Notes under the pieces: generated by a model | Told to the model about the DNA's origin: nothing | Database searches by the model: none | Seen by the model: only the letters and a program-made list of their open reading frames with translations | Position numbers and translations under genes: made by a program | Origin: Candidatus Dojkabacteria bacterium | Lineage (GTDB): Bacteria; Patescibacteriota; Dojkabacteria; SC72 | DNA: 64,000 bases | Direction of reading: 5' to 3' | NCBI GenBank assembly: GCA_012842045.1 | Contig: DUTP01000005.1 | Coordinates: 11,332-75,331, forward strand | Shown here: one piece after another, positions 1-64,000 of the stretch | Layout of the letters: each line of letters begins with the position of its first letter | Numbering within the stretch: the first letter of the stretch is position 1

Positions 1-163
1 TTTTTAATGCTTCCAAGAGCATTACTGTAAAACCATATGCTGCATTCACCTGTATTCCATCTTCTGTTTGAAGTGTTGGAGGATATGCATGGAATGCTCT
101 GTGTACTATTGCATTGGCATCTATGGCTAAGAATCTATCCTTACCATTTTTTATCAAATTCAT
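1..163 (-). CDS. polA: DNA polymerase I (5'-3' exonuclease domain), N-terminal fragment; the gene continues beyond the left edge of the window
   Basis: Reverse-strand translation from the ATG at 161-163 reads MNLIKNGKDRFLAIDANAIVHRAFHAYPPTLQTEDGIQVNAAYGFTVMLLEALK. This matches the conserved Pol I / 5'-nuclease N-terminus (LxxDGxxxxxRAxHAxPP...G....A.YGF). It is open to position 1. Confidence 0.6.
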   Translation of the reverse strand, partial: MNLIKNGKDRFLAIDANAIVHRAFHAYPPTLQTEDGIQVNAAYGFTVMLLEALK

Positions 164-462
164 ACATGTATTTTATCACAAAAGGTCTTGCCTAGGTCTG
201 CCCCTCGTTCACAACTTGTTCTTAATCTAAAAGTTGTAGTTCTCATATACCTTTTTGGTGTACCTGTTCCTCCGCTTACACCTAAAATCCGCACGCTTAC
301 AAAACCCGAGGTCCAGGAAACTGTTTGGTAGGTACATAACCATATGATTAAAATTTTCTTTCCAAGGGGTAGACCCAGGTCAGGCCTGTTGTACTCATCT
401 TCTAGAATTGGTATATTTAGACAACAAACAGGGTGTTTATATAATTTCTTAAACATATTTAT

Positions 463-1200
463 ATGGAAAAAGAAAAGAGACCCCAAGAAGAAGAGCAAAC
501 TTCCCCACCAAAGCAAACAGGAAAAACCTGTCCACTCATCCAAAAACCAAAACTTCTGATTGGAATCATTGTTCTGCTGCTCATCATTATCTTACTTCTG
601 TTATTCCTAATATTCAGAGATAAACAAACTACAAATGACAGTAAGATAGAAGACAAAAAAGTATCCGAAGAAGAGAAAGAGGTTAAACCTACGATCAATT
701 GTCCTGAAGGATATGAGATTGAAGGAGATGTATGTGAAAGAAAAGCCTCTAAACCTGCATCAAGTAAATTTGTATGTCCGGAAGGAATGATAGAGGTTGG
801 TCCTGATGGTCCATGTGGTCTGTACAAGCAGAAAGCAGAACCAACTCAAAGATGCCCAAAGGGAACTATCTATCAGGTTGAGATAAAGACTCTCTACTAT
901 TGCTACACACAATCAAGACCACCAGAGAGTTGTGGAGAGGATCCTGAAAGCTCGTATCTCGCCGATGGTAAATGCTACTATGCAAGAATTGATTCTGAAA
1001 CAACATATACTTGTCCTAGTAATATGGTTTCCTACAAAGGAGATTGTTATGCAAAAGCAGATAAAATTAAAAAATACTCATGTGATAGTGGGTATACACT
1101 TGAAGGAACTAATTGTGTAAAGGTAGAAAGAACGGAACAGATGAAAGATTGTCCTACTGGATATGAGTTGGAGATAGATAGGTGTGTAGTAGACAAATAG
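463..1200 (+). CDS. Membrane-anchored Cys-rich repeat protein (six CPxGY...C-type repeats), unknown function
   Basis: N-terminal charged segment, then a hydrophobic TM (LLIGIIVLLLIIILLLLFLIF). The ectodomain carries repeated motifs: CPEGYEIEGDVCERK, CPEGMIEVGPDGPCGLYK, CPKGTIYQ, CPSNMVSYKGDCYAK, CDSGYTLEGTNCVKV and CPTGYELEIDRCVVDK. Confidence 0.5.
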   Translation: MEKEKRPQEEEQTSPPKQTGKTCPLIQKPKLLIGIIVLLLIIILLLLFLIFRDKQTTNDSKIEDKKVSEEEKEVKPTINCPEGYEIEGDVCERKASKPASSKFVCPEGMIEVGPDGPCGLYKQKAEPTQRCPKGTIYQVEIKTLYYCYTQSRPPESCGEDPESSYLADGKCYYARIDSETTYTCPSNMVSYKGDCYAKADKIKKYSCDSGYTLEGTNCVKVERTEQMKDCPTGYELEIDRCVVDK

Positions 1201-1233
1201 TTATTTAATTTAATTTTAATTAATAAACAATAT

Positions 1234-1863
1234 ATGGACGAACAAAACAGCACTGGAAAACCCTCAGTTGTTCTAAAAACTGTAATTGCCATCTTGGCAA
1301 TAGGAGCTTGTGTTCTCGGGTTCTTTGTATATCAAGAGTTAAAGACAGAGAATAAATCCTTCAAAGATATGATTCTTGATATAACAAAAGGTGGAAAGAA
1401 AGAAGAGGTTGTAGAAGAAGATGAGGTGGTGGAGATTGTAACTGATAATACAGACGAGGAAGAGACCAAAACACCAGAAGTTAAAGCTCCTAGTATTTCA
1501 TTTACTAAAGATGAAATTGAAAATATTAAAGCAATATTAGACACATTAAATACACAACCACTTCTTGGATATATGGATGGAGATGTAATGATGTATTATG
1601 ATTCTGCAGAATTAAGCGAGACTCTTAATTCTACAAAAGCAACCCTGAAACTTGGTGAGTACTTTGCTAAAGCAAAGACACCATGGACTTTCCCTTTAAC
1701 AGAAGAACAGAAAGCTGAGTATGCTTCAAAGAGTGAGTTTAAGAAATTCTTTGGTGGAGATTGTTTAACAGGAATATCTAATAATTATTTAGTATCTCTC
1801 TGTTTTAATGAAAGTAAGAAGATAACAAAGATGCTGTTTTCTAACGATATGAGTATATATTAG
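1234..1863 (+). CDS. Hypothetical membrane-anchored protein
   Basis: Single N-terminal TM (VIAILAIGACVLGFFVY) followed by an acidic linker. No recognisable catalytic motif. A rho-independent terminator follows. Confidence 0.4.
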   Translation: MDEQNSTGKPSVVLKTVIAILAIGACVLGFFVYQELKTENKSFKDMILDITKGGKKEEVVEEDEVVEIVTDNTDEEETKTPEVKAPSISFTKDEIENIKAILDTLNTQPLLGYMDGDVMMYYDSAELSETLNSTKATLKLGEYFAKAKTPWTFPLTEEQKAEYASKSEFKKFFGGDCLTGISNNYLVSLCFNESKKITKMLFSNDMSIY

Positions 1864-1889
1864 GTTGAGTTAGTGAGATTAAAATAGCA

Positions 1890-1922
1890 GAAAAGAGGGG
1901 TATACACCCCCTCTTTTCTTTT
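1890..1922. terminator. Bidirectional rho-independent terminator between convergent genes
   Basis: aagagggg-tataca-cccctctt stem-loop followed by a T-run (ttcttttcc). It sits between the stop of the + gene (1863) and the stop of the - gene (1939). Confidence 0.6.
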
Positions 1923-1938
1923 CCTATCTCCAGAACCC

Positions 1939-3285
1939 TTAGTTTATAAAGATGCTTAGACCCTCATGCTGACCACCAGGAGTTTTAACCTGTAAAGAAA
2001 GTGGAGATCCTGGCCCTGTCGTCAAATTCTTACTTGTAATATTTACAAAAGCTCCTGAACTTCGATCAAAAGTAAAGAATTTAGGCACATCGTAAGATGA
2101 GGCAGAGAAGTTAGCTGTAACACCTCCAAAATATACATTCTTTGTTTCATTGGTGTTCATATGAAGTTGCCAATTAGAGTGAGACAGTTTCATCTCTCCT
2201 GTAACTTCAACCTCGTTACTCTTTACACCCCCAACTTCAACCCAGAATTTTCCAACACAATCAGTACGGAATGTTGCTCCACCACCAATAGTACCAGTAG
2301 TTTGATTCAAACTCATACAACCATTCTGTCCGTAATGATATGTTCCATAGAATTTTTTGTCGTCCTGTCCCTCTGCATCTGGTGGATTCACTACTACGGA
2401 CTTCACAGGAACAGTATTTCCTTCTCCAAGATAAGCAATGTTTCTGGTATATGTTAATGTTACTGAAACAACCGGATTAGTAACTGAAACATTAGCAATT
2501 GCTGTTTTCCCATTAGCTGTTTTCACTGTAATAACAGCATTACCTGTCTTAACAGCAGTAACAACACCCTTACTATTTACAGTTGCTACTGAAGTATCAC
2601 TAGAAGACCAAGTAACAGCCTTATTAGAAGCATTTGCAGGCAAAACAGTTGCAACTAAAGTACCTGTATTACCCTTTCTTAAAGCTAAACTTGTTTTATC
2701 TAGTGTTACACCCGTAACTTCTACATTTGCAGGAGTTTCATCTTTCTTCTCTTCCTTCTTTGCCTCTTCCCACTGAGCAACTAAGATAAGATCTTTTGTA
2801 ACTGGTTGTGTAAAATCATACTCCTCACCATCTAAGAACCACCCTTTAAATGTAGCATTAGCCTTAGTAGGTCTTAATGGTATAGTAACAACATCATTTT
2901 CTTCTACTTCTATCTCCATTGATGATTTCCCATTATCTGGCATAAATGTTACCTTAAATGTTACAGCATCCTCTGGTATCCAGCTAGCTACTAATTTAAT
3001 ATCATTAGTAATCTCAGCTGAAGGTGCAAATGGTTGTCCATCTAATAACCAACCATTAAACTTAAACCCTTCTTTGGTTGGATCTTCTGGGAAATCAACA
3101 ACCTCTCCATCCTTAACAACAATCTGTTCAATAACAGTACCACCATCAGTATCAAAAGTTATAGTATATGTTTTTTCCTTCTTTAGGAAAAAGAATGCTG
3201 CTATAGCTGCAAGCAATAACAAAGCACCTCCTACAATGTAGAGAAGCTTTTTGTTTTTAAGAACTTCTTTTGGTTTGTTCTCCAT
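1939..3285 (-). CDS. Cell-surface protein with two Listeria-Bacteroides (Flg_new-type) repeats and a Big_2 (bacterial Ig-like) domain
   Basis: N-terminal TM anchor. Two ~65-aa repeats match the Listeria-Bacteroides repeat pattern: YTITFDTDGGTV...FKFNGWLLDGQPF...IKLVASW and FKVTFMPDNG...ATFKGWFLDGEEYDF...LILVAQW. A Big_2-like segment follows: VTGVTLDKTSLALRKGNTGTLVATVLPANASNKAVTWSSSDTSVATVNSKGVVTAVKTGNAVITV. Confidence 0.55.
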   Translation of the reverse strand: MENKPKEVLKNKKLLYIVGGALLLLAAIAAFFFLKKEKTYTITFDTDGGTVIEQIVVKDGEVVDFPEDPTKEGFKFNGWLLDGQPFAPSAEITNDIKLVASWIPEDAVTFKVTFMPDNGKSSMEIEVEENDVVTIPLRPTKANATFKGWFLDGEEYDFTQPVTKDLILVAQWEEAKKEEKKDETPANVEVTGVTLDKTSLALRKGNTGTLVATVLPANASNKAVTWSSSDTSVATVNSKGVVTAVKTGNAVITVKTANGKTAIANVSVTNPVVSVTLTYTRNIAYLGEGNTVPVKSVVVNPPDAEGQDDKKFYGTYHYGQNGCMSLNQTTGTIGGGATFRTDCVGKFWVEVGGVKSNEVEVTGEMKLSHSNWQLHMNTNETKNVYFGGVTANFSASSYDVPKFFTFDRSSGAFVNITSKNLTTGPGSPLSLQVKTPGGQHEGLSIFIN

Positions 3286-3363
3286 AGTTGAAATGTAAAA
3301 TTTAAATGATATCTAAATAATAGCATAAACAAGGGGGATTTCAAAAGTTCTCTTAAGCCTAGT

Positions 3364-3693
3364 ATGATATATTATAGTATAGAGATGAAAGAGTTTATAA
3401 CCAAAAACATAGAGAAAGTAGCTAAGGGGTTAAGTTTTGAGGATTGTGCTAATGATATCCCAGACTATACTTTTACTAAGGAAGAGGTTTCTACTATCTC
3501 ATACATCCAAAAAATGCTTCCTCTAGCATGTGCTAGATATCTCAAGAATGAAATTTTACTCGAGGATTTAGTTAGTAAAGCTAACTATATTATGTTTGAT
3601 AGGTATAACCCTAGTATGTTAAGTAGATTATTAAAAAAAGATCTTTGTGATTTTATAATGCTACTTGGAGAAGCTGATTACTGTTTAGAATAA
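3364..3693 (+). CDS. Hypothetical protein (109 aa)
   Basis: Open frame that converges on the ftsH stop. No motif recognised. Confidence 0.3.
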   Translation: MIYYSIEMKEFITKNIEKVAKGLSFEDCANDIPDYTFTKEEVSTISYIQKMLPLACARYLKNEILLEDLVSKANYIMFDRYNPSMLSRLLKKDLCDFIMLLGEADYCLE

Positions 3694-3694
3694 C

Positions 3695-5599
3695 TTATTT
3701 CTTCTCTATAAACAGTTCCTCAAACTCTTCTCTTGTAACAACTTCTTTCTCTAGTAGCAAGTCAACCAATTTCTCAACATACTCTTTCTGTTCTGTTAGA
3801 ACTTTCTTTGCATCCACATATGCTTCATCAATTAACCTCTTCACTTCAGCATCTATTGTCTTTGCTGTTTCCTCACTAAAGTCTCTGCCACCACCATATT
3901 TGTATCCTAGATGAGAAGTCTCATCCATATCACCATATTTAACCATACCTAACTTTTCACTCATACCGTATTTCATAACCATCTCTTTAGCTAATTCTGT
4001 TGCCTGTTCAATATCTGCAGAAGCACCTGAAGAAATATCATCCAAGAATATCTCCTCAGCAGCTCTACCACCAACACCACTTCTTAACCAAGCTAACATT
4101 TGAGCCTTGTAAAGAGTTTTTCTCTCTTTCTCTGGAATGTAAACTGTTACTCCTCCTGTCATACCTCTTGGAATAATGGAAACCTGCTCTACTGGGTCAG
4201 AACCTGGTGTAAATTTAGCAACAATCGCATGCCCTGCTTCATGATATGCTGTCTTCCTCAAATCCTCTTCCTCTGTCTCCCTATTTTTCTTTCTACCAAG
4301 TTTAACCTTTAAAAATGCTTCATCTATATCATCCTGCCCTATCTCCTTATCACCCTCCTGTGCAGCCATAATTGCTGCTTCATTGAGAATATTTTCTAAA
4401 TCTGCACCAGAATACCCTATTGTCTTCTTAGCAAGATCTTTTAGATTAACACCCTCTGCAAACTTCTTGTTCTTAGCATGCACCGCTAAAATCTCTTCTC
4501 TACCCTTAGCATCTGGCATATGAACTACAACCATCCTATCAAACCTACCAGGTCTTAAAATTGCTGGATCAAGCACATCTGGCCTGTTTGTAGCTGCAAG
4601 TACAATTACATTCTCCCTTTCTTCCAAACCATCCATCTCAACAAGAATTTGATTAAGAGTCTGTTCTCCTGCACCAGAATGAAGTACTGTACCTCTCTTC
4701 TTAGCAACAGCATCAATCTCATCGATAAAGATAATACATGGTGTAGTATTCCTTGCCTTCTTGAAAAGGTCTCTCACCCTTGAAGCACCAGCACCTACCA
4801 ACATCTCCTCAAATTCAGAACCAGATGTATGGAAAAATGGAACACCAGCTTCACCAGCGATAGCTTTTGCTAAGAGTGTCTTACCTGTACCCGGAGCACC
4901 AGCTAAAAGAACACCCCTTGGAATTCGTGCTCCCAAATCTCTGTATTTCTTAGGATTTTTAAGAAAATCCACAATCTCTGTTAATTCCTCTTTAACATCA
5001 TCAATACCTGCAACATCATCAAAAGATGTCCCTGTCTTCTTACCAAACAACATCCTAGCTTTACTCTCACCAAAATCCATAATCTTACCACCAGAAGCCT
5101 GCATATTTTTAATCATGAAAAACCCAAGTGTTACTGCTGCTGTTAAAAAGAGTAAAGTCAACACATCACCAAAAGATATCCCAACTTTCGGTTCATAGAA
5201 ATCATCTCCTAACTCTTTAATATCTATCTCTGCATCAGAGAGGACTTGATAAAAATCCATTCCTTGAGGTAATCTTGCATACTCTTTTCTAACAACATCC
5301 CTACCAGCAATCTTCTCTTCCTTTTCTAAAACAACCATATCATCTTTCAGAACAATCTTGTCATAGTCTTTCTCTGAAATACTTGTAATCACATTACTAA
5401 CGGAAACTTCCTCTCCTTTATAGGAAAGAAGACCATAAAGATACATACCTAGAGACACCAAAACTACTATACTTATAATAGCTGGGACACTAGGAAGCTT
5501 AACTCTTCTCCCAGTAGGCATCTTTCTCAAATCCACAACATATACATTCTTCTTATCTTCTGTCTTTTTATTCTTCTTTTTATCTTTCTGTTCGCTCAT
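3695..5599 (-). CDS. ftsH: ATP-dependent zinc metalloprotease FtsH
   Basis: Two N-terminal TMs, AAA+ Walker A ([23 protein letters not shown]), Walker B ([10 protein letters not shown]), second region of homology (SRR) and the zinc-binding HEAGHA motif. Lys-rich N-terminal extension. Confidence 0.95.
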
Positions 5600-5649
5600 A
5601 GACCTAAAGTTTCAATTTTAAATAAGATAGGAATATTATCTTTAAAGTA

Positions 5650-5723
5650 TGGTGGGAAGTGGAATCGAACCACCGACCTTGGGTTTATGAATCCCATGCT
5701 CTAACCAACTGAGCTATCCCACC
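5650..5723 (-). tRNA. tRNA-Met (anticodon CAU), elongator type (G1-C72 pair); could alternatively be a lysidine-type tRNA-Ile2
   Basis: Reverse strand reads GGUGGGAUAGCUCAGUUGGUUAGAGCAUGGGAUUCAUAAACCCAAGGUCGGUGGUUCGAUUCCACUUCCCACCA. Full cloverleaf with anticodon loop UUCAUAA and T-loop GGUUCGAUUCC. CCA is encoded. Confidence 0.85.
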
Positions 5724-5835
5724 AAGTACTAGCAATTATATCAAAGAACTCCAGATAAGGTAACCACAGGTGTTTGTATATACAGAGAGAGAACTATTAG
5801 TGATTTTGAAGAGATATTTAACATACTATAAGGTG

Positions 5836-6396
5836 CTAAGATGCTTTTCCTGTATACTGTCCTGTTTCTGTATTAATTTTAACAATATCTCCCTGTTTAA
5901 TGAAAAGAGGAACATGAACCTTGTAACCTGTCTCTAGAGTCACTTCTTTTGTAGCTGAGCTAGAAGTATTCCCCCTCACTGCATCAACCGCCTTTGTAAC
6001 TTCAAGTTCAACCGATGGATTCTCTTTCAAAGTTAGTATTTTTCCTTCATAGACCATTACTAAAACAGTTTCTCCCTCTTTAAGAAATTGTACATAATCA
6101 CCAACAACATCCTTTGGAATCATAACGGTTTCGTATGTTTCTGAATCCATAAAATATGAACCTGCATCATCAGAATACAAGAACTGGAAAGCTTTTGTCT
6201 CCGGTTCTATATATTCTACCTTAGCACCAGCCTTAATTGTCTTATTTACAATCTGACCATTATCCAAAGCTTTCATCCTAAGAATTATCAAACCCCCTTG
6301 TCTTCCTTGTGTTTTTAATTGTCTCTCCTGTACAAGAAAAACTCTACCTTCTTCTAAAAGATACATACCTTTTACTGGTTGTGTCGTTACTGGCAT
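5836..6396 (-). CDS. efp: Elongation factor P
   Basis: 186 aa. The N-terminal KOW-like region carries the conserved loop (LKTQGRQGG in place of KPGKG), and a central FMDSETYE motif is typical of EF-P. Confidence 0.85.
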   Translation of the reverse strand: MPVTTQPVKGMYLLEEGRVFLVQERQLKTQGRQGGLIILRMKALDNGQIVNKTIKAGAKVEYIEPETKAFQFLYSDDAGSYFMDSETYETVMIPKDVVGDYVQFLKEGETVLVMVYEGKILTLKENPSVELEVTKAVDAVRGNTSSSATKEVTLETGYKVHVPLFIKQGDIVKINTETGQYTGKAS

Positions 6397-6430
6397 ATTA
6401 ATATCTACTTAATTAAACAATGGAATTCTA

Positions 6431-7357
6431 TCACCTCTCTAAATACTCCACAACCTTAGGGAAAATCTCCTTCCTCATTAAAATACCTTCATACTTAGTC
6501 CCTTTGTCAATATCAGAAAGATTAAAAATACTTGAAAACAGCCCTGTAGAAGAATGATCTATTGTTAAAAAGTAGTTAAAGCCATCAATAATATCAACAA
6601 CTGAAAGAAGGAGATAATCTAAACTATTCTCCCCCTTTATCTCGCTCAAAACTCTTCTAATATTACCTTCTAACTCCTTCACCCTCCTAACAGCATCAGA
6701 CAACTCAAGTTGAACAACCCCTACTCTCTCTCCTTGAATTTCATAAAACTTGAATTCCTCTCTCATTATCTCATTTAAATTCTCTTTATTAATATTTGAT
6801 TTATACTCAAACATACTTGCTACATAGCTACTCTCAACCATACTAATCTCCTTCAACCATTCCCCCATATCCCTATCCCTCTGTGTTGTTACGTTATTTC
6901 TAAAATTTACAGTATTAGAAACAATTGCAGAGTAAAGGAGAACTGCAGTATCTCTAGAGGGAAGAATACCCACTTCCTGAAATCTCTCAGCTATCAATGT
7001 AGCACAAGACCCAACTAAATCTATATGAAGTTCAGCATTCGGAAAACCTTGTATATACGCTAACTTTCTATGATCTATAACCTCAAAGACCTTGTTAATA
7101 TCTATCAACTCATCTATTCCGTTAGGGTCAGAAACATCAACGAGAATAATCTCTCCATCACCATACCCATTCTGTACCAATTCAATATTCAAACCACCTA
7201 AATATTTCTTAACAAACTCTGTTTCCTCACCAATATCTCCTGCATATACCGCTCTTGCTTGCTTACCTTGCATATTAAGTAGTTCAGCATAACCAATAGC
7301 ACATGCAACACAATCAATATCTGGATTTACATACCCCGTTATAGTAATCATTGTCAC
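6431..7357 (-). CDS. DHH-family phosphoesterase (NrnA-like oligoribonuclease/pAp phosphatase)
   Basis: N-terminal ITITGYVNPDIDCVACAIGYAELL (DHH motif I-like), DVSDPNG and a VIDHRK (DHH) motif. ~308 aa, consistent with DHH plus DHHA1 domains. Confidence 0.65.
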   Translation of the reverse strand: MTMITITGYVNPDIDCVACAIGYAELLNMQGKQARAVYAGDIGEETEFVKKYLGGLNIELVQNGYGDGEIILVDVSDPNGIDELIDINKVFEVIDHRKLAYIQGFPNAELHIDLVGSCATLIAERFQEVGILPSRDTAVLLYSAIVSNTVNFRNNVTTQRDRDMGEWLKEISMVESSYVASMFEYKSNINKENLNEIMREEFKFYEIQGERVGVVQLELSDAVRRVKELEGNIRRVLSEIKGENSLDYLLLSVVDIIDGFNYFLTIDHSSTGLFSSIFNLSDIDKGTKYEGILMRKEIFPKVVEYLER

Positions 7358-7429
7358 ATTGATATTACCACACTTTTAATTCCTTGACATATTTAAGTAT
7401 TTCGGTGATAAATAGGTAGAATAATTTAA

Positions 7430-8671
7430 TTGAATAAATATATGGAAAACAAACCAATTAAATATTGTCTCTTAGTACTTAGTTCATTACTCCTTCTAGT
7501 CATTGGAGCAATTTTTGGAGCCAAATATATGTACAATCGAAATGCAGAAACAGTAAAAAATGTAAAACCTAAAGGAATGATGTTGTTAATTGAATTTAAC
7601 AATACAGATGGACTAGCAAATATGGTAAATGATATGAGGGAAAGGAATATTAAAGGATTATTAATGGTCAATGCCGATTTCATAAAGAAGAATGCTGAGG
7701 AATTAAAAGAAATTCTTAAAACAGGAGTAGTAGAACTCTGCCCTTCATATGATCCAGAGCCTTTCTGGGGAATGCCTTACGAAAAACAATATACAATTAT
7801 TAAGGAAATGTTAGAAAATTCCAAAGAATACCTAGGTGTTACTCCAAGAGCTATTAGTTCAAGATATATGGCATCTGATGAAATAACTCTAAAGGTGGCC
7901 GATGAATTAGGGATTGAATATATCACAGCGAGGGGTACAACAGAGTTAGCAACAACTATCTACAAACCAGAAGAATATGATGTAAAGATTATCTCCGTTT
8001 CAAATATTGATGTCCCTGAATTTAAATATGGTAGTTTCTGTGATTACAGTTTCTACGAAAGAGCTGGAGAGCCAGAGGATATGGAAGAGCAGTTTAAGAG
8101 GGCAATCCAGAACAAGAAGATAATGGCAACATCACATACATATATCGGTGGATACAAAGAGAGATGGAATGAGATGTGGCATAGATTGTGGGATAACTAC
8201 GGTGTTGAATGGGTAGATTTAGATACTTTAGGAACTGTAGACAAGACAATGCCTACATGGCAGATTCCTGTAAACAGAAATGCGCCATATACTCCAGAGA
8301 AAATTAGACCTAAACTTGAATTCCAAGATGAAGCAAATGTAATGAATCCATGCAAGGTAGAAGACCTTAATGAAGATAGTACATATGTACCAGAGGAGAA
8401 AAACAACAGAGTAGTAGTATTCCACAATGGAAGTGGAAACATGTGCTTAGATTTATTAGCTTTTTTCAAGGAACACAACATAGAATATGAAGAACACTTA
8501 ACAACAGATACTGACTTTATCTCACAACTTAATTCTTACAAAAAAGGTAAGAGTGAAGGTGTATCTGACTCATACGGATACTACCCAATTATCTTTATTA
8601 ATGACAGAGCCTTCTCCGGATTTAACAAAGATATAGAGGGAGAAATCAAGAAGATATTGGAGATTAAGTAG
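7430..8671 (+). CDS. Hypothetical membrane-anchored protein with a C-terminal glutaredoxin-fold-like domain
   Basis: N-terminal TM. The C-terminal ~90 aa (VVVFHNGSGNMCLDLLAFFKEHNIEYEEHLTT...YPIIFINDRAFSGFN) follows a glutaredoxin/NrdH-like beta-alpha-beta layout but has a single Cys (GNMC) where the CPYC site would be. Confidence 0.4.
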   Translation: MNKYMENKPIKYCLLVLSSLLLLVIGAIFGAKYMYNRNAETVKNVKPKGMMLLIEFNNTDGLANMVNDMRERNIKGLLMVNADFIKKNAEELKEILKTGVVELCPSYDPEPFWGMPYEKQYTIIKEMLENSKEYLGVTPRAISSRYMASDEITLKVADELGIEYITARGTTELATTIYKPEEYDVKIISVSNIDVPEFKYGSFCDYSFYERAGEPEDMEEQFKRAIQNKKIMATSHTYIGGYKERWNEMWHRLWDNYGVEWVDLDTLGTVDKTMPTWQIPVNRNAPYTPEKIRPKLEFQDEANVMNPCKVEDLNEDSTYVPEEKNNRVVVFHNGSGNMCLDLLAFFKEHNIEYEEHLTTDTDFISQLNSYKKGKSEGVSDSYGYYPIIFINDRAFSGFNKDIEGEIKKILEIK

Positions 8672-8677
8672 AAAAAT

Positions 8678-8751
8678 GGTTGCGGGGGCTGGATTCGAAC
8701 CAGCGACCTTTAGGTTATGAGCCTAACGAGCTTCCACTGCTCTACCCCGCG
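8678..8751 (-). tRNA. Initiator tRNA-fMet (anticodon CAU) with a C1·A72 mismatch
   Basis: Reverse strand reads CGCGGGGUAGAGCAGUGGAAGCUCGUUAGGCUCAUAACCUAAAGGUCGCUGGUUCGAAUCCAGCCCCCGCAACCA. The unpaired C1·A72 at the acceptor end is the hallmark of bacterial initiator tRNA. Anticodon loop CUCAUAA. Confidence 0.8.
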
Positions 8752-8787
8752 GTAACTACCTATTTATACCACTTTTAAAGCTTTTGT

Positions 8788-9243
8788 TCAAATACCGTAT
8801 TTAAGAAATTCGTACCAAACAATATATGTTGGATCTTGAACCTTCTCCTGATTACCATAGAGATATGTATCAATTCCCTCTTTAGCGTGTTCTAACAAGG
8901 ATTCTGGTATCACAAAAAGATATTCATTCTCTCCACTAAAATTCAATCTATCTCTCGCCTGTACTTCTAAATATTCAGGTGTTTGCATAGATTCTAGTGC
9001 TAGTTCTAGTTTCAAATTCTTCAATCTCAACTCATCAACCTCCTGCTTTGCTCTTTTTGATATCTCTAGCTTCTCGCTTGTTATTTTAATCGAGTTATAT
9101 ACACTGTAAAAAAGAAAAATTGCTATACCCACAAGTGCAATCTGCACTAATTTACTGCTGAGAAACACATTGGCAGGTTTTTTAACCCCTCTCGATTCTT
9201 CAGTTACTAACTCTTTTACATCTCTGTATATTACTTTCCCCAT
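8788..9243 (-). CDS. Septum formation initiator family protein (FtsB/DivIC-like)
   Basis: Short cytoplasmic N-terminus, one TM (IALVGIAIFLFYSVY), a coiled coil, and the family-typical motif EYLEVQARDRLNFSGENEYLFVIPE. Confidence 0.6.
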   Translation of the reverse strand: MGKVIYRDVKELVTEESRGVKKPANVFLSSKLVQIALVGIAIFLFYSVYNSIKITSEKLEISKRAKQEVDELRLKNLKLELALESMQTPEYLEVQARDRLNFSGENEYLFVIPESLLEHAKEGIDTYLYGNQEKVQDPTYIVWYEFLKYGI

Positions 9244-9441
9244 ATCTTATATTAACAGTTTAAGGAAGCATGCTCAACTACAACATTTTCAACGAATAAG
9301 GAGGTGTAGAACCTAATTCTCCAAAAGAGGGCCAACCAACCTATATACTTTTACTATTGCTCTCAAGGTCCAAGGATGATATAATTAGTCTATAGCTGTA
9401 CAGTGCAGTTGTATGCCCCTTAATTTAAGGTTTTTGTAGAC

Positions 9442-10329
9442 GTGGCTGATATAAACAATGTTAATTTTAAAGAAAAAGCAGAACTTTTTGCCAAGGATCT
9501 AACTTCCAAAGGAAGATCTGAGTCCACTGTTATCGCTTATGCAAAAGACATTGAGCAATTATTAAACTATCTGTCGAAAAGAGGAATTCTTTCTTTAGAT
9601 AAAGTAACAATCGAAGATTTAGAGGGATATAAACAAAACCTACAGGATAATAACTACACTCCAAAAAGTGTCTCTAGAAAAATAAATAGTACTAGAACTT
9701 TCTTCAGATTTCTTTTGGAAAACAACTTTGTAAGCGATAATGTTTCCGAGAAATTAGCACATCCTAGATTTGAAATTAAGCCACCCAGAGTACTAACAGA
9801 GATGGAGTACAGAGCATTAAGGGATGTTAGTAGAGTTGATATTAGACTCTACTCTATTGTAGAGATTCTTCTTCAAACAGGAATTAGAATTGGAGAATTA
9901 GCAGGACTTTCTCTTGATGATATTAGAAAGTCAAAGGATGGAAAGATTGATTTTCTTTACATTAAAGCTGCTGGTAGCCATCCAGCTAGAAAAGTTCCCC
10001 TAAACAAGTCTGCAAAGAAAGCATTAGATGATTATATTGCAGTTAGACCAGAGACAGAAGAAGATACTATTTTCATCACAAAGAATGGTAGACCTTTACT
10101 GGTAAGAAATATTAGAACTGCAATAGATAAATCTTTTGAGAGAGCTGGTATTAAGAATGCAAAGGTTAATGATCTTAGAAACACTTTTATTGCACATCAC
10201 TTAGCAAATGGTGTAAGTTTACCAACAGTATCAAAACTTGTTGGTCATAAAAGACTTTCTACTACAGAGAAATATCTGAATATTATTCCAGCTGTTGGTA
10301 AGGAAGAGAAAAACCTTAAGGAACTCTAA
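9442..10329 (+). CDS. Tyrosine site-specific recombinase, XerC/XerD-like (GTG start)
   Basis: 295 aa. N-terminal SAM-like core-binding domain. The C-terminus carries R...HxxR...Y catalytic residues (LRNTFIAHHLANG...GHKRLSTTEKYLNI). The size and motifs fit Xer-type recombinases better than phage integrases. Confidence 0.8.
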   Translation: MADINNVNFKEKAELFAKDLTSKGRSESTVIAYAKDIEQLLNYLSKRGILSLDKVTIEDLEGYKQNLQDNNYTPKSVSRKINSTRTFFRFLLENNFVSDNVSEKLAHPRFEIKPPRVLTEMEYRALRDVSRVDIRLYSIVEILLQTGIRIGELAGLSLDDIRKSKDGKIDFLYIKAAGSHPARKVPLNKSAKKALDDYIAVRPETEEDTIFITKNGRPLLVRNIRTAIDKSFERAGIKNAKVNDLRNTFIAHHLANGVSLPTVSKLVGHKRLSTTEKYLNIIPAVGKEEKNLKEL

Positions 10330-10507
10330 ATAATTAACTCTTAATACAGGTTCAGGTTACCACACTTACTTTCCCTTTCCCCATATGGACTATTACCGTT
10401 TTATTATGATTAGTTAACAAATTACAGGGTACTGTTTCCCTGTCACTATCTAACACCGAATCACAGTTTTGATTGAGGATTCTTCTCTTATATCAATGAA
10501 AAGTATG

Positions 10508-10583
10508 GGAATAGGTGGACTCGAACCACCGACTTCGGCTTTATAAGAACCGTGCTCTGACCTCCTGAGCTATATTCCCATAT
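10508..10583 (-). tRNA. tRNA-Ile with anticodon UAU (reads AUA)
   Basis: Reverse strand reads GGGAAUAUAGCUCAGGAGGUCAGAGCACGGUUCUUAUAAAGCCGAAGUCGGUGGUUCGAGUCCACCUAUUCCCA. Anticodon stem CGGUU/AGCCG, loop CUUAUAA (anticodon UAU), discriminator A73, U12-A23. CCA is not encoded. Confidence 0.75.
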
Positions 10584-10628
10584 ACAATCGGTATTTTACC
10601 AAAACTCTGATGATTTTAGAAGCCTTTA

Positions 10629-13136
10629 TTAAAACATCGGTGGGAAAGCCGCAGAAGGTTGTGGTTGTTCAACTGGTTCTTCTTTCTCAAGCTGAGACCT
10701 GATACGAATGTCCTCCGCAACAACATTAACATCTCTCCCATATTTCATTCTAGACATATCTTTAATTACCTTCACCACTTCTTCGTTCACAGGTAAATCA
10801 AACCCTGCTTCAGGAAAAGCTTTGCCATAGCTAGTGTCAAGAGAAAAAGGTGCTGGATACGAACCATCAACAAGAAGTTTTGTATAATAATGAGCCATAC
10901 CTTGATTGACAATATCGCCCGCTGTGACATACCCCTCAAAAGGCGTTTCTAAGAACTGTGCATCTTCAGGACTACACCTCGCAATGTATAGAGAACCTAC
11001 ATTCCCAAATACAGCATTCTTAATGTCTTCTGGTAACTGTCCAATATATTGGTGTGCTAGAGTAAGATTAAGTCTGTATTTCCTAGCCTCAGAAAGAATA
11101 GAAGAAAACTCCTCTGTTGCAAAGTTTTGAAACTCATCCGCATAGAAAAAGAAGTCCCTTCTCTCGTACTCAGGAATATTCTCCCTACTTAGCGCTGCTG
11201 CAAGAAGTTTCTGAACAATCAATAAACCTAGAAAGGACATATTCTCATCACCAATTAAACCTTTAGAAAGATTTACAACCAAAATCTTACCTTCATCCAT
11301 CACTTGTCTAAAATCAAAAGAGGATGTGGACTGCCCAATTATATTTCTAATAGCTAAGTTCGTAGTAAACTTATCAAATTTTGAAATAAAGTATGTCAAA
11401 GACTCTGCTTTTGTCTTCTTGTCTGTCTTTGCTACCTGGTCAGTCCAATATCTAATAACTAATTCATCTTTAACCAATGGTAGCCAATGACTCATCACCC
11501 AGTCTTCATCTTGAAGAATTCTCACCACCTCAATCAAGGTCGAATCTGGCTTCGCCATGGCTGTTAACATAGAGTTTCTTACAGCCTGTTGAAATGCAGG
11601 ACCTGCATAACCTTGATTATTTGGATCAAAAAGCCTGATAAGTAAAGCAAGAAAACTATTTACAATTTGATGTTTATGTTGCTCATTATAATATTCCATG
11701 ATATTAAGACCAAACGGTCTTTCGAAATCACCAGCATTAAAATAGATAACATCTTCTGCTCTCTCTGCTGGGATTCTCTCCAACACCATATCAGCAGCAG
11801 AACCATGAGGATCTATAAAACAAACACCATCACCATTATATATATCCTGCATAATCATTCTGACCATCAACCAGGACTTACCTGTACCCGTCTGACCAAG
11901 TATGTATGCATGTCTCCTCCTATCATCTCTTTTTGAACATATCATCTTTTTCTTGCCTCTGAAATAGTTATTCCCAACCCAAATAGTATCCGGAGAATTA
12001 ATATCGGAACTTATCAAATTATCCGCCGGTAACTCTTTTGATAATAACCATTTGATATTAGGAGTTGTTATCTCTTTATTTGGGAAGTGATAGAGTGCAG
12101 CAAGCTCTTCAATATTTAATATACTTTTCTCGTCTTCTGGAGCTCTTCTATAAATTACATCATAGAGAAAGGCCTTTTGGTCTCTTTCTTTTACTTCCTT
12201 CTTTTGTAACTTATTAATCCCCGGATTGTTGTACTGCTCAAAGGCAGCAACTATATTATCCAAATGCATCTTTGCAATTGCTTTATCTGGAGCACTTGTA
12301 ATAATTCTAATCTCCGCAATCATCCCTGGTTTTGAGACCTTTTTATTAACAGCTTCCAATTTCTCTGGAGGTACATTTATTTTTTTCTTCTCTGGATCTG
12401 CATTATTCTTCTCTACATTCTGCACAAACCCTATACCATTCTCTTGCCATTTCGAATCTGTCGGAGATACAACCAATTGAACCAATGCCCCTTCACTCTC
12501 TGCCATTTTACTTAGAGTACTTAAGACATTAGCTGTTGGGTCACCTGTAAAACCTTCAGCCATCCTAATTGGGTAGTATGCATCTTCCTGCAAAACAAGC
12601 CTTGCACACTCAATCTCTGTGTTAGGAGCAAAGATATTGTATTCATCTACTACTGCGACATCAGCATCCTGATATGAACCCAGTATTTGCTTTTCAACCA
12701 AATCTGCATACTGACGAGGACAGTGAACAAAAAACCTTATCTCCCCTGGAAGACCAACCATCTCAAAACTAACACTGTTGCTTACATTGAACATCCCTGC
12801 TAAACCCTTACTCTTTCCTCCTATTCCATATATATTTGCAAACATCTGCTCTGCGGTACCTATCTCCACCTCATTATCCCTTAAAACCCTAACTTCTAAA
12901 AGAACTCCATCACTAGCTTTCTCGTTTCTATCTTTCTTCCTCAACTTCTTTCTTACTAAAAAGAATCCGCCAACACAGACAGCTATGAGAAGAAGAACAA
13001 ACGTTATCCAACCCCAAGGGATTTTAATATTCTCAATGCTTGTAGCGTTGTCAGCATATCTAATAGTACTACTATCTCGCTTTGGTAAATCAGGAAATTG
13101 TTTTTCTTGTGTATAGAGAATATTTTCAGAATGCAT
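10629..13136 (-). CDS. Membrane-anchored P-loop ATPase of the TraG/VirD4/TraD (TraG-D_C / DUF87-like) family with a ~400-aa N-terminal domain of unknown function
   Basis: TM near aa 40-60 (WGWITFVLLLIAVCVGGFFLV). Walker A is HAYILGQTGTGKSWLMVRM. A Walker B / coupling-protein C-terminal motif block follows: FFFYADEFQNFATEEFSSILSEARKYRLNLTLAHQYIGQL. Confidence 0.6.
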   Translation of the reverse strand: MHSENILYTQEKQFPDLPKRDSSTIRYADNATSIENIKIPWGWITFVLLLIAVCVGGFFLVRKKLRKKDRNEKASDGVLLEVRVLRDNEVEIGTAEQMFANIYGIGGKSKGLAGMFNVSNSVSFEMVGLPGEIRFFVHCPRQYADLVEKQILGSYQDADVAVVDEYNIFAPNTEIECARLVLQEDAYYPIRMAEGFTGDPTANVLSTLSKMAESEGALVQLVVSPTDSKWQENGIGFVQNVEKNNADPEKKKINVPPEKLEAVNKKVSKPGMIAEIRIITSAPDKAIAKMHLDNIVAAFEQYNNPGINKLQKKEVKERDQKAFLYDVIYRRAPEDEKSILNIEELAALYHFPNKEITTPNIKWLLSKELPADNLISSDINSPDTIWVGNNYFRGKKKMICSKRDDRRRHAYILGQTGTGKSWLMVRMIMQDIYNGDGVCFIDPHGSAADMVLERIPAERAEDVIYFNAGDFERPFGLNIMEYYNEQHKHQIVNSFLALLIRLFDPNNQGYAGPAFQQAVRNSMLTAMAKPDSTLIEVVRILQDEDWVMSHWLPLVKDELVIRYWTDQVAKTDKKTKAESLTYFISKFDKFTTNLAIRNIIGQSTSSFDFRQVMDEGKILVVNLSKGLIGDENMSFLGLLIVQKLLAAALSRENIPEYERRDFFFYADEFQNFATEEFSSILSEARKYRLNLTLAHQYIGQLPEDIKNAVFGNVGSLYIARCSPEDAQFLETPFEGYVTAGDIVNQGMAHYYTKLLVDGSYPAPFSLDTSYGKAFPEAGFDLPVNEEVVKVIKDMSRMKYGRDVNVVAEDIRIRSQLEKEEPVEQPQPSAAFPPMF

Positions 13137-13201
13137 AAAAGGACAGTATCATCTTATGCATACAGAATAACACAGTGAAAACAATATATCAAAGAAGGAA
13201 A

Positions 13202-13525
13202 CTAATCATCAATAGGTTCTCCATGTATCTTTCTTTTAAGGATATCCAAAGCCGTACTATCAGCCCCTTGAGTATTAACATCAAATCCTGGGCCAGACCA
13301 TTTTCTTTCTATACTTCCTCCATCATTCTCACCCGTAGAAGCAATATCCTGTACTCCACCTGTAGGCTCATGCCCTGACACATCTGAAGTATAAGAAGAA
13401 GGTGTTGTAGGATCCTCAGCACCTGTTCTAGCTACAGGCTCTGTGGGTTCATAAGCAGGAGACAAATTCTCCAATGCCTCATTTAAATTATAATTTGTTC
13501 CTAGTTCAATATTGTTACCTTGCAT
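13202..13525 (-). CDS. Hypothetical Pro/Thr-rich small protein (may be non-coding)
   Basis: Only ORF in the 13137-13531 gap. Low-complexity composition and locally higher GC. Confidence 0.25.
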   Translation of the reverse strand: MQGNNIELGTNYNLNEALENLSPAYEPTEPVARTGAEDPTTPSSYTSDVSGHEPTGGVQDIASTGENDGGSIERKWSGPGFDVNTQGADSTALDILKRKIHGEPIDD

Positions 13526-13531
13526 ACTAGA

Positions 13532-13975
13532 TTATACCATGAATTTCCTGCTTTCGTAAAGCATTTCTCTATCTAAATCTCTTTCTTTCTGCTTTGCCTT
13601 CTTTTCATATTGTTTCTTTCCTTTTGCATAAGCTACTTCTATTTTTATAAGCTTTCCTTTTGTATATATGGACAAGGGAATTAATGTTAATTTCTTTGCC
13701 TGTACCTTACTCTGAATCTGTACCAATTCTTTCTTCTTTACCAGTAATTTGCGACTCCTCCTACTATCATAATGTTCATCAGAACTATATTTGTACTGAG
13801 GAATTTCCATGTTTATAATGTAAAGATCTCCATCTACTACTTTCACAAAAGAATCTGTAAGGTTAACTCTTCCATCTTTAATACTCTTAACTTCAGCTCC
13901 TGTTAAAACAATACCTGTTTCAAAGGTATCTACAATAGTGTAGTTGAATGTAGCCTTTTTATTTGAAATTTTCAT
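13532..13975 (-). CDS. smpB: SsrA-binding protein SmpB
   Basis: KISNKKATFNYTIVDTFETGIVLTGAEVKSIK... matches the SmpB N-terminus (N+KA.+.Y.I.+.+EAGI.L.G.EVKS). 147 aa. Confidence 0.9.
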   Translation of the reverse strand: MKISNKKATFNYTIVDTFETGIVLTGAEVKSIKDGRVNLTDSFVKVVDGDLYIINMEIPQYKYSSDEHYDSRRSRKLLVKKKELVQIQSKVQAKKLTLIPLSIYTKGKLIKIEVAYAKGKKQYEKKAKQKERDLDREMLYESRKFMV

Positions 13976-13986
13976 GCCATATTATA

Positions 13987-16362
13987 CTACAATGCTACCC
14001 TCCAAACAGTTGTTCCATCCAATACATACATATTTTCAGCATTATAGTCTACTACAAAGTCTTTTACATTGTTAAATATAGTGTCATCATTACCCCTATA
14101 TTCATACTGTTTTATCAAAAGTAATTGATTAGGATGCCTTAAATCAGCACCTCCTTCTTGTGGTTTTTGAAATTGGAAAAATCTTTTACCCTCAGCATCA
14201 AACATGTAAAGACCACTATCCATACTGTCAGCAAAAGTATATCCTTTAGTTATCTTACCTAGTCCCCCAGAGAGGCCTGTAACACCTAATTCTGTCTGTA
14301 CTTGCTTCTGTTCAAAGTAACTCCATGAGTACCTCACAATCCCAACTTCCTGCTCTATTGTAATGTAGATACTAAAATCACCGAGAATATCCCTAGCATC
14401 TGCGAACACTTCATTCTCTATATATTTACTTAACATCGAGTATCTATCACCATATACTGCAGTAGACCTTAATATGGCTTTTTGATCTGCAGATAATAGG
14501 TATACATTATCATTCTCTGTAAGGATTATCATATCTTTAATGTCCGTTGCCTGAATATCTCTACTGAGTAGACCCGATAATGCTATTGCATTTTCAATCC
14601 CACCGTCCTTGTTAAAAGGAATCTTAATAACTCCAGCATCTTTATCATATACAAAAGCCCCTTTAACACCAACAGAAACATTCATTGGACTCTTAAATAG
14701 TTTCTCCGTATCAGAAACTATCTGAATGGATGGTGTTTCTCCAAGAGGTGTAAAGAAGACTGCCTTCTTACCTTTGTCTGTAATGAAAACACCCTCTTTG
14801 CCATGGATGTCTCTGTATATCTCAATATCCGTTGGTTCACTACCCTCTCCTGAGCCATTTAGAACTAAGTCTAAATAACTGAAAAGATTCTTGTTCTCTT
14901 TTGAAATACCTACCTTCTTAAACAATCTATCCCCTATTTCAGACATCTTTACCTCTATTTGCTTCTTTGTTTCTTCATCCTTCTCTCTAATACCTTCTGG
15001 AATCTCTTTAAATATCTGAGTAGCATCAAAATACGTTGTTTCTGCACTAGTTCTGTCTGTTTCTAAATTGTTTTCTGTTTTCTCTAAAAGGTTTTCAATC
15101 TTTTTAAATTTTTCATTAGCATCTTTTCCTAATTCGTTTAATTTCTTTGTCTTTATTGTAAAGTTAACTCCCAACACTATTAGTAATACAACAGCTAAGA
15201 TGCCAAAGAGTTGTTTAAATCTCTTTCCTCTTAAATCTCTCACCTTGTAATCATCTATTCTCATTACAGGGGTAGATACTCTCCTTACCGGTCTTCTACC
15301 TAAACTCATTTGAGAATATTTTGCCATGATTCTTTTAAACCATTGTTTTTGTGCGAATTGCTTTGTAATCTTTTCCCAAAGTATAGAGAATATCTCTTTT
15401 ATCTTTTGCCATATTTTTGTAAGAACTGCTTTAACCTTCCCACATATTTCTTTTATCTTTTGTATTGTTTCTTCTGATGGCTTGATTTTAGTATATGCAT
15501 TTACAAAAAAGATTTTGATTTTAGCTAGCATTAAAGCTATTTTGTTTTTTTCTTTAACCTTTCCTTTAACCTCTTTTACATAGAGTTTAGGTCTATTAGA
15601 GATATCTTCTTGCTGTTCTAATTCTAATCTAGCCTCCTCCTTTTCTTCTTCATCTTTTGGAATGAATGACTGTACTATCTTTGAATCTTCTTGTTTAGAA
15701 TTGTCTGTTTCTTCTTTTGGTTTGATTGGTTCATCTGTACCAAAAGCAAGGATTGCAGATGAAAGTGGTAGATTTACCCCTATTTTAGTAATCTCCCTGT
15801 ATACCTTCTTCTCTTTTGTTGATGACACTATGTCTGGTATATGTGTAGAGAGTATCCCTTCTGTAGAGACAAGGAGGGCTTCATTTTCTTCAAGAACAAT
15901 ACCTGCAGTATTTGCATTTTTACTCTTCATAATTTTACTAATGTTAATTGCCTGACCTGCTTTGAGCACATAGATCTCACCATCCCCTATTGAACCTATG
16001 TAGAAACCTTCTTTCTTTTCTAATACCACAAGGATTGTTGTTTTAATTTCAACATCTTCAATATCCTTATCTGTTTGCATCAATGTTTTTAATTTAGTAG
16101 TACCTTCTTCAAGAGCATTCTTCATTGCTTCATTTGTTGTTTTTGTATGAGAGTAGAGATATCCATCGGCAATACTATCTATTACAAATTTAGAAAGCCT
16201 AACTAATGGAGCTTTTTGTTCTGAAGACATTTTGAGAAGAATGTAAAGATTACCATCTTTGGCTGATTTCTCCTCTCTGTTCTCAAAGAGATTTCTGTAT
16301 ATTGTCACATATGAGTGACCATTTTTCTCGTTTGAAATATATTGTTGGGCAGATGTCTTCAT
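13987..16362 (-). CDS. Large hypothetical membrane protein (791 aa)
   Basis: The N-terminal ~180 aa is globular, possibly a PP2C/SpoIIE-like fold (TILVVLEKKEGFYIGSIGDGEIYVL); this is weak. It is followed by a coiled coil, one TM (LFGILAVVLLIVLGVNF) and a large extracytoplasmic C-terminal domain. Confidence 0.4.
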   Translation of the reverse strand: MKTSAQQYISNEKNGHSYVTIYRNLFENREEKSAKDGNLYILLKMSSEQKAPLVRLSKFVIDSIADGYLYSHTKTTNEAMKNALEEGTTKLKTLMQTDKDIEDVEIKTTILVVLEKKEGFYIGSIGDGEIYVLKAGQAINISKIMKSKNANTAGIVLEENEALLVSTEGILSTHIPDIVSSTKEKKVYREITKIGVNLPLSSAILAFGTDEPIKPKEETDNSKQEDSKIVQSFIPKDEEEKEEARLELEQQEDISNRPKLYVKEVKGKVKEKNKIALMLAKIKIFFVNAYTKIKPSEETIQKIKEICGKVKAVLTKIWQKIKEIFSILWEKITKQFAQKQWFKRIMAKYSQMSLGRRPVRRVSTPVMRIDDYKVRDLRGKRFKQLFGILAVVLLIVLGVNFTIKTKKLNELGKDANEKFKKIENLLEKTENNLETDRTSAETTYFDATQIFKEIPEGIREKDEETKKQIEVKMSEIGDRLFKKVGISKENKNLFSYLDLVLNGSGEGSEPTDIEIYRDIHGKEGVFITDKGKKAVFFTPLGETPSIQIVSDTEKLFKSPMNVSVGVKGAFVYDKDAGVIKIPFNKDGGIENAIALSGLLSRDIQATDIKDMIILTENDNVYLLSADQKAILRSTAVYGDRYSMLSKYIENEVFADARDILGDFSIYITIEQEVGIVRYSWSYFEQKQVQTELGVTGLSGGLGKITKGYTFADSMDSGLYMFDAEGKRFFQFQKPQEGGADLRHPNQLLLIKQYEYRGNDDTIFNNVKDFVVDYNAENMYVLDGTTVWRVAL

Positions 16363-16363
16363 C

Positions 16364-16699
16364 TTATGCTAATACTAAAAATAGTAGGGCTAAAAGAGAC
16401 CCTATTACTGTTGTTATTATATATATTACTGTTACACTTTTTACAATCTTGTTTTGAGAAGTAGAAAATGTGTCTGAGAGTAATCTAGTTCTTAAGAAAA
16501 GAATTAAGGAAAACAAGACATTACCTAGGATAAATAGTACTAAAGGTGCTTTAACTATCGATTGTATTTTGATCTTTGGTAATTCATTTGTGAGTTTAGG
16601 TGTTTCTACTGAATCTATAACCTCACTAATTTCTCCTACCTTTGAGGTTTTTCCTAATATTTCTGGTTGTATTTCTTCTAAGATTTGATATGGATCCAT
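16364..16699 (-). CDS. Hypothetical small membrane protein
   Basis: Two hydrophobic segments. Its stop/start overlaps the upstream gene (ATGA at 16699). Confidence 0.35.
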   Translation of the reverse strand: MDPYQILEEIQPEILGKTSKVGEISEVIDSVETPKLTNELPKIKIQSIVKAPLVLFILGNVLFSLILFLRTRLLSDTFSTSQNKIVKSVTVIYIITTVIGSLLALLFLVLA

Positions 16700-17328
16700 T
16701 ATATTTCACCTCCTTTTTTTAACTCTAAAAGATCTGAAAGTATATCTTGTACCTCTTTAGGATTTGCTATTTCATCAAATTCTATTTCAGCATTGGAACC
16801 TGCTGTTTGTACATACACTGTTCCAAGATTAAAAAAGTTCGAAAGAAGACCTACCTGTTTTGTTGTTATATCCTCTATTTTATCCAATCTTGCTTCTGTG
16901 GCTTGGTATGTAAAGAGTGCTTTAATATCTATATCTACAACTCTTTGATCTGTAATTATATTCACATTGAAAAACCATTTTAGGAATGTAAACATTGCAA
17001 TTGAGAGAGCAATTAGGAATATTATTAGGAAAAGAGCAAGACCTATGAGTACACTTCCTAGGAATTTAGATGCGAGGAGAAGACTTACAATAGCTAGTAT
17101 CACTAGGAATATAACTAAGAGTATTTGTCTTAAAAATGCACCCCAATGTCGTCTAGTCACCAGTATTACTTGTTCATCATTGTCTTTTCCTACAAATGTG
17201 GTATTTCTAGGGAAAGGCATGAATGTTTCAGAGGATTTTCCTTGGAGATGAGCAATGAATGATTTATCCATTTTGCTATACTTTTCTGGAATATTTTCAT
17301 TACTATTCTTCATAGTTGAGAATACCAT
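16699..17328 (-). CDS. Membrane protein with a bacterial PH domain (bPH_2, YdbS/YdbT-like)
   Basis: Two TMs, then ITDQRVVDIDIKALFTYQATEARLDKIEDITTKQVGLLSNFFNLGTVYVQTAG, matching the bPH_2 pattern (T..R++....G.........+I.D+......G.+.....). Confidence 0.5.
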   Translation of the reverse strand: MVFSTMKNSNENIPEKYSKMDKSFIAHLQGKSSETFMPFPRNTTFVGKDNDEQVILVTRRHWGAFLRQILLVIFLVILAIVSLLLASKFLGSVLIGLALFLIIFLIALSIAMFTFLKWFFNVNIITDQRVVDIDIKALFTYQATEARLDKIEDITTKQVGLLSNFFNLGTVYVQTAGSNAEIEFDEIANPKEVQDILSDLLELKKGGEI

Positions 17329-17358
17329 AGAATTGTATTGAAAACAATGGTTTAAGAG

Positions 17359-19203
17359 CTATTTTTTCTCTACATTGAAGAAGACATGAGAAGGTTGTTG
17401 TTGTATTCTCATATGGCCTGGAGCCATCTGATTGTAAATATCTTTAAAACCAGCACCAGAAATATGAACTGGTCCCCTATTAGTATAGAAAATTACTTCT
17501 TTCGTTTGCCCTTCTCCCCAAACAATCCCAACGTTAGATATTGAACGAACAGGATTTGAAAGAAGTGCTTGTAACTCAGCTAGTGTATATGGCACTTTAT
17601 CTGTATTTCCATAATCCGCTCTTTCTCCTCCAGGACATTTTCCGTAGTCACTGGGTAACAACCTAGATTTATCAGGGGTTTTTCTTAAACCTAGACTGTG
17701 TTTTACAAAGTAAGCATTAACTATTACCATCATTTCTTCATGAGTTAAAAATGGCGAATGTCCACAATTTTCCCCTTTTGGATCTATGCCACTTCCTGCT
17801 CTATACCAAGACTTGTAAAACCATGTAACACCTGACTTCCTCTCCCAAGCATTATTGAACCAATCTTTTCCATTTCCACTAACTGTATCCCAACCCACAT
17901 GATTCCCCCATGCTCCATGAACAGCTGCATATTCAGTTGCAAAAACAACACCCTTTTTGGTCAATACTTGTCCTTTAGTTTGAGCAACAGCATTTCTCCA
18001 ACCTGCTGCATTTTGACAGTTTTTGTATACCTGATTACTTTGATTCGGAATTATATAGCCTTGTGTCCTAACTTTATGTAAGGCATAGGTTCTTGCAGCA
18101 ACAGCTTGAGCTTTCAATGCCTCAATATTCCAACTTGCTGGCATCTCATATATGCTATTCATATATTCTTGGAAACTTATTCTGATGTTATAACTCTTAG
18201 CCTTATTGTTACAGTCAACTCCTTCTCCTTTCACCCATATGGTCTCTGGTTCTTTAAACCCCTCCACAAAAGTAGCACCTGGGTAATAAACTTCAAGTAA
18301 TTTCCTGTAATTTTGTCCTGCATCAGCTCTAGCTCTAGCACCCCATTGGCTCATACCGTTTCTATGCGTATATGCACCAATCGAAAAAACCCCAAAAGAA
18401 CCAGCTGGAGCCTGTGAAATTGAAGTTCCAAAACTAGAACCTGTATATCCACCGGAGGAGATTAAACCTGCTCCTCTTGCAGCAATGAGGGCTGCTTGTA
18501 GTTGAGAAACATTCTTACTTAAGTCTGTAATATCAGAATTTAATTTCCTTCTCTGAGAATATTGACTATTCAACTCCGCCTGTAACTTAGCCCTCTCTTT
18601 ATCTAACAATGCATATGATTTATCTAACTCATCCTTCTGTTTATCTAAAACCTCTTTCTCTTTATCCAACCCCTCTTTTGCTTCAACTAAATTACTAAAC
18701 TCACCACTAATCTCCTCAACCCTATCCTTTAATATATTAAGAGCTCCTTTTCTAACATAAAAGCTTTGTACTAAATCCTTCCAATCAGAGAAAACAAAAT
18801 TAGCAAACCTATTCCTACTCTCTACATACAACAAACCAGATATGGAATCCATACTCCCTCTAACCTCTTCTAATTCCTTCTGTTTCTGTTCTAATTCTAA
18901 CAACTTCTTTTCAATCTCCTTAGCTTTACTATCAGAATTCGCTTTAGCTTTGTTAAGCTCCTCAGTCATCAATCTAATCTTCTCCTGTAAAGATGCATTA
19001 CTATCCTTAATTCCCTTAATCCTACTCTCTACTGTTTCTAATATTGATTTTTTACTAGAAAGCTCCTTTTGCTTTTGCTCTATTTGTTGTTCTAAATCAG
19101 CAATACCTTGAGCATTAACCACCCCTATGTAAGGAGTGCAGAGAGAGAAAATGAATATTATTAAAAGAAAAATTGTTTTGTAATTTCCGGACAGTTTCTT
19201 CAT
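17359..19203 (-). CDS. SpoIID/LytB-domain protein with an N-terminal signal peptide and long coiled coil
   Basis: The C-terminal domain contains WNIEALKAQAVAARTYALHKV...IPNQSNQVYKN, characteristic of the SpoIID/LytB amidase-enhancer family. The N-terminal ~250 aa is a heptad-rich coiled coil. Confidence 0.75.
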   Translation of the reverse strand: MKKLSGNYKTIFLLIIFIFSLCTPYIGVVNAQGIADLEQQIEQKQKELSSKKSILETVESRIKGIKDSNASLQEKIRLMTEELNKAKANSDSKAKEIEKKLLELEQKQKELEEVRGSMDSISGLLYVESRNRFANFVFSDWKDLVQSFYVRKGALNILKDRVEEISGEFSNLVEAKEGLDKEKEVLDKQKDELDKSYALLDKERAKLQAELNSQYSQRRKLNSDITDLSKNVSQLQAALIAARGAGLISSGGYTGSSFGTSISQAPAGSFGVFSIGAYTHRNGMSQWGARARADAGQNYRKLLEVYYPGATFVEGFKEPETIWVKGEGVDCNNKAKSYNIRISFQEYMNSIYEMPASWNIEALKAQAVAARTYALHKVRTQGYIIPNQSNQVYKNCQNAAGWRNAVAQTKGQVLTKKGVVFATEYAAVHGAWGNHVGWDTVSGNGKDWFNNAWERKSGVTWFYKSWYRAGSGIDPKGENCGHSPFLTHEEMMVIVNAYFVKHSLGLRKTPDKSRLLPSDYGKCPGGERADYGNTDKVPYTLAELQALLSNPVRSISNVGIVWGEGQTKEVIFYTNRGPVHISGAGFKDIYNQMAPGHMRIQQQPSHVFFNVEKK

Positions 19204-19220
19204 TACATGGATTATACCAT

Positions 19221-19634
19221 TTAGAAGAAAATGTTTTTTACAAAATCTATAATATAAGGTAGAAAGATAATTATGCCTGTAAATACAGATACTAAAGCAC
19301 TAACTAGAACTGCTCCTGCACTAACATCTTTGGCATATTTAACATTAATCTTAAAATCTTGAGAGACTGTATCACAGAGAGCTTCAATTGCACTATTTAT
19401 ACTCTCGGATATTAAGACCATTGAGATTACTAAGCTGATAGCTATCCATTCAAAATGTTCTATCTTAAAAAACACCCCTGCAAGTATTACAATAGCTCCA
19501 ATTACAAGCTCTATCTTAAAATTTCTTTCATTCCTAAATATTAGTTTTATGCCATTCCTAGCATACCCCTGACTTTTGAAAAAACTCTCTGCTTTAAAAG
19601 ACTTGTTTTTCACTTTAGGATGATTGGAAACCAC
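19221..19634 (-). CDS. dgkA: Diacylglycerol/undecaprenol kinase DgkA
   Basis: 137 aa, three TMs. RNERNFKIELV...ESINSAIEALCDTV...KYAKDVSAGAVLVS matches the prokaryotic DAGK signature. Confidence 0.8.
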   Translation of the reverse strand: MVSNHPKVKNKSFKAESFFKSQGYARNGIKLIFRNERNFKIELVIGAIVILAGVFFKIEHFEWIAISLVISMVLISESINSAIEALCDTVSQDFKINVKYAKDVSAGAVLVSALVSVFTGIIIFLPYIIDFVKNIFF

Positions 19635-19950
19635 CGTAAATTATACCTAGAATTAACCTCGAGAGAATGGTAAACACTAAACCTATTATCGCCCATGTAA
19701 GAGTCCCCTGAGCTTTCTTAACTTTTTCAGGATCTCCTCCGGAAATCATCCACATGTAACCACCGTAGATAATGAAAGCAACAGAGAGTATACCAACTAC
19801 AGGGAAAATATAACTGACGATTTTGTTTAAGTACCCAACGATTATCGACGCACTCAACTCTTTGGGCCTAGGAATGTCTGCCTGAGCAAAAGACGGTAAA
19901 GAGAAGAACTTAAATAGTTGGTAGAAAAATTGCACTAGAGAAACATCCAT
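19615..19950 (-). CDS. Small two-TM protein, VirB2/TrbC-like T4SS-pilin-like family (paralog 5 of 5)
   Basis: Hydrophobic N-terminus, then ...FIIYGGYMWMISGGDPEKVKKAQGTLTWAIIGLVFTILSRLIL. It shares the GGY-x5-G-[DN][PE]EKV-K-A...AI[IV]GL motif with its four neighbours. Confidence 0.5.
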   Translation of the reverse strand: MDVSLVQFFYQLFKFFSLPSFAQADIPRPKELSASIIVGYLNKIVSYIFPVVGILSVAFIIYGGYMWMISGGDPEKVKKAQGTLTWAIIGLVFTILSRLILGIIYGGFQSS

Positions 19951-19952
19951 AA

Positions 19953-20231
19953 TTATTTAAATCCGATGAAATTATCTAGTACGAACTTCACAATGATGGG
20001 GGCTATAAACACAAGGACTAACCCTACCAAAGCAAAAACCAATGTTTTTGTAGCTTCTTTTACCTTATCTTCATCTCCTCGAGAGAAAATATACTTAAAG
20101 CCTGCAATAATTACTGCTATGACTACAAGTATTACAGATGCTGAAGTCGCAAAGTTTACAACATACTTGATAAACTCTGCTATATCATCAAAACCAGCTC
20201 GAGTTATTCCGTCGATAAAGAAAGATTCCAT
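19953..20231 (-). CDS. Small two-TM protein, VirB2/T4SS-pilin-like family (paralog 4 of 5)
   Basis: ...IAGFKYIFSRGDEDKVKEATKTLVFALVGLVLVFIAPIIV. Same architecture and motif as its neighbours. Confidence 0.5.
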   Translation of the reverse strand: MESFFIDGITRAGFDDIAEFIKYVVNFATSASVILVVIAVIIAGFKYIFSRGDEDKVKEATKTLVFALVGLVLVFIAPIIVKFVLDNFIGFK

Positions 20232-20250
20232 ATGTTAACCTTTTACTTAA

Positions 20251-20622
20251 TTAGCTTTTCGGTCCTAAGAAGTTCTTAATAACAAAGTTGACCAGAATTA
20301 CAGCGATAAAACATACAACTAGACCAACGATTGCCCATGTAAGAGTCTTTGTTGCTTTTTGAACTTTCTCCTCATTGCCACTAGCTGTGATATATGAATA
20401 ACCTGCGAAAATCAACATAACTACACATACCAAAGCTGCAATACCGATAGCCCAGTTAATCAAATTTCTAACAAATTGCATCAAATCTCGCTCACCTGTT
20501 GTATGTATATCGTCTATATAGCTCAATGCATCATCTGCTCCTGTTTGTGCAAATGTAGCAGAGGCCAGGTAAAGAGATGAACCAATAGAACTGATTCCTG
20601 CGATTGCTTTTGATAACTTCAT
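20251..20622 (-). CDS. Small two-TM protein, VirB2/T4SS-pilin-like family (paralog 3 of 5), with a signal peptide
   Basis: Signal peptide (MKLSKAIAGISSIGSSLYLASATFAQ), then ...FAGYSYITASGNEEKVQKATKTLTWAIVGLVVCFIAVILV. Confidence 0.5.
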   Translation of the reverse strand: MKLSKAIAGISSIGSSLYLASATFAQTGADDALSYIDDIHTTGERDLMQFVRNLINWAIGIAALVCVVMLIFAGYSYITASGNEEKVQKATKTLTWAIVGLVVCFIAVILVNFVIKNFLGPKS

Positions 20623-20689
20623 ACTTAAATGTTTATTAATATATTATATATTGCCTGATTATATCCAAGCACAAAGTAAAAATCAACTT

Positions 20690-21013
20690 TTAAAAACTTC
20701 CTTTTTCTTTTAAAGTATCGATAACAAGCTCCACTATAACTCTTGCAAGGAATACTATTATCATTCCAATAATGGCTGCTACTAGTACATTTCGACCTTT
20801 CTCCACCTTCTCTGGGTTGCCAGCAGACGTAATAAATGTATAGCCCCCATAGACTATCATTATTACTGCGACTAAACCAGAGAGAACTATTGCCCAGTTC
20901 AAAAATGGTACAACCTTAGCACTTACAACATCATCAACACTACTACCAGGTAGCTTAATCAACCATTTGCTACTACTAAATAGAGACCCTGTATCTATTC
21001 CTCCTTCACCCAT
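20690..21013 (-). CDS. Small two-TM protein, VirB2/T4SS-pilin-like family (paralog 2 of 5)
   Basis: ...VYGGYTFITSAGNPEKVEKGRNVLVAAIIGMIIVFLARVIV. Confidence 0.5.
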   Translation of the reverse strand: MGEGGIDTGSLFSSSKWLIKLPGSSVDDVVSAKVVPFLNWAIVLSGLVAVIMIVYGGYTFITSAGNPEKVEKGRNVLVAAIIGMIIVFLARVIVELVIDTLKEKGSF

Positions 21014-21366
21014 TATCGAAATGCATCTAAATCTAAAGTATCACTCAATAGTAAAAGTATACCAACAGACATTAAAACTACAAGTAGGCCAATAATTGCA
21101 TTTGTTATCACAGACTTAGCCTCCTGCAACTTCTCCGGGTTTCCTTGACTAGAAACCATCATGTATCCTCCATAAGAGAGTAATATTAACGCTGCAATTA
21201 TGGCTACTGGCATAGCAACCGCAACAATTCTTTGAACAAGAGTTTCCTCTGAATCTATTGACCCAACATCATCCACTAACAACTTCACATTATCTTCTAA
21301 TCCTAACCTCTGAGCATATACCTTCTGTACAAAGAAAAGATTTATTTTATCAAAAAATCTATCCAT
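21013..21366 (-). CDS. Small two-TM protein, VirB2/T4SS-pilin-like family (paralog 1 of 5)
   Basis: ...LSYGGYMMVSSQGNPEKLQEAKSVITNAIIGLLVVLMSVGIL. Its start overlaps the stop of the next paralog (ATGA at 21013). Confidence 0.5.
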   Translation of the reverse strand: MDRFFDKINLFFVQKVYAQRLGLEDNVKLLVDDVGSIDSEETLVQRIVAVAMPVAIIAALILLSYGGYMMVSSQGNPEKLQEAKSVITNAIIGLLVVLMSVGILLLLSDTLDLDAFR

Positions 21367-21377
21367 ACTTAATTATA

Positions 21378-24300
21378 CTACAAATCTGCATACTGACAAA
21401 TAGTATTGAAATCACAGAACCTACAACCAAAGCTAGGAGTAGCTGTAAACTCCCCTTTCTGTATCTTTTCAAGAACATCTAAAACACTTTCTTTTGCGAG
21501 CTCTCTTTTAGCTTGAGAAACATCTACCTCCGCCACATTACCACTTTCTACAAACACATACTTAGCCCCAACAACCTTCAACCCTAGCTTCTCTTCTGCT
21601 ACTAATGCATAGAGAGGAAGCTGTAAGTCCTTCTTTATATCAGCATCTGTTTTATCAGCCCCTGTCTTGTAGTCCACGATACAAACCTCTTTAATACCAT
21701 CCTGTTCTTGAACTAAATCTATCCTATCTATTTTCCCACTAAAGACTACTTCACCTAAATGAATAGCAAAGGACTCTTCTAACAGGAAAGGATTTTCATC
21801 TTCTGAGAACACCTTATCATAATATCTTTCCATTATTTCCTCACCTTCTCTCTTCCTAGCATTCTCCTGTTCTCTACTATCATACCCTTTACTTATCCAA
21901 TTCTTTTCATAGAAAGATAGTAAATCTTCCTTAGTCGGAGTATCTACTATTCCTCCCAAACCTTCCTTCGATTTTTTAAGTAAGGAGTAGAAATCATCTA
22001 AAGTATTATGTACACTACTTCCAAATGCAGTTGCTGGCGTACCTCTGGTAGGTATTCTAATCACATATGCATATTCATATTTCCGAGGACAACCTTCGTA
22101 TGTATTAAGTTGTGAATAGCTAAACCTTTTTACAAGATTTTTACTGTCTTCAATTAAAACATCTTGTTCTTGTCCTTTTTTCATATTTCTTAAACTAGTT
22201 ACATCATCCATCATATCATCTTCCTCTATCTTAGTAGTAAAATCTTCATCAACACTCCTATCTAAAACCTCCTGCAAGAAAATACTTGGCTTCTTTCTTC
22301 TCTTAGCTTCTCCATAGTATTGTGCTGCTGTAAAATATACCCTTTCTTTCGCTCTAGTAGCACCAACATAGAAAAGTCTTCTCTCCTCTTGCAAGTTTGA
22401 CTCTGCCTCACTAATATCTCTTAATATTGTTTCTTTAACTAATGTATCAGGAATTGGGAGAGCATCTTTCCTTGACCTACTAGGGAATCTATCAGAAACT
22501 AAATTTACTAAAAAGACAACTGGAAACTCCAACCCTTTTGCAGAGTGAACCGTCAAGATATTTACAGCATCTAACTCCTCCATACCAATCTGATCTACAA
22601 GTGGGGATTCTCCTGTTTGTATACTGTAATTTAGAAATTCTACATACTCATATATATTGCTATCTGGATTATCTTTTTCATAGTTCTTTACTAATTCAAA
22701 GAACTTATTAATATTACCTATTGCAAAAAGATTTTCAGATGTGTCCTCTTCTAAGAACTCATTTATATATCCACTTTCCATAACGAAGTCGTAAAGAATA
22801 TCTACAAGAGATTTTTGTTCCTTAATTTTCTTAGCACTTACATCTAGTAAAAGAAGCAAAGAAGAAACACCTGCAATAGCTTCTGGTGAAAGAACCTTAT
22901 CAATGATATTACTATCTATATTCTTAAAGTCCTGTTTTTCATCACTCCCTATTTTCACCTTCCATTCACTCTCAAGAAACTCCAACATTGACATTTTTTC
23001 TTCTTTAGCAAGCATTATTAACTCCATATATTCTCTTGGTGTAAGATTCCAAGTCTTCATTGTTAATAATCCAAACATTGAGACTTCATCTTTGTAATCA
23101 ACTAACACTCTTAGGAAAGAAATGATATTTTTAATTTCTGGTCTAAAGTAAAGACCTCTAGCTCCACCTAATTTGTACCTAATTCCCTTGTTTCTTAATG
23201 TTTGAATGAAGCCATCAGCATGTGTATTAGCTCTAACCAATATCGCTATATCCGAGAACTTGTATTTAGCTTCCTTTGTGCCATCAAGAGAATCTAAAAG
23301 TGTTGATTGACCCTTCTCATCAAAGGTTTGACTACTTCTATCCTCAATACTACCTCTTAATTCAGAATATCCTGTTAATTTCAATATTTCTTCAGCAACC
23401 CTCTCTGCTTCATAGTTTTCATTATGAGAAACCATGAGGTTAACTGCATTACTGTCCTCTGCAAAAGCAGCTTTTGCTACCAACTTTTTGTTAATACCTT
23501 CTGTAACTTCAAGCCTGTTTGGATCGTTATGCTTAATTAATGTATGTGAAGCATCTAATATTTCCTGTCTTGATCGGTAGTTTTCAGTAAGCACAATTTC
23601 CTGAGCATCTGGATACTCTTCTTTAAACTGCAATATATTAGATATGGCAGCACCCCTAAATTTGTAAATAGATTGGTCATCATCACCTACAACTGTTAAA
23701 CATGGTGTAGAGTTTTTGTCCTCTTTCTCACCAACCCCTTTTTTAAGTATGTTTACAAGTACATTTTGAGTATAGTTAGTGTCCTGAAACTCATCTACTA
23801 GTATATATTTGAATCTCTTTCTATATTTCTCTAAAATACTCTTCTTCTCTCTAAACAGCTTTATTGTAAGTAGAATTAGGTCTCCAAAGTCTAATCTAGA
23901 ATTTTCAATTTTAAGGTCTGCATACTTTTTGTATGCTTGTGCTAATTCATTACTCTTTACATATTCTTCTTTTTCAACATCAGTATTGTGAGGTAATTGT
24001 TTAGCATATTCTATATATTCTTCTGGAGAGACATCTTCATTTTGTAGTTTACTTATATGGTCTAAGAAATCATTTATAAACTTGGTAGGATTGCCTTTAG
24101 GAAGGAGTGTTTTAAAACCTAAATCATAGATATGTCTTCTTGTGAAGATATATGATTGAGCTGCACTCATTAGAGAGTAATCGCCATCAATACCAATATT
24201 GTATCCATCTTCTCTTAAGATTCTGTCACAGAAAGAGTGAAAAGTAGAGATGACTGGTTCATCGTAACCATATTCCATTTCCTGATCTACCCTTATCTGC

Positions 24301-24497
24301 ATCTCTTCTGCTGCTTTTTCTGTAAAAGTTAGAGCTAGTATCTCAGATGGTTTAGCCCATTCATTTTTAATTATATGTAGTATTCTCTGTGTTATTACTG
24401 CTGTTTTACCTGTACCAGCTCCTGCGATTATGAGTAGATCTCCATCTTTGTATTCTACAGCCTTCTTTTGATTTTCATTTAATCTAATCTGTCCCAT
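21378..24497 (-). CDS. UvrD/PcrA-family ATP-dependent helicase fused to a C-terminal Cas4/RecB-like Fe-S PD-(D/E)xK nuclease (compact AddA/AdnB-like)
   Basis: N-terminal Walker A (LLIIAGAGTGKTAVITQRILH) and UvrD motifs. The C-terminal ~250 aa carries GCPRKYEYAYV ... IDRIDLV ... IVDYKTG ... GCRFCDFNTIC, i.e. the RecB-nuclease D/E-K triad bracketed by a 4-Cys cluster as in AddB/Cas4. Confidence 0.8.
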   Translation of the reverse strand: MGQIRLNENQKKAVEYKDGDLLIIAGAGTGKTAVITQRILHIIKNEWAKPSEILALTFTEKAAEEMQIRVDQEMEYGYDEPVISTFHSFCDRILREDGYNIGIDGDYSLMSAAQSYIFTRRHIYDLGFKTLLPKGNPTKFINDFLDHISKLQNEDVSPEEYIEYAKQLPHNTDVEKEEYVKSNELAQAYKKYADLKIENSRLDFGDLILLTIKLFREKKSILEKYRKRFKYILVDEFQDTNYTQNVLVNILKKGVGEKEDKNSTPCLTVVGDDDQSIYKFRGAAISNILQFKEEYPDAQEIVLTENYRSRQEILDASHTLIKHNDPNRLEVTEGINKKLVAKAAFAEDSNAVNLMVSHNENYEAERVAEEILKLTGYSELRGSIEDRSSQTFDEKGQSTLLDSLDGTKEAKYKFSDIAILVRANTHADGFIQTLRNKGIRYKLGGARGLYFRPEIKNIISFLRVLVDYKDEVSMFGLLTMKTWNLTPREYMELIMLAKEEKMSMLEFLESEWKVKIGSDEKQDFKNIDSNIIDKVLSPEAIAGVSSLLLLLDVSAKKIKEQKSLVDILYDFVMESGYINEFLEEDTSENLFAIGNINKFFELVKNYEKDNPDSNIYEYVEFLNYSIQTGESPLVDQIGMEELDAVNILTVHSAKGLEFPVVFLVNLVSDRFPSRSRKDALPIPDTLVKETILRDISEAESNLQEERRLFYVGATRAKERVYFTAAQYYGEAKRRKKPSIFLQEVLDRSVDEDFTTKIEEDDMMDDVTSLRNMKKGQEQDVLIEDSKNLVKRFSYSQLNTYEGCPRKYEYAYVIRIPTRGTPATAFGSSVHNTLDDFYSLLKKSKEGLGGIVDTPTKEDLLSFYEKNWISKGYDSREQENARKREGEEIMERYYDKVFSEDENPFLLEESFAIHLGEVVFSGKIDRIDLVQEQDGIKEVCIVDYKTGADKTDADIKKDLQLPLYALVAEEKLGLKVVGAKYVFVESGNVAEVDVSQAKRELAKESVLDVLEKIQKGEFTATPSFGCRFCDFNTICQYADL

Positions 24498-24664
24498 TAT
24501 TTCAGGTTGAATAATAATATTATTAGATAAATGGTTACACCTATTATTATTGCAATTGCTAATATTGTTAGGATTTTGGGGTTGGGGAGAGTATCTACTA
24601 TTTTTTGGAGTTTGTTTTTTTCTACTTTCTTACTCATATTCTCGCATGATACTTAATTTAGATA

Positions 24665-25393
24665 TTAAAGCTCTGTTCCTCCCCACTCGATAACTGTAAA
24701 GCCTTTTCGAGTAAATGGTTTAAATGTTTGTTTTTCTATATCTATCTTCTGATTTAAAGGTTTGAAAACCATGAAGACCCTTAATACAGAATCTGGCTGA
24801 GGATCAATCTCAAGTGGAACTCTACTATCATACTCTTCCTCTGTCGCAAAATGGATTAAGTTATATTCATTCCCAATCATTTTAGGCAGCCAATATACTA
24901 TAAATTCATTATATTCCTTTTCATTCAAACCCATCTCTTCCAACTGCTGTTGCAAGAACTGCATTGTATCTGAACCTTTAACAACAAAACCTGTACTTAA
25001 ATCATATTCGGCAGAACGACCAGAAGGAGCCTCCCAGAAGAGATAACTGTACTCTCTTCCATCTTCAATATTAGTTAATATACCATCTGGTTTTGCAATA
25101 ACGTTCCATCCGTCTTTGTATTCTGGGTATGTTACTAAGAAGTTTGCTTTTGGAGTTACAGTAACTTTGACTATCATCTCTTCCTCTGGATAGAGATATA
25201 TTACCGGCTTAGCATCATATTCATCGCCAATATGCAAATCTCTGAGCTGTTGAACTAAGGATTTTTCCTTTTTTAAAAAGAAAAAGCATACTGCAATAAC
25301 TCCTAAAACACCCAATATTACGAATATTATCCATATTGGTATTTTTCTGTCCTTTACACTCTTCTTTTTTTTAGTCATATATATATTATTCAT
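24665..25393 (-). CDS. Hypothetical membrane-anchored protein
   Basis: One N-terminal TM (IPIWIIFVILGVLGVIAVCFFFL) and a globular ectodomain. No motif recognised. Confidence 0.4.
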   Translation of the reverse strand: MNNIYMTKKKKSVKDRKIPIWIIFVILGVLGVIAVCFFFLKKEKSLVQQLRDLHIGDEYDAKPVIYLYPEEEMIVKVTVTPKANFLVTYPEYKDGWNVIAKPDGILTNIEDGREYSYLFWEAPSGRSAEYDLSTGFVVKGSDTMQFLQQQLEEMGLNEKEYNEFIVYWLPKMIGNEYNLIHFATEEEYDSRVPLEIDPQPDSVLRVFMVFKPLNQKIDIEKQTFKPFTRKGFTVIEWGGTEL

Positions 25394-25396
25394 AAA

Positions 25397-26266
25397 TTAA
25401 CTAGCTAATTCTTTTAATTTCTCAACCTCTGCTGGAATAGTTGCATTACTCTTTAAAGCAGGTGTTTCTAAAATGAAAGGAATGTTTTTAAATTTAGGTT
25501 CATGAAGAATATGTGATATTGTTTTTTCTCCTAACTTACCTTTACCTAAATTAGCATGCCTATCCTTGTTACTACCACACTCTACCATAGAGTCATTAAG
25601 GTGTATTGCTTTAACATTCTCTATACCCACCACCCTATCCATTTCTTCCACTACACCAGTCATATCATTCACCCAGTCATACCCACCTGCAAATGTATGT
25701 TGTGTATCAACTACAAAACCTACCCTCTGACTATCTTTCACCCCCTCCTTGATTAACTTTAATTCTGTAAAATTCCTTCCAAAGTTAGTTCCAGTACCAG
25801 CAGTTGTTTCAATTAGTAGCTTCTGTGTTCCTTTTACTTCATCTAAGACCCACTGCATTCCGTATGATATTCTTTCTAAACTATCTTCATATGACAATTC
25901 TTTTTGAGAACCAGGGTGAAAACATACTCCTAATACTTCACTATCTATCTTTCTTGCTTTAATACCTTTTGCTACCTTCTCTGCAAAATCTAGATATACT
26001 ACTAAACCCATTTTACCCAAATGGAACAACTTTTTATCTTCCCTTGCTAGATTGGTTAGATATATTCCATGCACCAACACCTTCTTTATACTAGACTTCT
26101 CTAATTCATCTAGAAAAGCAGTAATATCTTCATCAGGAATTAACTTAGTAGCCCACTTCATTGGTGTTGTAGGCATCATTTGAATACTATTTACTCCATA
26201 CTTTTCACCGTTCTTTATTGAATTTTCTATCCCACCAGAAGAGGATACATGAATGCCTAGATACAT
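25397..26266 (-). CDS. nfo: Endonuclease IV (AP endonuclease family 2, xylose-isomerase-like TIM barrel)
   Basis: MYLGIHVSSSGGIENSIKNGEKYGVNSIQMM at the N-terminus, plus the Nfo signature AIHLNDSMVECGSNKDRHANLGKGKLG (HLNDSK...DRH.). Confidence 0.85.
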   Translation of the reverse strand: MYLGIHVSSSGGIENSIKNGEKYGVNSIQMMPTTPMKWATKLIPDEDITAFLDELEKSSIKKVLVHGIYLTNLAREDKKLFHLGKMGLVVYLDFAEKVAKGIKARKIDSEVLGVCFHPGSQKELSYEDSLERISYGMQWVLDEVKGTQKLLIETTAGTGTNFGRNFTELKLIKEGVKDSQRVGFVVDTQHTFAGGYDWVNDMTGVVEEMDRVVGIENVKAIHLNDSMVECGSNKDRHANLGKGKLGEKTISHILHEPKFKNIPFILETPALKSNATIPAEVEKLKELAS

Positions 26267-26323
26267 ATTAATATTTTAGCACAATCACATATTTTAAAGT
26301 ATAATCTTAGAAAGGAAACTACA

Positions 26324-26962
26324 ATGGGATTATGGGACAAAGTAGAAAATATTTTCCCTGAAAGAGGGAAACAAGAACAACAAGATGTTGTTGAGGATAT
26401 AATAGTAGCAGAGAATATTCGCCCGAAGTCTGTATTGGCTCATATCGATGAAATTCCTTGGCCAATATTCTTTTCTGAAAGACTACCATTTTCAACGGTT
26501 TACGGATTTACAATTGAAGGGTGTGGCAATCCAGATGATTTCATTGCCCAATATCCTACAAAACCAGTACCAACAGAGCTAGAAATGGATAACTATGAGG
26601 ATTTGGATTTATTACTAAAGACATATCGAACAGACCTATTTTTCGCTTCGTCTGCTCTAGATTATGGCAATTGGTTACAAGGAAGAAATATGGCAATGAC
26701 ACTAGCTGATAATGAAGTTGACTGGATTCTTTTCATACATGATGTACTCATTAAAGATTCAAAATTAAAGTTAGGAAATATATCCGGATTTACAAGGTTC
26801 AGACAAGTCTTGAATGAACGAGGATATATGATAAAAGAATATACTAATCATCTAGATCCAATAGCTCTTCAGTACTATTTAGCAATTGCTCCAAAAAGAA
26901 TTGACCAACCAATTCTTGAAAGGGCAAGAAGCAATCGTATACTTACTCCCTCCTTTGCATAA
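26324..26962 (+). CDS. Hypothetical protein (212 aa)
   Basis: Open frame with typical codon usage. No motif recognised. Confidence 0.4.
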   Translation: MGLWDKVENIFPERGKQEQQDVVEDIIVAENIRPKSVLAHIDEIPWPIFFSERLPFSTVYGFTIEGCGNPDDFIAQYPTKPVPTELEMDNYEDLDLLLKTYRTDLFFASSALDYGNWLQGRNMAMTLADNEVDWILFIHDVLIKDSKLKLGNISGFTRFRQVLNERGYMIKEYTNHLDPIALQYYLAIAPKRIDQPILERARSNRILTPSFA

Positions 26963-27155
26963 TTTCCCAAAAGAAATTCTTTAGTAAAAAGCGATGTACA
27001 ACTAATATAACTCCATGTATATACATACATAGTACTCTACCTCACATACGAAAAAGAAAGATATGTTGCAACTCAAAGAATCTTCTCCAACCAGACTGAT
27101 TGGGCTAATAGCATGGAATAAAAAACCAATATAAAGTATAATTACTAGTTATTAT

Positions 27156-27244
27156 GGAGAGGTGCCTGAGTGGTCGAAAGGAACTCACTGCTAACGAGTC
27201 GTAGGTCTTAAAGCCTACCGAGGGTTCGAATCCCTCCCTCTCCG
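27156..27244 (+). tRNA. tRNA-Ser (anticodon GCU), long variable arm
   Basis: GGAGAGGUGCCUGAGUGGUCGAAAGGAACUCACUGCUAACGAGUCGUAGGUCUUAAAGCCUACCGAGGGUUCGAAUCCCUCCCUCUCCG. Anticodon loop CUGCUAA, long extra arm, discriminator G. Confidence 0.85.
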
Positions 27245-27292
27245 TGTTTCCAACTGCCTAACCAATCGTTTAAGATAAACTCAAACTTAAGA

Positions 27293-28027
27293 GTGATAGA
27301 AATTGGGAGTGGTGAGAAACCAGACAAAACACGAAAACTTAGTTACAAAGACGACAAATTCGTTGATATATGCTCCACCAGAGATGATTTATCAGGTGAT
27401 GTATTAGATATGAATACAAGAAGAAGAGAAAAACATCTTCTTAATTACAGATGGGAACACCTTAAACCAAATGAACTATGTATAGAAGCAGCACAAGAAT
27501 TCTGTCAAAATGTTACAGAAGATTTTCAATTAGAATTCCTACGTCTTTGCAATCCTGAAAATAGAATTATAGACTTCTCTGATGATACCATAGACTTTAT
27601 ACTAGAGAATGACTACCTTTTCCCTCAATTCAATTTAATAACAGATAAAAAGAGAGGCAGAATATTACAGAAATTAGGTTTTGAAAATCAGCGAATAAGA
27701 GACTCTGTAGTATTAATTTTAGAGCTGCCAGAAATCTTAATTACTAAACCAAAAGAAGATGAAGACATCCCAAAGGAGATAATAGACTTCAAAGAAAAAA
27801 GGGGAAAGGGATGGAGTCATCTACAGAAAACCCTAATACAATCAATCTGGAAAAACATAAGAAAACATCATGAGAATGGAGAAGTTACATTCCAAAGATT
27901 AAACTCCAAAAAAGAACACGAGCCAAGAAAATACTACTATATTTGGAAAATATGGGAAAAACTATACAACACAAATGAAGAAAAGCTCAACGAGGCTACT
28001 CCAAACAACAATCAACAGCTTTCCTAA
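27293..28027 (+). CDS. Hypothetical protein (244 aa)
   Basis: ORF immediately downstream of tRNA-Ser. Lys/Glu-rich. No motif recognised. Confidence 0.4.
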   Translation: MIEIGSGEKPDKTRKLSYKDDKFVDICSTRDDLSGDVLDMNTRRREKHLLNYRWEHLKPNELCIEAAQEFCQNVTEDFQLEFLRLCNPENRIIDFSDDTIDFILENDYLFPQFNLITDKKRGRILQKLGFENQRIRDSVVLILELPEILITKPKEDEDIPKEIIDFKEKRGKGWSHLQKTLIQSIWKNIRKHHENGEVTFQRLNSKKEHEPRKYYYIWKIWEKLYNTNEEKLNEATPNNNQQLS

Positions 28028-28098
28028 CAACATCCCCTATCTTTCCCCAAAAATTATTTTTCTTTGTTTTCTTCTCTTTCTTCTTTGTCTTTCCCATA

Positions 28099-28551
28099 TT
28101 ATGCCTTCTTTACATCCTCTAACTTAATCACACCCATATTCAATGCCCAAAACAAAGAATACAAGTTATATGCTTTCTCAAATACTTCTTCTGCTTCTTT
28201 CTTCTTTCCTCTACCCAAACACTTTGTACCATACTCCATTAATCTGTAACTTGCTGCTAACAAATGCTTAGAAATACACCAAACCTCCCCATCATACTGT
28301 TTAATTATCTTCTTCAAAAGCTCCTTTCTCATCTCTCTAATCTCAGCAAGAAGGTCATAATATTGAGAATCTCCTGTCTTACCTCCACTAAAGAACAGAT
28401 GTTCTTCAATAGAGATAAGGTTCATAATTGCAATCGACAAGTCTTGATCTGCTGAAAGGTCTAACTTCTGATCCTTCTTCAAAGCATCATACTTTTCAAC
28501 TAACTCATTAACATCTTGCATTTCAACATCTTTTTTCTTTGACATAATCAA
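28099..28551 (-). CDS. Hypothetical protein (150 aa)
   Basis: ORF with a plausible RBS context. No motif recognised. Confidence 0.35.
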   Translation of the reverse strand: MIMSKKKDVEMQDVNELVEKYDALKKDQKLDLSADQDLSIAIMNLISIEEHLFFSGGKTGDSQYYDLLAEIREMRKELLKKIIKQYDGEVWCISKHLLAASYRLMEYGTKCLGRGKKKEAEEVFEKAYNLYSLFWALNMGVIKLEDVKKA

Positions 28552-28579
28552 AAAACATTATCTTAACTAAACTTATCGT

Positions 28580-29596
28580 TTAGTATACTATGAAATAGAG
28601 GATAATTGTAGCTATTAGTAATGAAGCCACAGGAACAACTACTTTTTGATATGGGAAATACACCTTACCTTTGTTCTTTTCCTTTAGGAAAGTATGAAGT
28701 TTACTACCAAGAAAAAACATAATACTACCTAATATTACCCCCAGTAAAACCTTATCTATTCCAAATAAAGTATTATTTGGAATCCCTATCAATCCAGTCA
28801 TTTTCATAGGGATTAAAGCAAAAGCATACATCAATAATATAGAAGCAAGACACCAAACCCAACCACTAACTTTCTTAGCAAATTTCTTCTTCTGAATCCA
28901 ATCTGCTAGCCACAAGCTACTTGAAATCAAAAGACCTCCAATCCAAACACCTACAATAGTATCATCAATACCCAAAGACCTAGACAAGCCTACACCAGCA
29001 CCAACAGCTACTGTACAGAGAGGACAGAGTGCATTTACAGGTGTTGCAAAAAACAAAGGAAGAAGCGACAAAGAAGCTATAACCCCAACCTTCTTTCCTC
29101 TTCTACTTTTTACAAAATATCCAAAGATTGGAAGGACTATCAAAAACCCAAGAACTATTAAAATCAACTTCTCTGTATTAGCCTGACCTTTAGACTTTTC
29201 TTTCTTTTCAGTAGGGACTGAATCTTCTTCTACTTCCCCTTCTTCATTACTAAGATTCCTCACTTTTGCCATAATTGATTCCACACCTTCATAACACTTG
29301 CCATCTGAAAACAACATTGGAATGCCTGCTCTTTGCAAATCAATACCACACTCTTTAGCTTTTTCTATAAAGGTTTCTTGATTCTCAACTTTCTTTTGTA
29401 TCTCAACTTCCTTTATCTTTACTTTCTCTCTTAACCCTTCTTCATCTAACTTATCTCTAACTGTATGACAATATGGACAATTTTCTCCCCAGAAAAGTAT
29501 CACCTCTCCCTCTGCATATACCTTATCTACAACTAGAAACATTGAGATGAGGAAAAAGAATAATGTTAAAAGTTTTTTCATAATACAAAACAACAA
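28580..29596 (-). CDS. Polytopic membrane protein with an N-terminal secreted glutaredoxin-like (CPYC) domain and an intramembrane CxxC
   Basis: Signal peptide (…VVDKVYA/EGE), then EVILFWGENCPYCHTVRDKLDEEG...GIPMLFSDGKCYEG (glutaredoxin fold with CPYC). It is followed by about five TMs, one of which carries PVNALCPLCTVAVGAG. Confidence 0.5.
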   Translation of the reverse strand: MLFCIMKKLLTLFFFLISMFLVVDKVYAEGEVILFWGENCPYCHTVRDKLDEEGLREKVKIKEVEIQKKVENQETFIEKAKECGIDLQRAGIPMLFSDGKCYEGVESIMAKVRNLSNEEGEVEEDSVPTEKKEKSKGQANTEKLILIVLGFLIVLPIFGYFVKSRRGKKVGVIASLSLLPLFFATPVNALCPLCTVAVGAGVGLSRSLGIDDTIVGVWIGGLLISSSLWLADWIQKKKFAKKVSGWVWCLASILLMYAFALIPMKMTGLIGIPNNTLFGIDKVLLGVILGSIMFFLGSKLHTFLKEKNKGKVYFPYQKVVVPVASLLIATIILYFIVY

Positions 29597-29685
29597 TTTA
29601 GAATCTGCGGATATTTTACCACATATTGAATTGTAAAATGATTAGAAAGTGGTAAACTGAAGTATATAATTTAAGAATAACAAAA

Positions 29686-30501
29686 ATGGAAGAAAAATTA
29701 CAAACACAGCCACTACAAGATGAAGAAGTAGCCCAACTTATTATGCAAGAGAAGAAAAGAGTATCGGTACTTCTCTTTATTAGTACAATCCTTTTTCTAC
29801 TAATTGTAGGCCTCGGAGTATATATCCTACACAAAGAGGGTTATTGGACAAAACAAGAAGAACAGAAAAAAGAGGAGAGAAAAGAAGTAACAGAGGTAGA
29901 AGAGGAAGATAAAGTAGAGAAAGGTGAAAAGCCTGTCGTAGAAGAAGATAAAGAAACCATTACAAAAGACTTTGTTGGAGAATATGTGAAAGCCAAAATT
30001 CCCGAAGGTTGGAGTATAAAGGAGTTTAAAGATGGAGAAGGAACTGAATTTGCAGAACCTGGATATAAAGGATTTAGTGCTCTTAACATATATCAAGGAG
30101 AGAAAATGATGTTGACACTCCGAACAGTTCAACTAGGAACTGGTGCACCAATCAAAGAAATTTACAGATTTAAAGACTATTCTCCAGATGAAGAACAAAA
30201 AACAATTAAAAGATTAAAAGCTATGGGAGTTGAAGTAAAAATTGTAGATTATACAAATACTCCATATGCCGAATACCCTATATTAGGTACAATTACTCGA
30301 AGAGTAGAAAAACAGTTCTTCTATGACACAATAAAAGATAACTCAACATTTGAAGCATCAAATGTTTCAAATAGTATAAATCTAAATTTTAAGGTTGGTG
30401 AGAATGAGTACTCTTTTGGCTACTACAAGTTCTCTGAAGAGATTACTGACAACCAACTTCTTATCATAGATAAGATCCTAACAAGTCTAAGAGTGAAGTA
30501 A
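29686..30501 (+). CDS. Hypothetical membrane-anchored Glu/Lys-rich protein
   Basis: One TM (VLLFISTILFLLIVGLGVYIL), a charged linker and a C-terminal globular domain. Confidence 0.4.
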   Translation: MEEKLQTQPLQDEEVAQLIMQEKKRVSVLLFISTILFLLIVGLGVYILHKEGYWTKQEEQKKEERKEVTEVEEEDKVEKGEKPVVEEDKETITKDFVGEYVKAKIPEGWSIKEFKDGEGTEFAEPGYKGFSALNIYQGEKMMLTLRTVQLGTGAPIKEIYRFKDYSPDEEQKTIKRLKAMGVEVKIVDYTNTPYAEYPILGTITRRVEKQFFYDTIKDNSTFEASNVSNSINLNFKVGENEYSFGYYKFSEEITDNQLLIIDKILTSLRVK

Positions 30502-30595
30502 AAGCTTTTTCTAATAATAAATCTGCAACTTATCTACACACCTCGATATGGGTGTGTAGTCATATAAAAGAAAGTACTATACCACTACAACCTCA

Positions 30596-30624
30596 TTGAC
30601 ACCAATCAAATACGCTTGTATATT
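30596..30624 (+). promoter_or_regulatory. Sigma-70-like promoter upstream of the pilin gene (TTGACA-17 bp-TATATT)
   Basis: ttgaca (30596-30601), 17-bp spacer, tatatt (30619-30624). About 35 bp upstream of the pilin ATG at 30659. An 8-bp perfect palindrome (tacacacc-N8-ggtgtgta, 30535-30558) lies just upstream. Confidence 0.4.
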
Positions 30625-30658
30625 GGATATGTATATAATTTAATTAATATTTATTTCT

Positions 30659-31129
30659 ATGAAAGGAAAGAAATATGAGGGTTTCTCTCTTATCGAGATC
30701 CTAGTAGTAGTAGCATTAATCATTATTCTTGCTGCTATTACAATTATTGCAATCAACCCTGCAAAGAACTTTAGGGACACTCGAAATGCACAGAGAGGTT
30801 CTGATGTAAATGCTATTCTTAATGCAGTTACACAGTATATCTCTGAGGAGGGAAGAACACTTGCAAGCATTGGGACTATCTTAGACTGTGAAGATGCACA
30901 GGGTGATCCACAGGCTACAAAGATTGGTACAAGCACAGACGCTGGGTACATTGACCTTACCCCAACACTTGTAACACAAGCAGACCTAATCGTTGCAATT
31001 CCTATAGACCCATTGGATGCATATGATGAGGAAGATACTGGTTACACTATCTGTGCAACACAAGGAGGAAGAGTACAAGTAGCTGCTCCTCACACAGAAG
31101 GAAAGGATCCTATTGTTGTAAAGAGATAG
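30659..31129 (+). CDS. Type IV pilin (prepilin with class III signal peptide)
   Basis: MKGKKYEGFSLIEILVVVALIIILAAITIIAI is the prepilin peptidase cleavage/methylation motif (G/FSLIE) followed by a hydrophobic alpha1 helix. It is the first gene of the pil operon. Confidence 0.8.
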   Translation: MKGKKYEGFSLIEILVVVALIIILAAITIIAINPAKNFRDTRNAQRGSDVNAILNAVTQYISEEGRTLASIGTILDCEDAQGDPQATKIGTSTDAGYIDLTPTLVTQADLIVAIPIDPLDAYDEEDTGYTICATQGGRVQVAAPHTEGKDPIVVKR

Positions 31130-31190
31130 GTTAGTTAAGTAAACAAATATATAAAGTGAGTATCAGATAGCTCTTAGCTGTCCAAGAGTT

Positions 31191-32606
31191 ATGGTAGAAC
31201 TATTACAATTACTAGATGATGTTCTTAAGAAGAAGATTAACATATCTGACTTTCTTGACGCATTAGTCGTAGATGCTCTCAAAAGCGGAGCATCTGATAT
31301 TCACATAGAATCTAAGGAGGATGATATTCTTTTAGTTAGATACAGGGTTGATGGAGTATTGAGAGATATAATCTCAATTGGTCCAGAACTAAAAGATACT
31401 CTCCTCTTTATCATCAAAGTAAGAGCTAAGTTAAGAACAGATGTCCATCTTGCACCACAGGATGGGAAGATCCCTTTTGTTGTTAAAAAAGCTGACATTG
31501 ATGGTGATAAAGAGAAGATTAAGAAAGAGGAAGAGAATGATAAAGACCAAGAGAAAGATGATGTAGAAGAACCCATTGAGGAAAAAGAGAAAAAGAAGAA
31601 AGAAAAAGAGGAGGAGGAACAAGAGAAGAAAGTACTAAACAGGTTGGAAGCATTCAAAGCAGAAGAAAAAGATACCTACAATGTTGATGCTAGAGTATCA
31701 ATACTTCCTGTATCATACGGTGAGAAAGTTGTTATTAGGCTATTAACACAAGCTAACCGATCTCACTCTTTAGCTGATCTAGGTTTTGAAGAACATGACC
31801 TAGCTGAACTAGAGAAAGCATACACACAACCATATGGACTAATATTAATTACAGGACCTACAGGTAGTGGTAAAACCACCACACTCTACTCTATTCTAAA
31901 GATATTAAATACTCGGGAGGTCAATATAACAACAATTGAAGACCCTGTTGAGTACAGTATCGAAGGTGTAAATCATATTCAAATTAACGTAAAAAGTGAT
32001 TTAACCTTTGCTACTGGACTTAGATCTATTTTAAGACAAGATCCAAATGTCATTATGGTCGGCGAGATTAGAGATACAGAAACAGCTAGAATTACTGTTA
32101 ACTCAGCACTAACAGGTCACTTAGTATTATCTACTCTCCACGCAAACGACTCTGTAAGTGCTGTACCAAGATTGATAGATATGGGTATTGAACCCTTTTT
32201 AATCGCATCTACATTAAATATTGTCGTAGCACAAAGACTCGCAAGAAAACTTTGTCCCGATTGTAAGAAACCGTGCTCTCTAGAAAAAGATAAAGAGATA
32301 AAAGAAATGTTAAAGATAAGACCAGATGTAGCTAAATATATAAAACCAACAGATAAATTCTACAAAGCTGTTGGTTGTGATAAATGTAACAACGTGGGTT
32401 TAAAAGGCAGAATTGGAATATATGAAGTACTAGTAATTAACAAAACAATGAGAGATACAATAATAAAGAATCCTACAATGGATGATATATTCCAAACAGC
32501 AAAGAAATCTGGTTTTAAACTAATGGTAGAAGATGCTGTAGACAAACTTAAAAAAGGATATATTGATATACCTGAATTACTTAAGGTTATTGCAATTAAA
32601 GATTAA
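31191..32606 (+). CDS. pilB: Type IV pilus assembly ATPase PilB (GspE family)
   Basis: Walker A (LITGPTGSGKTTTLYSIL), Asp box, Walker B (VIMVGEIRD), His box (LVLSTLHAND) and a C-terminal tetracysteine (CPDC...CDKC). Contains an acidic low-complexity insert (EKKKKEKEEEEQEKK). Confidence 0.9.
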   Translation: MVELLQLLDDVLKKKINISDFLDALVVDALKSGASDIHIESKEDDILLVRYRVDGVLRDIISIGPELKDTLLFIIKVRAKLRTDVHLAPQDGKIPFVVKKADIDGDKEKIKKEEENDKDQEKDDVEEPIEEKEKKKKEKEEEEQEKKVLNRLEAFKAEEKDTYNVDARVSILPVSYGEKVVIRLLTQANRSHSLADLGFEEHDLAELEKAYTQPYGLILITGPTGSGKTTTLYSILKILNTREVNITTIEDPVEYSIEGVNHIQINVKSDLTFATGLRSILRQDPNVIMVGEIRDTETARITVNSALTGHLVLSTLHANDSVSAVPRLIDMGIEPFLIASTLNIVVAQRLARKLCPDCKKPCSLEKDKEIKEMLKIRPDVAKYIKPTDKFYKAVGCDKCNNVGLKGRIGIYEVLVINKTMRDTIIKNPTMDDIFQTAKKSGFKLMVEDAVDKLKKGYIDIPELLKVIAIKD

Positions 32607-33757
32607 TGGCAGAAGAAGAAAAAATAAAAGAGGAGAAAATTCAAGAAGAGAAACCTAAAAAAGAAAAACCAAAGAAGGAAGAACCTAGAGAGAAGCTTTT
32701 GAAAAAATTACAGGGAGTAAAGGTCTCTGTGCCAAACCTTTTAGTTTCTATAAAATCTTTAGCTTCATTACTTAAAGCTGGTATACCTCTCTCTGAAACA
32801 ATGGAAACCATTGCAGGCCAATCAAGCGATCAAAATCTTAATGCAGTATATGAGTATATCGCTGGAGAAGTCAGAAAAGGAGTCACATTAGCAGAAGCAA
32901 TGAAACTTTTCCCCAAGGTCTTTCCAGAAACAATTTCATCTGTAGTAGAAGCTGGTGAACAAGGTGGTTCTCTAGAACAAAACCTTATCTTCATCTCAGA
33001 TACAATTAAAAAAGAATGGGAAATTAACAAGAAGTTAAAAGGTGCAATTATCTACCCTATTATTATCGTTTGTATGGTTTTCATGGTTTTCCTTGCCATG
33101 ATATTTATCGTATTCCCAAAGTTAGAGACAATGTTTGCAGCTTTTGAAAATATTCCTGCGTTTACACAAGCAATTTTAAGTATTTCCAGATATATTCGAG
33201 CAAATTGGTATTTTATCTTTGGTGGTGTTGGTGTTCTGGTAGTACTTTTTATAGTTTTCTTAAAAACAAAACCCGGGAAAAAATTTAAAGGTTGGCTTGG
33301 GATTAACTTCCCTATTCTTAAAAATCTCTTCATCAACAACATTCTATCCTCTTTCTCAAGAACTCTGAGTGTGTTGCTAGCAAGTGGTATACCTATCGCT
33401 AAGTCTATGAAAATTGCAGCAAACACAACAAGTAACTATATCTATGCAGAGGTGTTAGAAGATGTATACAAGAGTATAGAAGCTGGTGATTCGCTATCTC
33501 TTTCATTAGGAAAGCATCCGAAATATTTTAATAAATCTTTTATTAAAATGGTTGAAATAGGAGAAGCCAGTGGATCATTAGAAGACAATCTTATGTACCT
33601 ACATGAATATTATGCAGAAGAGGTCGGAGAGATGAGTGCAAATATCGTTACAGTTGTAGAACCTGTTCTACTCATCTTGGTAGGTCTTATCATCGGAAGC
33701 TTAGTAGTAACTATCCTCATGCCTATTTACCAATTAATGGGTTCTATCAATGCTTAA
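32606..33757 (+). CDS. pilC: Type IV pilus platform protein PilC (GspF family)
   Basis: Duplicated GspF domains with three TMs. Start overlaps the pilB stop (TAATGG). Confidence 0.85.
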   Translation: MAEEEKIKEEKIQEEKPKKEKPKKEEPREKLLKKLQGVKVSVPNLLVSIKSLASLLKAGIPLSETMETIAGQSSDQNLNAVYEYIAGEVRKGVTLAEAMKLFPKVFPETISSVVEAGEQGGSLEQNLIFISDTIKKEWEINKKLKGAIIYPIIIVCMVFMVFLAMIFIVFPKLETMFAAFENIPAFTQAILSISRYIRANWYFIFGGVGVLVVLFIVFLKTKPGKKFKGWLGINFPILKNLFINNILSSFSRTLSVLLASGIPIAKSMKIAANTTSNYIYAEVLEDVYKSIEAGDSLSLSLGKHPKYFNKSFIKMVEIGEASGSLEDNLMYLHEYYAEEVGEMSANIVTVVEPVLLILVGLIIGSLVVTILMPIYQLMGSINA

Positions 33758-34211
33758 AAAACATAACAAAGAAAAAAAACTAAAAGGATTCTCTCTTTTA
33801 GAAATAATTGTAACTGTAGGTATTCTACTTTTGTTTTCTGGAATAATATTTCCTTTTACAATTACTAAGATCAAGAGAACACAACTACAAAGTTATGCTT
33901 CAGAGATAGCTGCGGATATATATTTTCAACAACAAGAAGCTAGAAACAGAAACCAGCCCACTGGTGTTTTTCTTGAAAGTGGACAGTACACTCTTTTTAC
34001 AGGAGAGACTTATGCAACAGCTACAGAAAAAGACAAGAAAGAGCTCAAAAAAGGAACTTACTTATCATCCATTATGTTAAATGATGGAACTTCTATTCGT
34101 TTTGAGGGGAGTTCTTTTAAACCTCTGACATACGGGTCTTTTCTTTTAAGTAATGGGAGAAGTAGCGTCAAGATAGAGATAAATCAAGAAGGGTTAGTAG
34201 AGTATGAATAG
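33750..34211 (+). CDS. Pseudopilin / minor pilin (prepilin N-terminal motif)
   Basis: KKLKGFSLLEIIVTVGILLLFSGII is a class III signal peptide. Confidence 0.7.
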   Translation: MLKKHNKEKKLKGFSLLEIIVTVGILLLFSGIIFPFTITKIKRTQLQSYASEIAADIYFQQQEARNRNQPTGVFLESGQYTLFTGETYATATEKDKKELKKGTYLSSIMLNDGTSIRFEGSSFKPLTYGSFLLSNGRSSVKIEINQEGLVEYE

Positions 34212-36147
34212 TATTAGAAAGAAATACAAAGCATTTAGTCTAGCTGAATTAATTATAGCAGTAGCTATCTTCGGTTTAATTTCTGCTTTCTTGACACTAC
34301 TTGTGGTTGATTCAACAAGAGCATATGAAAACACATATGCTAGATCTAAAGCTACAAGTCTTGTAAAAGAGATATACTCTACTCTGAAATTGTTAAAAAC
34401 TGATAACTGGTTTGAAGTAACCAAGCATACAGGATTAGGACCTAAGCATTTAATATTCGAAGAAGGAGAGTACAAGATAGCTGATGGAGAAAAGGTTGAA
34501 GGCTTACTAACCTACTTCTTCACCGTTGATTTAGCACAGAGGGATACAGATGGAAAGATTGTAGAAGAAGGTGGTAATACTGACGCACATACAAGAGTAA
34601 TCTCTGTTAATATTAAATGGAAGGACAGGGTTGGTAAAGAACACGTTATAAATCCAAAACTCTATCTTAATGACTGGCATGTTAATACTTTCACCTTCAC
34701 TTCTATGGAAGATTTTCAGCCAGGTGGACATACTGACACAACGGCATCCGAGAGTTTTACTGGTGGTGAATTAAGATTACAATCAGTCTTCTATCCTAAC
34801 TGGTGCAGACCTGAGAGATCTATGAGTAGTTATGATATCCCAGGAGAAGCATATGCGAAATCAATATTCGCTGAAATTGGATATGCATATCTAGGAACGA
34901 GAGGTGGAGATGTTGGTGATCCTTTCACTAAATTAAGAATTGAAGGTGTTAACCCTACAACACTAACAGTAGAGGGAACATTCCAAGGATATCGTATTAA
35001 TGACATCTTCGTAGAAGGAGACTATGCATATCTCGCAACATCAGATGATGAGAAAGAGATTGTCATCTTAGATATCTCCTCAGTCCCTTACCAAGAGGTA
35101 GGACATGTAAATGCACCAGACCAATGGAATAATGATGCTAGGAGTGTGTTTGTAAAAGGTAATGTCGGATATCTAACACAGAGTACGTATGTAAGAAGTT
35201 TTGATTTATCCTCTAAAACAGGTTCTAGGCCTATTCTTAATAGCATATCTATCAGTCTTATCCCCTGGATAGCATCAGTCTCACAGATACATGTTAAAGA
35301 TAATTATCTTTATGCATCACTAGACTGGGACTGGTACGAATTAGCAATTCTTGATGTTAGTAATCCCAGTAAAATGAAGATACTCTCTAGAACAAGTGTA
35401 AACAATCAACAAGTATATGATATGTATGTTTCAGATGATGGAAACAGAGTGTATTTTGGAACAAACTACTCCTCAAGTGAACACGAATTTTTCATAATTG
35501 ACACAAGTGTAAAGAATATTAAATGTCCTATTATTGCATCTAGAAAAGTAGATATGACTGTTAGAGGTATATCTGTTGTTGAAGATGGAAATGTTGTTGT
35601 ATTAGTAGGGACATCAGGTCAAGAATATCAAGTATTTTCTATCACCGACGAAACAAATCCTGTAAAGTGTGGAGGTATGAGCATACCTTCTGGTGTCTAC
35701 GATATCCAATCTGTCCTAGATCCACAAGGGAATGCTTTCTCGTACATCTTAACCGGTGATAAACATCAAGAATTTACAATAATCAGGGGAGGTCCCGGAG
35801 GTGGAGATGAAGATACAGGTAATGGTTTTGTACCAACGGGAAGTTACATTTCTGCAATTCAGGATTCTAAAACTTCAAACTCCACTTATTATACATTAAG
35901 CATTCAAACAAACATCCCAGAAGGAACTCAAATGGGCATTCAGATAAGGATTGGTGATAGTCCAACTATGCAAGGTATACCATGGAAAGGTCCAGATGGA
36001 ACAAACGGAACATACTACTCCACAAGTGGCACTTACTCTTTACCACCAGGAACTAAAGGAAGATATTTCCAATACAAAGTAGACTTTACAGGTGATACTG
36101 TTAACTCACCAATGCTTGAAGAATTAATTATTAGCTATGAGAAATAA
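34204..36147 (+). CDS. Large minor pilin / pilus-tip protein (647 aa) with a prepilin N-terminus and a repeat-rich beta-propeller-like ectodomain
   Basis: KAFSLAELIIAVAIFGLISAFL prepilin motif. Downstream are repeated segments of the LVIVD/beta-propeller type (YAYLATSDDEKEIVILDIS, LYASLDWDWYELAILDVS, VYFGTNYSSSEHEFFIIDTS). Confidence 0.6.
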   Translation: MNSIRKKYKAFSLAELIIAVAIFGLISAFLTLLVVDSTRAYENTYARSKATSLVKEIYSTLKLLKTDNWFEVTKHTGLGPKHLIFEEGEYKIADGEKVEGLLTYFFTVDLAQRDTDGKIVEEGGNTDAHTRVISVNIKWKDRVGKEHVINPKLYLNDWHVNTFTFTSMEDFQPGGHTDTTASESFTGGELRLQSVFYPNWCRPERSMSSYDIPGEAYAKSIFAEIGYAYLGTRGGDVGDPFTKLRIEGVNPTTLTVEGTFQGYRINDIFVEGDYAYLATSDDEKEIVILDISSVPYQEVGHVNAPDQWNNDARSVFVKGNVGYLTQSTYVRSFDLSSKTGSRPILNSISISLIPWIASVSQIHVKDNYLYASLDWDWYELAILDVSNPSKMKILSRTSVNNQQVYDMYVSDDGNRVYFGTNYSSSEHEFFIIDTSVKNIKCPIIASRKVDMTVRGISVVEDGNVVVLVGTSGQEYQVFSITDETNPVKCGGMSIPSGVYDIQSVLDPQGNAFSYILTGDKHQEFTIIRGGPGGGDEDTGNGFVPTGSYISAIQDSKTSNSTYYTLSIQTNIPEGTQMGIQIRIGDSPTMQGIPWKGPDGTNGTYYSTSGTYSLPPGTKGRYFQYKVDFTGDTVNSPMLEELIISYEK

Positions 36148-36622
36148 AAAGAAGATCAAATTAAAAGGACTTACATTACTGGAGACACTACTCTATGTAG
36201 CTCTTTTCTCTATGATTCTCTTTGTAATTATAAACTTCATGCTTGGTACACAAGAAGCAACTAGAAGAAATATGCAAAGAAGCTCTGTTCACCAATCAGC
36301 ACAGTTTGTCAAACAACACTTCGATTACTCTTTTCAGAAGGTAATACAAGTAAGTGAAGGAAGTAGTATTTTTAATAATGATAATGGGAAATTAACATTA
36401 ATTTTCTCAGACACAAGTAAATCATATACAATCTCAAACAATAGGATATATTTTAATGATATTGCTATCACACCAAAAAACATATCTGCAACAAAATTAC
36501 ATTTTGAACCCATATATAGTAAGAAGGGTGTAGTCATGGCAATTAAAGTGTCGACAAAACTAGTAACTAAAAAAGACCCAAAGATATTTGAAGAGATAAC
36601 TTACCTTGCTGTTATTAGATAG
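36137..36622 (+). CDS. Pseudopilin / minor pilin
   Basis: LKGLTLLETLLYVALFSMILFVII is a prepilin-like N-terminus. Overlaps the upstream stop. Confidence 0.6.
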   Translation: MRNKKKIKLKGLTLLETLLYVALFSMILFVIINFMLGTQEATRRNMQRSSVHQSAQFVKQHFDYSFQKVIQVSEGSSIFNNDNGKLTLIFSDTSKSYTISNNRIYFNDIAITPKNISATKLHFEPIYSKKGVVMAIKVSTKLVTKKDPKIFEEITYLAVIR

Positions 36623-36625
36623 AAA

Positions 36626-37030
36626 ATGAAGAAAAGAGATAATAAACAACTCAAGAAAAATGGATATATTGCTCTAACAACAGTTTTAGTAATCATACCC
36701 CTACTCCTTGCAACAGGGATAGACTTAGCATACAGAAGTATAACGAATGCTCTTGTCAGCAAATTGGAGTTTGATCACAACATGTTAGAGGTAAATGCTG
36801 AATCTTGTTTAGAAGAAAGTGTTAGAAAGATAAAGTTTAATATTTTGTTTGAAGGAACATTGATAGTAGAACAACCAACATGGACTTGTAACTCTGTCAT
36901 ATCAAATAAACCAGGAGTAAGTGGTGTAAAGATAATAAATATACAGGCAAGTGATGGAAACCAGAATGTAGTATTACTTAATAAAGAATTAAATACAAAT
37001 ACAGATCCATTTGAAATCTCAAATATTTAA
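36626..37030 (+). CDS. Membrane-anchored pilus-associated protein (PilX/minor-pilin-like), hypothetical
   Basis: NGYIALTTVLVIIPLLLATG is an N-terminal hydrophobic helix. Operon position is between the pseudopilins and pilD. Confidence 0.4.
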   Translation: MKKRDNKQLKKNGYIALTTVLVIIPLLLATGIDLAYRSITNALVSKLEFDHNMLEVNAESCLEESVRKIKFNILFEGTLIVEQPTWTCNSVISNKPGVSGVKIINIQASDGNQNVVLLNKELNTNTDPFEISNI

Positions 37031-37622
37031 AAAAAAATTAAAGAAGGTTGATATTATTTTCATAGTTTGTTTTCTCCTTAGTGCTATATCTATACCTGTT
37101 GCCCTTTTTTTGAAGTCTAGCGATCTAAAGGGAATTCTTTTTTCAACCCTTCTACTAACTCCGTTATTTGGAGCTCTGTGGTATCTTGCATATTATGATT
37201 ACAAGAAGATGGAAGTTCAGCCTACTCTTTCTCTTGCTTTGATAATAGTTTTAGGAATTGTTAATATTTTAGCTTTCTTCTTTTGGAAGGATAATGAGTT
37301 TGGATATAATAATTTGTTGGGAGGTATTACTCTTGGTGTTATTTTTCAATTAATTGTTCTACTTACAAAAGAGAGGGGTCTAGGACAGGGAGATGTTAGA
37401 ATTGCAATTATATCTGGTTTATTAGTTGGTTTTGATGGTTTAACTCCTTGGTTATATATTACAATATTTTCTTCTTTGTTATATGGAATTATTATTGCTA
37501 TTAAGAGAAGAAAGTTTAGAGGTTTGAAAATACCGTTTGTACCTTTTATGGTGTTTGGGGTTGTTATTTTAATAATTTCTCATCTACACCTGACTCAAAT
37601 CCACTGTTTTGCCCAAATATAA
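37011..37622 (+). CDS. pilD: Prepilin peptidase (A24 family), short form lacking an N-terminal Zn-finger domain
   Basis: Polytopic. GLGQGDVRIAIISGLLVGF matches the catalytic (G)GGDVKL aspartate motif of A24 peptidases. Confidence 0.75.
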   Translation: MKSQIFKKKLKKVDIIFIVCFLLSAISIPVALFLKSSDLKGILFSTLLLTPLFGALWYLAYYDYKKMEVQPTLSLALIIVLGIVNILAFFFWKDNEFGYNNLLGGITLGVIFQLIVLLTKERGLGQGDVRIAIISGLLVGFDGLTPWLYITIFSSLLYGIIIAIKRRKFRGLKIPFVPFMVFGVVILIISHLHLTQIHCFAQI

Positions 37623-37667
37623 CCATGGTTGTCTGTCAGGCAACTCTACATAACTCTTTAAACAATT

Positions 37668-37704
37668 AGAGACAGATTCCACTTATTCTGTGAAATCTGT
37701 CTCT
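37668..37704. repeat. Perfect 11-bp inverted repeat (agagacagatt-N15-aatctgtctct) between the convergent pilD and downstream gene
   Basis: Read directly from the sequence. No T-run follows, so its role as a terminator is uncertain. Confidence 0.4.
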
Positions 37705-37742
37705 GTAAGTAATCTCATATTGTACTTATAGGACCTAGATTA

Positions 37743-38999
37743 TTACAAGGAAAAATTCATTCTTTCCAAATAGCCTTCTGGAGCATCTTGCTTGTCCCAA
37801 TCCTCTATACCAAGGAGTTCCTCAAGACTTGCCTCTCCCTTTTCTCTTCTATCTTTCGCTGTTCTTATTAACAACTCTAATAGAAGGGCTTTTTCGAATT
37901 TCCCCCAGTGGTAGCCATCATAATAATGTCCAAAGAAAGACCTTTCATAAAAAGTAAACCATCGGCTAAGCCCTCTTTCAAGCTGAAGCTCTTCTGGATC
38001 CTTAACACCAAGATCAGCTGCTTTGTATAAGACAAAAAGCTTTGCAGCCTCAACCTGCTCTTTCTCTGTCCCTGCATATTTTCCTTTTGTTGAAGCAGTC
38101 TCTAAATCATCATCCTCGTTAATATGGGGTTCAGGCATATTTTCTTCAAGTAAAGATAATGCTTTTCCTAAGAAAAATAGTTCAGACCTATTTAAGTTAT
38201 TAAGAAGCTCTGGATTCTTAATAACTCCTGCATATTGACCTGCAACTCTTTTAGACCAAGATTCTGTATTTACTTCTTTATTTACTTCATTTATGAAAGT
38301 AGCATAGTCTTTTAACAGTCCAGGATATATATCATTGATTACTCTAAAACCTTCCCATCTTAGATAAGGAGATGCTTGCAAGTCACGCTCATTTCGATAT
38401 ATAGGAAGAATGTCTTCTTCCAATCTCTCCGAGATACTATCTCGCTTCTTAACGAGCTCTGGGTATATACTAAGCATTCTCTTAGTACTAAACCAATTAA
38501 TCCCAGAATTTTCTATAATCTCTTCTGCCCATTCTGGATGTTCATCTAAAATCCCTCCAATAGCTGCTGTAGTATCAGTAATACTATCTATTAATACTGG
38601 ATATAATTTATCCATATTGATAATAGTGTCTTCTAAACTTTTAAGTCTAGTAACATCTTCAAGTTGTTTCATCAATTCAGGTTGTGAGCCTTTGAGTATG
38701 TTTAGAATCCCAGGTTTCCACCCTGTTATTCTTTCTAAAGCTGGAGAAGTACACTCCTCTTCTTGATTCCAAGGCTCAAAAATCTCTGCTAATTCAGGAA
38801 AATTTTCCTTAATGTTTTCCTGTTGTTCTCGAAAAGTAGCAAGAGATGTCGTGAAATCATCAAGAGATCTTTCTTCTTGCTCTCCTGTAGGATCTCCTAC
38901 TACTATTAATCCTGAAAGAACCTCTTTAAGTTTTGCAGGTATCTCGTTTGAATCTTTTGATTCAGGGCTGGATAATTTCTCTAAAGCATTTGTTTCCAT
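37743..38999 (-). CDS. Hypothetical protein (418 aa), last gene of the co-directional MTase-REase block
   Basis: Soluble and acidic, no TM, no recognisable motif. Lies 90 bp downstream of the 245-aa ORF on the same strand. Confidence 0.4.
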   Translation of the reverse strand: METNALEKLSSPESKDSNEIPAKLKEVLSGLIVVGDPTGEQEERSLDDFTTSLATFREQQENIKENFPELAEIFEPWNQEEECTSPALERITGWKPGILNILKGSQPELMKQLEDVTRLKSLEDTIINMDKLYPVLIDSITDTTAAIGGILDEHPEWAEEIIENSGINWFSTKRMLSIYPELVKKRDSISERLEEDILPIYRNERDLQASPYLRWEGFRVINDIYPGLLKDYATFINEVNKEVNTESWSKRVAGQYAGVIKNPELLNNLNRSELFFLGKALSLLEENMPEPHINEDDDLETASTKGKYAGTEKEQVEAAKLFVLYKAADLGVKDPEELQLERGLSRWFTFYERSFFGHYYDGYHWGKFEKALLLELLIRTAKDRREKGEASLEELLGIEDWDKQDAPEGYLERMNFSL

Positions 39000-39089
39000 T
39001 GCTTTAAAAATAAAAATTTATTGTGGGGAGTATTCTATTGTAGCAAATATCAAGAGAGCAGGCAAGAGAAATTTCATTGGCAAAATCTA

Positions 39090-39827
39090 TTAATAAAAAT
39101 CATAAAACCACTCTATCTCACACCTAGGATATAGTTCTTTCATATCAAAGAGATTATTTAAATCTTCTATATTCTTTGCCTTAGATAATTTTTCTAAAAA
39201 GATTTTGTACTTCTCTTCCTTAATCTCCCATTCAGAATTAATAAATTGACCCCAAATAACAAGAATTTTTGTTTTAGGATCTCTAGTTCTCATATCTTTT
39301 AGGTATTCTTTTGGAAACAACCTCTTATACTCCTCCCTGTTATACAACCAACTACCTCCTTCTACATATTTAGCTTTGGGATATGTCTCTCTAACCTCCT
39401 CAAACATCTCTTTTAACTCAGCTAATCTTTTAGGTTTTTCACTTAAGGATAATGGTCCATTCTTACTCTTACCGTCATTGAGAAAATGTATCTTTACAAT
39501 ACCTTCTCCATTCTCATCTGCTACATACTTGTATCCAAAACAACCAAACCATTTTTTCTTTTTATCTGGATCTTGATAGTTTCGTATATGTAATTCATAT
39601 GCTACATCTACCATATTCTCTCCTTTTTCATACCTTTCTATTAGTTCTTTCCAATGTTTAGATTCTGGGTCAAAATCCCATGAATAGTTACCTATGAGGA
39701 AGAATATTGGTGTATATTTTTTAATAGATTCAATTATATCTATACCATCTATCTCACCTCTTTTAGAAGCATATTCAATAATCATGTGGAAGAGTTTTTT
39801 AGGATATAGTTCTTTTTTAGGTTGCAT
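39090..39827 (-). CDS. Hypothetical protein (245 aa) downstream of the restriction endonuclease
   Basis: Soluble. No recognisable motif. Same strand, 93 bp from the REase. Confidence 0.4.
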   Translation of the reverse strand: MQPKKELYPKKLFHMIIEYASKRGEIDGIDIIESIKKYTPIFFLIGNYSWDFDPESKHWKELIERYEKGENMVDVAYELHIRNYQDPDKKKKWFGCFGYKYVADENGEGIVKIHFLNDGKSKNGPLSLSEKPKRLAELKEMFEEVRETYPKAKYVEGGSWLYNREEYKRLFPKEYLKDMRTRDPKTKILVIWGQFINSEWEIKEEKYKIFLEKLSKAKNIEDLNNLFDMKELYPRCEIEWFYDFY

Positions 39828-39920
39828 TGAAAAATATATTTAAATCTTTACCTGGTGCGATTATATAACACCAGTAGAACTTATTTTACCATATTAGTAA
39901 TAGTGAGAACTAAAAGATTA

Positions 39921-40733
39921 CTACTTAATAACTTTATCGTAAAGATTATCAAACATCTTTTTTGTTTCGTTGCTTTCACTTAAGCTCGTCATATAATTAT
40001 TCAAGTCATCATAATTGATATTTGATAAAAACTCACTGAAAAATCTCTCTCCTCGTCGTATATTCGTAGATTCAGGAATATATGGATTGTTTTTCATTTT
40101 CTTATTATTAAAGAAAAATAAAATGGGTACTAAGCCATTTCTGTCTGTTATACCTAGCTCTTTTACTAAATATGCATATGTTTTGATAAATTTGCGGTTT
40201 ATATCGACAAATTTACCTGTATCGTGGTCATCATTATATTTGATTTCCAAATAATAATATGTACCTGTTGTTTTATTCTTAAATAATAGATCTATATCAT
40301 GCTTAAAAGTGTTTTGTTTTATATCAGTGTCTTCTAAAATACTTTGCTGTAATTTTGGGAACTCGGTAATACAATATCCTTCTGGCTCTAACTGACATTT
40401 ACTGATGTAGTTATCTATTCTACTTTCATTATTGTTTGAAAGCACAAAAGCACTACTCTTTTTGCCTGAATATTCAGCAACTATTTCATATTCTTCTTCG
40501 TTTTCAATAAGAAGTGACATTAGTTCTTCAATAAAATTACCTAATTGAATATTCATAGACTGCAGTATGCCACCAAAAATACGATAAGATTTCGGAATAA
40601 AATGTATTTTCTTTGTATGTTTATCATCAAGTTTCTTAATAGTTTCTTGACTACCCATTTTCATCAAGATATTTTTAACAACCTTGTTTATAAGTATTTT
40701 TACTTCATCGTTCATTTTTTTTGGAATATTCAT
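39921..40733 (-). CDS. Putative Type II restriction endonuclease (cognate to the adjacent MTase), PD-(D/E)xK-like
   Basis: Overlaps the MTase stop by 29 nt, the typical R-M arrangement. Candidate catalytic segment is HDIDLLF...YYYLEIKYNDD (D...ExK). At 270 aa it is close to R.HinfI (262 aa); homology was not tested. Confidence 0.5.
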   Translation of the reverse strand: MNIPKKMNDEVKILINKVVKNILMKMGSQETIKKLDDKHTKKIHFIPKSYRIFGGILQSMNIQLGNFIEELMSLLIENEEEYEIVAEYSGKKSSAFVLSNNNESRIDNYISKCQLEPEGYCITEFPKLQQSILEDTDIKQNTFKHDIDLLFKNKTTGTYYYLEIKYNDDHDTGKFVDINRKFIKTYAYLVKELGITDRNGLVPILFFFNNKKMKNNPYIPESTNIRRGERFFSEFLSNINYDDLNNYMTSLSESNETKKMFDNLYDKVIK

Positions 40734-41790
40734 ATCTTAAATTATTTATTGGTTTTAGTTTTTTACTTTTCTTAAAATAAAAATAATCCCAACCATTATT
40801 ATTTGTTCGATTGAGGTGTTTTGCCGACATCTTGTGAATCGATAAAACATCTTGTCCGTCATTAGCATAGCCGTCGCTTGTTAAAACTGCAATTTTGTCA
40901 CCTTTTTTGTTATAGAGTTGTTCACCAGTTTTCAAAAGCCCACTTTCTATTAATTGTTTTATACTAACTCTTGGTGGTTTAACTTCTAGTACTAAATTAT
41001 GAATGTCAGAATCATCAACCTTGACTTGTTTTATGCGCTTTTCGGCAGCCTTAATATATTTTTCCTCCATTTCAAAGCCGATATAATTACGGCCAAGTAG
41101 TTTTGCAACCGCACCAGTAGTTCCAGAGCCAAAAAATGGATCTAAAACAACATCATTTGGCTTGCTCGTAGAAAGAATTATTTTATAGAGTAGTTTTTCT
41201 GGCTTTTGTGTTGAATGTAGTTTCTTTCCGTTTCTATCTTTTAATCGTTCACCACCAATACAAATACCAATATCCCAGATGCTTTTATCCTGTTTACCAC
41301 CATTAAGGTGCTTCATCGTCTTGTAATTAAAAGTGTATTTTGATTTTTGATCTTTAGAGCACCAGAGTAAAGTTTCGTGAGAGTTTTGATATCTTGTACC
41401 ACTAAAATTTGGCACAGCATTAGGTTTTGACCAAACAATATCGTTAAGAATCCAAAAACCGAGATTCTGCATGATATAACCCAGACGATAGATATTTTGA
41501 AAAGAGCCAATCACCCAAATAGCTCCATCTGGCTTTAATATTCGTCTACACTCTCGTAGCCATTTTTCGCTAAAATCGTCGTACTCTTTATATGTATTAA
41601 ACTTATCCCATTTATCTTTAACACCATCAAATTTTGAACCATCTGTACGTAATAGTTCGCCTTCAGTTTGCATCCAATATGGTGGATCAGCAAAAATCAA
41701 GTTAATAGAATTGTCAGGGATTAGTGATAGGTTTGCTAGACAGTCACCAGCAATAATAGTGTTAATATATTTGCTTAAATTTTTACTCAT
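40705..41790 (-). CDS. Beta-class N6-adenine DNA methyltransferase, CcrM/M.HinfI family (GANTC-type), with a C-terminal extension domain
   Basis: Motif IV is IFADPPY near the N-terminus. Motif I is VLDPFFGSGTTGAVAKLLGRNYIGFE near aa 220-245 (beta-class order). Collinear strings match CcrM: WILNDIVW, HETLLW, HSTQKPEKLL. A ~110-aa C-terminal tail resembles the CcrM/HinfI non-catalytic domain. Confidence 0.9.
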   Translation of the reverse strand: MSKNLSKYINTIIAGDCLANLSLIPDNSINLIFADPPYWMQTEGELLRTDGSKFDGVKDKWDKFNTYKEYDDFSEKWLRECRRILKPDGAIWVIGSFQNIYRLGYIMQNLGFWILNDIVWSKPNAVPNFSGTRYQNSHETLLWCSKDQKSKYTFNYKTMKHLNGGKQDKSIWDIGICIGGERLKDRNGKKLHSTQKPEKLLYKIILSTSKPNDVVLDPFFGSGTTGAVAKLLGRNYIGFEMEEKYIKAAEKRIKQVKVDDSDIHNLVLEVKPPRVSIKQLIESGLLKTGEQLYNKKGDKIAVLTSDGYANDGQDVLSIHKMSAKHLNRTNNNGWDYFYFKKSKKLKPINNLRYEYSKKNER

Positions 41791-41932
41791 AGAACACCGT
41801 AATGATGTCTTATGTCGTGGGACAGAGTCGATATAAGACCTTATTATTGTATCATAACTTTTATTTTTAGAAAAGCGAAAACAAGACGATGTTACTACTC
41901 GTTTCTAATTCTCATCACTATTAATTAGGAGA

Positions 41933-42354
41933 TGGTGGAGACGATGGGAATTGAACCCATGTCCAAAAGTATCATCTAGTACCATATACAAACATATCTA
42001 ATCTTGTTTAGTAAGATATACCTAAAAGACTAGACAAAAAGTATATCCCCTCAGTTATACTTCTCAATCAACTACCCTACTGACCTGATAGAAGATCGTA
42101 CCCTAATAACGACTGTCTTAGATTCCTCATTAGGGAAAAGAATAAAAGACACTAACCAAAATCAATTAGTTAGACTGATGCAAAATTGTATGCATAGGCT
42201 GGAGCTGCAAATGCTGCTCTTAGTCCTGCGCTTACTTTATCTGCAAAAGCGACGATTTTGTTTTTTACACTTATCTTGTGTGTTAAGAATAACGAACTTA
42301 ACAAACGGTTTGTGATAACTAGAATCAAGCTTCTGTCGATAGCCTGACGTCCCC
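41933..42354 (-). ncRNA. ssrA: tmRNA (ssrA)
   Basis: 5' end GGGGACGUCAGGCUAUCGACAG... (conserved GGxUUCGAC block). 3' end ...GGACAUGGGUUCAAUUCCCAUCGUCUCCACCA is nearly identical to the E. coli tmRNA 3' end GGACGCGGGUUCAACUCCCGCCAGCUCCACCA. The acceptor stem includes the G3·U70 alanine identity pair. Internal tag ORF begins after ...AUCGUC: GCU UUU GCA GAU AAA ... GCA UCA GUC UAA CUA A. Confidence 0.85.
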
Positions 42355-42378
42355 ATATTGGTAAAGAACTACTCTATA

Positions 42379-42900
42379 TTATACCATTTCTGAGGGATTT
42401 TTTCTACTCAATGTTGTAAGAATTCTGTTTAAGAGCATAGCATACTCTTCTTCACTAACCTTACAATCAGAGTTCGCGGCAAAACCTGCATCTTTCCTAA
42501 TCATTTCATAGGTAACACCACCTCCTAAATCCTCCCTAAAACCTATTCTATCTATTCTTGTTTCTGCCAAATTCTTATTCGCAATCTCAACGGCTTTCGC
42601 TAAATTGTTACCTGTCTGTTCTATACGTTTAAGAGAATCTATATGGGAAAAAATGATAAAGGTTGTTACTATCTGTGCATGATCTAAATCTTCTGTTTCA
42701 ATGCCAAAGATTTTAAGATATTCTTTTTTTTGATCATCATACTTAGAACTAAAACTTGTAGCTCCCTCTCCCTTATAGTTCAAATTTTCGACTGACAACT
42801 CTACTCTCCTAATATCCTCTTCCGTTATCTCAGTTTTGAAGATTGCTTCTTTTTCAGTAGAATCCATTCCATGTGAACCACCTACCTTAAATATTTCCAT
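42379..42900 (-). CDS. Hypothetical protein (173 aa)
   Basis: Soluble. No recognisable motif. Lies between the paralog pair and the tmRNA on the same strand. Confidence 0.4.
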   Translation of the reverse strand: MEIFKVGGSHGMDSTEKEAIFKTEITEEDIRRVELSVENLNYKGEGATSFSSKYDDQKKEYLKIFGIETEDLDHAQIVTTFIIFSHIDSLKRIEQTGNNLAKAVEIANKNLAETRIDRIGFREDLGGGVTYEMIRKDAGFAANSDCKVSEEEYAMLLNRILTTLSRKNPSEMV

Positions 42901-42970
42901 AATTATAAATATAACAAATTAGTACTCTATTATACCATTTCTAGGTATTTCTACCATTCAAAACACACTT

Positions 42971-43780
42971 TTATTTTAAACTATGACCAAGAGACTTATT
43001 ACTTAGCGCTATTGTATTAAAAAGTATTATCGCATCCAAACCATCTAGGTTCTCTCCAGTCCAAACAATATTACCATCCTCTTTTTGTCTCTTTTCTAAT
43101 ACTACTTTTCCATCAACAAGAATATGATCATCCTGCACTTCTGCATCAATATCATGATATCTCTTGAAAGCTGCTAAAAGAAAAGGTTCCGATTCTTCAA
43201 GATATGGTAACTCAAAAGAATATGAAAGTATATTTGTTTTAACATCTTTCTTGCTATTCCCTATTTCCCATTTAATAATATTTGTCTCAACTATTTCTGA
43301 GCGTATTCCAGGTACATTAATTCCCACATGTTTAAGATACTCAACTAAGCATTCTTGAAAAAAGAGCGCTTGCCAAGCATGATATACATTATGTATATCT
43401 AATCTATCCATTCTTGCATTTAAGTGACGGGGTTCTCCTTCATGAGCATATATATACATCCACACACCATTTCCAGGGTGAGGCATCAATGATTTTAAGT
43501 AATAGGTGCCATTTTCATTCTCTCCCCACTCATCACGGCCATAATTCCCTTCAGGAAAATATCTTTCTTTAATCTTTTCAATTTCAAGTAAGCAATCTAA
43601 GTATTTATCTTTACTCAACTCCAAACCTTCTTCCAACCTTGGTGATAAACCTTTCCTACCTCCATACCACTCGATATCATATTCAACATGTTCATAGTTA
43701 CCCTTTCGGAATATAACATAAGGAATATCAAAATTCTCAAATATTGGCTCAGCAGAATCCTTTATATCTTTTGGATCCAT
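42971..43780 (-). CDS. Hypothetical protein, member A of a tandem paralog pair
   Basis: 269 aa. Shares collinear motifs with the adjacent 263-aa ORF: KERYFPEGNYGRDEW vs KDKYFPNGYQGQDEW; GIRSEIVETNI vs GIRSEVLGTDI; NILSYSFELPYLEESE vs NILSWSFKLPYFEGSE. Confidence 0.45.
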   Translation of the reverse strand: MDPKDIKDSAEPIFENFDIPYVIFRKGNYEHVEYDIEWYGGRKGLSPRLEEGLELSKDKYLDCLLEIEKIKERYFPEGNYGRDEWGENENGTYYLKSLMPHPGNGVWMYIYAHEGEPRHLNARMDRLDIHNVYHAWQALFFQECLVEYLKHVGINVPGIRSEIVETNIIKWEIGNSKKDVKTNILSYSFELPYLEESEPFLLAAFKRYHDIDAEVQDDHILVDGKVVLEKRQKEDGNIVWTGENLDGLDAIILFNTIALSNKSLGHSLK

Positions 43781-43839
43781 ATATATTTTTTAGTTTAGTT
43801 AAAAATAAAAAACAAGTCTAATATCTTATCCGGAATATT

Positions 43840-44631
43840 TCAATAACACCCCTTAGCAAGTTTCGTATTAGTATTTGCTATCATATTAAAATAGTTTATC
43901 ACTATATCAGGATCTGTAATATTCTCTACTACCCATATCTTCCTTCCTTGTTCATCTGACTTTACTTTAGGAATATTTTTATACCTACTCTCCATCAATT
44001 TATCGACAACAACATGCTCAGAACCTTCAAAATATGGAAGTTTAAAAGACCAAGAAAGGATATTCTTTCTAAATTCTACTACTCTACCATCAGCCTTTGT
44101 TTGCTCACTTATATCTGTACCAAGCACCTCAGAGCGAATACCCCAAGCACCTATACCTACATATCCTAGATATGTTAGTAAACATTCATAAAGAGCAAGA
44201 GCATGCTCTGGAGATTTGATACTACGTGGTATATCTACCAACCAATCACTTTCAAGTTCACTATTCTTTTCTCCTTCACGAGCAAATATACGCAGTTGTA
44301 ATCTCGTATCAGGATTTGGTATCACATTTAAACATGTTAAAGAATTAGTACCATCAAGATACCGTCTCCATTCATCTTGCCCTTGATACCCATTAGGAAA
44401 ATATTTATCTTTAACCAGTTCGATAGCAAAACGACATTCTTCAAGGCTTTCTATAGGTACTCCCAACCCTTCAGATAATTTATTAGTCAGAGCAGATTCA
44501 TGTCTTTGACCCCAAGTTATCCAATAGATGTTGTCTCCTTTAGATGTTCTCTGAGCAATATTAGGAATATCGACATCCAACATGATTCCTGGATCTTTCA
44601 TATCTACAATATCATGTTTCTCTATGTCCAT
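43840..44631 (-). CDS. Hypothetical protein, member B of a tandem paralog pair
   Basis: 263 aa. Paralogous to 42971..43780 (see motifs there). Neither has a TM or signal peptide. Confidence 0.45.
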   Translation of the reverse strand: MDIEKHDIVDMKDPGIMLDVDIPNIAQRTSKGDNIYWITWGQRHESALTNKLSEGLGVPIESLEECRFAIELVKDKYFPNGYQGQDEWRRYLDGTNSLTCLNVIPNPDTRLQLRIFAREGEKNSELESDWLVDIPRSIKSPEHALALYECLLTYLGYVGIGAWGIRSEVLGTDISEQTKADGRVVEFRKNILSWSFKLPYFEGSEHVVVDKLMESRYKNIPKVKSDEQGRKIWVVENITDPDIVINYFNMIANTNTKLAKGCY

Positions 44632-44723
44632 CAGTAGTATATTATAACATTTAATATAGGCTTACAGCAAGAAAGAAAATTTAGTTAAATCTAAACCAAA
44701 ACTTATGATAGAATGGAAAAGCT

Positions 44724-45500
44724 ATGAAATTACTAACTCAAAACATATATTGTGTAACTACATGGGATTCTAAGAAAGACACTCTCCTAAAAGCATACAA
44801 AGAGATTAATCCAGATATTCTTTGTTTACAAGAATTAATATGTGGAAAAACTAATAGTTCTGAAGAAGTAAATGATATTGAAAAAACACTAAATACTACT
44901 GGTTACTTCACAGACACATTCGAATACATGCCTAATCAAGGCATCTTTGTTAAAAACAAAGATGTTGATGTTATTCAAAAATTCAGATTAAACCATTCCA
45001 ACTTATACAAAGACGGAACCCTTGATAGTCATCCTAGAGTAGTAGTTGCAATGTTATTAGGTATAGAAGGAAAAGAGCTTCTAGTTATTAATCTACATTT
45101 ATCAAAATTCAAACATTTTAGATACCAAAACTGGGAAGAGGTAATGTTTTGGTTAAAGAAATCCGGATTAATAAAGAAAAATATTCTCGTAGTAGGAGAT
45201 TTTAATTCGTATGATAAAGATGATGTTCATAAAACTGTTGAGAAGAGCGGTTTTAAGAATGCTTGGGAAGAAGTGAATAAAGAGAAGTGTATTAGTTACA
45301 ACTCTTCTAAATGGTGGAGTAAAAACTATCCTAATCATCCTGTTAGTAAGATGGCTCATGAGAGAAAAATATCATGGGATGATAATTGTATAGACTTCAT
45401 ATTTTACAAAGGGAACATCAAGATAAATTCGGTAGAGTTATTAGATCTAGTTCCTGAAGGTACAGACCATAGAGGTTTGATATTGGATTTTAGTCTTTAA
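44724..45500 (+). CDS. Endonuclease/exonuclease/phosphatase (EEP) family hydrolase
   Basis: The EEP catalytic landmarks appear in order: LCLQE (Glu), VINLHL (His), VVGDFN (Asp/Asn), C-terminal GTDHRGLIL (Asp-His). No signal peptide. Confidence 0.7.
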   Translation: MKLLTQNIYCVTTWDSKKDTLLKAYKEINPDILCLQELICGKTNSSEEVNDIEKTLNTTGYFTDTFEYMPNQGIFVKNKDVDVIQKFRLNHSNLYKDGTLDSHPRVVVAMLLGIEGKELLVINLHLSKFKHFRYQNWEEVMFWLKKSGLIKKNILVVGDFNSYDKDDVHKTVEKSGFKNAWEEVNKEKCISYNSSKWWSKNYPNHPVSKMAHERKISWDDNCIDFIFYKGNIKINSVELLDLVPEGTDHRGLILDFSL

Positions 45501-46197
45501 TATATCTCCAATGCCAAGGTTCATACATAGTTCCAAACTCATTATCCTTAGGAAATGATTCTTTAAAACCAAATTTCTCTGCATTTTGTACAAGCCATTT
45601 GTATTCCTTAGTATCTTCAAAATATCTATCATCGTGTTCTTGAGGAACACCATCCTCTGTAATGAAATCTATAGCTACATTATCCGCAACACAATGTTCA
45701 CTATATCCAGGCATAGCAACTCTTTCTAATGTTTTTCCTACATCAAATTCATACATATTAAGATACCAAACAAGAAGGAAGAGCTGATATGCAGGAGAAC
45801 GATAACCAGATCTAACTAAAAGTTTCTTACCAATATCTTTAAACATAGCTCTATTCATTTTTTCATATGCCTTATACACCTTCCTTGGTAAATAGCTCTC
45901 CCCTATCTCGTGATACCCCTGTTCTTCAGTATCTGTCTCATATCTTTGTCCTCTTATCTCAACTAAATCTTTAGGTACATCTTGTATACCAAGATATTCA
46001 CCCTTAATACCATAGTCATGGGGATTTATTGTTAAAAGTTTCTTTAAAAATTTAATCTCTTTTCTATTAAGAAAACTGTAGACTGTATCTAAATCTGCTA
46101 TTGAGAACTTTTCTTTTTCTGTTTCTGTAATCTTTTTAAGAAGAGATTTAGTTAATTCTTTTTCTTCTTCTGTTATTGTAAATGGTTTTTGTTTCAT
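45490..46197 (-). CDS. D-alanyl-D-alanine carboxypeptidase, VanY / peptidase M15 family
   Basis: VRSGYRSPAYQ, GYSEHCVADNVAIDF and YEPWHWRY are the Zn-binding H-x6-D ... H and EPWHW motifs of LAS-type M15 peptidases. Confidence 0.8.
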   Translation of the reverse strand: MKQKPFTITEEEKELTKSLLKKITETEKEKFSIADLDTVYSFLNRKEIKFLKKLLTINPHDYGIKGEYLGIQDVPKDLVEIRGQRYETDTEEQGYHEIGESYLPRKVYKAYEKMNRAMFKDIGKKLLVRSGYRSPAYQLFLLVWYLNMYEFDVGKTLERVAMPGYSEHCVADNVAIDFITEDGVPQEHDDRYFEDTKEYKWLVQNAEKFGFKESFPKDNEFGTMYEPWHWRYIKD

Positions 46198-46217
46198 TTT
46201 TATTTATTTAATCTTTC

Positions 46218-46955
46218 CTACTTCCTCCTCCCATACTCCCACATACCAATGCTTGTAGCTACTGAAAGGTTTAAAGAATCAATTTCATCTGAATGAGGAA
46301 TGTATATACTCTCACCATTTCTCTTCTCCATTGTTTTGTAACTATCATCTAACCCCCTACCCTCATTACCTTGTATAAAAGAGAATGGTTCTTTGAATTC
46401 AACCTCTAGAATATTCTTTGCACCATCTAACATGAAAGGATACATATTATGCCCCTTGTAAGCCTCTGTATATGCCCTAATTGAGTCGAAATATCTAAAA
46501 TAGACTCTAAACAATGCTCCCATTGTAGACCTAACAACCATAGGGTCAAAAATATCAACACCTGGTTTAATTATTGCAAGATTCTTAAACCCAAAACCAA
46601 CCATAGTTCTAATAATCGTACCTAAATTACCAGTATTACTAGGATTAACTAAAACAATATGATTCTTTTCACTCTCTAAAACCTCTTCATACTTCTCAAA
46701 TATACCTACCACATACGTATTCTCCTTGTATGCAATCCTATCAATTAACTTATCATTCTCCTCAAAAGGAATATTCTCTCTCTTACAAATATCTAATATT
46801 TCAGAAATACCATCACTTTTTAAGCCTTCTTTTTTAACTAAAACCTTTAAAACTTTTTCCTTTTGGAATTTCAAAAGATCTAATACAGGATATGCTCCAA
46901 AAGCATATGAAAAATCAAATTTCTTTTGATATCTTTTTAATTTTGGTAGTTGCAT
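46218..46955 (-). CDS. SpoU/TrmH-family RNA 2'-O-methyltransferase
   Basis: VLVNPSNTGNLGTIIRTMVGFGF and IPHSDEIDSLNLSVATSIGMWE are SPOUT class motifs. ~245 aa. Confidence 0.8.
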   Translation of the reverse strand: MQLPKLKRYQKKFDFSYAFGAYPVLDLLKFQKEKVLKVLVKKEGLKSDGISEILDICKRENIPFEENDKLIDRIAYKENTYVVGIFEKYEEVLESEKNHIVLVNPSNTGNLGTIIRTMVGFGFKNLAIIKPGVDIFDPMVVRSTMGALFRVYFRYFDSIRAYTEAYKGHNMYPFMLDGAKNILEVEFKEPFSFIQGNEGRGLDDSYKTMEKRNGESIYIPHSDEIDSLNLSVATSIGMWEYGRRK

Positions 46956-46956
46956 A

Positions 46957-47367
46957 TTACTTTTTACCTTTCTTACCTATTATCTCATTTCTAAGTTCAT
47001 TTGCATAACCAAAAAGAAGAGAGATATATGCAAATATTTGAGTGAAAATACCGTGTATAGAATTATTTGTAGTGAAATGGAATATTGCAATTAATGAAAA
47101 AAGTAGTCCAAATATATTCCAATATGTGAAATCATTAAATATCCACGATTTTGTAAATGGTTTGTTATCTTTTTTAAGAAATATTCCTAAAAAGATAGAG
47201 AATATTAAAAGAAGAGATGGAAGTAATATGCTTGTATATGTTATTTCTTTATGAAAAATCTCTTTTAAATCTAGTATTTTAGGAAGGAAAAGGAACAAGA
47301 TTAATGAAATTGTTAGTACAGAGATTTGTATAGTCCAATGTGTTTTATCTATTTTTTGTTTTTTCAT
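46957..47367 (-). CDS. Hypothetical polytopic membrane protein
   Basis: Four hydrophobic helices. No motif recognised. Confidence 0.35.
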   Translation of the reverse strand: MKKQKIDKTHWTIQISVLTISLILFLFLPKILDLKEIFHKEITYTSILLPSLLLIFSIFLGIFLKKDNKPFTKSWIFNDFTYWNIFGLLFSLIAIFHFTTNNSIHGIFTQIFAYISLLFGYANELRNEIIGKKGKK

Positions 47368-47419
47368 CTATTCCTCCCCCTCTTTGATTATATTCTCTTT
47401 CCTACATTTTTAACAATAT

Positions 47420-47453
47420 TTGACATTTAGCACTCACCGTGTTAAAGTGCTAA
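47420..47453 (+). promoter_or_regulatory. CIRCE (HrcA operator) overlapping a putative promoter of the Hsp20 gene
   Basis: TTAGCACTC-accgtgtta-aAGTGCTAA (47427-47453) versus the CIRCE consensus TTAGCACTC-N9-GAGTGCTAA, with one mismatch. It is preceded by TTGACA (47420-47425) and lies ~65 bp upstream of the hsp20 ATG. Confidence 0.7.
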
Positions 47454-47518
47454 TAGGTAACAAAGAGAATTCATTCGAATTTTCTTTATCAATTATTTAA
47501 CTTTATTCTACAAAACAT

Positions 47519-47977
47519 ATGAAAGATGTAAAAAGAAAAGATGGTACTCAGTTACCAATTAGCACATATACTCCAGTAAGAAGCATTTTTGATGATTTCT
47601 TTGGAATGCCTTCTTTAATGGATGAGTTCTTTGCAAGACCTTCAATTCCAAGATATCCAAATATCTCTGCTGATATATGGGAGGAAGATGATAATTTCTT
47701 TGTAAAGATGGCCCTTCCAGGTGTGAAGAAAGAAGAAATTGATATTGAGGTAGAGGCTGATTATGTAAGAATTAAAGGTGGTCAGAAGAAAGAAGAGAAG
47801 GACGATACCAACAAAAAGTATTACTTCAAGAGTCTTGAAACACAGTTTGAGCAGACATTTAATCTTCCAACTGCTGTTGATTCAAGTAAAGTAGAGGCAT
47901 CTTTTAAGGATGGAATATTGGAAGTAAAGCTTCCAAAAGCAGAGGAATACAAACCTAAAAAGATTGCTATTAAATAG
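47519..47977 (+). CDS. Small heat-shock protein, Hsp20/alpha-crystallin family
   Basis: Alpha-crystallin domain: DIWEEDDNFFVKMALPGVKKEEIDIEVEADYVRIKG ... ASFKDGILEVKLPK (G-x-L motif). Confidence 0.85.
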   Translation: MKDVKRKDGTQLPISTYTPVRSIFDDFFGMPSLMDEFFARPSIPRYPNISADIWEEDDNFFVKMALPGVKKEEIDIEVEADYVRIKGGQKKEEKDDTNKKYYFKSLETQFEQTFNLPTAVDSSKVEASFKDGILEVKLPKAEEYKPKKIAIK

Positions 47978-47997
47978 GTATTTGTTTATATGTCATG

Positions 47998-48028
47998 ACA
48001 AGGGGGAGAAATCCTCCTTGTTTTTTTA
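47998..48028 (+). terminator. Rho-independent terminator after hsp20
   Basis: acaagggg-gagaaatc-ctccttgt stem-loop followed by a run of seven T. Confidence 0.7.
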
Positions 48029-48155
48029 TTAAGAGATTGTGTTAAGACCTATAGAAATGGTATAATATAGGTATATCTATTATCTTACGATACAGATATA
48101 TTGCTCTTAATAACGATAGAAAAATATTTTCCATAAAGGAAGAAGGAGTATAAAA

Positions 48156-48530
48156 ATGAATTTACTCATTAGGAGTTGTTTGGAAATTGCCTTTTTCTCC
48201 ACTATTGGAGAGGCAAAAATAGAGATGGATAAAAACACAGAAGATATTTTTGTAAAAATGTTTGAATCCTTCAATCGTTTAATGTTGGCCTTCGATAGAC
48301 TAAAAGTCTACAAAGATTTGCAAGAAAAAGAAGGTTCAATAACAAATACCTACCAAGCTATTGAAAAAGAGTTAGGTGAGATCTGGACACTTACCAATAC
48401 GAGTCTAGATATAATTCTAGAGTTCGATATACCTCTTGTATATGACAATATGCTAATTGAGATTGTAATGGAAATTCAGGAGGTAATAACATCGGTAGAA
48501 AAATCGTTAATAGGAGCAAAAAATAAATAA
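48156..48530 (+). CDS. Hypothetical protein (124 aa)
   Basis: ORF with an RBS-like ggaggagt upstream. No motif recognised. Confidence 0.35.
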   Translation: MNLLIRSCLEIAFFSTIGEAKIEMDKNTEDIFVKMFESFNRLMLAFDRLKVYKDLQEKEGSITNTYQAIEKELGEIWTLTNTSLDIILEFDIPLVYDNMLIEIVMEIQEVITSVEKSLIGAKNK

Positions 48531-48637
48531 GGGTAGTTAACTCTTAACAACCCTTGGAGGGGAATCTCTAAAAAGGTTCCCCTTAACCATAAAAATCTTT
48601 AATAGCGCTTAATCAAAATCACGAATAGGATGAAAAA

Positions 48638-48724
48638 CGGAGAGAGAGGGATTCGAACCCCCGGTATGAAGAATCATACAAAGCTTTTCGAGAGCTTCCC
48701 TTTCAACCACTCAGGCATCTCTCC
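48638..48724 (-). tRNA. tRNA-Ser (anticodon CGA), long variable arm
   Basis: Reverse strand reads GGAGAGAUGCCUGAGUGGUUGAAAGGGAAGCUCUCGAAAAGCUUUGUAUGAUUCUUCAUACCGGGGGUUCGAAUCCCUCUCUCUCCG. Anticodon loop CUCGAAA. Confidence 0.8.
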
Positions 48725-48765
48725 CTACTTAATTATACCATTAAAACGGGGTTTTTATGAAACAA

Positions 48766-49437
48766 CTAAACCTTCTCCAAAGGAATATATTTACCATATG
48801 TCACTTCATCTATTCTATTTTGCTTCTTAATATCTTCATAGAGAAGATATTTCTGCAATATGACAAAAATAGCATCTTTGTCCTTCTTATGAACAAGCAT
48901 TATTAAAACCCTAGGAAAGTTTAACTTAGTATTCACAATTAATGTGTAATATTTCTCTTTCTCTGCAAAATAGAAACTGTCTAACATATACCACTCATAC
49001 AACTTATTTGCAGTATCTATCCCCCTCTTAGTTATCTTATGCTTTACATCAAAAGGTTTAGTTGTTCCAGCTGCATACAGAACAAAAAGTATTGAAATAA
49101 TTGCTGCTATCAAGAAATATTTACCTAAAATAGCAAGAAGCACTATAAAAGCAAGAGAAACGGCTAAGATTACCATAAAACCTTTACTATTTAGTTTTAT
49201 CTGATATCTCTCGGGTGCTTCCCACTGAAACAGCTTGATATTTTGAACAACTTCTTTCATTTGTACAGGGTCTTCTTCTATCTGAATTTTTCCTTCGATT
49301 ATCTTTTTTCTCCTTTTATCATCCTGTTCTTCTTTAGCCCTCTTTTTCTCTTCTTTAAGTTTCTCTTCTTTTTCCCTTAAAGCTTTTTCTCCTGTAATCA
49401 AATCTGCCAAATTTTTTAACGTGTCTTTTTCTTTCAT
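48766..49437 (-). CDS. Hypothetical membrane protein with an N-terminal coiled coil and two TMs
   Basis: Lys/Glu-rich N-terminus, then two hydrophobic helices (GFMVILAVSLAFIVLLAILGKYFLIAAIISILFVLYAAG). Confidence 0.4.
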   Translation of the reverse strand: MKEKDTLKNLADLITGEKALREKEEKLKEEKKRAKEEQDDKRRKKIIEGKIQIEEDPVQMKEVVQNIKLFQWEAPERYQIKLNSKGFMVILAVSLAFIVLLAILGKYFLIAAIISILFVLYAAGTTKPFDVKHKITKRGIDTANKLYEWYMLDSFYFAEKEKYYTLIVNTKLNFPRVLIMLVHKKDKDAIFVILQKYLLYEDIKKQNRIDEVTYGKYIPLEKV

Positions 49438-49444
49438 ATGACTA

Positions 49445-49813
49445 TCATACTACAAAAATTAAAAACAAAACAATTACTAATATTCCAAGTCCCCAAAAGA
49501 AGTTAAGTACTTGGAATATATGTAGTAAAAAAACAATCAAAAGTCCAAAAGTGATACTACCTCCCATTTTTAAACTATGTACTACTCTTTCTCGATGTGA
49601 AATTTCTTTCCTTGTAATTTTAAAAATTAGATACAACATTAATATTAAAAGACTAAAGATAAGTACCACTGAAAGAGTTATGAATACAACAAAATTGATC
49701 CAATTAACCTCACCGCTACTTAAAGTAGGAAGGAAATTAGGATTGTTTAGTAAATAATACAGAAAACTAACAGAGAAAAGTGATGTTAATATTGTTATTA
49801 AAAAGAATTTCAT
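49445..49813 (-). CDS. Hypothetical small polytopic membrane protein
   Basis: Four hydrophobic helices in 122 aa. Confidence 0.35.
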   Translation of the reverse strand: MKFFLITILTSLFSVSFLYYLLNNPNFLPTLSSGEVNWINFVVFITLSVVLIFSLLILMLYLIFKITRKEISHRERVVHSLKMGGSITFGLLIVFLLHIFQVLNFFWGLGILVIVLFLIFVV

Positions 49814-49891
49814 ATATTTCCCTTCTCTAGGTTTTTAGATAAACAGAACTCTTCTTTAGTATTAGATAATTAAATTAAGTTCTGTAGAAGT

Positions 49892-50575
49892 ATGAATATT
49901 TTAATTATAGAGAATTCTTACACTTTAGGACAGATTATGTCAAAAACATTAGATTCTTATGGATATAAAGTGAGTATAGATAATGATAGTTTTTCAAATA
50001 AGAAATTAGTTAAAAGAAAACTTTTTGATTTTGTTATTTTAAATACTAATTTAGGAGGAGAAAAGAGTTTTGAAATTTTAGATTTCATCATTGAAAACAG
50101 TCCTGAAACAAAAATTCTAGGTGTTTGTAATAAAGGGAGTTGGACTGAAAAAGTTTCTTTTCTTAATCATGGTGGTGATGATGTTTTAACATACCCTTTT
50201 CCAATACAGGAATTGTTAGCAAGGATACAATCTTTAACTAGAAGACCTAAAAGCTATATAGATCAAAATATTTCTTTAGGAGATTTAACTTTAGATTTAA
50301 ATACTAAAAGTATATATCGAGGTAATCAAGAAATAGAGGTGAGAAACAAAGAGTACGACCTTTTTGAATATTTAGTTAGAAATAAGGAAAGACCAATATC
50401 AAGATGTGAATTGTTAGACCATGTTTGGGATTTTAGAGATTATGTTGGTTCAAACACTATTGATGTACATGTAAATAGATTAAGAGAGAAATTAGAGGAT
50501 AAAGATATCATAGAAACAGTACACGGTGTTGGTTATGTAGTTAAAGATAGAGATACTGAAACTAAAGCATCATAG
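49892..50575 (+). CDS. OmpR/PhoB-family transcriptional regulator with a degenerate (phosphorylation-incompetent) receiver domain
   Basis: C-terminal winged helix: ...EIEVRNKEYDLFEYLVRNKERPISRCELLDHVWDF...IDVHVNRLREKLED...VHGVGYVV. The N-terminal receiver-like fold lacks the conserved residues: the DD pair is EN, the phospho-Asp position is Asn (FVILNTNL), and the conserved Lys is Tyr (GGDDVLTYPF). Confidence 0.65.
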   Translation: MNILIIENSYTLGQIMSKTLDSYGYKVSIDNDSFSNKKLVKRKLFDFVILNTNLGGEKSFEILDFIIENSPETKILGVCNKGSWTEKVSFLNHGGDDVLTYPFPIQELLARIQSLTRRPKSYIDQNISLGDLTLDLNTKSIYRGNQEIEVRNKEYDLFEYLVRNKERPISRCELLDHVWDFRDYVGSNTIDVHVNRLREKLEDKDIIETVHGVGYVVKDRDTETKAS

Positions 50576-51686
50576 GCATAACTAGATGTACAAACTCTTT
50601 ATCTCCTTCTATCTTAAACACTCCTGGTTTTACTGGATCTGTACATTCAAAAGATATCTCATCAGCATCTATATGATTTAAGATATCAGCAAGTAATCTT
50701 GCACTAAATGCAATCTTAAGATTCTCACCTTCAATATTTCCTTCAAATACACTCTGGTTTTTTCCTAAATCACTCTGTACTGCAGATAGTGTAATCTTCC
50801 CGTCTTTAGAATTAATATCTAAAATCATTTTGTTTCCTAAAACAGATCTAGCAATAATGTTTACAATTTTGAGAGAATTTAAGAAATCATCTCTCTTAAT
50901 AACACATTTTGTTGTAAAACCAGTTGGGATAATCTGTTTGTATTCTGGAAATTCACCATCAATTAATCTTGAAATAAGATCAACATCAGCTAATCTAAAC
51001 AATACCTGATTTTTATCTTCCAATAGATAGACATTAACCCATTCTTCATCAGTATCAAGTTCTGAAATAATATAAGTAAGCTCTTGAAAAGCTCTAACAG
51101 GTACTAAGAAACTCTTCTTTTCTCCACTCTTTTCAACCTTAAAACTTTGTTTAGATAGTCTTAAACCATCTGTTGCTACAAATGAAACGATATCATCATC
51201 AACTTCAACTTTAACACCTGTTAATACTGGTTTAATATCATCACCAGCAGCTGCAAAAGCTACTCTACTAACAGCTTGAACTATATCTGTTTTCTTAATC
51301 CTAACAAAAAACTTCTCTTTATCATCAATACTTGGAATATTTGGGAAATCATCTGACGGCATAGTATTAAAACTAGCATTGTTATTTGAAGTTGAAATAT
51401 CAAAATTTTGTTTATTTACTTCAATATCAACCTTTTCTTCAGGAATAGAGTTTACAAACTCTGATAATTGCTTAGCTGGTACTGTAATTTTCCCATCTTC
51501 TTGAATGTCAGCTCCTATCCAAGTACTTATACTTAATTCTAAATCTGTTGTTTTTAATTTAAGTTTACCTTTATCACTTTCAAAATAGATATTGCTAAGA
51601 ATAGGTAAACCTGGTTTAGATGTAACTATTCTGCTTACGATATTTAAATATTTTGAAAAAGTATCTTGATTACATGAGAACTTCAT
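50562..51686 (-). CDS. dnaN: DNA polymerase III beta subunit (sliding clamp)
   Basis: 374 aa with three-domain clamp organisation. N-terminus MKFSCNQDTFSKYLNIVSRIV. Positioned immediately downstream of dnaA. Confidence 0.9.
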   Translation of the reverse strand: MKFSCNQDTFSKYLNIVSRIVTSKPGLPILSNIYFESDKGKLKLKTTDLELSISTWIGADIQEDGKITVPAKQLSEFVNSIPEEKVDIEVNKQNFDISTSNNNASFNTMPSDDFPNIPSIDDKEKFFVRIKKTDIVQAVSRVAFAAAGDDIKPVLTGVKVEVDDDIVSFVATDGLRLSKQSFKVEKSGEKKSFLVPVRAFQELTYIISELDTDEEWVNVYLLEDKNQVLFRLADVDLISRLIDGEFPEYKQIIPTGFTTKCVIKRDDFLNSLKIVNIIARSVLGNKMILDINSKDGKITLSAVQSDLGKNQSVFEGNIEGENLKIAFSARLLADILNHIDADEISFECTDPVKPGVFKIEGDKEFVHLVMPMML

Positions 51687-52140
51687 ATTTATTAAAGAAA
51701 TAATGTTAATTTAATAAGGCAGTAATAGTTTCTAGTATATATCTATATTATACATAAAATCTTCCACATTTGTAGCCTTCTATATATTTTTTATATTTAA
51801 AATAAGTAATAGATGTAGTAGAGAGTATGGATATGTAGATAACTAATTTTAATTCTTCTGAAAACATTCTTCTTATACTCTTTTTAATATTAAATATCTT
51901 TGTGTATTACTTCCACTTTAGAAAAGCTATAAGTGTGTAAAAATTATTTATTAACAAGAGGATAGATTGTGGATGAAAATTTAGTATAACTTTGGATAAC
52001 AAGCTATTTTATGTGGAGAAATAAACATGTAGAAAACCTTACTATTAAAACACTTTAACATAGATACAACATTTCTTTGATAGAAAAAATGTTGAGTTAT
52101 CCTTAACTAATATTTATGATACCCACATGGTTATCCACAA
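51687..52140. promoter_or_regulatory. Putative oriC: AT-rich dnaA-dnaN spacer containing a DnaA-box cluster
   Basis: Perfect TTATCCACA at 52131-52139. One-mismatch boxes at 51968-51976 (tgtggatga), 51991-51999 (tttggataa) and 52012-52020 (tgtggagaa), plus ttatccttaa near 52097. The spacer is 454 bp and very AT-rich. Gene strand bias flips here. Confidence 0.7.
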
Positions 52141-53568
52141 TTAACTCCTTATCATATGTAAACAACTATCTAATTTTTCTCTAAAAATAGCATCCTCCCG
52201 CTCTTTCTTCTCTATTTTCTCATATGCATGAATAACTGTTGTATGATCTTTTCTATTAACTTCTCTTGCTACTCTTTCAAGAGGAAGTTCCAACTCTTTT
52301 CGTAGAATATACATAACAACCTGTCTACATTGTGCTACATATGCAGTTCTCCTATTCCCTTTAATCTCTGAAGGTTTTACATCAAAAACTTCAGATACTG
52401 CTGATATCACTTTTGCTGGTGTTATCTTCTTTCTCTTAGAATCTAAATCTATTTGTAACATTTTAGCTACATCTTCCTCTGTTGGTTTTAAACCAAGTTT
52501 GTAAAGAGAAACTACTTTTGTAAGTGCACCTTCAAGTTGCCTAATATCACTTTCAATATTTTTAGCTATTAACTCTAAATACTCTTCAGGTATTTTTGCA
52601 TCTTTTTCTTCTAAATTTTGTTTTAAGATAGCTAATCTTGTTTCATAATCAGGAGGTTGAATATCTGCAACCATACCACCCATAAATCTTGTTCTTAATC
52701 GATCTGTAATATTTTTAATCTCTTGTGGTGATCTATCAGAAGCTAAAACAATCTGTTTGTTTGTTTGATAAAGAGCATTAAATGTATGGAAAAGCTCTTC
52801 TTGTGTTCTTGGAAATTCTTCAACAAACTGTACATCATCAATAATTAAAAGATCTACAGTCCTATACTTATTCCTAAAATCTTCATTTCTTTTTGTTTTA
52901 ATAGAATCAACCATTTCATTAAGAAATTGTTCAATGGGTATATATACAACTTTTTTAGTTGGGTCATTCTTCAATACTTCATTACCAATTGCTTGCATTA
53001 AATGAGTTTTTCCTAAACCAGAGTTACCATAGAAGAAGACAGGGTTGTAAGCATTCCCTAAGTCTTTTACAACAGCTTCTGCTACAGCTTCTGCTAGTTC
53101 ATTACTTTTTCCTACAACAAAATTAGAAAAGAGATATTTAGGATTTAGATGTGCTTCTGCAGTTTTTTTCTCTAAAGTCTCTTGCTCCTTCTTAGATTCT
53201 GAGAAAAGATCCATGGTTTTGTTTTCTGTAGGGTCATGATATTCATATCCATCCTTCTCTTCTACTTTTCTTTGAACATTTATCTCAATTTCATAATTAG
53301 CACCAGTAACCTTCTTCAATGCTTGTCTTAAAGAAGCTTTGTAGTCTCTTAATATTTTCTCCTTCTTAAATTCAGAATCACAGGTAAATTGCACAATACC
53401 GTTTCCAATATTTTCAATATATACATCATTAAACAAACTTAAAAACACTCTATTACCAAGCATTAATTTGAGATGTTCTTTGGTCATTTTCCATACCTCA
53501 TCAGTATTAACATCTTCTTGTGTTTGTTGAATATTTTTGAAGTATCCTTTAAAGTCTGCCTTGTTCAT
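52141..53568 (-). CDS. dnaA: Chromosomal replication initiator protein DnaA
   Basis: AAA+ Walker A (FYGNSGLGKTHLMQAIGNE), Walker B (LLIIDDVQF) and the C-terminal DnaA-box-binding HTH (…HTTVIHAYEKI). Confidence 0.95.
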   Translation of the reverse strand: MNKADFKGYFKNIQQTQEDVNTDEVWKMTKEHLKLMLGNRVFLSLFNDVYIENIGNGIVQFTCDSEFKKEKILRDYKASLRQALKKVTGANYEIEINVQRKVEEKDGYEYHDPTENKTMDLFSESKKEQETLEKKTAEAHLNPKYLFSNFVVGKSNELAEAVAEAVVKDLGNAYNPVFFYGNSGLGKTHLMQAIGNEVLKNDPTKKVVYIPIEQFLNEMVDSIKTKRNEDFRNKYRTVDLLIIDDVQFVEEFPRTQEELFHTFNALYQTNKQIVLASDRSPQEIKNITDRLRTRFMGGMVADIQPPDYETRLAILKQNLEEKDAKIPEEYLELIAKNIESDIRQLEGALTKVVSLYKLGLKPTEEDVAKMLQIDLDSKRKKITPAKVISAVSEVFDVKPSEIKGNRRTAYVAQCRQVVMYILRKELELPLERVAREVNRKDHTTVIHAYEKIEKKEREDAIFREKLDSCLHMIRS

Positions 53569-53834
53569 ACCAAGTATTTTTAATAATATTAAGAGACAGT
53601 TTGCTTGGAGGGCAGTCTACGGTCGATTGGGACTCTGTTGAACATTATATTCAATTTCTAAAAAATGTGGATATCTTTTACAAGATATCTTAAAAAGAAT
53701 TACTAGTACAAGATTTTTAAAAGTGAGTTTTATCTCTAGTAATTCTAGAGAGGAAAAGTCTTTTTGAAAACAGATTTGCTAAATACTTTTAGTTACTATA
53801 TAATCAGCAAGATTTCAGATAGTCAGTTCAAAAT

Positions 53835-54017
53835 ATGAAAAGAACATATCAACCAAATAACAAGAGAAGAATAAAAAAGCTCGGATTTATGGCTAGAAAC
53901 AAAACCGTTGGTGGTAAAAATGTTTTGAAAAGTAGAAGAGCTAAAGGAAGAAAGAGCTTAAGTGTTAGTGAGGAGTACAAACTACTCAGAAAAAAACAAA
54001 CAAAAAATATTAGATAG
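53835..54017 (+). CDS. rpmH: 50S ribosomal protein L34, with a 15-aa C-terminal extension
   Basis: [44 protein letters not shown] matches L34. The frame continues ...[16 protein letters not shown] before the stop. Confidence 0.8.
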
Positions 54018-54022
54018 AAGAT

Positions 54023-54385
54023 ATGCTACCTAAAAAACATAGGTTGTCAGCAAAAGAATTTCCTTTGTTATACAAGAAAGGTTTTAAGTCCAAAGGTGAA
54101 TATGGAATGTTGGTTTGTTTAGAAAATAATACCTCTTCTACTCTTTTTGGTTTTGTTGTTAGTAAAAAGATAGGGAATTCTGTTAAAAGACATAGAATGA
54201 CTAGATTACTTAGAGCAATCTCTATGGAATTAGTAAAAGAAAGAAACTTAGAAGGCTTTAGTTTTCAGTATGTAGCATTTAAGTTTTGCGATGATTATAC
54301 AACTTTAAAAAAAGAACTTACTAAACAGCTAGATAATTGTTTACAAAATCGACAGGGTGAAAAAAATAATATTGTTTTTAATTAG
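54023..54385 (+). CDS. rnpA: Ribonuclease P protein component
   Basis: [23 protein letters not shown]...[23 protein letters not shown] includes the RNR-like basic motif of RnpA. Immediately downstream of rpmH. Confidence 0.85.
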
Positions 54386-54596
54386 AATTTATCAAAAAAC
54401 TCTTTCATTGGATCACGGAAAGATGGGGGAACTTCTTCCTAATATTAGGTTTTGTAAATTTAATCCATCTTGTTCTGTATATAGTTATGAAGCTATTGAA
54501 AAATATGGTGTTTTAAAGGGCGGATTTATGTCTGTATGGAGAATTTTAAGGTGTAATCCTTTTACTAAACCAGGTACTTACGATCCTGTTCCGTAG
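54357..54596 (+). CDS. yidD: Membrane protein insertion efficiency factor YidD
   Basis: [62 protein letters not shown] is the conserved YidD (DUF37) sequence with the CxxxPSCS motif. Overlaps the rnpA end. Confidence 0.85.
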
Positions 54597-54689
54597 TAAT
54601 TTGCAAAGATTTTTAAGGGTTGATATAATAAAAATATCATGAGGGAGGGAAGGTTGTAGATTAAATGCTACAAGCAACACTCCCATTTT

Positions 54690-55202
54690 TTATGCCTTTA
54701 ATTTTTCTCTCAACTGGTTCATAAATATCATATATTCCCTATATGGTATCAATAAGCTAGAATATGATTTCTGGTTTGGTATAAAAATATTCTTTAATTT
54801 CTTCTTTTCTACTAAATATTCAATTAAGCATCTGTAATCACCGTCTCCAGAAACAATAATTGCTTTATCAAAATTATTTATTTCAATCATGGTATGTAGC
54901 ACTAGTTCAGCATCAATGTTTCCTTTAATTTTTCTTTTTCCTCTATCCTCTTTGTAAGTGATAGTAGGTTTAAAAATCAAAGTATATCCATAATTTTTTA
55001 GGTTGGTATACATTCTCTTGTTCTTTTTTATATAACCAATGAATAGAAAGGCTTTTTGAACTTTGTATTTATTTCTTAAATATACAAGAAACTTCTTAAG
55101 GTCTATTTCCCAACCAATATATTTATATTTTGGTATGTTCTTTTTTACACCTTGATACAAGTTATTGCTATCAATAAAAGCATAAATTTTTGTATTCTTC
55201 AT
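54690..55202 (-). CDS. NYN-domain (LabA/DUF88-like, PIN-fold) protein
   Basis: KIYAFIDSNNLYQG (first Asp), ...DAELVLHTMIE..., IVSGDGDYRCLIEYL (GDGD motif) are the NYN/LabA acidic residues. Confidence 0.7.
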   Translation of the reverse strand: MKNTKIYAFIDSNNLYQGVKKNIPKYKYIGWEIDLKKFLVYLRNKYKVQKAFLFIGYIKKNKRMYTNLKNYGYTLIFKPTITYKEDRGKRKIKGNIDAELVLHTMIEINNFDKAIIVSGDGDYRCLIEYLVEKKKLKNIFIPNQKSYSSLLIPYREYMIFMNQLREKLKA

Positions 55203-55318
55203 ATTAAGTATTTTAGTGTAAGTTTCTTACAAAACTCTTACTTTTTTACTTTTTCCTTAAATTTTATACAAATTTATGTTATAGTCCACCAAGTATTTAA
55301 TACTATCTTTTAACAAAT

Positions 55319-56197
55319 ATGTTCGGTTGGATTTGGCAAAATATTTTCTACAACCCAATACTTAATCTCTCAATGGTTCTCTATCACCTTTTTGGAGATA
55401 ACTTAGGTTGGGTAATCATTGTTCTAGCAATATTCTTCAGATTACTACTTCTTCCTCTTGTAAAGAAGCAGAATGAAATGTCTAAAAAGATGGCAGCATT
55501 AAAACCTCAATTAGATGCTCTTCAGAAGAAATATGGAAACAATCAAGAGAAATTATCACAAGAACAAATAAAACTATACAAAAAGGTTGGGTATAACCCT
55601 TTTGGTTGCTTTGCAACAATCATTCCCCAGTTCTTCATTTTAATCTTACTTAGTAATGTAATTAGAAATATAGGAGCTGATAATCTTACTGGAATATACC
55701 CATTCGTTCATAACTGGATATCAGGAGGTAAGGATATTGTTGTGAACATGAGTTTTGTAGGAATGGATTTAACTAAAATGTTTAGTCAGATAACCCCTAA
55801 ATTCGGAAAAGAAGGTATAGGATATCTCATTCTTGCTATTGTTGTTGGTCTATCTCAATTTGCAGCATCAAAGATTACAATGGTAATGCAAAAAAGTATG
55901 ACAGGACAAGAAGTGAAAAAGAAGCAAGATGTAAAAAAGAAAAAGAAACTAACGAAAGATGAAGAAATATTACAAAAAGTACAAGAAGGTTTAGGGCGAT
56001 CAACAGCATATATTTTGCCTGCTATGACAGTGATTTTTGCAATTAGAATGCCAGCTTACTTAAGTATTTACTGGATAGCTCAATCTCTTGCTTTGGTTTT
56101 GCAATATATGATTTTGGATTGGGATAAATCAAAAGAAGGTGTTCAAAACTTCTTTACTCAACTTAAAAAGAAAAAAGATCTCAAACCAGAGAAGTAG
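55319..56197 (+). CDS. yidC: Membrane protein insertase YidC/Oxa1 (short Gram-positive-like form)
   Basis: Five TMs with the conserved YidC core (LLLPLVKKQNEMSKKMAALKPQLDALQKKYGNNQEKLSQEQIKLYKKVGYNPFGC) and a Lys-rich C-terminal tail. Confidence 0.85.
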   Translation: MFGWIWQNIFYNPILNLSMVLYHLFGDNLGWVIIVLAIFFRLLLLPLVKKQNEMSKKMAALKPQLDALQKKYGNNQEKLSQEQIKLYKKVGYNPFGCFATIIPQFFILILLSNVIRNIGADNLTGIYPFVHNWISGGKDIVVNMSFVGMDLTKMFSQITPKFGKEGIGYLILAIVVGLSQFAASKITMVMQKSMTGQEVKKKQDVKKKKKLTKDEEILQKVQEGLGRSTAYILPAMTVIFAIRMPAYLSIYWIAQSLALVLQYMILDWDKSKEGVQNFFTQLKKKKDLKPEK

Positions 56198-56246
56198 CAT
56201 ATCAGTTTCTGCCCTGACTAAGAAATTAATTTTAAAATTATTTTTT

Positions 56247-56723
56247 ATGAAAGAGAAAGATTTACTTAAAATTGTTGAAGGAGAAGTAGAGACACTATGT
56301 TCTTTACTTGGAGTCGATAGTGAGAGAAGTTTTACAGTGGAGGATGGGGAAGAAGGTATGAAATATGTCAAAATCTCATTCGAAGGAGAGGATTTAGGAT
56401 ATATGATTGGAAATAAAGGGAGACATCTGGATTCCTTGCAGTTTATTCTTCAAATCATCCTTGGTAGAAAACTAGAAGGTATAGATTTTAGAGTTTTTGT
56501 AGATGTTGGAGGTTACAGAAAAGAGAAAGATGAGAAAATTGTACAAATGGCCTTAGAGAAAGCAGATAATGTTAGGATTTTAGGAGAAGTAGTAGAGCTC
56601 CCTCCAATGAAACCTTCTGATAGAAGGATTGTTCACCTAGCATTGATGAAGTTTAAAGATATTACAACAGAGAGTGAAGGAGAAGGTAAGGATAGAAGGA
56701 TTATTATTAAGCCAGTTAAGTAA
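56247..56723 (+). CDS. jag: Jag/KhpB-like RNA-binding protein (KH + R3H domains)
   Basis: KH: ISFEGEDLGYMIGNKGRHLDSLQFIL. R3H: LPPMKPSDRRIVHLALMKF. The ATG at 56247 (MKEKDLLKIVEG) is preferred over the upstream in-frame start at 56139, which would overlap yidC by 59 nt. Confidence 0.75.
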   Translation: MKEKDLLKIVEGEVETLCSLLGVDSERSFTVEDGEEGMKYVKISFEGEDLGYMIGNKGRHLDSLQFILQIILGRKLEGIDFRVFVDVGGYRKEKDEKIVQMALEKADNVRILGEVVELPPMKPSDRRIVHLALMKFKDITTESEGEGKDRRIIIKPVK

Positions 56724-56735
56724 ATAATTGATTAG

Positions 56736-58142
56736 ATGAAATTGAAGAAACTTTCTAAAAAAGATGTTTTAACAATATCTTTGTTTTTAGTAGTTTTTCT
56801 TTTAACAATACCATTCGCTAAAGAATCCATAGGTAGATTTCTTGTTATTGAAACCTTTGTTCTTCTTTATCTAATAATATTTCTTTTTTATAGAAGCACG
56901 TTTCTTTCTTTTGTATTTTTACTATTTCTAGTACTACCATTCAATATCACATATCAGATACCTATACCTGTAGAACAAAGTATGTCTAACGGTTTGATAG
57001 TTAACTACTTAATTCCTACAATCTCCGTTTTAGATTTAGTTGTAGGAATATTCTTAACATCAGTATTTTTGCAAGAAGGTTTAGCTTTCTTTAAAAAAGT
57101 GTGTGGAAAATATAGACTAGGTTTGATTATATTTTTTGTTTTTCTTCTAATTCAAAATGTTTTTCTACAAAACTTATTAAGTATTTTAAACAGTGTAAGA
57201 CTATTCTCATATCTTTTAGCATTCATTTTGATATTAGAAAAATTTCCAATTAAGAAAAAAGTAATCTCCCCTACCCTGTTTTCAGTTCCCATCTTGTTTT
57301 CAGTGCTAGTCCAAGGAATTATCGGTTTAAAACAATTTGTAAGAGGAGTTTCTTTAGGTTGGAATTTTCTGGGAGAATCTCAAGTTTCAACTACAATGCT
57401 TGGTTCTAGTTTTATTAGTTTAAACTCAGGGTCTTTCCTTAGAGCTTACGGTACGTTCCCACACCCTAATGTTTTAGGAGGTTTTTTTCTTCTAACTTTT
57501 TTTGCTTCACTTTTTCTTTTTAAGATATCAAAAGGAAAGAAAAAATTTATTCCGATTATTACAATGATTCTCTCTGTAGGTTTTTCCTTTTTAACATTCT
57601 CAAGAACAGTTATAGTCCTCTTTCTTTTAGTACTGTTTGTATTATTAATTAAAAAAATCTTTGTTAAGAAAAAGATTAATAGTTTTTTACCTACGATTTT
57701 GTTTGAGAGATTTTTTCAAGGATTTAAAGAGATGGATAATAGTTTGGTTGATAGGAGAAATTTAATTAAATCTAGCTATATTGTTTTTAAGGAAAACTTT
57801 CTTTTGGGTACAGGGTTAGGCAATTTTGTTCGAGAGATGGGGATAAATGCACCTAAGACTGTAAAGGGGATGTCTTTGATGCAACCTGTACATAATGTTT
57901 TTTTGCTTTTATTATGTGAATTCGGTGTGTTTGGATTTTTATCTTTTCTGTTTTTAATATTTGATATTTTAAGGAAGAACATTAAGAGAGTGACTCTTTT
58001 TGGAGTCTTAATTTGCTTGGTTGTAATTAGTATTAGCTTAGTAGATCACTATTTCATATCCATACCTCAAGGTTTGATAATGTTTTTAACTATGTTCTCT
58101 CTTATAGTTTTTGAATCAAAAGCAAGGAGGTTGTTGAAGTGA
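56736..58142 (+). CDS. O-antigen ligase/polymerase-like (Wzy_C-type) polytopic membrane protein
   Basis: About 12 TMs with a central extracytoplasmic loop containing LRAYGTFPHPNVLGGFFLLTF, typical of the O-antigen ligase family. Confidence 0.55.
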   Translation: MKLKKLSKKDVLTISLFLVVFLLTIPFAKESIGRFLVIETFVLLYLIIFLFYRSTFLSFVFLLFLVLPFNITYQIPIPVEQSMSNGLIVNYLIPTISVLDLVVGIFLTSVFLQEGLAFFKKVCGKYRLGLIIFFVFLLIQNVFLQNLLSILNSVRLFSYLLAFILILEKFPIKKKVISPTLFSVPILFSVLVQGIIGLKQFVRGVSLGWNFLGESQVSTTMLGSSFISLNSGSFLRAYGTFPHPNVLGGFFLLTFFASLFLFKISKGKKKFIPIITMILSVGFSFLTFSRTVIVLFLLVLFVLLIKKIFVKKKINSFLPTILFERFFQGFKEMDNSLVDRRNLIKSSYIVFKENFLLGTGLGNFVREMGINAPKTVKGMSLMQPVHNVFLLLLCEFGVFGFLSFLFLIFDILRKNIKRVTLFGVLICLVVISISLVDHYFISIPQGLIMFLTMFSLIVFESKARRLLK

Positions 58143-58232
58143 TGGCGGAGAGAGTGGGATTCGAACCCACGGTATGATTACTCATACGAACGCTTTCCAA
58201 GCGTTTCCTTTCGACCACTCAGGCATCTCTCC
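58143..58232 (-). tRNA. tRNA-Ser (anticodon GGA), long variable arm, CCA encoded
   Basis: Reverse strand reads GGAGAGAUGCCUGAGUGGUCGAAAGGAAACGCUUGGAAAGCGUUCGUAUGAGUAAUCAUACCGUGGGUUCGAAUCCCACUCUCUCCGCCA. Anticodon loop UUGGAAA. Confidence 0.85.
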
Positions 58233-58294
58233 AGAGCGTGAGAATTTTATCAAAAATTATTGATTTAATCTAGTAGGTGTGGTAGTTTGTAGGT

Positions 58295-58996
58295 ATGAAA
58301 AAACTGCTTAGCTTCATATTTTTTATCATACTTCTATTTTTCATTTTTACAGGAACAAAACAGATTTTTGTTGGAGCAAAGAGTTTTTTTAGCAAGTATA
58401 AGGAGGAGATAGTGGAAGAAGATTTGTCTAATATTGCTATTCAAAAGAAAAAGATTGAAAAAAAGAAGAAGGTTGAAGGTGTTATGGTTCCTCGTTATTG
58501 GAAGAATGGAGTTCAGGCAGAAGAGAATGATTACTTGAAAGGTTATGTTCCTTCTATTAGAGAATTTCAGAAGTATATCGCAATTAAGGACAATATTCTG
58601 TACGGAAGTGTTGAGGGAGTTGAAATGTTTCCTGATAGGAAACATTTATTATCGATGTTAACAAAAGCTAATACCATTTTCGTAGAAGGAATGGCAAATG
58701 AAAACAGCTATTTTGACTGGTCAGATGAAAATTGCTCTGTGTTTGAAAACGGTTTTGAAGGAGAGAAGATTTTTGTTTGTGATAATTGGGTAAATTGGAT
58801 GAAAAGAAAGATAGATGAGCCGTTTTTTGTTCTTACAGATTGTCGGATTGGTAATGAAATAGGAAAATGTGTATTTTTAGACTACACTAATGTATACTTT
58901 TTAGAGAAGAAGATTGAAGAAACTAGGTGTATGTCAAAAGAGTATGCTGAAGTATGTAAGGTTGAGAATTATAGAGAGAAAATTAGATATAAATAA
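58295..58996 (+). CDS. Hypothetical secreted/membrane-anchored protein (233 aa)
   Basis: N-terminal signal/anchor (LLSFIFFIILLFFIFTGT). The mature part has several Cys. No motif recognised. Confidence 0.4.
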   Translation: MKKLLSFIFFIILLFFIFTGTKQIFVGAKSFFSKYKEEIVEEDLSNIAIQKKKIEKKKKVEGVMVPRYWKNGVQAEENDYLKGYVPSIREFQKYIAIKDNILYGSVEGVEMFPDRKHLLSMLTKANTIFVEGMANENSYFDWSDENCSVFENGFEGEKIFVCDNWVNWMKRKIDEPFFVLTDCRIGNEIGKCVFLDYTNVYFLEKKIEETRCMSKEYAEVCKVENYREKIRYK

Positions 58997-59013
58997 ATTT
59001 TGAAAACTGTCCT

Positions 59014-60912
59014 ATGAAGAAAGCTTTAAGAGCTCTACTCCTCTCCTTTTTACTTCTTTTTACTTTTACAGGGGCATCTTTCGCAGCAGAAGAAAATAGT
59101 GTTGAGGCTAAAAACTGTATAGATATGGAGGCGTATTACGATGAGGTTAAAAACTCTAGCCAGGCACTAACAGGAGAGTCTCAAAGTTTTGATTCTATTA
59201 GAAGAACTGAAATGCTGACTACATTTTTAGATATTATCAGTGTTTTTGTTGGAGATGGAATTTACTGTATAAAGGACGAAACTGCAGCTGCAAAAACAAC
59301 AGCTTTTGAGTCTGATGGGCTTATTGGAATGTTGGAAAGTGGTAGTACATCTTTACTTGCAAATCTTCCGTATGTGGGGGTTGCAGACCACTTAGCCCAA
59401 GAGTTTGTCCCTGGCTATAAAGAGAACAACTCTGTTATGGCTATTGATGATGGTACTAGTACGGCTCCTGAAACCTGTTTCGACCCTTCTGGAGGTATGT
59501 GTCCTTGTGAAAAGAGTGTTTGTAGTGAATGCACTACTGATGAAGGTGAAGTATGTACCAACGAAGAACCTGAGTCTGGTAAGTGTGTTTTTAGAGGAAC
59601 AGATAAAACCTGTGCTTGTAATTCAGATCCAAGGTGTATTTCTGCAGAGGAAGCAAAGGGTGCTGAAACTGCTGGTGGTGTAGGAGAAAAGATTCGGGAA
59701 TGGATTTTAGATGCAATGTCAAAATATCTGGGTCTTGGTGGAATAGACTATAGGAAAATGAAGGAAGATGCTGCTCAGGCTGTAGAGGATAAAAGTGGTT
59801 TTGAGTATTTACATGAAAGTATTAGACTTAGTGCACTTTGGTCAGTTACACGCAATATTGCCTACTTGTTCTTTGTCATAGCCATGATAATCATAGGTTT
59901 TATGATTATGTTCAGGAACAAGATAGGTGGTCAGGTAATGGTCACAGTAAGTAATTCAATACCCCGCATAATAGTTTGCTTGATACTAGTAACATTTAGT
60001 TTTGCGATATCTGGCATCATGCTTGATCTTGGTAAGATGGCTATGAATATTGTTAGTAAAACTATGGCTAAGGCTCAGTATGAGGTGACAGGAGAGCCTG
60101 TTGCTAGTGTAGATATAGCCGGTGTTGGAAACCTCATGGACAGGGCGGTTTACGAATTGGAGGAAGGCGATAGAATTAGTTTAGATATTGCAGAAGATTC
60201 TAAAACAGAAGAAGAATTGAACGAGATTCTAAAAAAAGCTCATTATGATGAAATAGAAAATGACGATTCCTGGGTGGGTAAAGCAAAGAGTACTGCAGTT
60301 AAAATTTTATTACGTGCAAATCTGTCTCTTTTAACACATGCTCTAAAAGGGGCAAGAATAAGTGTTCCTTTTTTGGATATTGTAAAGAACATTGTTATAA
60401 CAGGGCTTGTAGAGATTCCTAACTTTTCTCGACTTCTTAAATCTGTACTTTTTCTCTTGATCGCGGCATTTGCCTCTTTTAAATTATTTATTACGATACT
60501 AACATCGTATGCTAAGATTTTTGTAAATGTTGTCCTGGGCCCTATTCAGATAGCTATGGGAGCAATACCTGGTAATTTTAATTCTGTCACTAGGTGGTTT
60601 AAAACAATCCTTTCAAATGTTCTCGTTTTTCCTACTATAGTTGCAATCCTTGAATTTGCGAAGTTTTTTGCATTGGCTATTAGGCCTGAAAAGTTTGTGT
60701 TCTTTGGTCAATCAGGAGTGTTTTTACCTGACGGCTTTATTAGTATAGGTGGGGTATTTTTCATAGCAGGTTATTTCTTTGCAGCCAATGCCCCAAATCT
60801 CATTAAGGGGATTATAAAAGTTGAAGAGGATAAAACAATGACAGCCGCAGGTGCTTCCGTTAAGGAGAGTATGTCGAAACTTCCTCTAATAGGTGGTATG
60901 TTTGGTAAATAA
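59014..60912 (+). CDS. Large secreted polytopic membrane protein, paralog 1 (signal peptide, Cys-rich ectodomain, ~6 C-terminal TMs)
   Basis: Signal peptide (…TGASFA/AEEN). Cys-rich ectodomain (…CPCEKSVCSECTTDEGEVCTNEEPESGKCVFRGTDKTCACNSDPRCI). Multi-TM C-terminal half ending ...KVEEDKTMTAAGASVKESMSKLPLIGGMFGK. Paralogous to 60935..63634. Confidence 0.5.
   Translation: MKKALRALLLSFLLLFTFTGASFAAEENSVEAKNCIDMEAYYDEVKNSSQALTGESQSFDSIRRTEMLTTFLDIISVFVGDGIYCIKDETAAAKTTAFESDGLIGMLESGSTSLLANLPYVGVADHLAQEFVPGYKENNSVMAIDDGTSTAPETCFDPSGGMCPCEKSVCSECTTDEGEVCTNEEPESGKCVFRGTDKTCACNSDPRCISAEEAKGAETAGGVGEKIREWILDAMSKYLGLGGIDYRKMKEDAAQAVEDKSGFEYLHESIRLSALWSVTRNIAYLFFVIAMIIIGFMIMFRNKIGGQVMVTVSNSIPRIIVCLILVTFSFAISGIMLDLGKMAMNIVSKTMAKAQYEVTGEPVASVDIAGVGNLMDRAVYELEEGDRISLDIAEDSKTEEELNEILKKAHYDEIENDDSWVGKAKSTAVKILLRANLSLLTHALKGARISVPFLDIVKNIVITGLVEIPNFSRLLKSVLFLLIAAFASFKLFITILTSYAKIFVNVVLGPIQIAMGAIPGNFNSVTRWFKTILSNVLVFPTIVAILEFAKFFALAIRPEKFVFFGQSGVFLPDGFISIGGVFFIAGYFFAANAPNLIKGIIKVEEDKTMTAAGASVKESMSKLPLIGGMFGK
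59794..60059 (+). repeat. 266-bp near-identical DNA segment shared by the two paralogs (copy 1)
   Basis: Read directly: copy 1 and copy 2 (62471..62736) differ at roughly 10 positions. Flanking DNA is much more diverged even where the proteins align. Confidence 0.85.
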
Positions 60913-60934
60913 AAATAAGTTTTGAAATAATTTT

Positions 60935-63634
60935 ATGAAGAAAATTCTGAATATCTTACTTCTATCTACACTTTTTCTTCTCTCTTCTTTCAGGGTTTCA
61001 TTTGCCGAGGAGTCAAAAATTATTAAAGAACAAAATGGAGGTGTGTGTATTGATCTGGCTGCATATTACGAAGCAGCTAATATGACCAGTCAAGCACTTA
61101 CAGGAAAAGAACAAAGTCCTCTTGCAACTAAAAAAGCTAGAAATATAGCGACACTGACAAATATAATTGGAATTTTAATGGGAGATAGTATTTATTGTGT
61201 TAATGATGGGGAAGCTGCTTCTAAAACAAAGATGTTGAAAAACCACGGAATTCTAGGTGCTTTAAATGGTTCTACCTATGCATTACTTGCAAGTACTCCT
61301 ACGGTTAGGGTTGGTGATCATTTAGCTCAAGAATTTATACCTGGTTATGGGGATAATAACAGGGCTTCTGCTGCAGATAAATATGTTTGGAATGACAATA
61401 ACTACGTATATTATTCAAACTTAGAAAAGGAGGTTAAGTGTGGAGATCTTCAAGGTATTGATATAGATGTATATAATTTCTTCAAGAATGATAAAAGATG
61501 TAAGAACAAAAAAATAGTAAATATCGAAAAGGGTTTGGGGGAAATAAATAAAGAAGATTTTGATGATCATTGTGGTGATAAGGAAAACTTAAGTATTGAA
61601 CACCAAAATTGTTTTTGGGACTATGTTGGTTATCCAGCTGATAAGAAGCTAGTGTGTGTGACTAATGCGTGGGGTAGAGAAAACTGTTCAATGGAGCCAG
61701 TAGGTGTGTGGGATAGTGTATGTTTAAATACATGTTTTGATGGTAACCATCAAGCTTATTTTCAAGCTTATTTGGATCTAGCCCATACTGAAGTAGAACC
61801 TCCAGTTGAAGGGTCTGAATGTCCTGAATATTGTGAGGTATGTGAAGACGTACCAGGACAAAATTTTAGAGATCTCGGTGACAGTGTGTTGGCATATAAT
61901 GGGGAGGGAAGAGATAAAGGAACTCAAGGAGGAACAATGCTTCAGTTAACACAGCAGGAACGCTTTGAGGCTGATCAGTGTGTTAAAAAATTAAAGGATG
62001 GTAATAGTTATAATAACTATTTAAACCTATTGAAAGAATTGGGCGTTGATTGGCAAGAAGGAGATAGTTATTGCTTTTCAAATAATTGGAATTCGCTAAC
62101 TGGTGCATCGGAAGCTGATTGTACACCACACTTTTCTAATGCAGATGTAGATTACTGTATACAAACATATTGTGAAACTGAAGCTTACAGAAAGGCAAAA
62201 GAAAACGAAGTAAGATGTGGTCGTCCGAATGTCAGTTTTTTCTTGGTACAACCAGATAAGTATTATGCAAGTGAATTAGAATGTCAGGCCGATCAAGAAC
62301 AGCGAGAAGAAGAAGTAGAACTCATGCAAGAGGCTATAGATTATAACACAAGCAATATGCTTGATAAATGGAAACAATGGTTGATAAATCAGATATTAAG
62401 TTATTTAGGTTTCGGTACAATAGACTACGCTGCGCTGGATGCACAAGCTCAACAAGCGGCAAACCAAGTTAGTGGTTTTGAGTATTTACATGAAAGTATT
62501 AGACTTAGTGCACTTTGGTCAATCACACGCAATATTGCCTACTTGTTCTTTGTCATAGCCATGATAATCATAGGTTTTATGATTATGTTCAGGAACAAGA
62601 TAGGTGGTCAGGTTATGGTCACAGTAAGTAATTCAATACCCCGCATAATAGTTTGCTTGATACTAGTAACATTTAGTTTTGCGATATCCGGCATCATGCT
62701 TGACCTAGGTAAGATGGCCATGAATGTTGTTAGTAATCGTATGCTTGAAGTTACGAATGAAGTCAAGGTAACAGGGACATCCGTTGATAAGGTAGATTTG
62801 GGTAGCATTGCAAATCTAACAGACCAGCTTTTGTATAAAGCACAACCTCAAGAAACGTCTGTTTTCTCAGGAAGGAACTATGAGGATGAAGTGGGGAAGG
62901 CTATAGATACTAACTTAAATGAGGAGGCGGGAAGAAGTAGGACATCTGCAAAATGGGTAGGTGAAACATCTAGTGTGATAATGAAAATATTTTTAAGATT
63001 AGGGGGCGCATTTTTACTTGGTTCCGCAAGGCAGGCAGATCTTTCTCCTGATGTGTTAACTTTTTTAGCACCCCTATCAGCGCTTGTCTTATCATGGATA
63101 AATCTTGGTTGGAAGCTGTTAATTATTGCATTTCAAATACCGAACTACTCTAGATTACTGAAATTGATAATCTTTTTAATTGTTGCTGTTGTTGCCTCTT
63201 TCAAGCTTTTTGTCACAATAATAACCACATATATTAAAATCTTTGCCAATGTTGTCCTTGGTCCCATCCAAATAGCTATGGGAGCAATACCTGGTAATTT
63301 TGGTTCTGTGGGTAGGTGGTTTAAATCATTAATTGCCAATATTTTAGTTTTCCCTACCATAGCTACTATCTTAGGTTTTGCTCAATTCTTTGCAGCTGCA
63401 ATAGAACCCCAAAAGTTTGTTTTCTTTGGTCAACAGGGGGTCTTCCTCCCCGATGGTATTATTACGATGCAGGGGGTGTTTCTAATAGCTGGTTGTTTTT
63501 TCGCAGCAACTGCACCGAATTTAATTAAAGGAGTTATTAAAATAGAGGAAGACAAAACCATGGCTGCTGCTGGTGATTCTATTAAAAAGAGTATGTCAAA
63601 GATTCCTATGATAGGGGGTATATTTGGTAAGTAA
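60935..63634 (+). CDS. Large secreted polytopic membrane protein, paralog 2, with an additional ~270-aa Cys-rich insert
   Basis: Same architecture and collinear similarity to paralog 1 across the N-terminal region and the multi-TM C-terminal half, which ends ...KIEEDKTMAAAGDSIKKSMSKIPMIGGIFGK. Confidence 0.5.
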   Translation: MKKILNILLLSTLFLLSSFRVSFAEESKIIKEQNGGVCIDLAAYYEAANMTSQALTGKEQSPLATKKARNIATLTNIIGILMGDSIYCVNDGEAASKTKMLKNHGILGALNGSTYALLASTPTVRVGDHLAQEFIPGYGDNNRASAADKYVWNDNNYVYYSNLEKEVKCGDLQGIDIDVYNFFKNDKRCKNKKIVNIEKGLGEINKEDFDDHCGDKENLSIEHQNCFWDYVGYPADKKLVCVTNAWGRENCSMEPVGVWDSVCLNTCFDGNHQAYFQAYLDLAHTEVEPPVEGSECPEYCEVCEDVPGQNFRDLGDSVLAYNGEGRDKGTQGGTMLQLTQQERFEADQCVKKLKDGNSYNNYLNLLKELGVDWQEGDSYCFSNNWNSLTGASEADCTPHFSNADVDYCIQTYCETEAYRKAKENEVRCGRPNVSFFLVQPDKYYASELECQADQEQREEEVELMQEAIDYNTSNMLDKWKQWLINQILSYLGFGTIDYAALDAQAQQAANQVSGFEYLHESIRLSALWSITRNIAYLFFVIAMIIIGFMIMFRNKIGGQVMVTVSNSIPRIIVCLILVTFSFAISGIMLDLGKMAMNVVSNRMLEVTNEVKVTGTSVDKVDLGSIANLTDQLLYKAQPQETSVFSGRNYEDEVGKAIDTNLNEEAGRSRTSAKWVGETSSVIMKIFLRLGGAFLLGSARQADLSPDVLTFLAPLSALVLSWINLGWKLLIIAFQIPNYSRLLKLIIFLIVAVVASFKLFVTIITTYIKIFANVVLGPIQIAMGAIPGNFGSVGRWFKSLIANILVFPTIATILGFAQFFAAAIEPQKFVFFGQQGVFLPDGIITMQGVFLIAGCFFAATAPNLIKGVIKIEEDKTMAAAGDSIKKSMSKIPMIGGIFGK
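62471..62736 (+). repeat. 266-bp near-identical DNA segment shared by the two paralogs (copy 2)
   Basis: See copy 1. Confidence 0.85.
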
Positions 63635-63650
63635 ATATACATATTTAATT

Positions 63651-64000
63651 ATGAATAAAAGACAACAACAAAAAAGTGTATACGATTCCGTTTTCGACTT
63701 TATCTTTTCTGTGCAACAGTCTGGAGAAAATAAACCTTTTCCTAAACCCCCCTCCTCTGCTGGTGTATATGCATCTTCTCTAATAGAAATAGGAACACAA
63801 CCAGCAATATATCCACTGGAATCTGCTTTTAGAACAATAAATGGGTATGTTGAGGGTCAAACACAGGTAGATCTAGGAGATGGTGTGTCTGTTAGTATGG
63901 GTTCTATCTTAAGAGGAGAAGGTAATAAAGATATAAAGAAGGAAATTTCTAAAAACAGAGCACGGGCTAATTTTGCCAGAATAGGAGGAAACTTACACTC
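63651..64000 (+). CDS. Hypothetical protein, N-terminal fragment running off the right edge of the window
   Basis: ATG at 63651 (MNKRQQQKSVYDSVFDFIFSVQQSGENKPFPKPP...). The frame is open to the end of the window. Confidence 0.3.
   Translation, partial: MNKRQQQKSVYDSVFDFIFSVQQSGENKPFPKPPSSAGVYASSLIEIGTQPAIYPLESAFRTINGYVEGQTQVDLGDGVSVSMGSILRGEGNKDIKKEISKNRARANFARIGGNLH

Follow-up and report, generated by a model that had tools for sequence, protein, structure and literature searches.

A conserved tRNA-Ile(UAU) gene in Dojkabacteria and the probable reading of AUA codons without lysidine

In the canonical bacterial system, AUA is decoded by tRNA-Ile2(LAU), a CAU tRNA which, together with the enzyme TilS, reads AUA as isoleucine and does not read AUG. 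About 98% of annotated bacterial genomes keep TilS, which is treated as essential. Mycoplasma mobile departs from this scheme in possessing a tRNA-Ile2(UAU) and no tilS (Silva et al. 2006; Taniguchi et al. 2013, PMC3575796), and Bifidobacterium and Neorickettsia likewise display a tRNA-Ile(UAU) without tilS. So far, few such cases have been recorded: nine tilS-less species were counted in 2013 (Taniguchi et al. 2013, PMC3575796), TAT tRNAs were listed for 19 species in tRNADB-CE and for 17 genomes with tRNAscan-SE 2.0, and a 2026 preprint still referred to tRNA-Ile(UAU) as 'rare cases'. In eukaryotic tRNA-Ile(UAU), U34 and U36 become pseudouridine, and a U30.G40 pair has been described as a eukaryal tRNA-Ile signature. 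No link between lysidine or tilS and the Candidate Phyla Radiation (CPR, Patescibacteria) was found in the literature searched, and lysidine is not mentioned in the main text of Méheust et al. 2019 (PMC6744442), the survey of CPR protein families used below.

The DNA analysed here is a 64-kb stretch of a Dojkabacteria genome (hereafter the window), in which ARAGORN recognized seven RNA genes. One of them, tRNA-Ile(tat), was called at 10505..10580 on the minus strand and was matched by Rfam RF00005 at 10506..10579 (-), with 68.6 bits, an E-value of 7.7e-13 and zero non-canonical pairs flagged. The gene supported by both programs (10506..10579, minus strand) is 74 nt long, without an encoded CCA end, and its sequence is GGGAAUAUAGCUCAGGAGGUCAGAGCACGGUUCUUAUAAAGCCGAAGUCGGUGGUUCGAGUCCACCUAUUCCCA. 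The UAU anticodon is located at 10543..10545 on the minus strand, where the plus strand displays the letters ATA. It is carried by the loop C32 U33 U34 A35 U36 A37 A38 (CUUAUAA) on a stem composed of C27-G43, G28-C42, G29-C41, U30.G40 and U31-A39, and the molecule further displays G3-C70, U12-A23 and discriminator A73. The original prediction had placed a tRNA-Ile(UAU) with A73 and U12-A23 at 10508..10583. The gene proved real, the two Ile-type features were present in the sequence and ARAGORN assigned the same anticodon, but the coordinates were shifted by 2-4 nt and the strand had been omitted. Across 31 distinct orthologous sequences (described below), the cloverleaf was 100% paired and two-sided changes occurred in 11 of the 21 stem pairs, a value matched by none of 500 shuffles. 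This is a genomic TAT-anticodon tRNA with a canonical cloverleaf that is kept by selection.

As to its identity, the closest E. coli match was tRNA-Ile (79% over positions 8-65), and the D and T arms were similar to those of E. coli tRNA-Ile1. Ile-type elements comprised A73, U12-A23, A35, U36, A37, A38, G16, U20 and G3-C70, the last of which is an Ile indicator according to the rule of Silva et al. 2006. The E. coli Ile determinants C4-G69 and C29-G41 were missing, these positions being occupied by A4-U69 and G29-C41. Judged by these sequence elements, the body of the UAU tRNA is Ile-like, and IleRS would be the enzyme charging it. Eukaryote-type features, i.e. an anticodon-loop intron and a eukaryal body, were absent from tRNA-Ile(UAU), the U30.G40 pair being the only one shared.

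The gene located directly upstream of the tRNA codes for a DUF8128 / T4SS coupling-protein-like ATPase of 835 aa (HHX99548.1; 10629..13136, minus strand), whose stop codon lies 49 nt before the tRNA-Ile(UAU) start. This ATPase gene served as syntenic anchor, and alignment of its homologues provided 80 loci from GTDB species genomes; seven of them stopped inside the ATPase gene and 73 included the tRNA flank. A TAT-anticodon tRNA was found 40-600 bp downstream of the ATPase gene in 73 of the 73 loci with flank, and a CAT anticodon in none. At one of these loci the tRNA was cut by the contig end, with TTATAA still visible. The conserved order was smpB, a gene for a 107-aa product, the ATPase gene, tRNA-Ile(UAU), xer, divIC, tRNA-fMet, efp, tRNA-Met and ftsH. 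It was complete through ftsH in about 46 species loci, and the tRNA-Ile(UAU) slot was kept across about 70 species. The UAU tRNA also occurred in clades where the ATPase was just 39-47% identical to that of the window.

Altogether, the related loci displayed 31 distinct tRNA-Ile(UAU) sequences in which T34 was invariant. Compensation was observed both in the acceptor stem (A5-U68 to G5-C68) and in the T stem (GGUGG/CCACC, GAUGG/CCAUC and GGCAG/CUGCC), and no variation was seen in any of the 31 sequences within the anticodon loop or at the pairs G29-C41, U30.G40 and U31-A39. The same tRNA body never occurred with CAT, whether in the genome loci, in the metagenome matches listed (at least 120) or in the viral collection. 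The UAU tRNA is fixed in all sampled Dojkabacteria. The restriction of such tRNAs to a few lineages, as initially proposed for this locus, is a fair account of the literature, yet it understates a distribution that comprises all 73 Dojkabacteria loci with flank.

The window displayed a G+C content of 29-37% and contained genes for T4SS-type pilins, DUF5657, the DUF8128 ATPase, a type IV pilus cluster, smpB, efp and ftsH, as well as a dnaA-dnaN / rnpA-yidC-jag origin region, where jag was not followed by mnmE/mnmG. ATPase homologues with 66-91% identity carried the names Candidatus Dojkabacteria or candidate division WS6, and the window's own ATPase and FtsH are labelled Candidatus Dojkabacteria bacterium; the organism hence belongs to CPR. 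A phage or plasmid nature of the window was considered and rejected: a single weak phage match was obtained, to a tRNA-Met, and the genes were CPR housekeeping genes. No sigma-70-like promoter was found in the 49-nt gap between the ATPase stop codon and tRNA-Ile(UAU). A terminator-like hairpin with a T-rich tail behind it was located at 10424..10443 on the minus strand, some 60 nt past the 3' end of the tRNA (1 found versus 0.2 expected); the transcription unit probably ends there. Given this hairpin and the gap lacking a promoter-like site, tRNA-Ile(UAU) would be transcribed together with the ATPase gene or directly after it, at the end of an smpB-ATPase unit, and its CCA end would be added after transcription.

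On the other side, tRNA-Ile(UAU) adjoins a gene for a XerC/D-type tyrosine recombinase (9442..10329, plus strand). The gene kept its position in about 60 Dojkabacteria species loci, with 71-100% identity of the encoded protein, and the recombinase of the outgroup loci L081 and L082 was still about 50% identical. The possibility of a mobile-element integrase was rejected since such identity and fixed position across these loci are those of a core Xer-type gene.

AUA was a common codon in this DNA. The 64 window ORFs (19,078 codons) contained 618 ATA, 761 ATT, 219 ATC and 437 ATG codons; at 32.4 per 1000 codons, ATA thus supplied 38.7% of the codons for Ile, and it was also found in housekeeping genes such as ftsH (10 occurrences), efp (3) and smpB (4). 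According to the categories of Muraski et al. 2025, such use is high, near that of Borrelia. The meaning of the codon was addressed within the lineage by a codon-exchange test on 74 orthologous ATPase genes. At columns where the window displayed ATA, the orthologues displayed ATA in 36.8%, ATT in 32.8%, ATC in 8.7% and ATG in less than 1.1% of cases. ATA was mixed with ATT/ATC in 30 of the 30 columns composed of at least 90% ATH, and only one of the nine columns with at least 90% ATG contained any ATA. Since it is exchanged with AUU and AUC and not with AUG among these 74 orthologues, AUA is an isoleucine codon, synonymous with AUU/AUC and held apart from AUG. Comparison with E. coli orthologues, where 15 of the 34 aligned AUA positions were I/L/V and three were M, was weakly informative. 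The suggestion that AUA usage should be inspected was answered by an abundant codon that stands for isoleucine.

The window, like the conserved cluster, contained two CAU tRNAs, which were assigned to fMet and Met, respectively. The initiator tRNA-fMet(CAU), recognized by ARAGORN and Rfam at 8680..8751 on the minus strand, displayed C1.A72, A11-U24, G12-C23, the stem A29G30G31/C39C40U41 and an encoded CCA end. A11-U24 together with G12-C23 are complete discriminators of fMet tRNAs (Silva et al. 2006), and this tRNA was kept in the same gene order among related loci. It had been predicted at 8678..8751 on the strength of CAU and C1.A72, and both features were recovered along with the two discriminating pairs.

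The second CAU tRNA (5650..5723, minus strand) lies directly upstream of ftsH and displayed G1-C72, U3-A70 and a conserved A31.A39 mismatch. The predicted CAU anticodon and G1-C72 pair were likewise found at this place, and its assignment as tRNA-Met came from synteny with the outgroup. Its best E. coli match, tRNA-Phe, was uninformative. In the outgroup loci L081 and L082, whose ATPase was 44-45% identical to that of the window, the tRNA occupying the same slot (after the initiator and before ftsH) displayed C3-G70, a pair typical of tRNA-Met (Silva et al. 2006), and its T arm and acceptor 3' strand were a near-match to E. coli elongator tRNA-Met. Because of this orthology, the tRNA at 5650..5723 is taken as the elongator tRNA-Met, an assignment based mainly on synteny with the outgroup and short of proof.

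Genes of the lysidine pathway were searched for in several sets of sequences. No TilS or IleRS domain was detected among the 64 window ORFs, and neither tilS nor ileS was found in about 13.6 kb of flanking DNA, of which 10 kb adjoin the low side of the window and about 3.6 kb the high side. With E. coli TilS and IleRS as tblastn queries, no match was obtained in 83 related loci (1.3 Mb), nor in the metagenome loci among the matches listed (at least 120). A weak PP-loop match in L081 was examined as a TilS candidate and rejected as an MnmA-like protein. In other bacteria, ftsH is often preceded by tilS-hpt. In the window, the genes ahead of ftsH (HHX99542.1; 3695..5599, minus strand) are tRNA-Met, efp and one coding for a DHH phosphoesterase, so that tilS was rejected at this place, and none was found ahead of ftsH in about 46 related species loci, where tRNA-Met and efp were encountered. 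The search for tilS that had been proposed for the genome was hence negative in the window, its flanks and 1.3 Mb of relatives' loci, the window and flanks representing about 78 kb of the organism's own genome.

A broader view was provided by the genome counts per protein family in Supplementary Data 1 of Méheust et al. 2019 (PMC6744442), whose CPR set comprises about 2177 genomes. In this table, TilS (K04075, PF01171) was 'depleted' in CPR, with 123 CPR versus 866 non-CPR bacterial genomes, and the same was true for MnmG (K03495; 5 versus 897) and TruA (K06173; 5 versus 958). Families such as TsaD (K01409; 1942 versus 995) and MnmA (K00566; 1495 versus 948) were equally distributed, as was the reference EF-Ts (1983 versus 1046) (PMC6744442). 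These counts derive from protein-family clustering, so that they would miss a TilS divergent enough to fall into a different family, and the 123 TilS-positive CPR genomes are listed without lineages.

Taken together, these data make it likely that the UAU tRNA is a dedicated AUA decoder, independent of lysidine and of the Mycoplasma mobile type. AUA would be read by U34-A pairing and the conversion of C34 to lysidine would be unneeded; since AUA would be read in this way, the genome is predicted to lack both tilS and tRNA-Ile2(CAU), as in Mycoplasma mobile. Since MnmG occurs in almost no CPR genomes, U34 probably lacks the xm5 modification, and it may carry no modification at all; A37 probably carries t6A, given the presence of TsaD in CPR genomes. 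With a U34 devoid of xm5 modification, AUG would have to be rejected through the tRNA body, the ribosome or both; within the tRNA body, the anticodon stem with its invariant U30.G40 and U31-A39 pairs is a candidate fidelity element. The original prediction of lysidine-free AUA reading was thus sustained as regards the UAU tRNA, the isoleucine meaning of AUA and the assignment of both CAU tRNAs; the genome-wide absence of tilS that it implied extends beyond the DNA covered. At the level of the lineage, Dojkabacteria most likely read a common AUA codon without the lysidine needed by nearly all other bacteria.

The anticodon arm was also followed outside genome assemblies. A metagenome scan with the arm carrying either C or T at position 34 retrieved at least 120 stretches, and all the metagenome matches listed (at least 120) displayed T34. 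Among these, at least 40 shared the ATPase/xer synteny, including stretches with an ATPase just 36-51% identical to that of the window, at least 36 were phage-like arrays with Arg-UCU, Leu-UAA, Lys-UUU and Asn tRNAs, and the remaining ones listed were short contigs. For two distant metagenome lineages, a protein search again recovered homologues mostly labelled Dojkabacteria. Likewise, the T34 arm was present in 25 contigs of the viral collection and the C34 arm in none. As the arm is tied to UAU in unrelated tRNA bodies, it may contribute to tRNA identity or to the fidelity of decoding, a suggestion to be taken as a lead only.

Two alternatives retain lysidine. According to one of them, tilS and a tRNA-Ile2(CAU) are located elsewhere in the genome and the UAU tRNA is a second, redundant reader of AUA. 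Such co-occurrence of UAU and CAU tRNAs is documented in Lactobacillus plantarum/casei, Cyanothece and Ferrimonas, a TilS family member is found in 123 CPR genomes, and the DNA covered represents about 78 kb of a genome of roughly 750 kb (752,854-bp contig). Yet, by the counts of Méheust et al. 2019, about 94% of CPR genomes have no TilS, tilS did not appear at the ftsH locus of about 46 species, and 1.3 Mb of related DNA gave no TilS match. Moreover, the UAU tRNA was strictly kept with an invariant anticodon in 73 of 73 species, deeply divergent clades included, and such strict retention gives it the pattern of an essential rather than a redundant gene. Redundant decoding is, for us, an unlikely arrangement. 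The other alternative considers the tRNA at 5650..5723 as the lysidine-dependent tRNA-Ile2, with the true elongator tRNA-Met outside the window. None of the Ile indicators of Silva et al. (G3, A3, C70, T70) is displayed by this tRNA, its counterpart in the outgroup slot carries C3-G70 and nearly matches E. coli elongator tRNA-Met, and a tRNA-Ile2 would require TilS, depleted in CPR, for its lysidine. These points outweigh its lack of the C3-G70 pair typical of tRNA-Met, the U12-A23 and A73 that it shares with Ile tRNAs, and a best E. coli match that says nothing on its identity, so that this reading appears very unlikely.

A third possibility concerns the UAU tRNA itself, which could be a horizontally acquired accessory, borne by a phage or mobile element and standing outside core translation. 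The neighbourhood might at first sight invite this idea: a tyrosine recombinase gene adjoins the tRNA, 3-6 kb insertions occur beside it in some relatives, and an identical anticodon arm is common in phage-like tRNA arrays. However, the recombinase is of the core Xer type, 71-100% identical and at the same site in about 60 Dojkabacteria species loci, and tRNA-Ile(UAU) is solitary in the window locus, without any array. The tRNA further occupies one chromosomal slot across the class and co-diverges with it. An accessory status has therefore hardly any probability left; an accessory origin is largely refuted by synteny, and an ancient phage origin of the family itself is conceivable. Lysidine-independent reading of AUA by a dedicated core tRNA-Ile(UAU) remains our preferred interpretation.

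The trait may extend over much of CPR. A more ambitious scenario, possible but rather doubtful at this stage, would make lysidine-free AUA decoding ancestral and universal in Dojkabacteria, and possibly present in most CPR, in which both TilS and MnmG are wanting according to the published counts, with one tRNA-Ile(UAU) family whose anticodon arm acts as a fidelity or identity determinant. The hallmark arm of this scenario is composed of G29-C41, U30.G40, U31-A39, C32 and A38, a combination that also occurs in phage tRNA arrays. If the CPR-wide reading were true, a sizeable share of bacterial diversity would decode AUA in a eukaryote-like way, and if the arm were the determinant, an xm5-unmodified U34 could read AUA and not AUG. 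Independently of this wider scenario, a class in which AUA accounts for 39% of Ile codons and all sampled species possess a UAU tRNA shows that the alternative to lysidine can be stable over deep time and under high codon load. The hundreds of MAGs available provide tRNA, IleRS and ribosome sequences with which to ask how U34 avoids AUG without MnmG. From a practical point of view, completeness checks based on tRNA-Ile2 and TilS will fail for Dojkabacteria genomes, and the present results are also relevant to the use of TilS as an antibacterial target and to phage-carried tRNAs.

Compared with known systems, the Dojkabacteria arrangement is closest in outline to that of Mycoplasma mobile. In both, an AT-rich reduced genome encodes a TAT tRNA that reads AUA as isoleucine, a role that is probable for the Ile-like tRNA of Dojkabacteria; both possess initiator and elongator CAU tRNAs alongside the UAU tRNA (seen here in the window and cluster), and in both the lysidine pathway is probably absent. 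They differ in that the M. mobile trait is one of single species inside a tilS-positive group, whereas the Dojkabacteria trait is fixed across a candidate class. Furthermore, M. mobile keeps MnmE/G, in contrast to CPR genomes, which almost never carry MnmG. Its unmodified U34, its IleRS Arg865, equivalent to E. coli Trp905, and its ribosome-based rejection of AUG were established by experiment, whereas the Dojkabacteria system is described here from sequence. Bifidobacterium and Neorickettsia are comparable in another respect, since their tRNA-Ile(UAU) and lack of tilS represent a clade-level replacement of lysidine, as is probable here. Their IleRS is of eukaryote type, and the U30.G40 pair of the Dojkabacteria tRNA hints at an enzyme of the same type, as a lead only. 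In Lactobacillus plantarum/casei, tRNA-Ile(CAU), tRNA-Ile(UAU) and tilS coexist; neither tilS nor an Ile2-type CAU tRNA was found in the window, its flanks or the related loci.

In contrast to the canonical LAU system, the anticodon is already UAU in the DNA, and tilS is absent from the DNA covered. A genomic UAU is shared with eukaryotic cytoplasmic tRNA-Ile(UAU) and archaeal tRNA-Ile3(UAU) (Nanoarchaeum, Korarchaeum), yet the Dojkabacteria gene is a continuous, intronless 74 nt with bacterial-type D and T arms. Phage tRNA-Ile(UAU) displays an anticodon arm, GUU-CUUAUAA-AGC, identical to that of the Dojkabacteria gene; the phage copies occur in arrays and have other acceptor stems, in contrast to the single chromosomal core gene described here. 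A lysidine-free UAU system was thus already known elsewhere, and what is new in Dojkabacteria is its scale, the trait being fixed in a whole candidate class.

The anticodon arm of tRNA-Ile(UAU), GUU-CUUAUAA-AGC (with U30.G40 and U31-A39), consistently displayed T34. This was the case in all 120 metagenome stretches among the matches listed, and the viral contigs bearing this arm comprised 25 T34 forms and no C34 form. Phage-like tRNA arrays held many copies of it, alongside Arg-UCU, Leu-UAA, Lys-UUU and Asn tRNAs. The recombinase gene xer occurred no more than about 1 kb downstream of tRNA-Ile(UAU) in most species, and the site directly 3' of this tRNA may be an insertion hot spot. Four syntenic loci from related species (L007, L012, L066 and L043) displayed 3-6 kb of additional DNA between tRNA-Ile(UAU) and xer, immediately downstream of the tRNA.

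The elongator-type CAU tRNA (5650..5723, minus strand) was compared with its orthologues in the syntenic loci L003-L082. In all Dojkabacteria (window and orthologue loci), it displayed a conserved A31.A39 mismatch at the foot of the anticodon stem, as well as a U3-A70 pair replacing the usual C3-G70. The outgroup counterpart displayed A31.G39 together with C3-G70. The outgroup lineage L081 likewise carries tRNA-Ile(UAU), and an MnmA-like tRNA 2-thiouridylase gene (21148..22272 of L081) was found a few kb away from its tRNA cluster.

An origin-type region composed of dnaN, dnaA, rnpA, yidC and jag/KhpB was located at 50562..56723, and GC skew changed sign near 54-56 kb of the window. In many bacteria, mnmE and mnmG come after jag. 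Neither was found behind jag in the window, where an O-antigen-ligase-like gene and then a tRNA-Ser follow. This organization is consistent with published counts in which MnmG is almost absent from CPR genomes (Méheust et al. 2019, PMC6744442).

Five small T4SS-pilin-type genes (PF18895/TrbC, 19615..21366) adjoin a gene coding for a UvrD/PcrA-type helicase of 1039 aa with a C-terminal PD-(D/E)XK (Cas4-like) nuclease domain (21378..24497). They are separate from a complete type IV pilus cluster (30659..37622), in which PilB- and PilC-like genes are accompanied by genes for pseudopilins and for a prepilin peptidase.

The tmRNA (41933..42354, minus strand; Rfam score of 108.9 bits) displayed a long insertion in its tag reading frame, visible in the Rfam alignment. 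The predicted tag peptide is unusually long (32 residues) and its C-terminal end reads NFASV, in contrast to the ...LAA in which tmRNA tag peptides usually terminate.

Follow-up and report, generated by a model that had tools for sequence, protein, structure and literature searches.

Why would a bacterium encode five small, divergent membrane proteins side by side? Such a row of genes lies on the chromosome of a member of Candidatus Dojkabacteria (Patescibacteria/CPR), about 31 kb from dnaA, within the 64-kb stretch of DNA that we analyzed and call the window. Patescibacteria account for much of the bacterial diversity that has yet to be cultured, and they live attached to host cells. The original prediction for this locus had read the five genes as VirB2-like T4SS pilins that either build a filament from several subunit types or serve antigenic diversification. 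Are they pilins at all, and if so, are they distinct subunits or variants of one another?

The array and its family

Five consecutive open reading frames on the minus strand, all in the same direction, occupy positions 19615-21366 and encode proteins of 117, 107, 123, 92 and 111 aa. The predicted frames, with their range of 92-123 aa, were confirmed. In array order we named them pilA (21013..21366), pilB (20690..21013), pilC (20251..20622), pilD (19953..20231; the shortest) and pilE (19615..19950). Their stops and starts had been described as overlapping or abutting. This was true of the pilA/pilB junction, where the genes overlap by 1 nt, and of pilD/pilE, which are 2 nt apart, but spacers of 67 nt and 19 nt separate pilB from pilC and pilC from pilD.

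All five proteins have the predicted TM1-loop-TM2 module: two hydrophobic segments (at residues 47-65 and 90-108 in pilA) flank a short conserved G-[DN]-[PE]-x-K loop. The proposed shared motif was also present, with five invariant columns, but the spacing at its start is x6 rather than x5; aligned, it reads [GA]G[YF]-x6-G-[DN]-[PE]-[ED]-K-[VL]-x-[KE]-[AG]...A-[IL]-[IV]-G-[LM]. When the five copies were aligned, as had been proposed to gauge their divergence, pairwise identity was 25-44% (local alignments). The loop and TM2 are best conserved, and the N-terminal regions and C-tails vary most (13-60% identity). Individual copies carry marks of their own, such as the signatures SSQGNPxKLQEAK-VITNAIIG in pilA and GGYMWM-SGGDP-KVKQAQGTLTWAIIGLVF in pilE, and a TM2 Arg (FLAR/FIAR) that is kept among pilB orthologs.

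One clear signal peptide had been noted. It is that of pilC, a canonical Sec-type sequence ending in LASATFA before a Gln, and its -1 Ala is conserved at a level of at least 90% in 56 orthologs. However, pilA and pilE also have leaders, shorter ones that end VYAQ and SFAQ. In three of the five copies, then, a leader ends [FYW]-A ahead of the predicted cleavage point (YAQ in pilA, FAQ in pilE). No leader was found in pilB or pilD, even in the maximal open reading frames. The Ala followed by Gln at the leader's end is presumably similar to the reported VirB2 processing site.

Every one of the five proteins passed the Pfam gathering score of the T4SS_pilin family PF18895 (26.6 bits), with 33.3 bits for pilA, 44.5 for pilB, 62.6 for pilC, 44.1 for pilD and 47.3 for pilE, and each has the module of this family, namely TM helix, short polar loop and TM helix over about 70 residues. 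The TrbC/VirB2 family PF04956 (cutoff, 27.9 bits) was more selective: pilD passed at 34.4 bits, pilC (20.8), pilE (19.7) and pilB (11.9) fell below, and pilA gave no match. Two of the five, pilC (51 bits) and pilD (40.6), passed the NCBIfam model NF045849, "Mbov_0395 family pilin-like conjugal transfer protein" (cutoff, 40 bits), and pilE (38.9), pilB (36.2) and pilA (33.5) came just under it. A profile search returned 20,225 representatives at E<=1e-10; the family as a whole counts 87,778. Homologs in Candidatus Dojkabacteria are named "TrbC/VirB2 family protein," "pilin" or "Mbov_0395 family pilin-like conjugal transfer protein," and public contigs carry the same PF18895 annotation, precomputed. 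Because five of five proteins independently beat the Pfam cutoff of one family and more than 23 contigs carry this block of five genes, the array is not a product of chance. On gene number, five adjacent pilin genes also fit the patescibacterial VirB2 array as defined by Quinonero-Coronel et al. 2025 (PMC12102498), a tandem run of 2-11 pilin genes in which one non-pilin gene may intervene. We conclude from these sequence comparisons that the five genes are divergent VirB2-like "T4SS pilin" paralogs of Patescibacteria, as the Pfam check suggested by the original prediction was to establish.

Conservation and probable exchange of the array

Six further Dojkabacteria contigs share the syntenic block, with pilC identity down to 51%; a scan of genome contigs with a single protein had given two loci. 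The order is UvrD/PDDEXK, five pilins, DAGK (optional), SpoIID, a protein of ~208 aa, DUF5657, a protein of ~760 aa, SmpB, a protein of ~100 aa, VirD4-like and XerC. Gene number and order are fixed at five in six of the seven genomes, pilC being duplicated in the remaining one (L013), and at each position the signature, the length class and the presence or absence of a leader are preserved. In a neighbor-joining tree, the pilins cluster by array position rather than by genome (bootstrap values out of 100: pilA clade, 100; pilE, 99; pilB, pilC and pilD low, at 28-42). From this grouping we conclude that the paralogs are old and probably not interchangeable. Of the outcomes originally predicted, several subunit types is thus the one favored by positional orthology, by the stable gene number and by the lack of DNA repeats linking the copies.

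Two promoter-like sites, both on the minus strand, accompany the genes. The first (TTGTCA-16-TATAAT, 21372..21399; 11/12 consensus match) lies directly 5' of pilA and overlaps the helicase gene upstream at its end. It is the top-scoring site in the interval 16-25 kb, and a TATAAT upstream of pilA recurs in related loci. The second (TTGATT-17-TATAAT, 20658..20686; 10/12 match) lies in the pilB-pilC spacer. This spacer measures 66-69 nt in all seven genomes, every one of which keeps TTGnnn-~17-TATAAT, and the remainder of it has diverged. We predict that this second site is a conserved sigma-70-like promoter private to pilC. Because of this promoter-like site, its canonical signal peptide, its top HMM score and its being the only copy duplicated in a relative, pilC is our candidate for the major subunit.

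In the comparison with the close strain L009, the flanks are 91-98% identical at the nucleotide level, and identity falls to 70-77% exactly over 21400-19600. The dS of the pilins in this comparison is 1.0-1.4, versus 0.11-0.36 for adjacent genes, and their dN/dS is 0.06-0.27. The L009 pilins are equally distant from those of the window and from those of the more remote L007. Between L002 and L003, the flanks are 94.5-96.7% identical and the pilins 98.2-99.7%. High dS is also seen for SmpB and the VirD4-like gene of the same region, and the C-terminal two-thirds of the SpoIID-domain gene forms a divergence island like that of the pilins. The drop in identity exactly over the array, together with the raised dS, suggests that the whole cassette is swapped between strains by homologous recombination, as judged from very few strain pairs. 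Cassette exchange of this kind would be expected of an exposed structure that faces a host or phage.

Could the copies nevertheless be alternative major pilins, interchangeable and maintained to vary antigens or host range, the cell expressing one or a few of them at any time? Such a role has been proposed for the virB2 arrays of Bartonella and Anaplasma. Variant pilins have been raised as an idea for Patescibacteria (PMC12102498), and the two promoter-like sites within the array, the sharp divergence island between close strains and the strong variation of the N-terminal regions, which are probably exposed, all fit it. However, gene order is fixed in six of seven genomes, and signatures, lengths and leader states are specific to each position; the dN/dS of the pilins indicates purifying selection; there are no recent duplicates; and the fused multi-module proteins found elsewhere (see below) argue that the modules work together. 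Nor did we find DNA that might drive conversion or switching: no repeat between copies exceeded 53 nt at 74% identity, and no long direct or inverted repeats were present at the array. Phase variation and gene conversion were rejected because such long repeats are absent. We therefore regard interchangeable pilins as unlikely. The predicted antigenic diversification survives in altered form: switching among copies within one cell is not favored, but diversification between strains, as whole-cassette exchange, is.

Topology, neighborhood and a proposed conduit

AF2 models pilC as a hairpin of two helices (45-78 and 83-117; pLDDT, 71.9). The PDB, searched by sequence and by profile with pilC orthologs, pilD and 27 Dojkabacteria pilins, returned only chance matches, TRP channels and designed proteins. 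Fold searches yielded only generic helical hairpins, so the fold adds no separate evidence for the family. The positive-inside rule does not decide topology either, because the charges of loop and tail, read from the sequences, are mixed. We therefore argued topology from the leaders and from extensions in relatives, some of which have Cys-rich or PKD domains after TM2. Elsewhere there are proteins with 2-17 fused pilin modules, in bacteria and apparently also in archaea, in which the C-terminus of one hairpin is joined to the N-terminus of the next. The variable N-regions and C-tails, the extensions after TM2 and the fused modules lead us to infer that both termini lie outside.

The neighbors of the array are genes for UvrD/PDDEXK, DAGK, a SpoIID-like protein, bPH_2, DUF5657, a 791-aa protein, SmpB and a VirD4-like ATPase. 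The SpoIID-domain gene (17359..19203, minus strand) encodes a secreted, coiled-coil protein of 614 aa (PF08486, 60 bits) and lies directly downstream of the array in seven of seven genomes, the intervening DAGK gene being optional. Going by this synteny, its product could be a cell wall-remodeling partner of the pilins. The VirD4/T4CP-like ATPase (10629..13136, minus strand; 835 aa, membrane anchored, carrying DUF8128) matched PF02534 at 27.5 bits and DUF87 at 29.3 bits. Its match to NF045973 (E=1.4e-10) is weak and under that model's cutoff, and its PDB matches to DotL/TrwB are confined to the Walker A region. The 64-kb window holds no other T4SS-type ATPase; this one lies 6.5 kb downstream of the array and is, as a conserved neighbor, syntenic in all related loci. 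T4CP homologs are abundant in Patescibacteria and usually unlinked to virB4, and the Southlakia epibionticum copy is not essential. The window also holds true N_methyl pilins, which are separate from the array (30659-31129 and 34204-36147); the T4P cluster is 10 kb from it.

Where is the rest of the T4SS? Pfam and NCBIfam searches of about 55 open reading frames revealed no virB4, virB6, virB3 or virB8 homolog in the 64-kb window, no VirB3-VirB11-type gene cluster surrounds the array, and no core T4SS gene lies just beyond the window's end on the contig with the 899-aa protein. For three large membrane proteins encoded near oriC (632, 899 and 684 aa), a VirB6-like identity was considered and set aside, as they had no family support. 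Because the window has no core T4SS gene, it is family membership and the literature that connect the array to a T4SS: VirB4 is marked "Yes" for Dojkabacteria assemblies in Table S1 of PMC12102498, and a preprint names Dojkabacteria among T4SS-bearing lineages.

We consider it probable that the array encodes five old, distinct VirB2-like pilins with fixed roles, which a T4SS draws into a tube or conduit, and that the cassette is exchanged between strains. By analogy with the VirB2, TrbC and TraA pilins and by the logic of topology, pilA, pilC and pilE would enter via Sec and be cut after the [FYW]-A of the leader, while pilB and pilD would insert without one. All five would end as membrane hairpins with their termini outside and the loop cytoplasmic. 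A T4SS powered by VirB4, its genes lying elsewhere in the genome, would then pull the pilins out of the membrane to form a tube or pilus-like conduit, which would span the monoderm envelope and point to the host cell. In this assembly pilC would be the bulk subunit, and the other four would hold fixed specialized roles, for example as base, initiator, tip or adaptor.

Might the five proteins instead never leave the membrane? They could be integral parts of a secretion channel or other envelope complex, with "pilin" a family label only. Monoderm T4SSs generally lack pili, according to PMC12102498 and PMC12857230, and the array has no core T4SS genes nearby. The hairpin fold is generic, polypeptides of up to 17 fused hairpins fit poorly with subunit-by-subunit polymerization, and NCBIfam shows weak similarity to two larger conjugation membrane proteins, MMCAP2_0566 and pLS20_p028, in their N-terminal parts. 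However, three of the copies have leaders that look cleavable, the pilin modules of relatives bear extracellular PKD or Cys-rich domains, the strain-level divergence island is typical of exposed structures and pilD passes the VirB2/TrbC model. All of this speaks against confinement to the membrane, as do the tubular structures tentatively seen in a cultivated relative. These structures "that may be T4SS pili" were found at a patescibacterial parasite-host interface (bioRxiv 10.64898/2026.06.21.733656). Proteins confined to the membrane are, in our estimate, a doubtful explanation.

The proposal that these are unrelated two-TM proteins (holins, toxin/immunity peptides or T4P components) with a composition-driven family match is highly improbable and largely refuted: short hydrophobic proteins do attract many weak HMM matches (here, below the Pfam cutoffs, DctQ and Cyt_bd_oxida_II among others), a lytic-type SpoIID gene is next door and the T4P cluster is near, but PF18895 alone passes its curated cutoff in all five, the family numbers its thousands of representatives at stringent E-values, composition does not account for the conserved polar loop motif, no N_methyl prepilin motif (PF07963) occurs in the five proteins, and the holins named in the original prediction as the competing family were rejected, since PHROGs gave no annotated holin or other phage family, only unknown-function matches at E>=0.002, and the chromosomal context is conserved and not that of a prophage.

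Returning to distinct pilins with fixed roles, we also entertain, more tentatively, a stricter version in which the five fixed paralogs are obligate partners that assemble in defined stoichiometry into one heteromeric envelope-spanning conduit. The fused polypilins would be its covalent version, and the cassette would be swapped to match host or phage pressure.

Relation to known systems

The locus is an ordinary example of an already catalogued array type, and nothing about it is categorically new. Quinonero-Coronel et al. 2025 (PMC12102498) count 441 arrays of 2-11 divergent pilins in 383 Patescibacteria assemblies. These arrays, including those of S. epibionticum ML1 and Nanosynbacter lyticus TM7x (the "Sec secreted array"), are likewise tandem, small, structurally alike, divergent in sequence and carried on a CPR chromosome. 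Their mean identity of 25% (maximum, 54%) compares with 25-44% here, and they too are reported there as origin proximal. In S. epibionticum, the pilin series is essential, according to Wang et al. 2023 (PMC10633639) and PMC12857230; in strain ML1 it comprises six genes within the T4SS cluster SEML1_0006-0019, together with virB4. The Dojkabacteria array, in contrast, has five genes and no virB4 nearby, lies between the UvrD/PDDEXK helicase-nuclease gene and the SpoIID-like gene and belongs to an uncultured organism. Positional orthology, an internal promoter and strain-level cassette divergence are not reported in the accessible portions of PMC12102498 or PMC10633639.

The classical pilins VirB2 (Agrobacterium Ti), TrbC (RP4) and TraA (F) likewise have a leader, two hydrophobic helices and a short polar loop. 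Unlike them, four of the five Dojkabacteria copies are under the PF04956 cutoff, two lack a leader, the organism is a monoderm and virB3-virB11 are not adjacent; no sequence similarity to solved pilin structures was detected. The Mycoplasma ICE protein Mbov_0395/MMCAP2_0565 is also an 80-residue two-TM module from a monoderm, genome-reduced bacterium, but it is encoded by a single gene in a mobile conjugative element beside VirB4 and VirD4, whereas the Dojkabacteria paralogs are five, chromosomal and free of mobile-element context. Tandem amplification and divergence of a T4SS pilin gene have likewise produced the virB2 arrays of Bartonella and Anaplasma phagocytophilum. These are diderm animal pathogens with a complete VirB system alongside, and their copies are thought to serve antigenic variation. 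The Dojkabacteria copies, unlike those, are old, fixed in position and under purifying selection.

What the locus adds is detail: positional synteny, an internal promoter-like site, a leader pattern and cassette divergence. In the only species tested so far, the patescibacterial T4SS, pilin series included, proved essential, and its role has been described as "completely unknown"; the literature holds no pilus of a PF18895 protein purified or imaged with certainty. Against this background the locus provides clean natural data: five old subunit types in fixed order, a private promoter-like site for one of them and cassette-like variation between strains. These features argue for a multi-subunit structure. 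They would help in choosing targets for expression, hetero-oligomer prediction and cryo-ET, and the fused multi-module relatives may be the more interesting lead. If the heteromeric conduit is real, it would be a T4SS-derived filament or channel architecture without counterpart among solved conjugative pili.

Layout and family of the pilin array

We found five successive ORFs, all on the minus strand, at 19615-21366: pilA (21013-21366, 117 aa), pilB (20690-21013, 107 aa), pilC (20251-20622, 123 aa), pilD (19953-20231, 92 aa) and pilE (19615-19950, 111 aa). Each product has two hydrophobic segments flanking a conserved polar loop, confirming the original prediction of five co-directional small genes with two transmembrane (TM) segments each. 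Overlapping or abutting junctions had been proposed throughout; these exist at pilA/pilB (1-nt overlap) and pilD/pilE (2-nt gap), but 19 nt separate pilC from pilD and 67 nt separate pilB from pilC. The five copies are 25-44% identical in local alignments and share the motif [GA]G[YF]-x6-G-[DN]-[PE]-[ED]-K-[VL]-x-[KE]-[AG]…A-[IL]-[IV]-G-[LM], as expected except that the spacing after GGY is x6 and not x5.

Each of the five proteins scores above the Pfam gathering threshold for PF18895 T4SS_pilin (33.3-62.6 bits; cutoff 26.6), and pilD also passes PF04956 TrbC/VirB2 (34.4 versus 27.9 bits); every other Pfam family listed for them is below its own cutoff. pilC and pilD also pass NF045849, the NCBIfam model "Mbov_0395 family pilin-like conjugal transfer protein" built on Mycoplasma ICEs, and pilA, pilB and pilE fall just short of it. 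A deposited sequence identical to pilC is annotated as hypothetical protein in Candidatus Dojkabacteria, and homologues carry the names "TrbC/VirB2 family protein", "pilin" and "Mbov_0395 family…". The array is thus real, its members belong to the T4SS pilin family, and the VirB2/T4SS-pilin-like identity first assigned to them was correct. This family is very large: of 1.84 billion cluster representatives, a profile search with the five paralogues matched 87,778 at E<=1e-3 and still 20,225 at E<=1e-10.

Arrays of this kind are already known. Quinonero-Coronel et al. 2025 (PMC12102498) applied pilin profiles, PF18895 and PF04956 among them, to 3,035 Patescibacteria genomes and obtained 441 arrays of 2-11 pilin genes each, spread over 383 assemblies, with a within-array identity of 25% on average and 54% at most. 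In Southlakia epibionticum, a series of predicted pilins within the T4SS cluster is essential (Wang et al. 2023, PMC10633639). Dojkabacteria are recorded among VirB4-bearing lineages in PMC12102498 and in a 2026 preprint (bioRxiv 10.64898/2026.06.21.733656). These published arrays, the essential series and the VirB4 records support the pilin reading.

Genomic setting

The window lies near the replication origin: rnpA, yidC and jag follow dnaA (52141-53568) and dnaN (50562-51686) in the origin region (50562-56723), and the GC skew changes sign at about 54-56 kb, by the dnaA/dnaN region. The array lies ~31 kb from dnaA, co-oriented with replication, a distance in line with the origin-proximal location reported for Patescibacterial T4SS genes. 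Upstream of it is a UvrD/PDDEXK helicase-nuclease gene. Downstream follow, in order, genes for a diacylglycerol kinase, a secreted coiled-coil protein of 614 aa that contains a SpoIID domain, a bPH_2 membrane protein, a DUF5657 protein, an unassigned single-pass protein of 791 aa, SmpB, a 107-aa protein (13202-13525) and an 835-aa VirD4-like ATPase with DUF8128. The last adjoins a tRNA-Ile gene (10505-10580, minus strand; anticodon TAT (UAU), by ARAGORN), beside which lies a XerC-like recombinase gene (9442-10329). We found no VirB4, VirB3, VirB6 or VirB8 among the ~55 window ORFs scanned or just past the window end; the Southlakia series sits inside a T4SS cluster, whereas the Dojkabacteria array has no VirB4 in the 64-kb window.

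Three large proteins of 632, 899 and 684 aa, for which no family match was found, are encoded at 59014-63634 (plus strand) and by the next gene, on another contig (L015:3487-5541). The 632-aa protein has ~8 TM segments; the 899-aa protein combines a signal peptide with a long outer domain rich in Cys and six TM segments at its C-terminal end. We considered all three as VirB6-like candidates and found no support. On the plus strand at 30659-37622 is a gene cluster of type IV pilus or competence type, of a family other than the T4SS pilins. It encodes an N_methyl pilin, a PilB-like T2SSE ATPase, a PilC-like T2SSF protein, a minor pilin resembling GspH, an N_methyl protein of 647 aa that contains LVIVD repeats, and a prepilin peptidase. 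At 39921-41790 (minus strand), a type II restriction enzyme of the HinfI family (NF045831, 373 bits) adjoins a RAMA-domain N6/N4 DNA methylase, and a tmRNA is located at 41933-42354.

Fixed positions and strain-level variation

Six more Dojkabacteria contigs (L009-L014) share the block AP endonuclease, UvrD, five pilins, SpoIID-like, ~208 aa, DUF5657, ~760 aa, SmpB, ~100 aa, VirD4-like, XerC, with pilC identity down to 51%. The kinase gene occurs in only some related loci, and L013 carries a sixth pilin. When all 36 pilins are placed in a neighbour-joining tree, sequences cluster by position and not by genome (bootstrap 100 for pilA and 99 for pilE, only 28-42 for the mutually close pilB, pilC and pilD), and the extra L013 pilin is a pilC duplicate. 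Every position retains its own length class, leader state and signature, for example SSQGNPDKLQEAK-VITNAIIG in pilA, FIAR in pilB, Cys in both helices in pilC and GGYMWM-SGGDP-KVKQAQGTLTWAIIGLVF in pilE. DNA repeats shared between copies do not exceed 53 nt at 74% identity; we detected no inverted repeats of note, and the sole tandem repeat is a trivial 19-nt AT-rich one. The paralogues are thus old and fixed in position. Two meanings had been offered for the five copies, several subunit types or antigenic diversification. Positional grouping, private signatures and the absence of long repeats fit subunits with distinct roles and argue against a pool of interchangeable variants, which we therefore consider unlikely.

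An independent array of six pilin-like genes, two of them with Cys-rich C-terminal extensions (214 and 224 aa), is present in another Patescibacterial class (Candidatus Paceibacter, contig DYGA01000001.1, L008:8778-11668). Housekeeping and glycosyltransferase-like membrane genes flank it, and no VirB4 was seen in the 11 kb of locus inspected.

Compared with the close relative L009, nucleotide identity is 91-98% across UvrD, drops to 70-77% exactly over the pilin array (21400-19600), returns to 91-100% in the kinase gene and the initial part of the SpoIID-like gene, falls to 42-70% in the remainder of the latter and is 94-98% beyond. Synonymous divergence is 1.0-1.4 in the pilins and 0.11-0.36 in adjacent genes, with a pilin dN/dS of 0.06-0.27; the contrast therefore comes from deeper ancestry of the segment and not simply from faster protein evolution. 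The L009 pilins are roughly equidistant from the window and from L007, a more distant locus. In the strains L002 and L003, the flanks differ from the window by 3-5% and the pilins by only 0.3-1.8%. Cassette exchange is usual for exposed structures. These patterns suggest that distinct alleles of the cassette have been exchanged by homologous recombination; because the sample of strains is small and SmpB and the VirD4-like gene also have high dS, we treat this as a lead only.

Two further divergence islands against L009 are the C-terminal two-thirds of the SpoIID-like protein (17359-18700; 42-70% inside 91-100% flanks; dN/dS 0.45) and the 107-aa protein (61% inside 86-91% flanks; dN/dS 0.79), which may be further exposed or host-facing proteins. 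A gene for a 242-aa single-pass membrane protein (24665-25393, minus strand), also in L001 and L002, is replaced by a 45-aa ORF in L009, in surroundings 92-97% identical.

Predicted topology and possible assembly

A single clear signal peptide had been reported. pilC indeed has one, but pilA and pilE also carry leaders; pilB and pilD lack them even in maximal ORFs. Leaders of pilA, pilC and pilE orthologues end in [FYW]-A, the next residue being Q, S, N, D or T, and the pilC -1 Ala is at least 90% conserved (56 orthologues). If a Sec leader is cleaved off, the mature N-terminus would lie outside, so the loop is predicted to be cytoplasmic and the C-terminus outside. Consistent with this topology, N-terminal regions and C-tails are least conserved and the loop and TM2 most; relatives add Cys-rich or PKD domains after TM2, and in natural fusions successive hairpins are joined C-terminus to N-terminus. 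AF2 models pilC as a helical hairpin (pLDDT 71.9). Fold searches returned generic hairpins, adding nothing to identity, and PDB searches with pilC orthologues, pilD and 27 Dojkabacteria pilins found no solved structure related by sequence.

The best sigma-70-like consensus match in 16-25 kb, TTGTCA-16-TATAAT, lies directly upstream of pilA, where TATAAT recurs in related loci. The next on the minus strand, TTGATT-17-TATAAT, lies in the pilB-pilC spacer, which measures 66-69 nt in the six genomes that have five pilins; TTGnnn-~17-TATAAT is retained there in all seven genomes aligned, and the remaining spacer has diverged. From this promoter-like site, its canonical signal peptide, its top PF18895 score and its status as the sole copy duplicated in a relative, we infer that pilC is the bulk subunit.

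The top family-profile matches are "polypilins", single chains in which 2-17 pilin modules follow one another in tandem. Every module has the order TM, polar loop, TM, and linkers of ~20-40 aa connect the modules; examples outside the window are P0121 (552 aa), P0122 (820 aa), P0127 (1775 aa) and P0131 (1147 aa), with loci at L016:10001-15328 and L017:9925-12387. The 17-module protein is on an archaeal-looking contig (ribosomal protein L39e, Csa1/Cas4); the 8-module protein is on a CPR-like contig, where a pilin, a pilin-PKD fusion and a protein with PKD repeats come after it. The available portion of PMC12102498, the sole PF18895/T4SS_pilin full-text match, makes no mention of such fusions.

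The role of the Patescibacterial T4SS has been called "completely unknown", and the 2026 preprint describes tubes "that may be T4SS pili" where a Patescibacterial parasite meets its host. We think it probable that the five genes encode non-redundant VirB2-like subunits of a Patescibacterial T4SS. Following the VirB2/TrbC/TraA paradigm and the cited literature, all five would insert as membrane hairpins, signal peptidase would process pilA, pilC and pilE, and a VirB4-type machine encoded elsewhere would build from them a tube, either spanning the envelope or extracellular, in which pilC would be the main component. The hairpins might instead stay in the membrane as channel parts and never form a filament, to which we give little weight. 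That they are unrelated small membrane proteins is highly improbable: all five pass PF18895, a PHROGs search returned no holin, and Pfam found no type IV pilus N-methylation motif in them. Beyond a tube of non-redundant subunits, the conserved positional paralogues and fused polypilins point to an obligate heteromeric conduit, which we regard as possible though doubtful.

What the first reader, a model, noticed from the sequence alone, without database searches (positions are those of the whole stretch)
37743..41790. HinfI/CcrM-like R-M pair co-directional with two uncharacterised downstream genes, ending at the tmRNA 3' end
The MTase is unmistakably of the CcrM/M.HinfI beta-class family (DPPY first, FGSGTT last, plus the C-terminal tail). 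The overlapping 270-aa ORF is the likely REase, with a size close to R.HinfI. Two further unknown genes (245 and 418 aa) follow on the same strand with ~90-bp gaps, suggesting an extended defence operon. The block starts 143 bp from the 3' end of ssrA, a classic genomic-island insertion site. No integrase is present, so this could be an old, fixed island.
Basis: partly seen in the sequence, partly recalled or inferred. Interest (0 to 1): 0.5.

Follow-up and report, generated by a model that had tools for sequence, protein, structure and literature searches.

The report
HinfI-type restriction-modification cassette inserted after ssrA
A complete but ordinary two-gene HinfI-type restriction-modification system sits exactly at the end of the tmRNA gene of a Candidatus Dojkabacteria genome, and the two unknown genes after it are resident neighbours, not part of a defence operon.

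Summary
On the minus strand the order is tmRNA (41933-42354), a 361-aa methyltransferase, an overlapping 270-aa ORF, then 245-aa and 418-aa ORFs.

- **R-M pair.** The methyltransferase is a beta-class CcrM/M.HinfI-type enzyme. The 270-aa protein is a full-length HinfI-family restriction enzyme (NCBIfam 373 bits, cutoff 175). This is a genuine type II pair, presumably GANTC-specific.
- **Downstream genes.** The "extended defence operon" idea fails. p245 and p418 occur without any R-M genes in relatives about 94-97% identical in DNA. p245 also lies at unrelated loci in other Dojkabacteria. None of 80 homologous R-M loci has either gene beside it.
- **Insertion.** Junctions show a roughly 2.08-kb two-gene cassette placed exactly after the tmRNA CCA end. 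It is flanked by a 5-bp CACCA repeat and has no integrase.
- **Hot spot.** The interval between ssrA and the pilus operon varies among Dojkabacteria species (0.7-4.7 kb). One species carries a cytosine-5 methyltransferase there instead.
- **Age.** The cassette is polymorphic among close relatives, so it is not an old fixed island.
- **GANTC.** The site is not specifically avoided.

Verdict: a new member of a known kind, of low to moderate interest.

The parts
41933..42354 (-). ssrA (tmRNA) gene, intact. Its CCA 3' end at 41933 is the proximal junction of the insertion.
   Evidence: ARAGORN; Rfam RF00023 108.9 bits, model 1-374/374. Homology to relatives L029, L015, L025 and others stops exactly at 41933.
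41791..41932 (-). Cassette leader of 142 nt with no homologue in relatives. It contains an extended -10-like TGATACAAT (41854-41846) and one GANTC site (41825-41829) ahead of the MTase start.
   Evidence: Sequence. The promoter reading is inferred only; the consensus scan did not call it.
40705..41790 (-). Beta-class N6-adenine DNA methyltransferase of CcrM/M.HinfI type (361 aa), with a catalytic domain and a C-terminal RAMA domain. Presumed target GANTC.
   Evidence: PF01555 237 bits and PF18755 48 bits. PADLOC MTase_II PDLC03216 554 bits. NCBIfam CcrM model 473 bits, below its 830 cutoff. Full-length alignment to CcrM 6PBD, E 1.6e-114.
39921..40733 (-). HinfI-family type II restriction endonuclease (270 aa; possibly 264 aa from the second Met at 40715). 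It overlaps the MTase stop.
   Evidence: NCBIfam NF045831 372.8 bits against a cutoff of 175, profile positions 1-263 of 264. PADLOC REase_II 325 bits. More than 1000 homologues carry PF09520. All invariant columns are kept, including D146, D148, E163 and K165.
39858..39920 (-). Cassette tail of 63 nt with no homologue in relatives. It contains a TGGTAAAAT extended -10-like motif (39891-39883). A 6-bp hairpin CTGGTG/CACCAG has its 5' arm here (39874-39869) and its 3' arm at 39857-39852, spanning the junction.
   Evidence: Sequence. Homology with L007 and L025 starts at about 39848, and with L015 at about 39857.
39853..39857 (-). Distal copy of CACCA, the last 5 nt of the tmRNA (41937-41933). 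This is the distal junction, forming a direct repeat around the 2,075-bp insert.
   Evidence: In L015 and L027 the tmRNA ...CTCCACCA is followed directly by GGTAAGGATTTTGAATATATTTTTTCA and then the p245 start. In the window ...ATCGCACCA is followed by GGTAAAGATTTAAATATATTTTTCA and then the p245 ATG.
39828..39852 (-). Ancestral ssrA-to-p245 spacer. This is resident sequence, not part of the cassette.
   Evidence: Homologous to the 27-nt spacer that follows the tmRNA directly in L015 and L027.
39090..39827 (-). p245, a resident Dojkabacteria-specific gene that is not part of the R-M unit. The predicted fold is a helical N-terminal domain plus a GNAT-like C-terminal domain.
37743..38999 (-). p418, a resident, fast-evolving, all-helical lineage-specific gene next to the pilus operon. 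It is not part of the R-M unit and its function is unknown.
37668..37704 (-). 15-bp-stem hairpin between the convergent p418 and prepilin peptidase genes, likely a bidirectional terminator ending the p418 transcript.
   Evidence: Terminator scan and inverted repeat I24.

Best explanation
The feature is a horizontally acquired, self-contained type IIP restriction-modification cassette of the HinfI family, about 2.08 kb, in a Candidatus Dojkabacteria (CPR) chromosome.

**How it works (inferred from family knowledge).**
- The upstream beta-class methyltransferase puts N6-methyl groups on the adenine of GANTC on both strands.
- The downstream HinfI-family endonuclease cuts unmethylated GANTC in incoming phage or foreign DNA.
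- Its start overlaps the methyltransferase stop, so the two are probably translationally coupled and the methylase is made first.
- Like other type II pairs, it may also stabilise itself by post-segregational killing.

**How it got there.** The cassette was inserted precisely after the CCA end of ssrA, between ssrA and the resident gene p245. This slot carries different cargo in nearly every sampled Dojkabacteria species.

**The other two genes.** p245 (GNAT-like fold) and p418 (helical, unknown) are resident genes that became co-directional neighbours through the insertion. At most they receive read-through transcription.

**Shown versus inferred.**
- Shown: the family identities, the intactness of both genes, the junctions, and the presence/absence pattern in relatives.
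- Inferred: GANTC specificity, enzymatic activity, expression, and the mechanism of insertion.
For: **Family identity and intactness.** (MTase; REase full length, all invariant residues kept).

**The two genes form a unit.** The M-then-R co-directional adjacent or overlapping arrangement recurs in essentially all of 80 homologous loci from many phyla.

**Insertion.**
- L029 (about 94% nt identity in flanks) has tmRNA, a 172-aa gene, a HAD hydrolase, then p245 instead of the R-M pair.
- L007 (97%) has HAD, a 179-aa gene, p245, then p418.
- L015 and L027 have the tmRNA CCA end joined directly to the same spacer that precedes p245 in the window.
- CACCA is duplicated at both junctions.

**Foreign origin.**
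- The nearest non-identical REase and MTase relatives are only 77-81% identical. The one named is Candidatus Saccharibacteria; a 65% hit is Candidatus Nomurabacteria. Flanking genes are 92-96% identical to L029.
- REase GC is 0.274 against 0.338 for the window.

**Hot spot.** The interval from ssrA to the prepilin peptidase is 0.7-4.7 kb with different genes in L013-L029. L013 carries a C5-cytosine MTase immediately downstream of ssrA.
Against: - No methylation or cleavage data exist. GANTC specificity rests on family membership alone.
- GANTC is not specifically depleted in the 64-kb window. O/E is 0.66 under a first-order model, the 6th lowest of 16 comparable NN-N-NN palindromes, and 0.90 under a third-order model.
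- The flanking repeat is only 5 bp. No terminal inverted repeats, integrase or transposase were found, so the insertion mechanism is unknown.
- Replacement of other cargo by homologous recombination through the ssrA and p245 flanks cannot be excluded.
- No HinfI-family REase occurs on any plasmid or phage in the collections searched, so no vehicle is identified.
Confidence: 0.85

Rival explanations
1. Extended four-gene defence operon. The MTase, REase, p245 and p418 act together as one defence system acquired as a single island.
For: All four genes are co-directional with roughly 90-nt gaps. No strong terminator was called between the REase and p245. The whole interval from ssrA to the pilus operon varies among species.
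Against: - p245 and p418 are present at about 94-98% identity in relatives that lack the R-M pair (L007, L008, L029, L025, L009).
- p245 occurs at unrelated housekeeping loci in L001-L003.
- None of 80 homologous R-M loci has either gene.
- Neither gene has a PADLOC hit.
- The junction sequence places p245 outside the inserted segment.
Confidence: 0.03
2. Orphan CcrM-like regulatory methyltransferase with a decayed or non-functional neighbouring ORF.
For: The MTase is highly similar to CcrM over its full length. PADLOC's orphan-MTase model also scores 457 bits. GANTC is not specifically avoided.
Against: - The REase is full length against the HinfI equivalog model, at twice the curated cutoff, and keeps every invariant residue.
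- The MTase scores best on the type II R-M model, and it falls below the CcrM equivalog cutoff (473 against 830).
- The gene is absent from close relatives, which does not fit a core cell-cycle regulator.
Confidence: 0.05
3. The R-M pair is ancestral at the ssrA site, or is the remnant of a larger integrase-borne ssrA island. Relatives then lost or replaced it, and the integrase and att repeats decayed in this genome.
For: - ssrA is a classical integrase target (established knowledge).
- A gapped resemblance (ATCG....CACCA against ATCGTCTCCACCA) at the distal junction could be a decayed att copy.
- Several related cassettes sit beside tRNA genes.
Against: - Among the Dojkabacteria-type ssrA loci recovered (L013-L029), only the window lineage has it, counting the 99% identical L028 as the same lineage.
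- The L015 and L027 junction is a clean empty site.
- Only 5 bp are repeated exactly, and no integrase pseudogene-sized space exists: 142 nt and 63 nt of non-coding sequence.
- The closest R-M relatives are only 77-81% identical at the protein level, the one named being Candidatus Saccharibacteria.
Confidence: 0.1

Closest known systems
HinfI restriction-modification system (R.HinfI / M.HinfI, GANTC; NCBIfam NF045831, Pfam PF09520 with PF01555)
   Same: The REase matches the HinfI equivalog model over its full length at twice the cutoff. The MTase is the matching beta-class enzyme with a RAMA tail. The M-then-R co-directional overlapping layout is the same as in 80 related loci.
   Different: The host is a CPR bacterium. 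The nearest non-self relatives in the databases searched are at most 78% (REase) and 81% (MTase) identical. Specificity and activity were not measured.
CcrM, the cell-cycle-regulated orphan GANTC methyltransferase of Alphaproteobacteria (PDB 6PBD; NCBIfam NF050803)
   Same: Full-length alignment at E 1.6e-114, with the same domain order and C-terminal domain.
   Different: It scores 473 bits against an equivalog cutoff of 830. It is paired with a restriction enzyme and is strain-variable rather than core.
Mobile forms of R-M gene complexes (Furuta, Abe and Kobayashi 2010, PMC2853133): insertion of R-M-only units with target duplication, and R-M plus integrase units in tRNA genes
   Same: An R-M-only insert, detected by comparing close genomes, is flanked by a short direct repeat next to a tRNA-like gene.
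   Different: There is no integrase, no long (30 bp or more) duplication and no terminal inverted repeats. The repeat is only 5 bp and the target is the very end of ssrA.
Genomic islands integrated at the 3' end of ssrA (established knowledge of tmRNA-gene integration sites)
   Same: The position is directly at the ssrA 3' end, and the cargo varies between relatives.
   Different: The cargo is tiny (0.7-4.7 kb), no integrase appears in the locus inspected here, and there are no long att repeats.

Membership tests
HinfI-family type II restriction endonuclease (NF045831 / PF09520) | Profile score above the curated equivalog cutoff, over the full length | tested here: met
   372.8 bits against a cutoff of 175. 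Residues 7-268 match profile positions 1-263 of 264. PADLOC REase_II 325 bits.
HinfI-family type II restriction endonuclease (NF045831 / PF09520) | Conservation of family-invariant residues, including the D...D...ExK-like block | tested here: met
   All 75 invariant columns of a 15-sequence alignment are kept, including H145, D146, D148, E163 and K165. That these residues are catalytic is my inference.
HinfI-family type II restriction endonuclease (NF045831 / PF09520) | Adjacent cognate beta-class GANTC-type methyltransferase | tested here: met
   The MTase lies immediately upstream and overlaps. The same pairing occurs in about 73 of 80 related loci; in the others the contig ends before the MTase position.
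HinfI-family type II restriction endonuclease (NF045831 / PF09520) | Cleavage of G^ANTC, blocked by m6A | not testable with these tools
   Needs enzyme assays or methylome data.
Beta-class N6-adenine DNA MTase, CcrM/M.HinfI group | PF01555 domain with motif IV (DPPY) before motif I (FGSGTT), plus a C-terminal RAMA domain | tested here: met
   PF01555 237 bits and PF18755 48 bits. Motif order read from the sequence. Full-length alignment to 6PBD.
CcrM orthologue (NF050803 equivalog) | Score above the equivalog cutoff; a core, orphan gene | tested here: not met
   473 bits against a cutoff of 830. It is paired with an REase and absent from close relatives.
Integrase-mediated ssrA genomic island | Located at the 3' end of ssrA and absent from close relatives | tested here: met
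   Homology with relatives ends exactly at the tmRNA CCA. Empty or alternative sites occur in L015, L027, L029 and L025.
Integrase-mediated ssrA genomic island | Integrase gene in the island | tested here: not met
   Only the M and R genes lie in the 2.08-kb insert. No integrase was found among the nine genes scanned from the prepilin peptidase to p263. The called genes of the same contig 7-10 kb to either side carry none either.
Integrase-mediated ssrA genomic island | Direct repeat of a 3' segment of ssrA (typically more than 7-20 bp) at the distal end | tested here: inconclusive
   Only CACCA (5 bp) is exact. A gapped 9-of-13 resemblance is possible.
Multi-gene defence operon including p245 and p418 | Co-occurrence of the accessory genes with the R-M pair across genomes | tested here: not met
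   None of 80 R-M loci has them. p245 and p418 occur without R-M.
GNAT acyl-CoA N-acyltransferase superfamily (for p245) | GNAT fold with an acyl-CoA binding motif | tested here: inconclusive

The most novel reading that the evidence does not exclude
Integrase-less two-gene R-M cassettes of this HinfI clade in CPR bacteria may home to the 3' ends of tRNA and tmRNA genes by an unrecognised mechanism.

- Three independent insertions in different Dojkabacteria start within about 10 nt of the ssrA CCA end: the window at +0, L025 at +3 and L029 at +8.
- Six of 11 of the closest related cassettes lie within 400 bp of a tRNA gene.
- Another species carries a different MTase, probably part of an R-M system, in the same slot.

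If this is real, the ssrA 3' flank would be a dedicated, recombinase-free exchange site for small defence and accessory modules in ultra-small genomes.
Probability: 0.12. Interest if true: 0.55.

Novelty: new member of a known kind. Interest (0 to 1): 0.25.

Why it matters
This is a clean, base-pair-resolved example of a minimal R-M cassette gained in a reduced CPR genome. CPR bacteria rarely carry CRISPR, and R-M systems are thought to be a main defence for them. It also shows that the few bases after ssrA are a recurrent exchange point in Dojkabacteria.

For annotation, the R-M pair should be called as a two-gene HinfI-type system. p245 and p418 should not be labelled as defence genes. None of this changes what is known about R-M biology.

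Tried and rejected
- **att-like repeats.** I looked for copies of the tmRNA 3' end downstream of the REase, both exact (6 nt or more) and fuzzy 14-mers. None was found in the window, L031 or L035; only the 5-nt CACCA is repeated.
- **Terminal inverted repeats.** None lies at the cassette ends.
- **Conserved element ends.** Nucleotide homology with the closest cassettes stops at the coding region, 41798-39924.
- **Vehicles.** The REase has no match in 72,556 plasmids or 50,697 phage records.
- **GANTC avoidance.** The apparent depletion against dinucleotide shuffles (157 against 240) is shared by many unrelated palindromes and almost vanishes under a third-order model. I rejected it as evidence.
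- **p245 and p418 families.** Pfam, NCBIfam and PADLOC give no significant hits. The RPW8 and glycogen phosphorylase matches are below cutoff and were rejected.
- **L002 neighbour.** I tested whether the 358-aa gene next to p245 in L002 is a p418 homologue. It is not.
- **afdb50 fold search.** The library was unavailable.
- **Pfam discrepancy.** The Pfam copy used for hmmscan returned no PF09520 hit for the REase, although precomputed annotations list PF09520 for it and for all homologues. I relied on NCBIfam and PADLOC.
- **Other MTases.** No second DNA MTase lies in the window.


Full report
**Observation.**
- MTase 40705-41790 (361 aa).
- A 270-aa ORF at 39921-40733, overlapping the MTase end.
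- A 245-aa ORF at 39090-39827.
- A 418-aa ORF at 37743-38999.

ARAGORN and Rfam (RF00023, 108.9 bits, full length) place the tmRNA gene at 41933-42354 on the same strand. That leaves 142 nt between its CCA end and the MTase start.

**Organism and context.** Named homologues of the window's proteins are Candidatus Dojkabacteria (CPR). The same locus is present in public assemblies. On one side lies a type IV pilus operon ending in a prepilin peptidase (37011-37622, PF01478), convergent with p418. On the other side of ssrA lie three unknown genes (p173, p269, p263). dnaN and dnaA lie about 10 kb away.

**The R-M pair.**
- *MTase.* It has PF01555 and a C-terminal RAMA domain. It scores 554 bits on a PADLOC type II MTase model. 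It aligns over its full length with CcrM (6PBD, E 1.6e-114). It falls below the CcrM equivalog cutoff (473 against 830 bits). It is therefore a CcrM/M.HinfI-type enzyme but not a CcrM orthologue.
- *REase.* The 270-aa protein matches the NCBIfam "HinfI family type II restriction enzyme" equivalog over its full length (372.8 bits, cutoff 175) and a PADLOC REase_II model. More than 1000 homologues, all annotated PF09520, exist in many phyla. The window protein keeps every invariant residue of a 15-sequence alignment, including an HDxD...ExK block.
- *Gene order.* In 80 metagenomic loci with a homologous REase, the MTase lies immediately upstream, co-directional and adjacent or overlapping, wherever the contig reaches that far.

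This is a complete, apparently intact type IIP R-M pair. GANTC specificity is inferred from the families and was not measured.

**The two downstream genes are not part of it.**
- *p245.* It has 39 homologues at 34-94% identity, Dojkabacteria wherever named.
  - In L001, L002 and L003 it sits among housekeeping genes with no R-M nearby.
  - In close relatives it sits at the same locus without R-M. L007 (97% nt identity) has an alpha/beta hydrolase, a HAD hydrolase, a 179-aa gene, p245 and p418. L009 has HAD, p245 and an HTH gene.
- *p418.* It has only seven detectable homologues among 1.84 billion representatives.
  - In L005 its 34%-identical homologue again lies beside the prepilin peptidase end of the pilus operon.
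  - In L029 a more distant paralogue occupies the same position.
- *Linkage.* None of the 80 homologous R-M loci contains p245 or p418. Neither has a PADLOC, Pfam or NCBIfam hit.

**Where the cassette begins and ends.** I scanned species-representative genomes for the tmRNA 3' end and recovered 18 loci. BLAST and junction read-outs show four things:
- Homology of relatives to the window stops exactly at the tmRNA CCA (41933).
- In L015 and L027 the tmRNA end ...CTCCACCA is followed directly by GGTAAGGATTTTGAATATATTTTTTCA and a p245 remnant.
- In the window the same spacer (GGTAAAGATTTAAATATATTTTTCA, 39852-39828) precedes the p245 ATG, and is itself preceded by ...ATCGCACCA.
- The sequence between these points (41932-39858; 2,075 bp) holds only the M and R genes plus 142 nt and 63 nt of non-coding sequence. 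It is bracketed by CACCA at 41937-41933 and 39857-39853.

The simplest reading is an insertion at CACCA^GG with a 5-bp duplication or microhomology. No longer att-like repeat, terminal inverted repeat, integrase or transposase was found. Nucleotide similarity to the nearest related cassettes (about 75%) is confined to the coding region.

**A hot spot, not an old fixed island.**
- L029 (about 94% nt identity in flanks) carries a 172-aa Cys-rich gene and a HAD hydrolase between ssrA and p245. That insert begins 8 nt after the CCA.
- L025 carries a 238-aa gene and a 179-aa gene, beginning 3 nt after the CCA.
- In the species where both ends lie within the fetched locus, the interval from ssrA to the prepilin peptidase ranges from about 0.7 to 4.7 kb with largely different genes.
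- The ssrA-downstream cargo in the loci examined includes a peptidase S51, HTH proteins, an HD protein and a Schlafen/AlbA_2 protein. In L013 it includes a C5-cytosine MTase (PF00145, 308 bits) convergent with an unannotated 296-aa ORF directly downstream of ssrA.
- The HinfI-type pair is found only in the window lineage. L028 is 99% identical, and further copies of the same contig exist.
- Its closest relatives are only 77-81% identical at the protein level. The one named is Candidatus Saccharibacteria; a 65% hit is Candidatus Nomurabacteria. Flanking genes are 92-96% identical to L029.
- REase GC (0.274) is at the low edge of the window's genes; the window mean is 0.338.

The cassette is therefore a relatively recent, polymorphic acquisition.

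**GANTC counts.** The window has 157 sites against 240 +/- 15 in dinucleotide shuffles. The same degree of depletion is seen for TCNGA, AANTT, TGNCA and others. GANTC ranks 6th of 16 comparable palindromes, and O/E is 0.90 under a third-order model. There is no specific avoidance. For a recently acquired system in a host whose sites are methylated, this is not informative.

**Mechanism.** Steps 2-5 below are inferred.
1. The M and R genes are intact, and the R start overlaps the M stop (shown).
2. A promoter in the 142-nt leader drives M-R transcription. An extended -10-like TGATACAAT lies at 41854-41846, and a GANTC site lies in the leader.
3. M methylates GANTC and R cuts unmethylated GANTC.
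4. Translational coupling favours methylase expression first.
5. p245, which in L015-type genomes starts 27 nt after the tmRNA, is now separated from ssrA. It may be expressed by read-through, or from a TGGTAAAAT motif in the cassette tail.

A strong hairpin at 37668-37704 ends the p418 transcript.

**Comparison with known systems.** This is a member of the HinfI R-M family (see the membership table). It resembles the R-M-only insertions with target duplication catalogued by Furuta et al. 2010 (PMC2853133) and islands at ssrA. It differs in lacking an integrase and long repeats. R-M systems in CPR bacteria are already widely reported. No HinfI-family REase was found on plasmids or phages in the collections searched.

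**A lead, not a result.** Among the closest related cassettes, several lie next to tRNA genes:
- L031: the tRNA-Ile 3' end is 72 nt upstream of M.
- L035: the tRNA-Glu 3' end is 58 nt upstream of M.
- L030, L110 and L079: a tRNA lies 90-380 bp beyond R.

This is 6 of 11 counting the window, well above the few percent expected. The count is post hoc and the loci may not be independent.

**Verdict.** The finding is real and the R-M call is correct. The ssrA insertion idea is correct, but only for the two R-M genes. The four-gene defence operon and the "old fixed island" readings are not supported. This is a new member of a known kind, of low to moderate interest.

Noticed in passing
window 39125-39140 and 39800-39815; L015 3690-3800; L027 5010-5110: p245 contains a perfect 16-nt direct repeat (AAAGAACTATATCCTA, encoding KELYP near both termini). 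In L015 and L027 the gene is deleted exactly between these repeats, leaving an N-terminus/C-terminus fusion remnant right after the tmRNA. p245 is therefore dispensable in at least one lineage.
   Followed up: partly
L013 about 3070-4930 (133-1990 nt downstream of the tmRNA): Another Dojkabacteria species carries a C5-cytosine DNA methyltransferase (PF00145, 308 bits) convergent with an unannotated 296-aa ORF. That ORF is a possible restriction enzyme with no family hit. Both lie in the same slot directly downstream of ssrA.
   Followed up: partly
whole window: GGNCC is the most depleted NN-N-NN word in the window (22 observed, about 68 expected; O/E 0.32). No cytosine methyltransferase is encoded in the 64 kb. 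This may reflect a Sau96I-type system elsewhere in the genome, or past exposure to one.
   Followed up: partly
L031 272-508; L035 3788-3921; L030 2097-2546; L110 4795-5101; L079 5789-5954: Several of the closest homologous HinfI-type cassettes lie within 60-380 bp of tRNA genes. In two of them the tRNA 3' end is directly upstream of the MTase, as with the tmRNA here. None has an obvious integrase or repeat.
   Followed up: partly
window 42971-43780 and 43840-44631: Two tandem paralogous genes of unknown function (269 and 263 aa, no family hits) lie upstream of ssrA. Relatives carry one or the other: L029 has the p263 type and L013 the p269 type.
   Followed up: no
window 42170-42268 (tmRNA tag region): ARAGORN predicts an unusually long 32-residue tag ending in ...AYAYNFASV. 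The real resume codon is probably further downstream, perhaps giving ADKVSAGLRAAFAAPAYAYNFASV. Even so, the tag end is atypical compared with the common ...LAA.
   Followed up: no
L028 (JAXGTM010000260.1, 2,503 bp): A contig 99% identical to window 39573-42076 (tmRNA end, MTase, REase and p245 start) is deposited in a MAG labelled Atribacterota. This is almost certainly a binning error.
   Followed up: no
L112 2922-4008: In one related locus the MTase is split into two ORFs (154 and 121 aa) while the REase is intact. This is either an assembly error or a decaying system.
   Followed up: no
L005 4363-6879; L029 852-2712: The p418 family occurs as tandem divergent paralogues (411 and 398 aa in L005), or as a 396-aa variant plus a 201-aa gene in L029. 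It is always next to the prepilin peptidase end of the type IV pilus operon. This hints at a fast-evolving pilus-associated or surface-related role.
   Followed up: partly
L002 9807-10669; L001 8444-10741: In more distant Dojkabacteria the p245 homologue lies 118 bp (L002) or about 1.5 kb (L001) downstream of tRNA-Val(GAC). p245 therefore tends to sit just after a tRNA-like gene even outside the ssrA locus.
   Followed up: no
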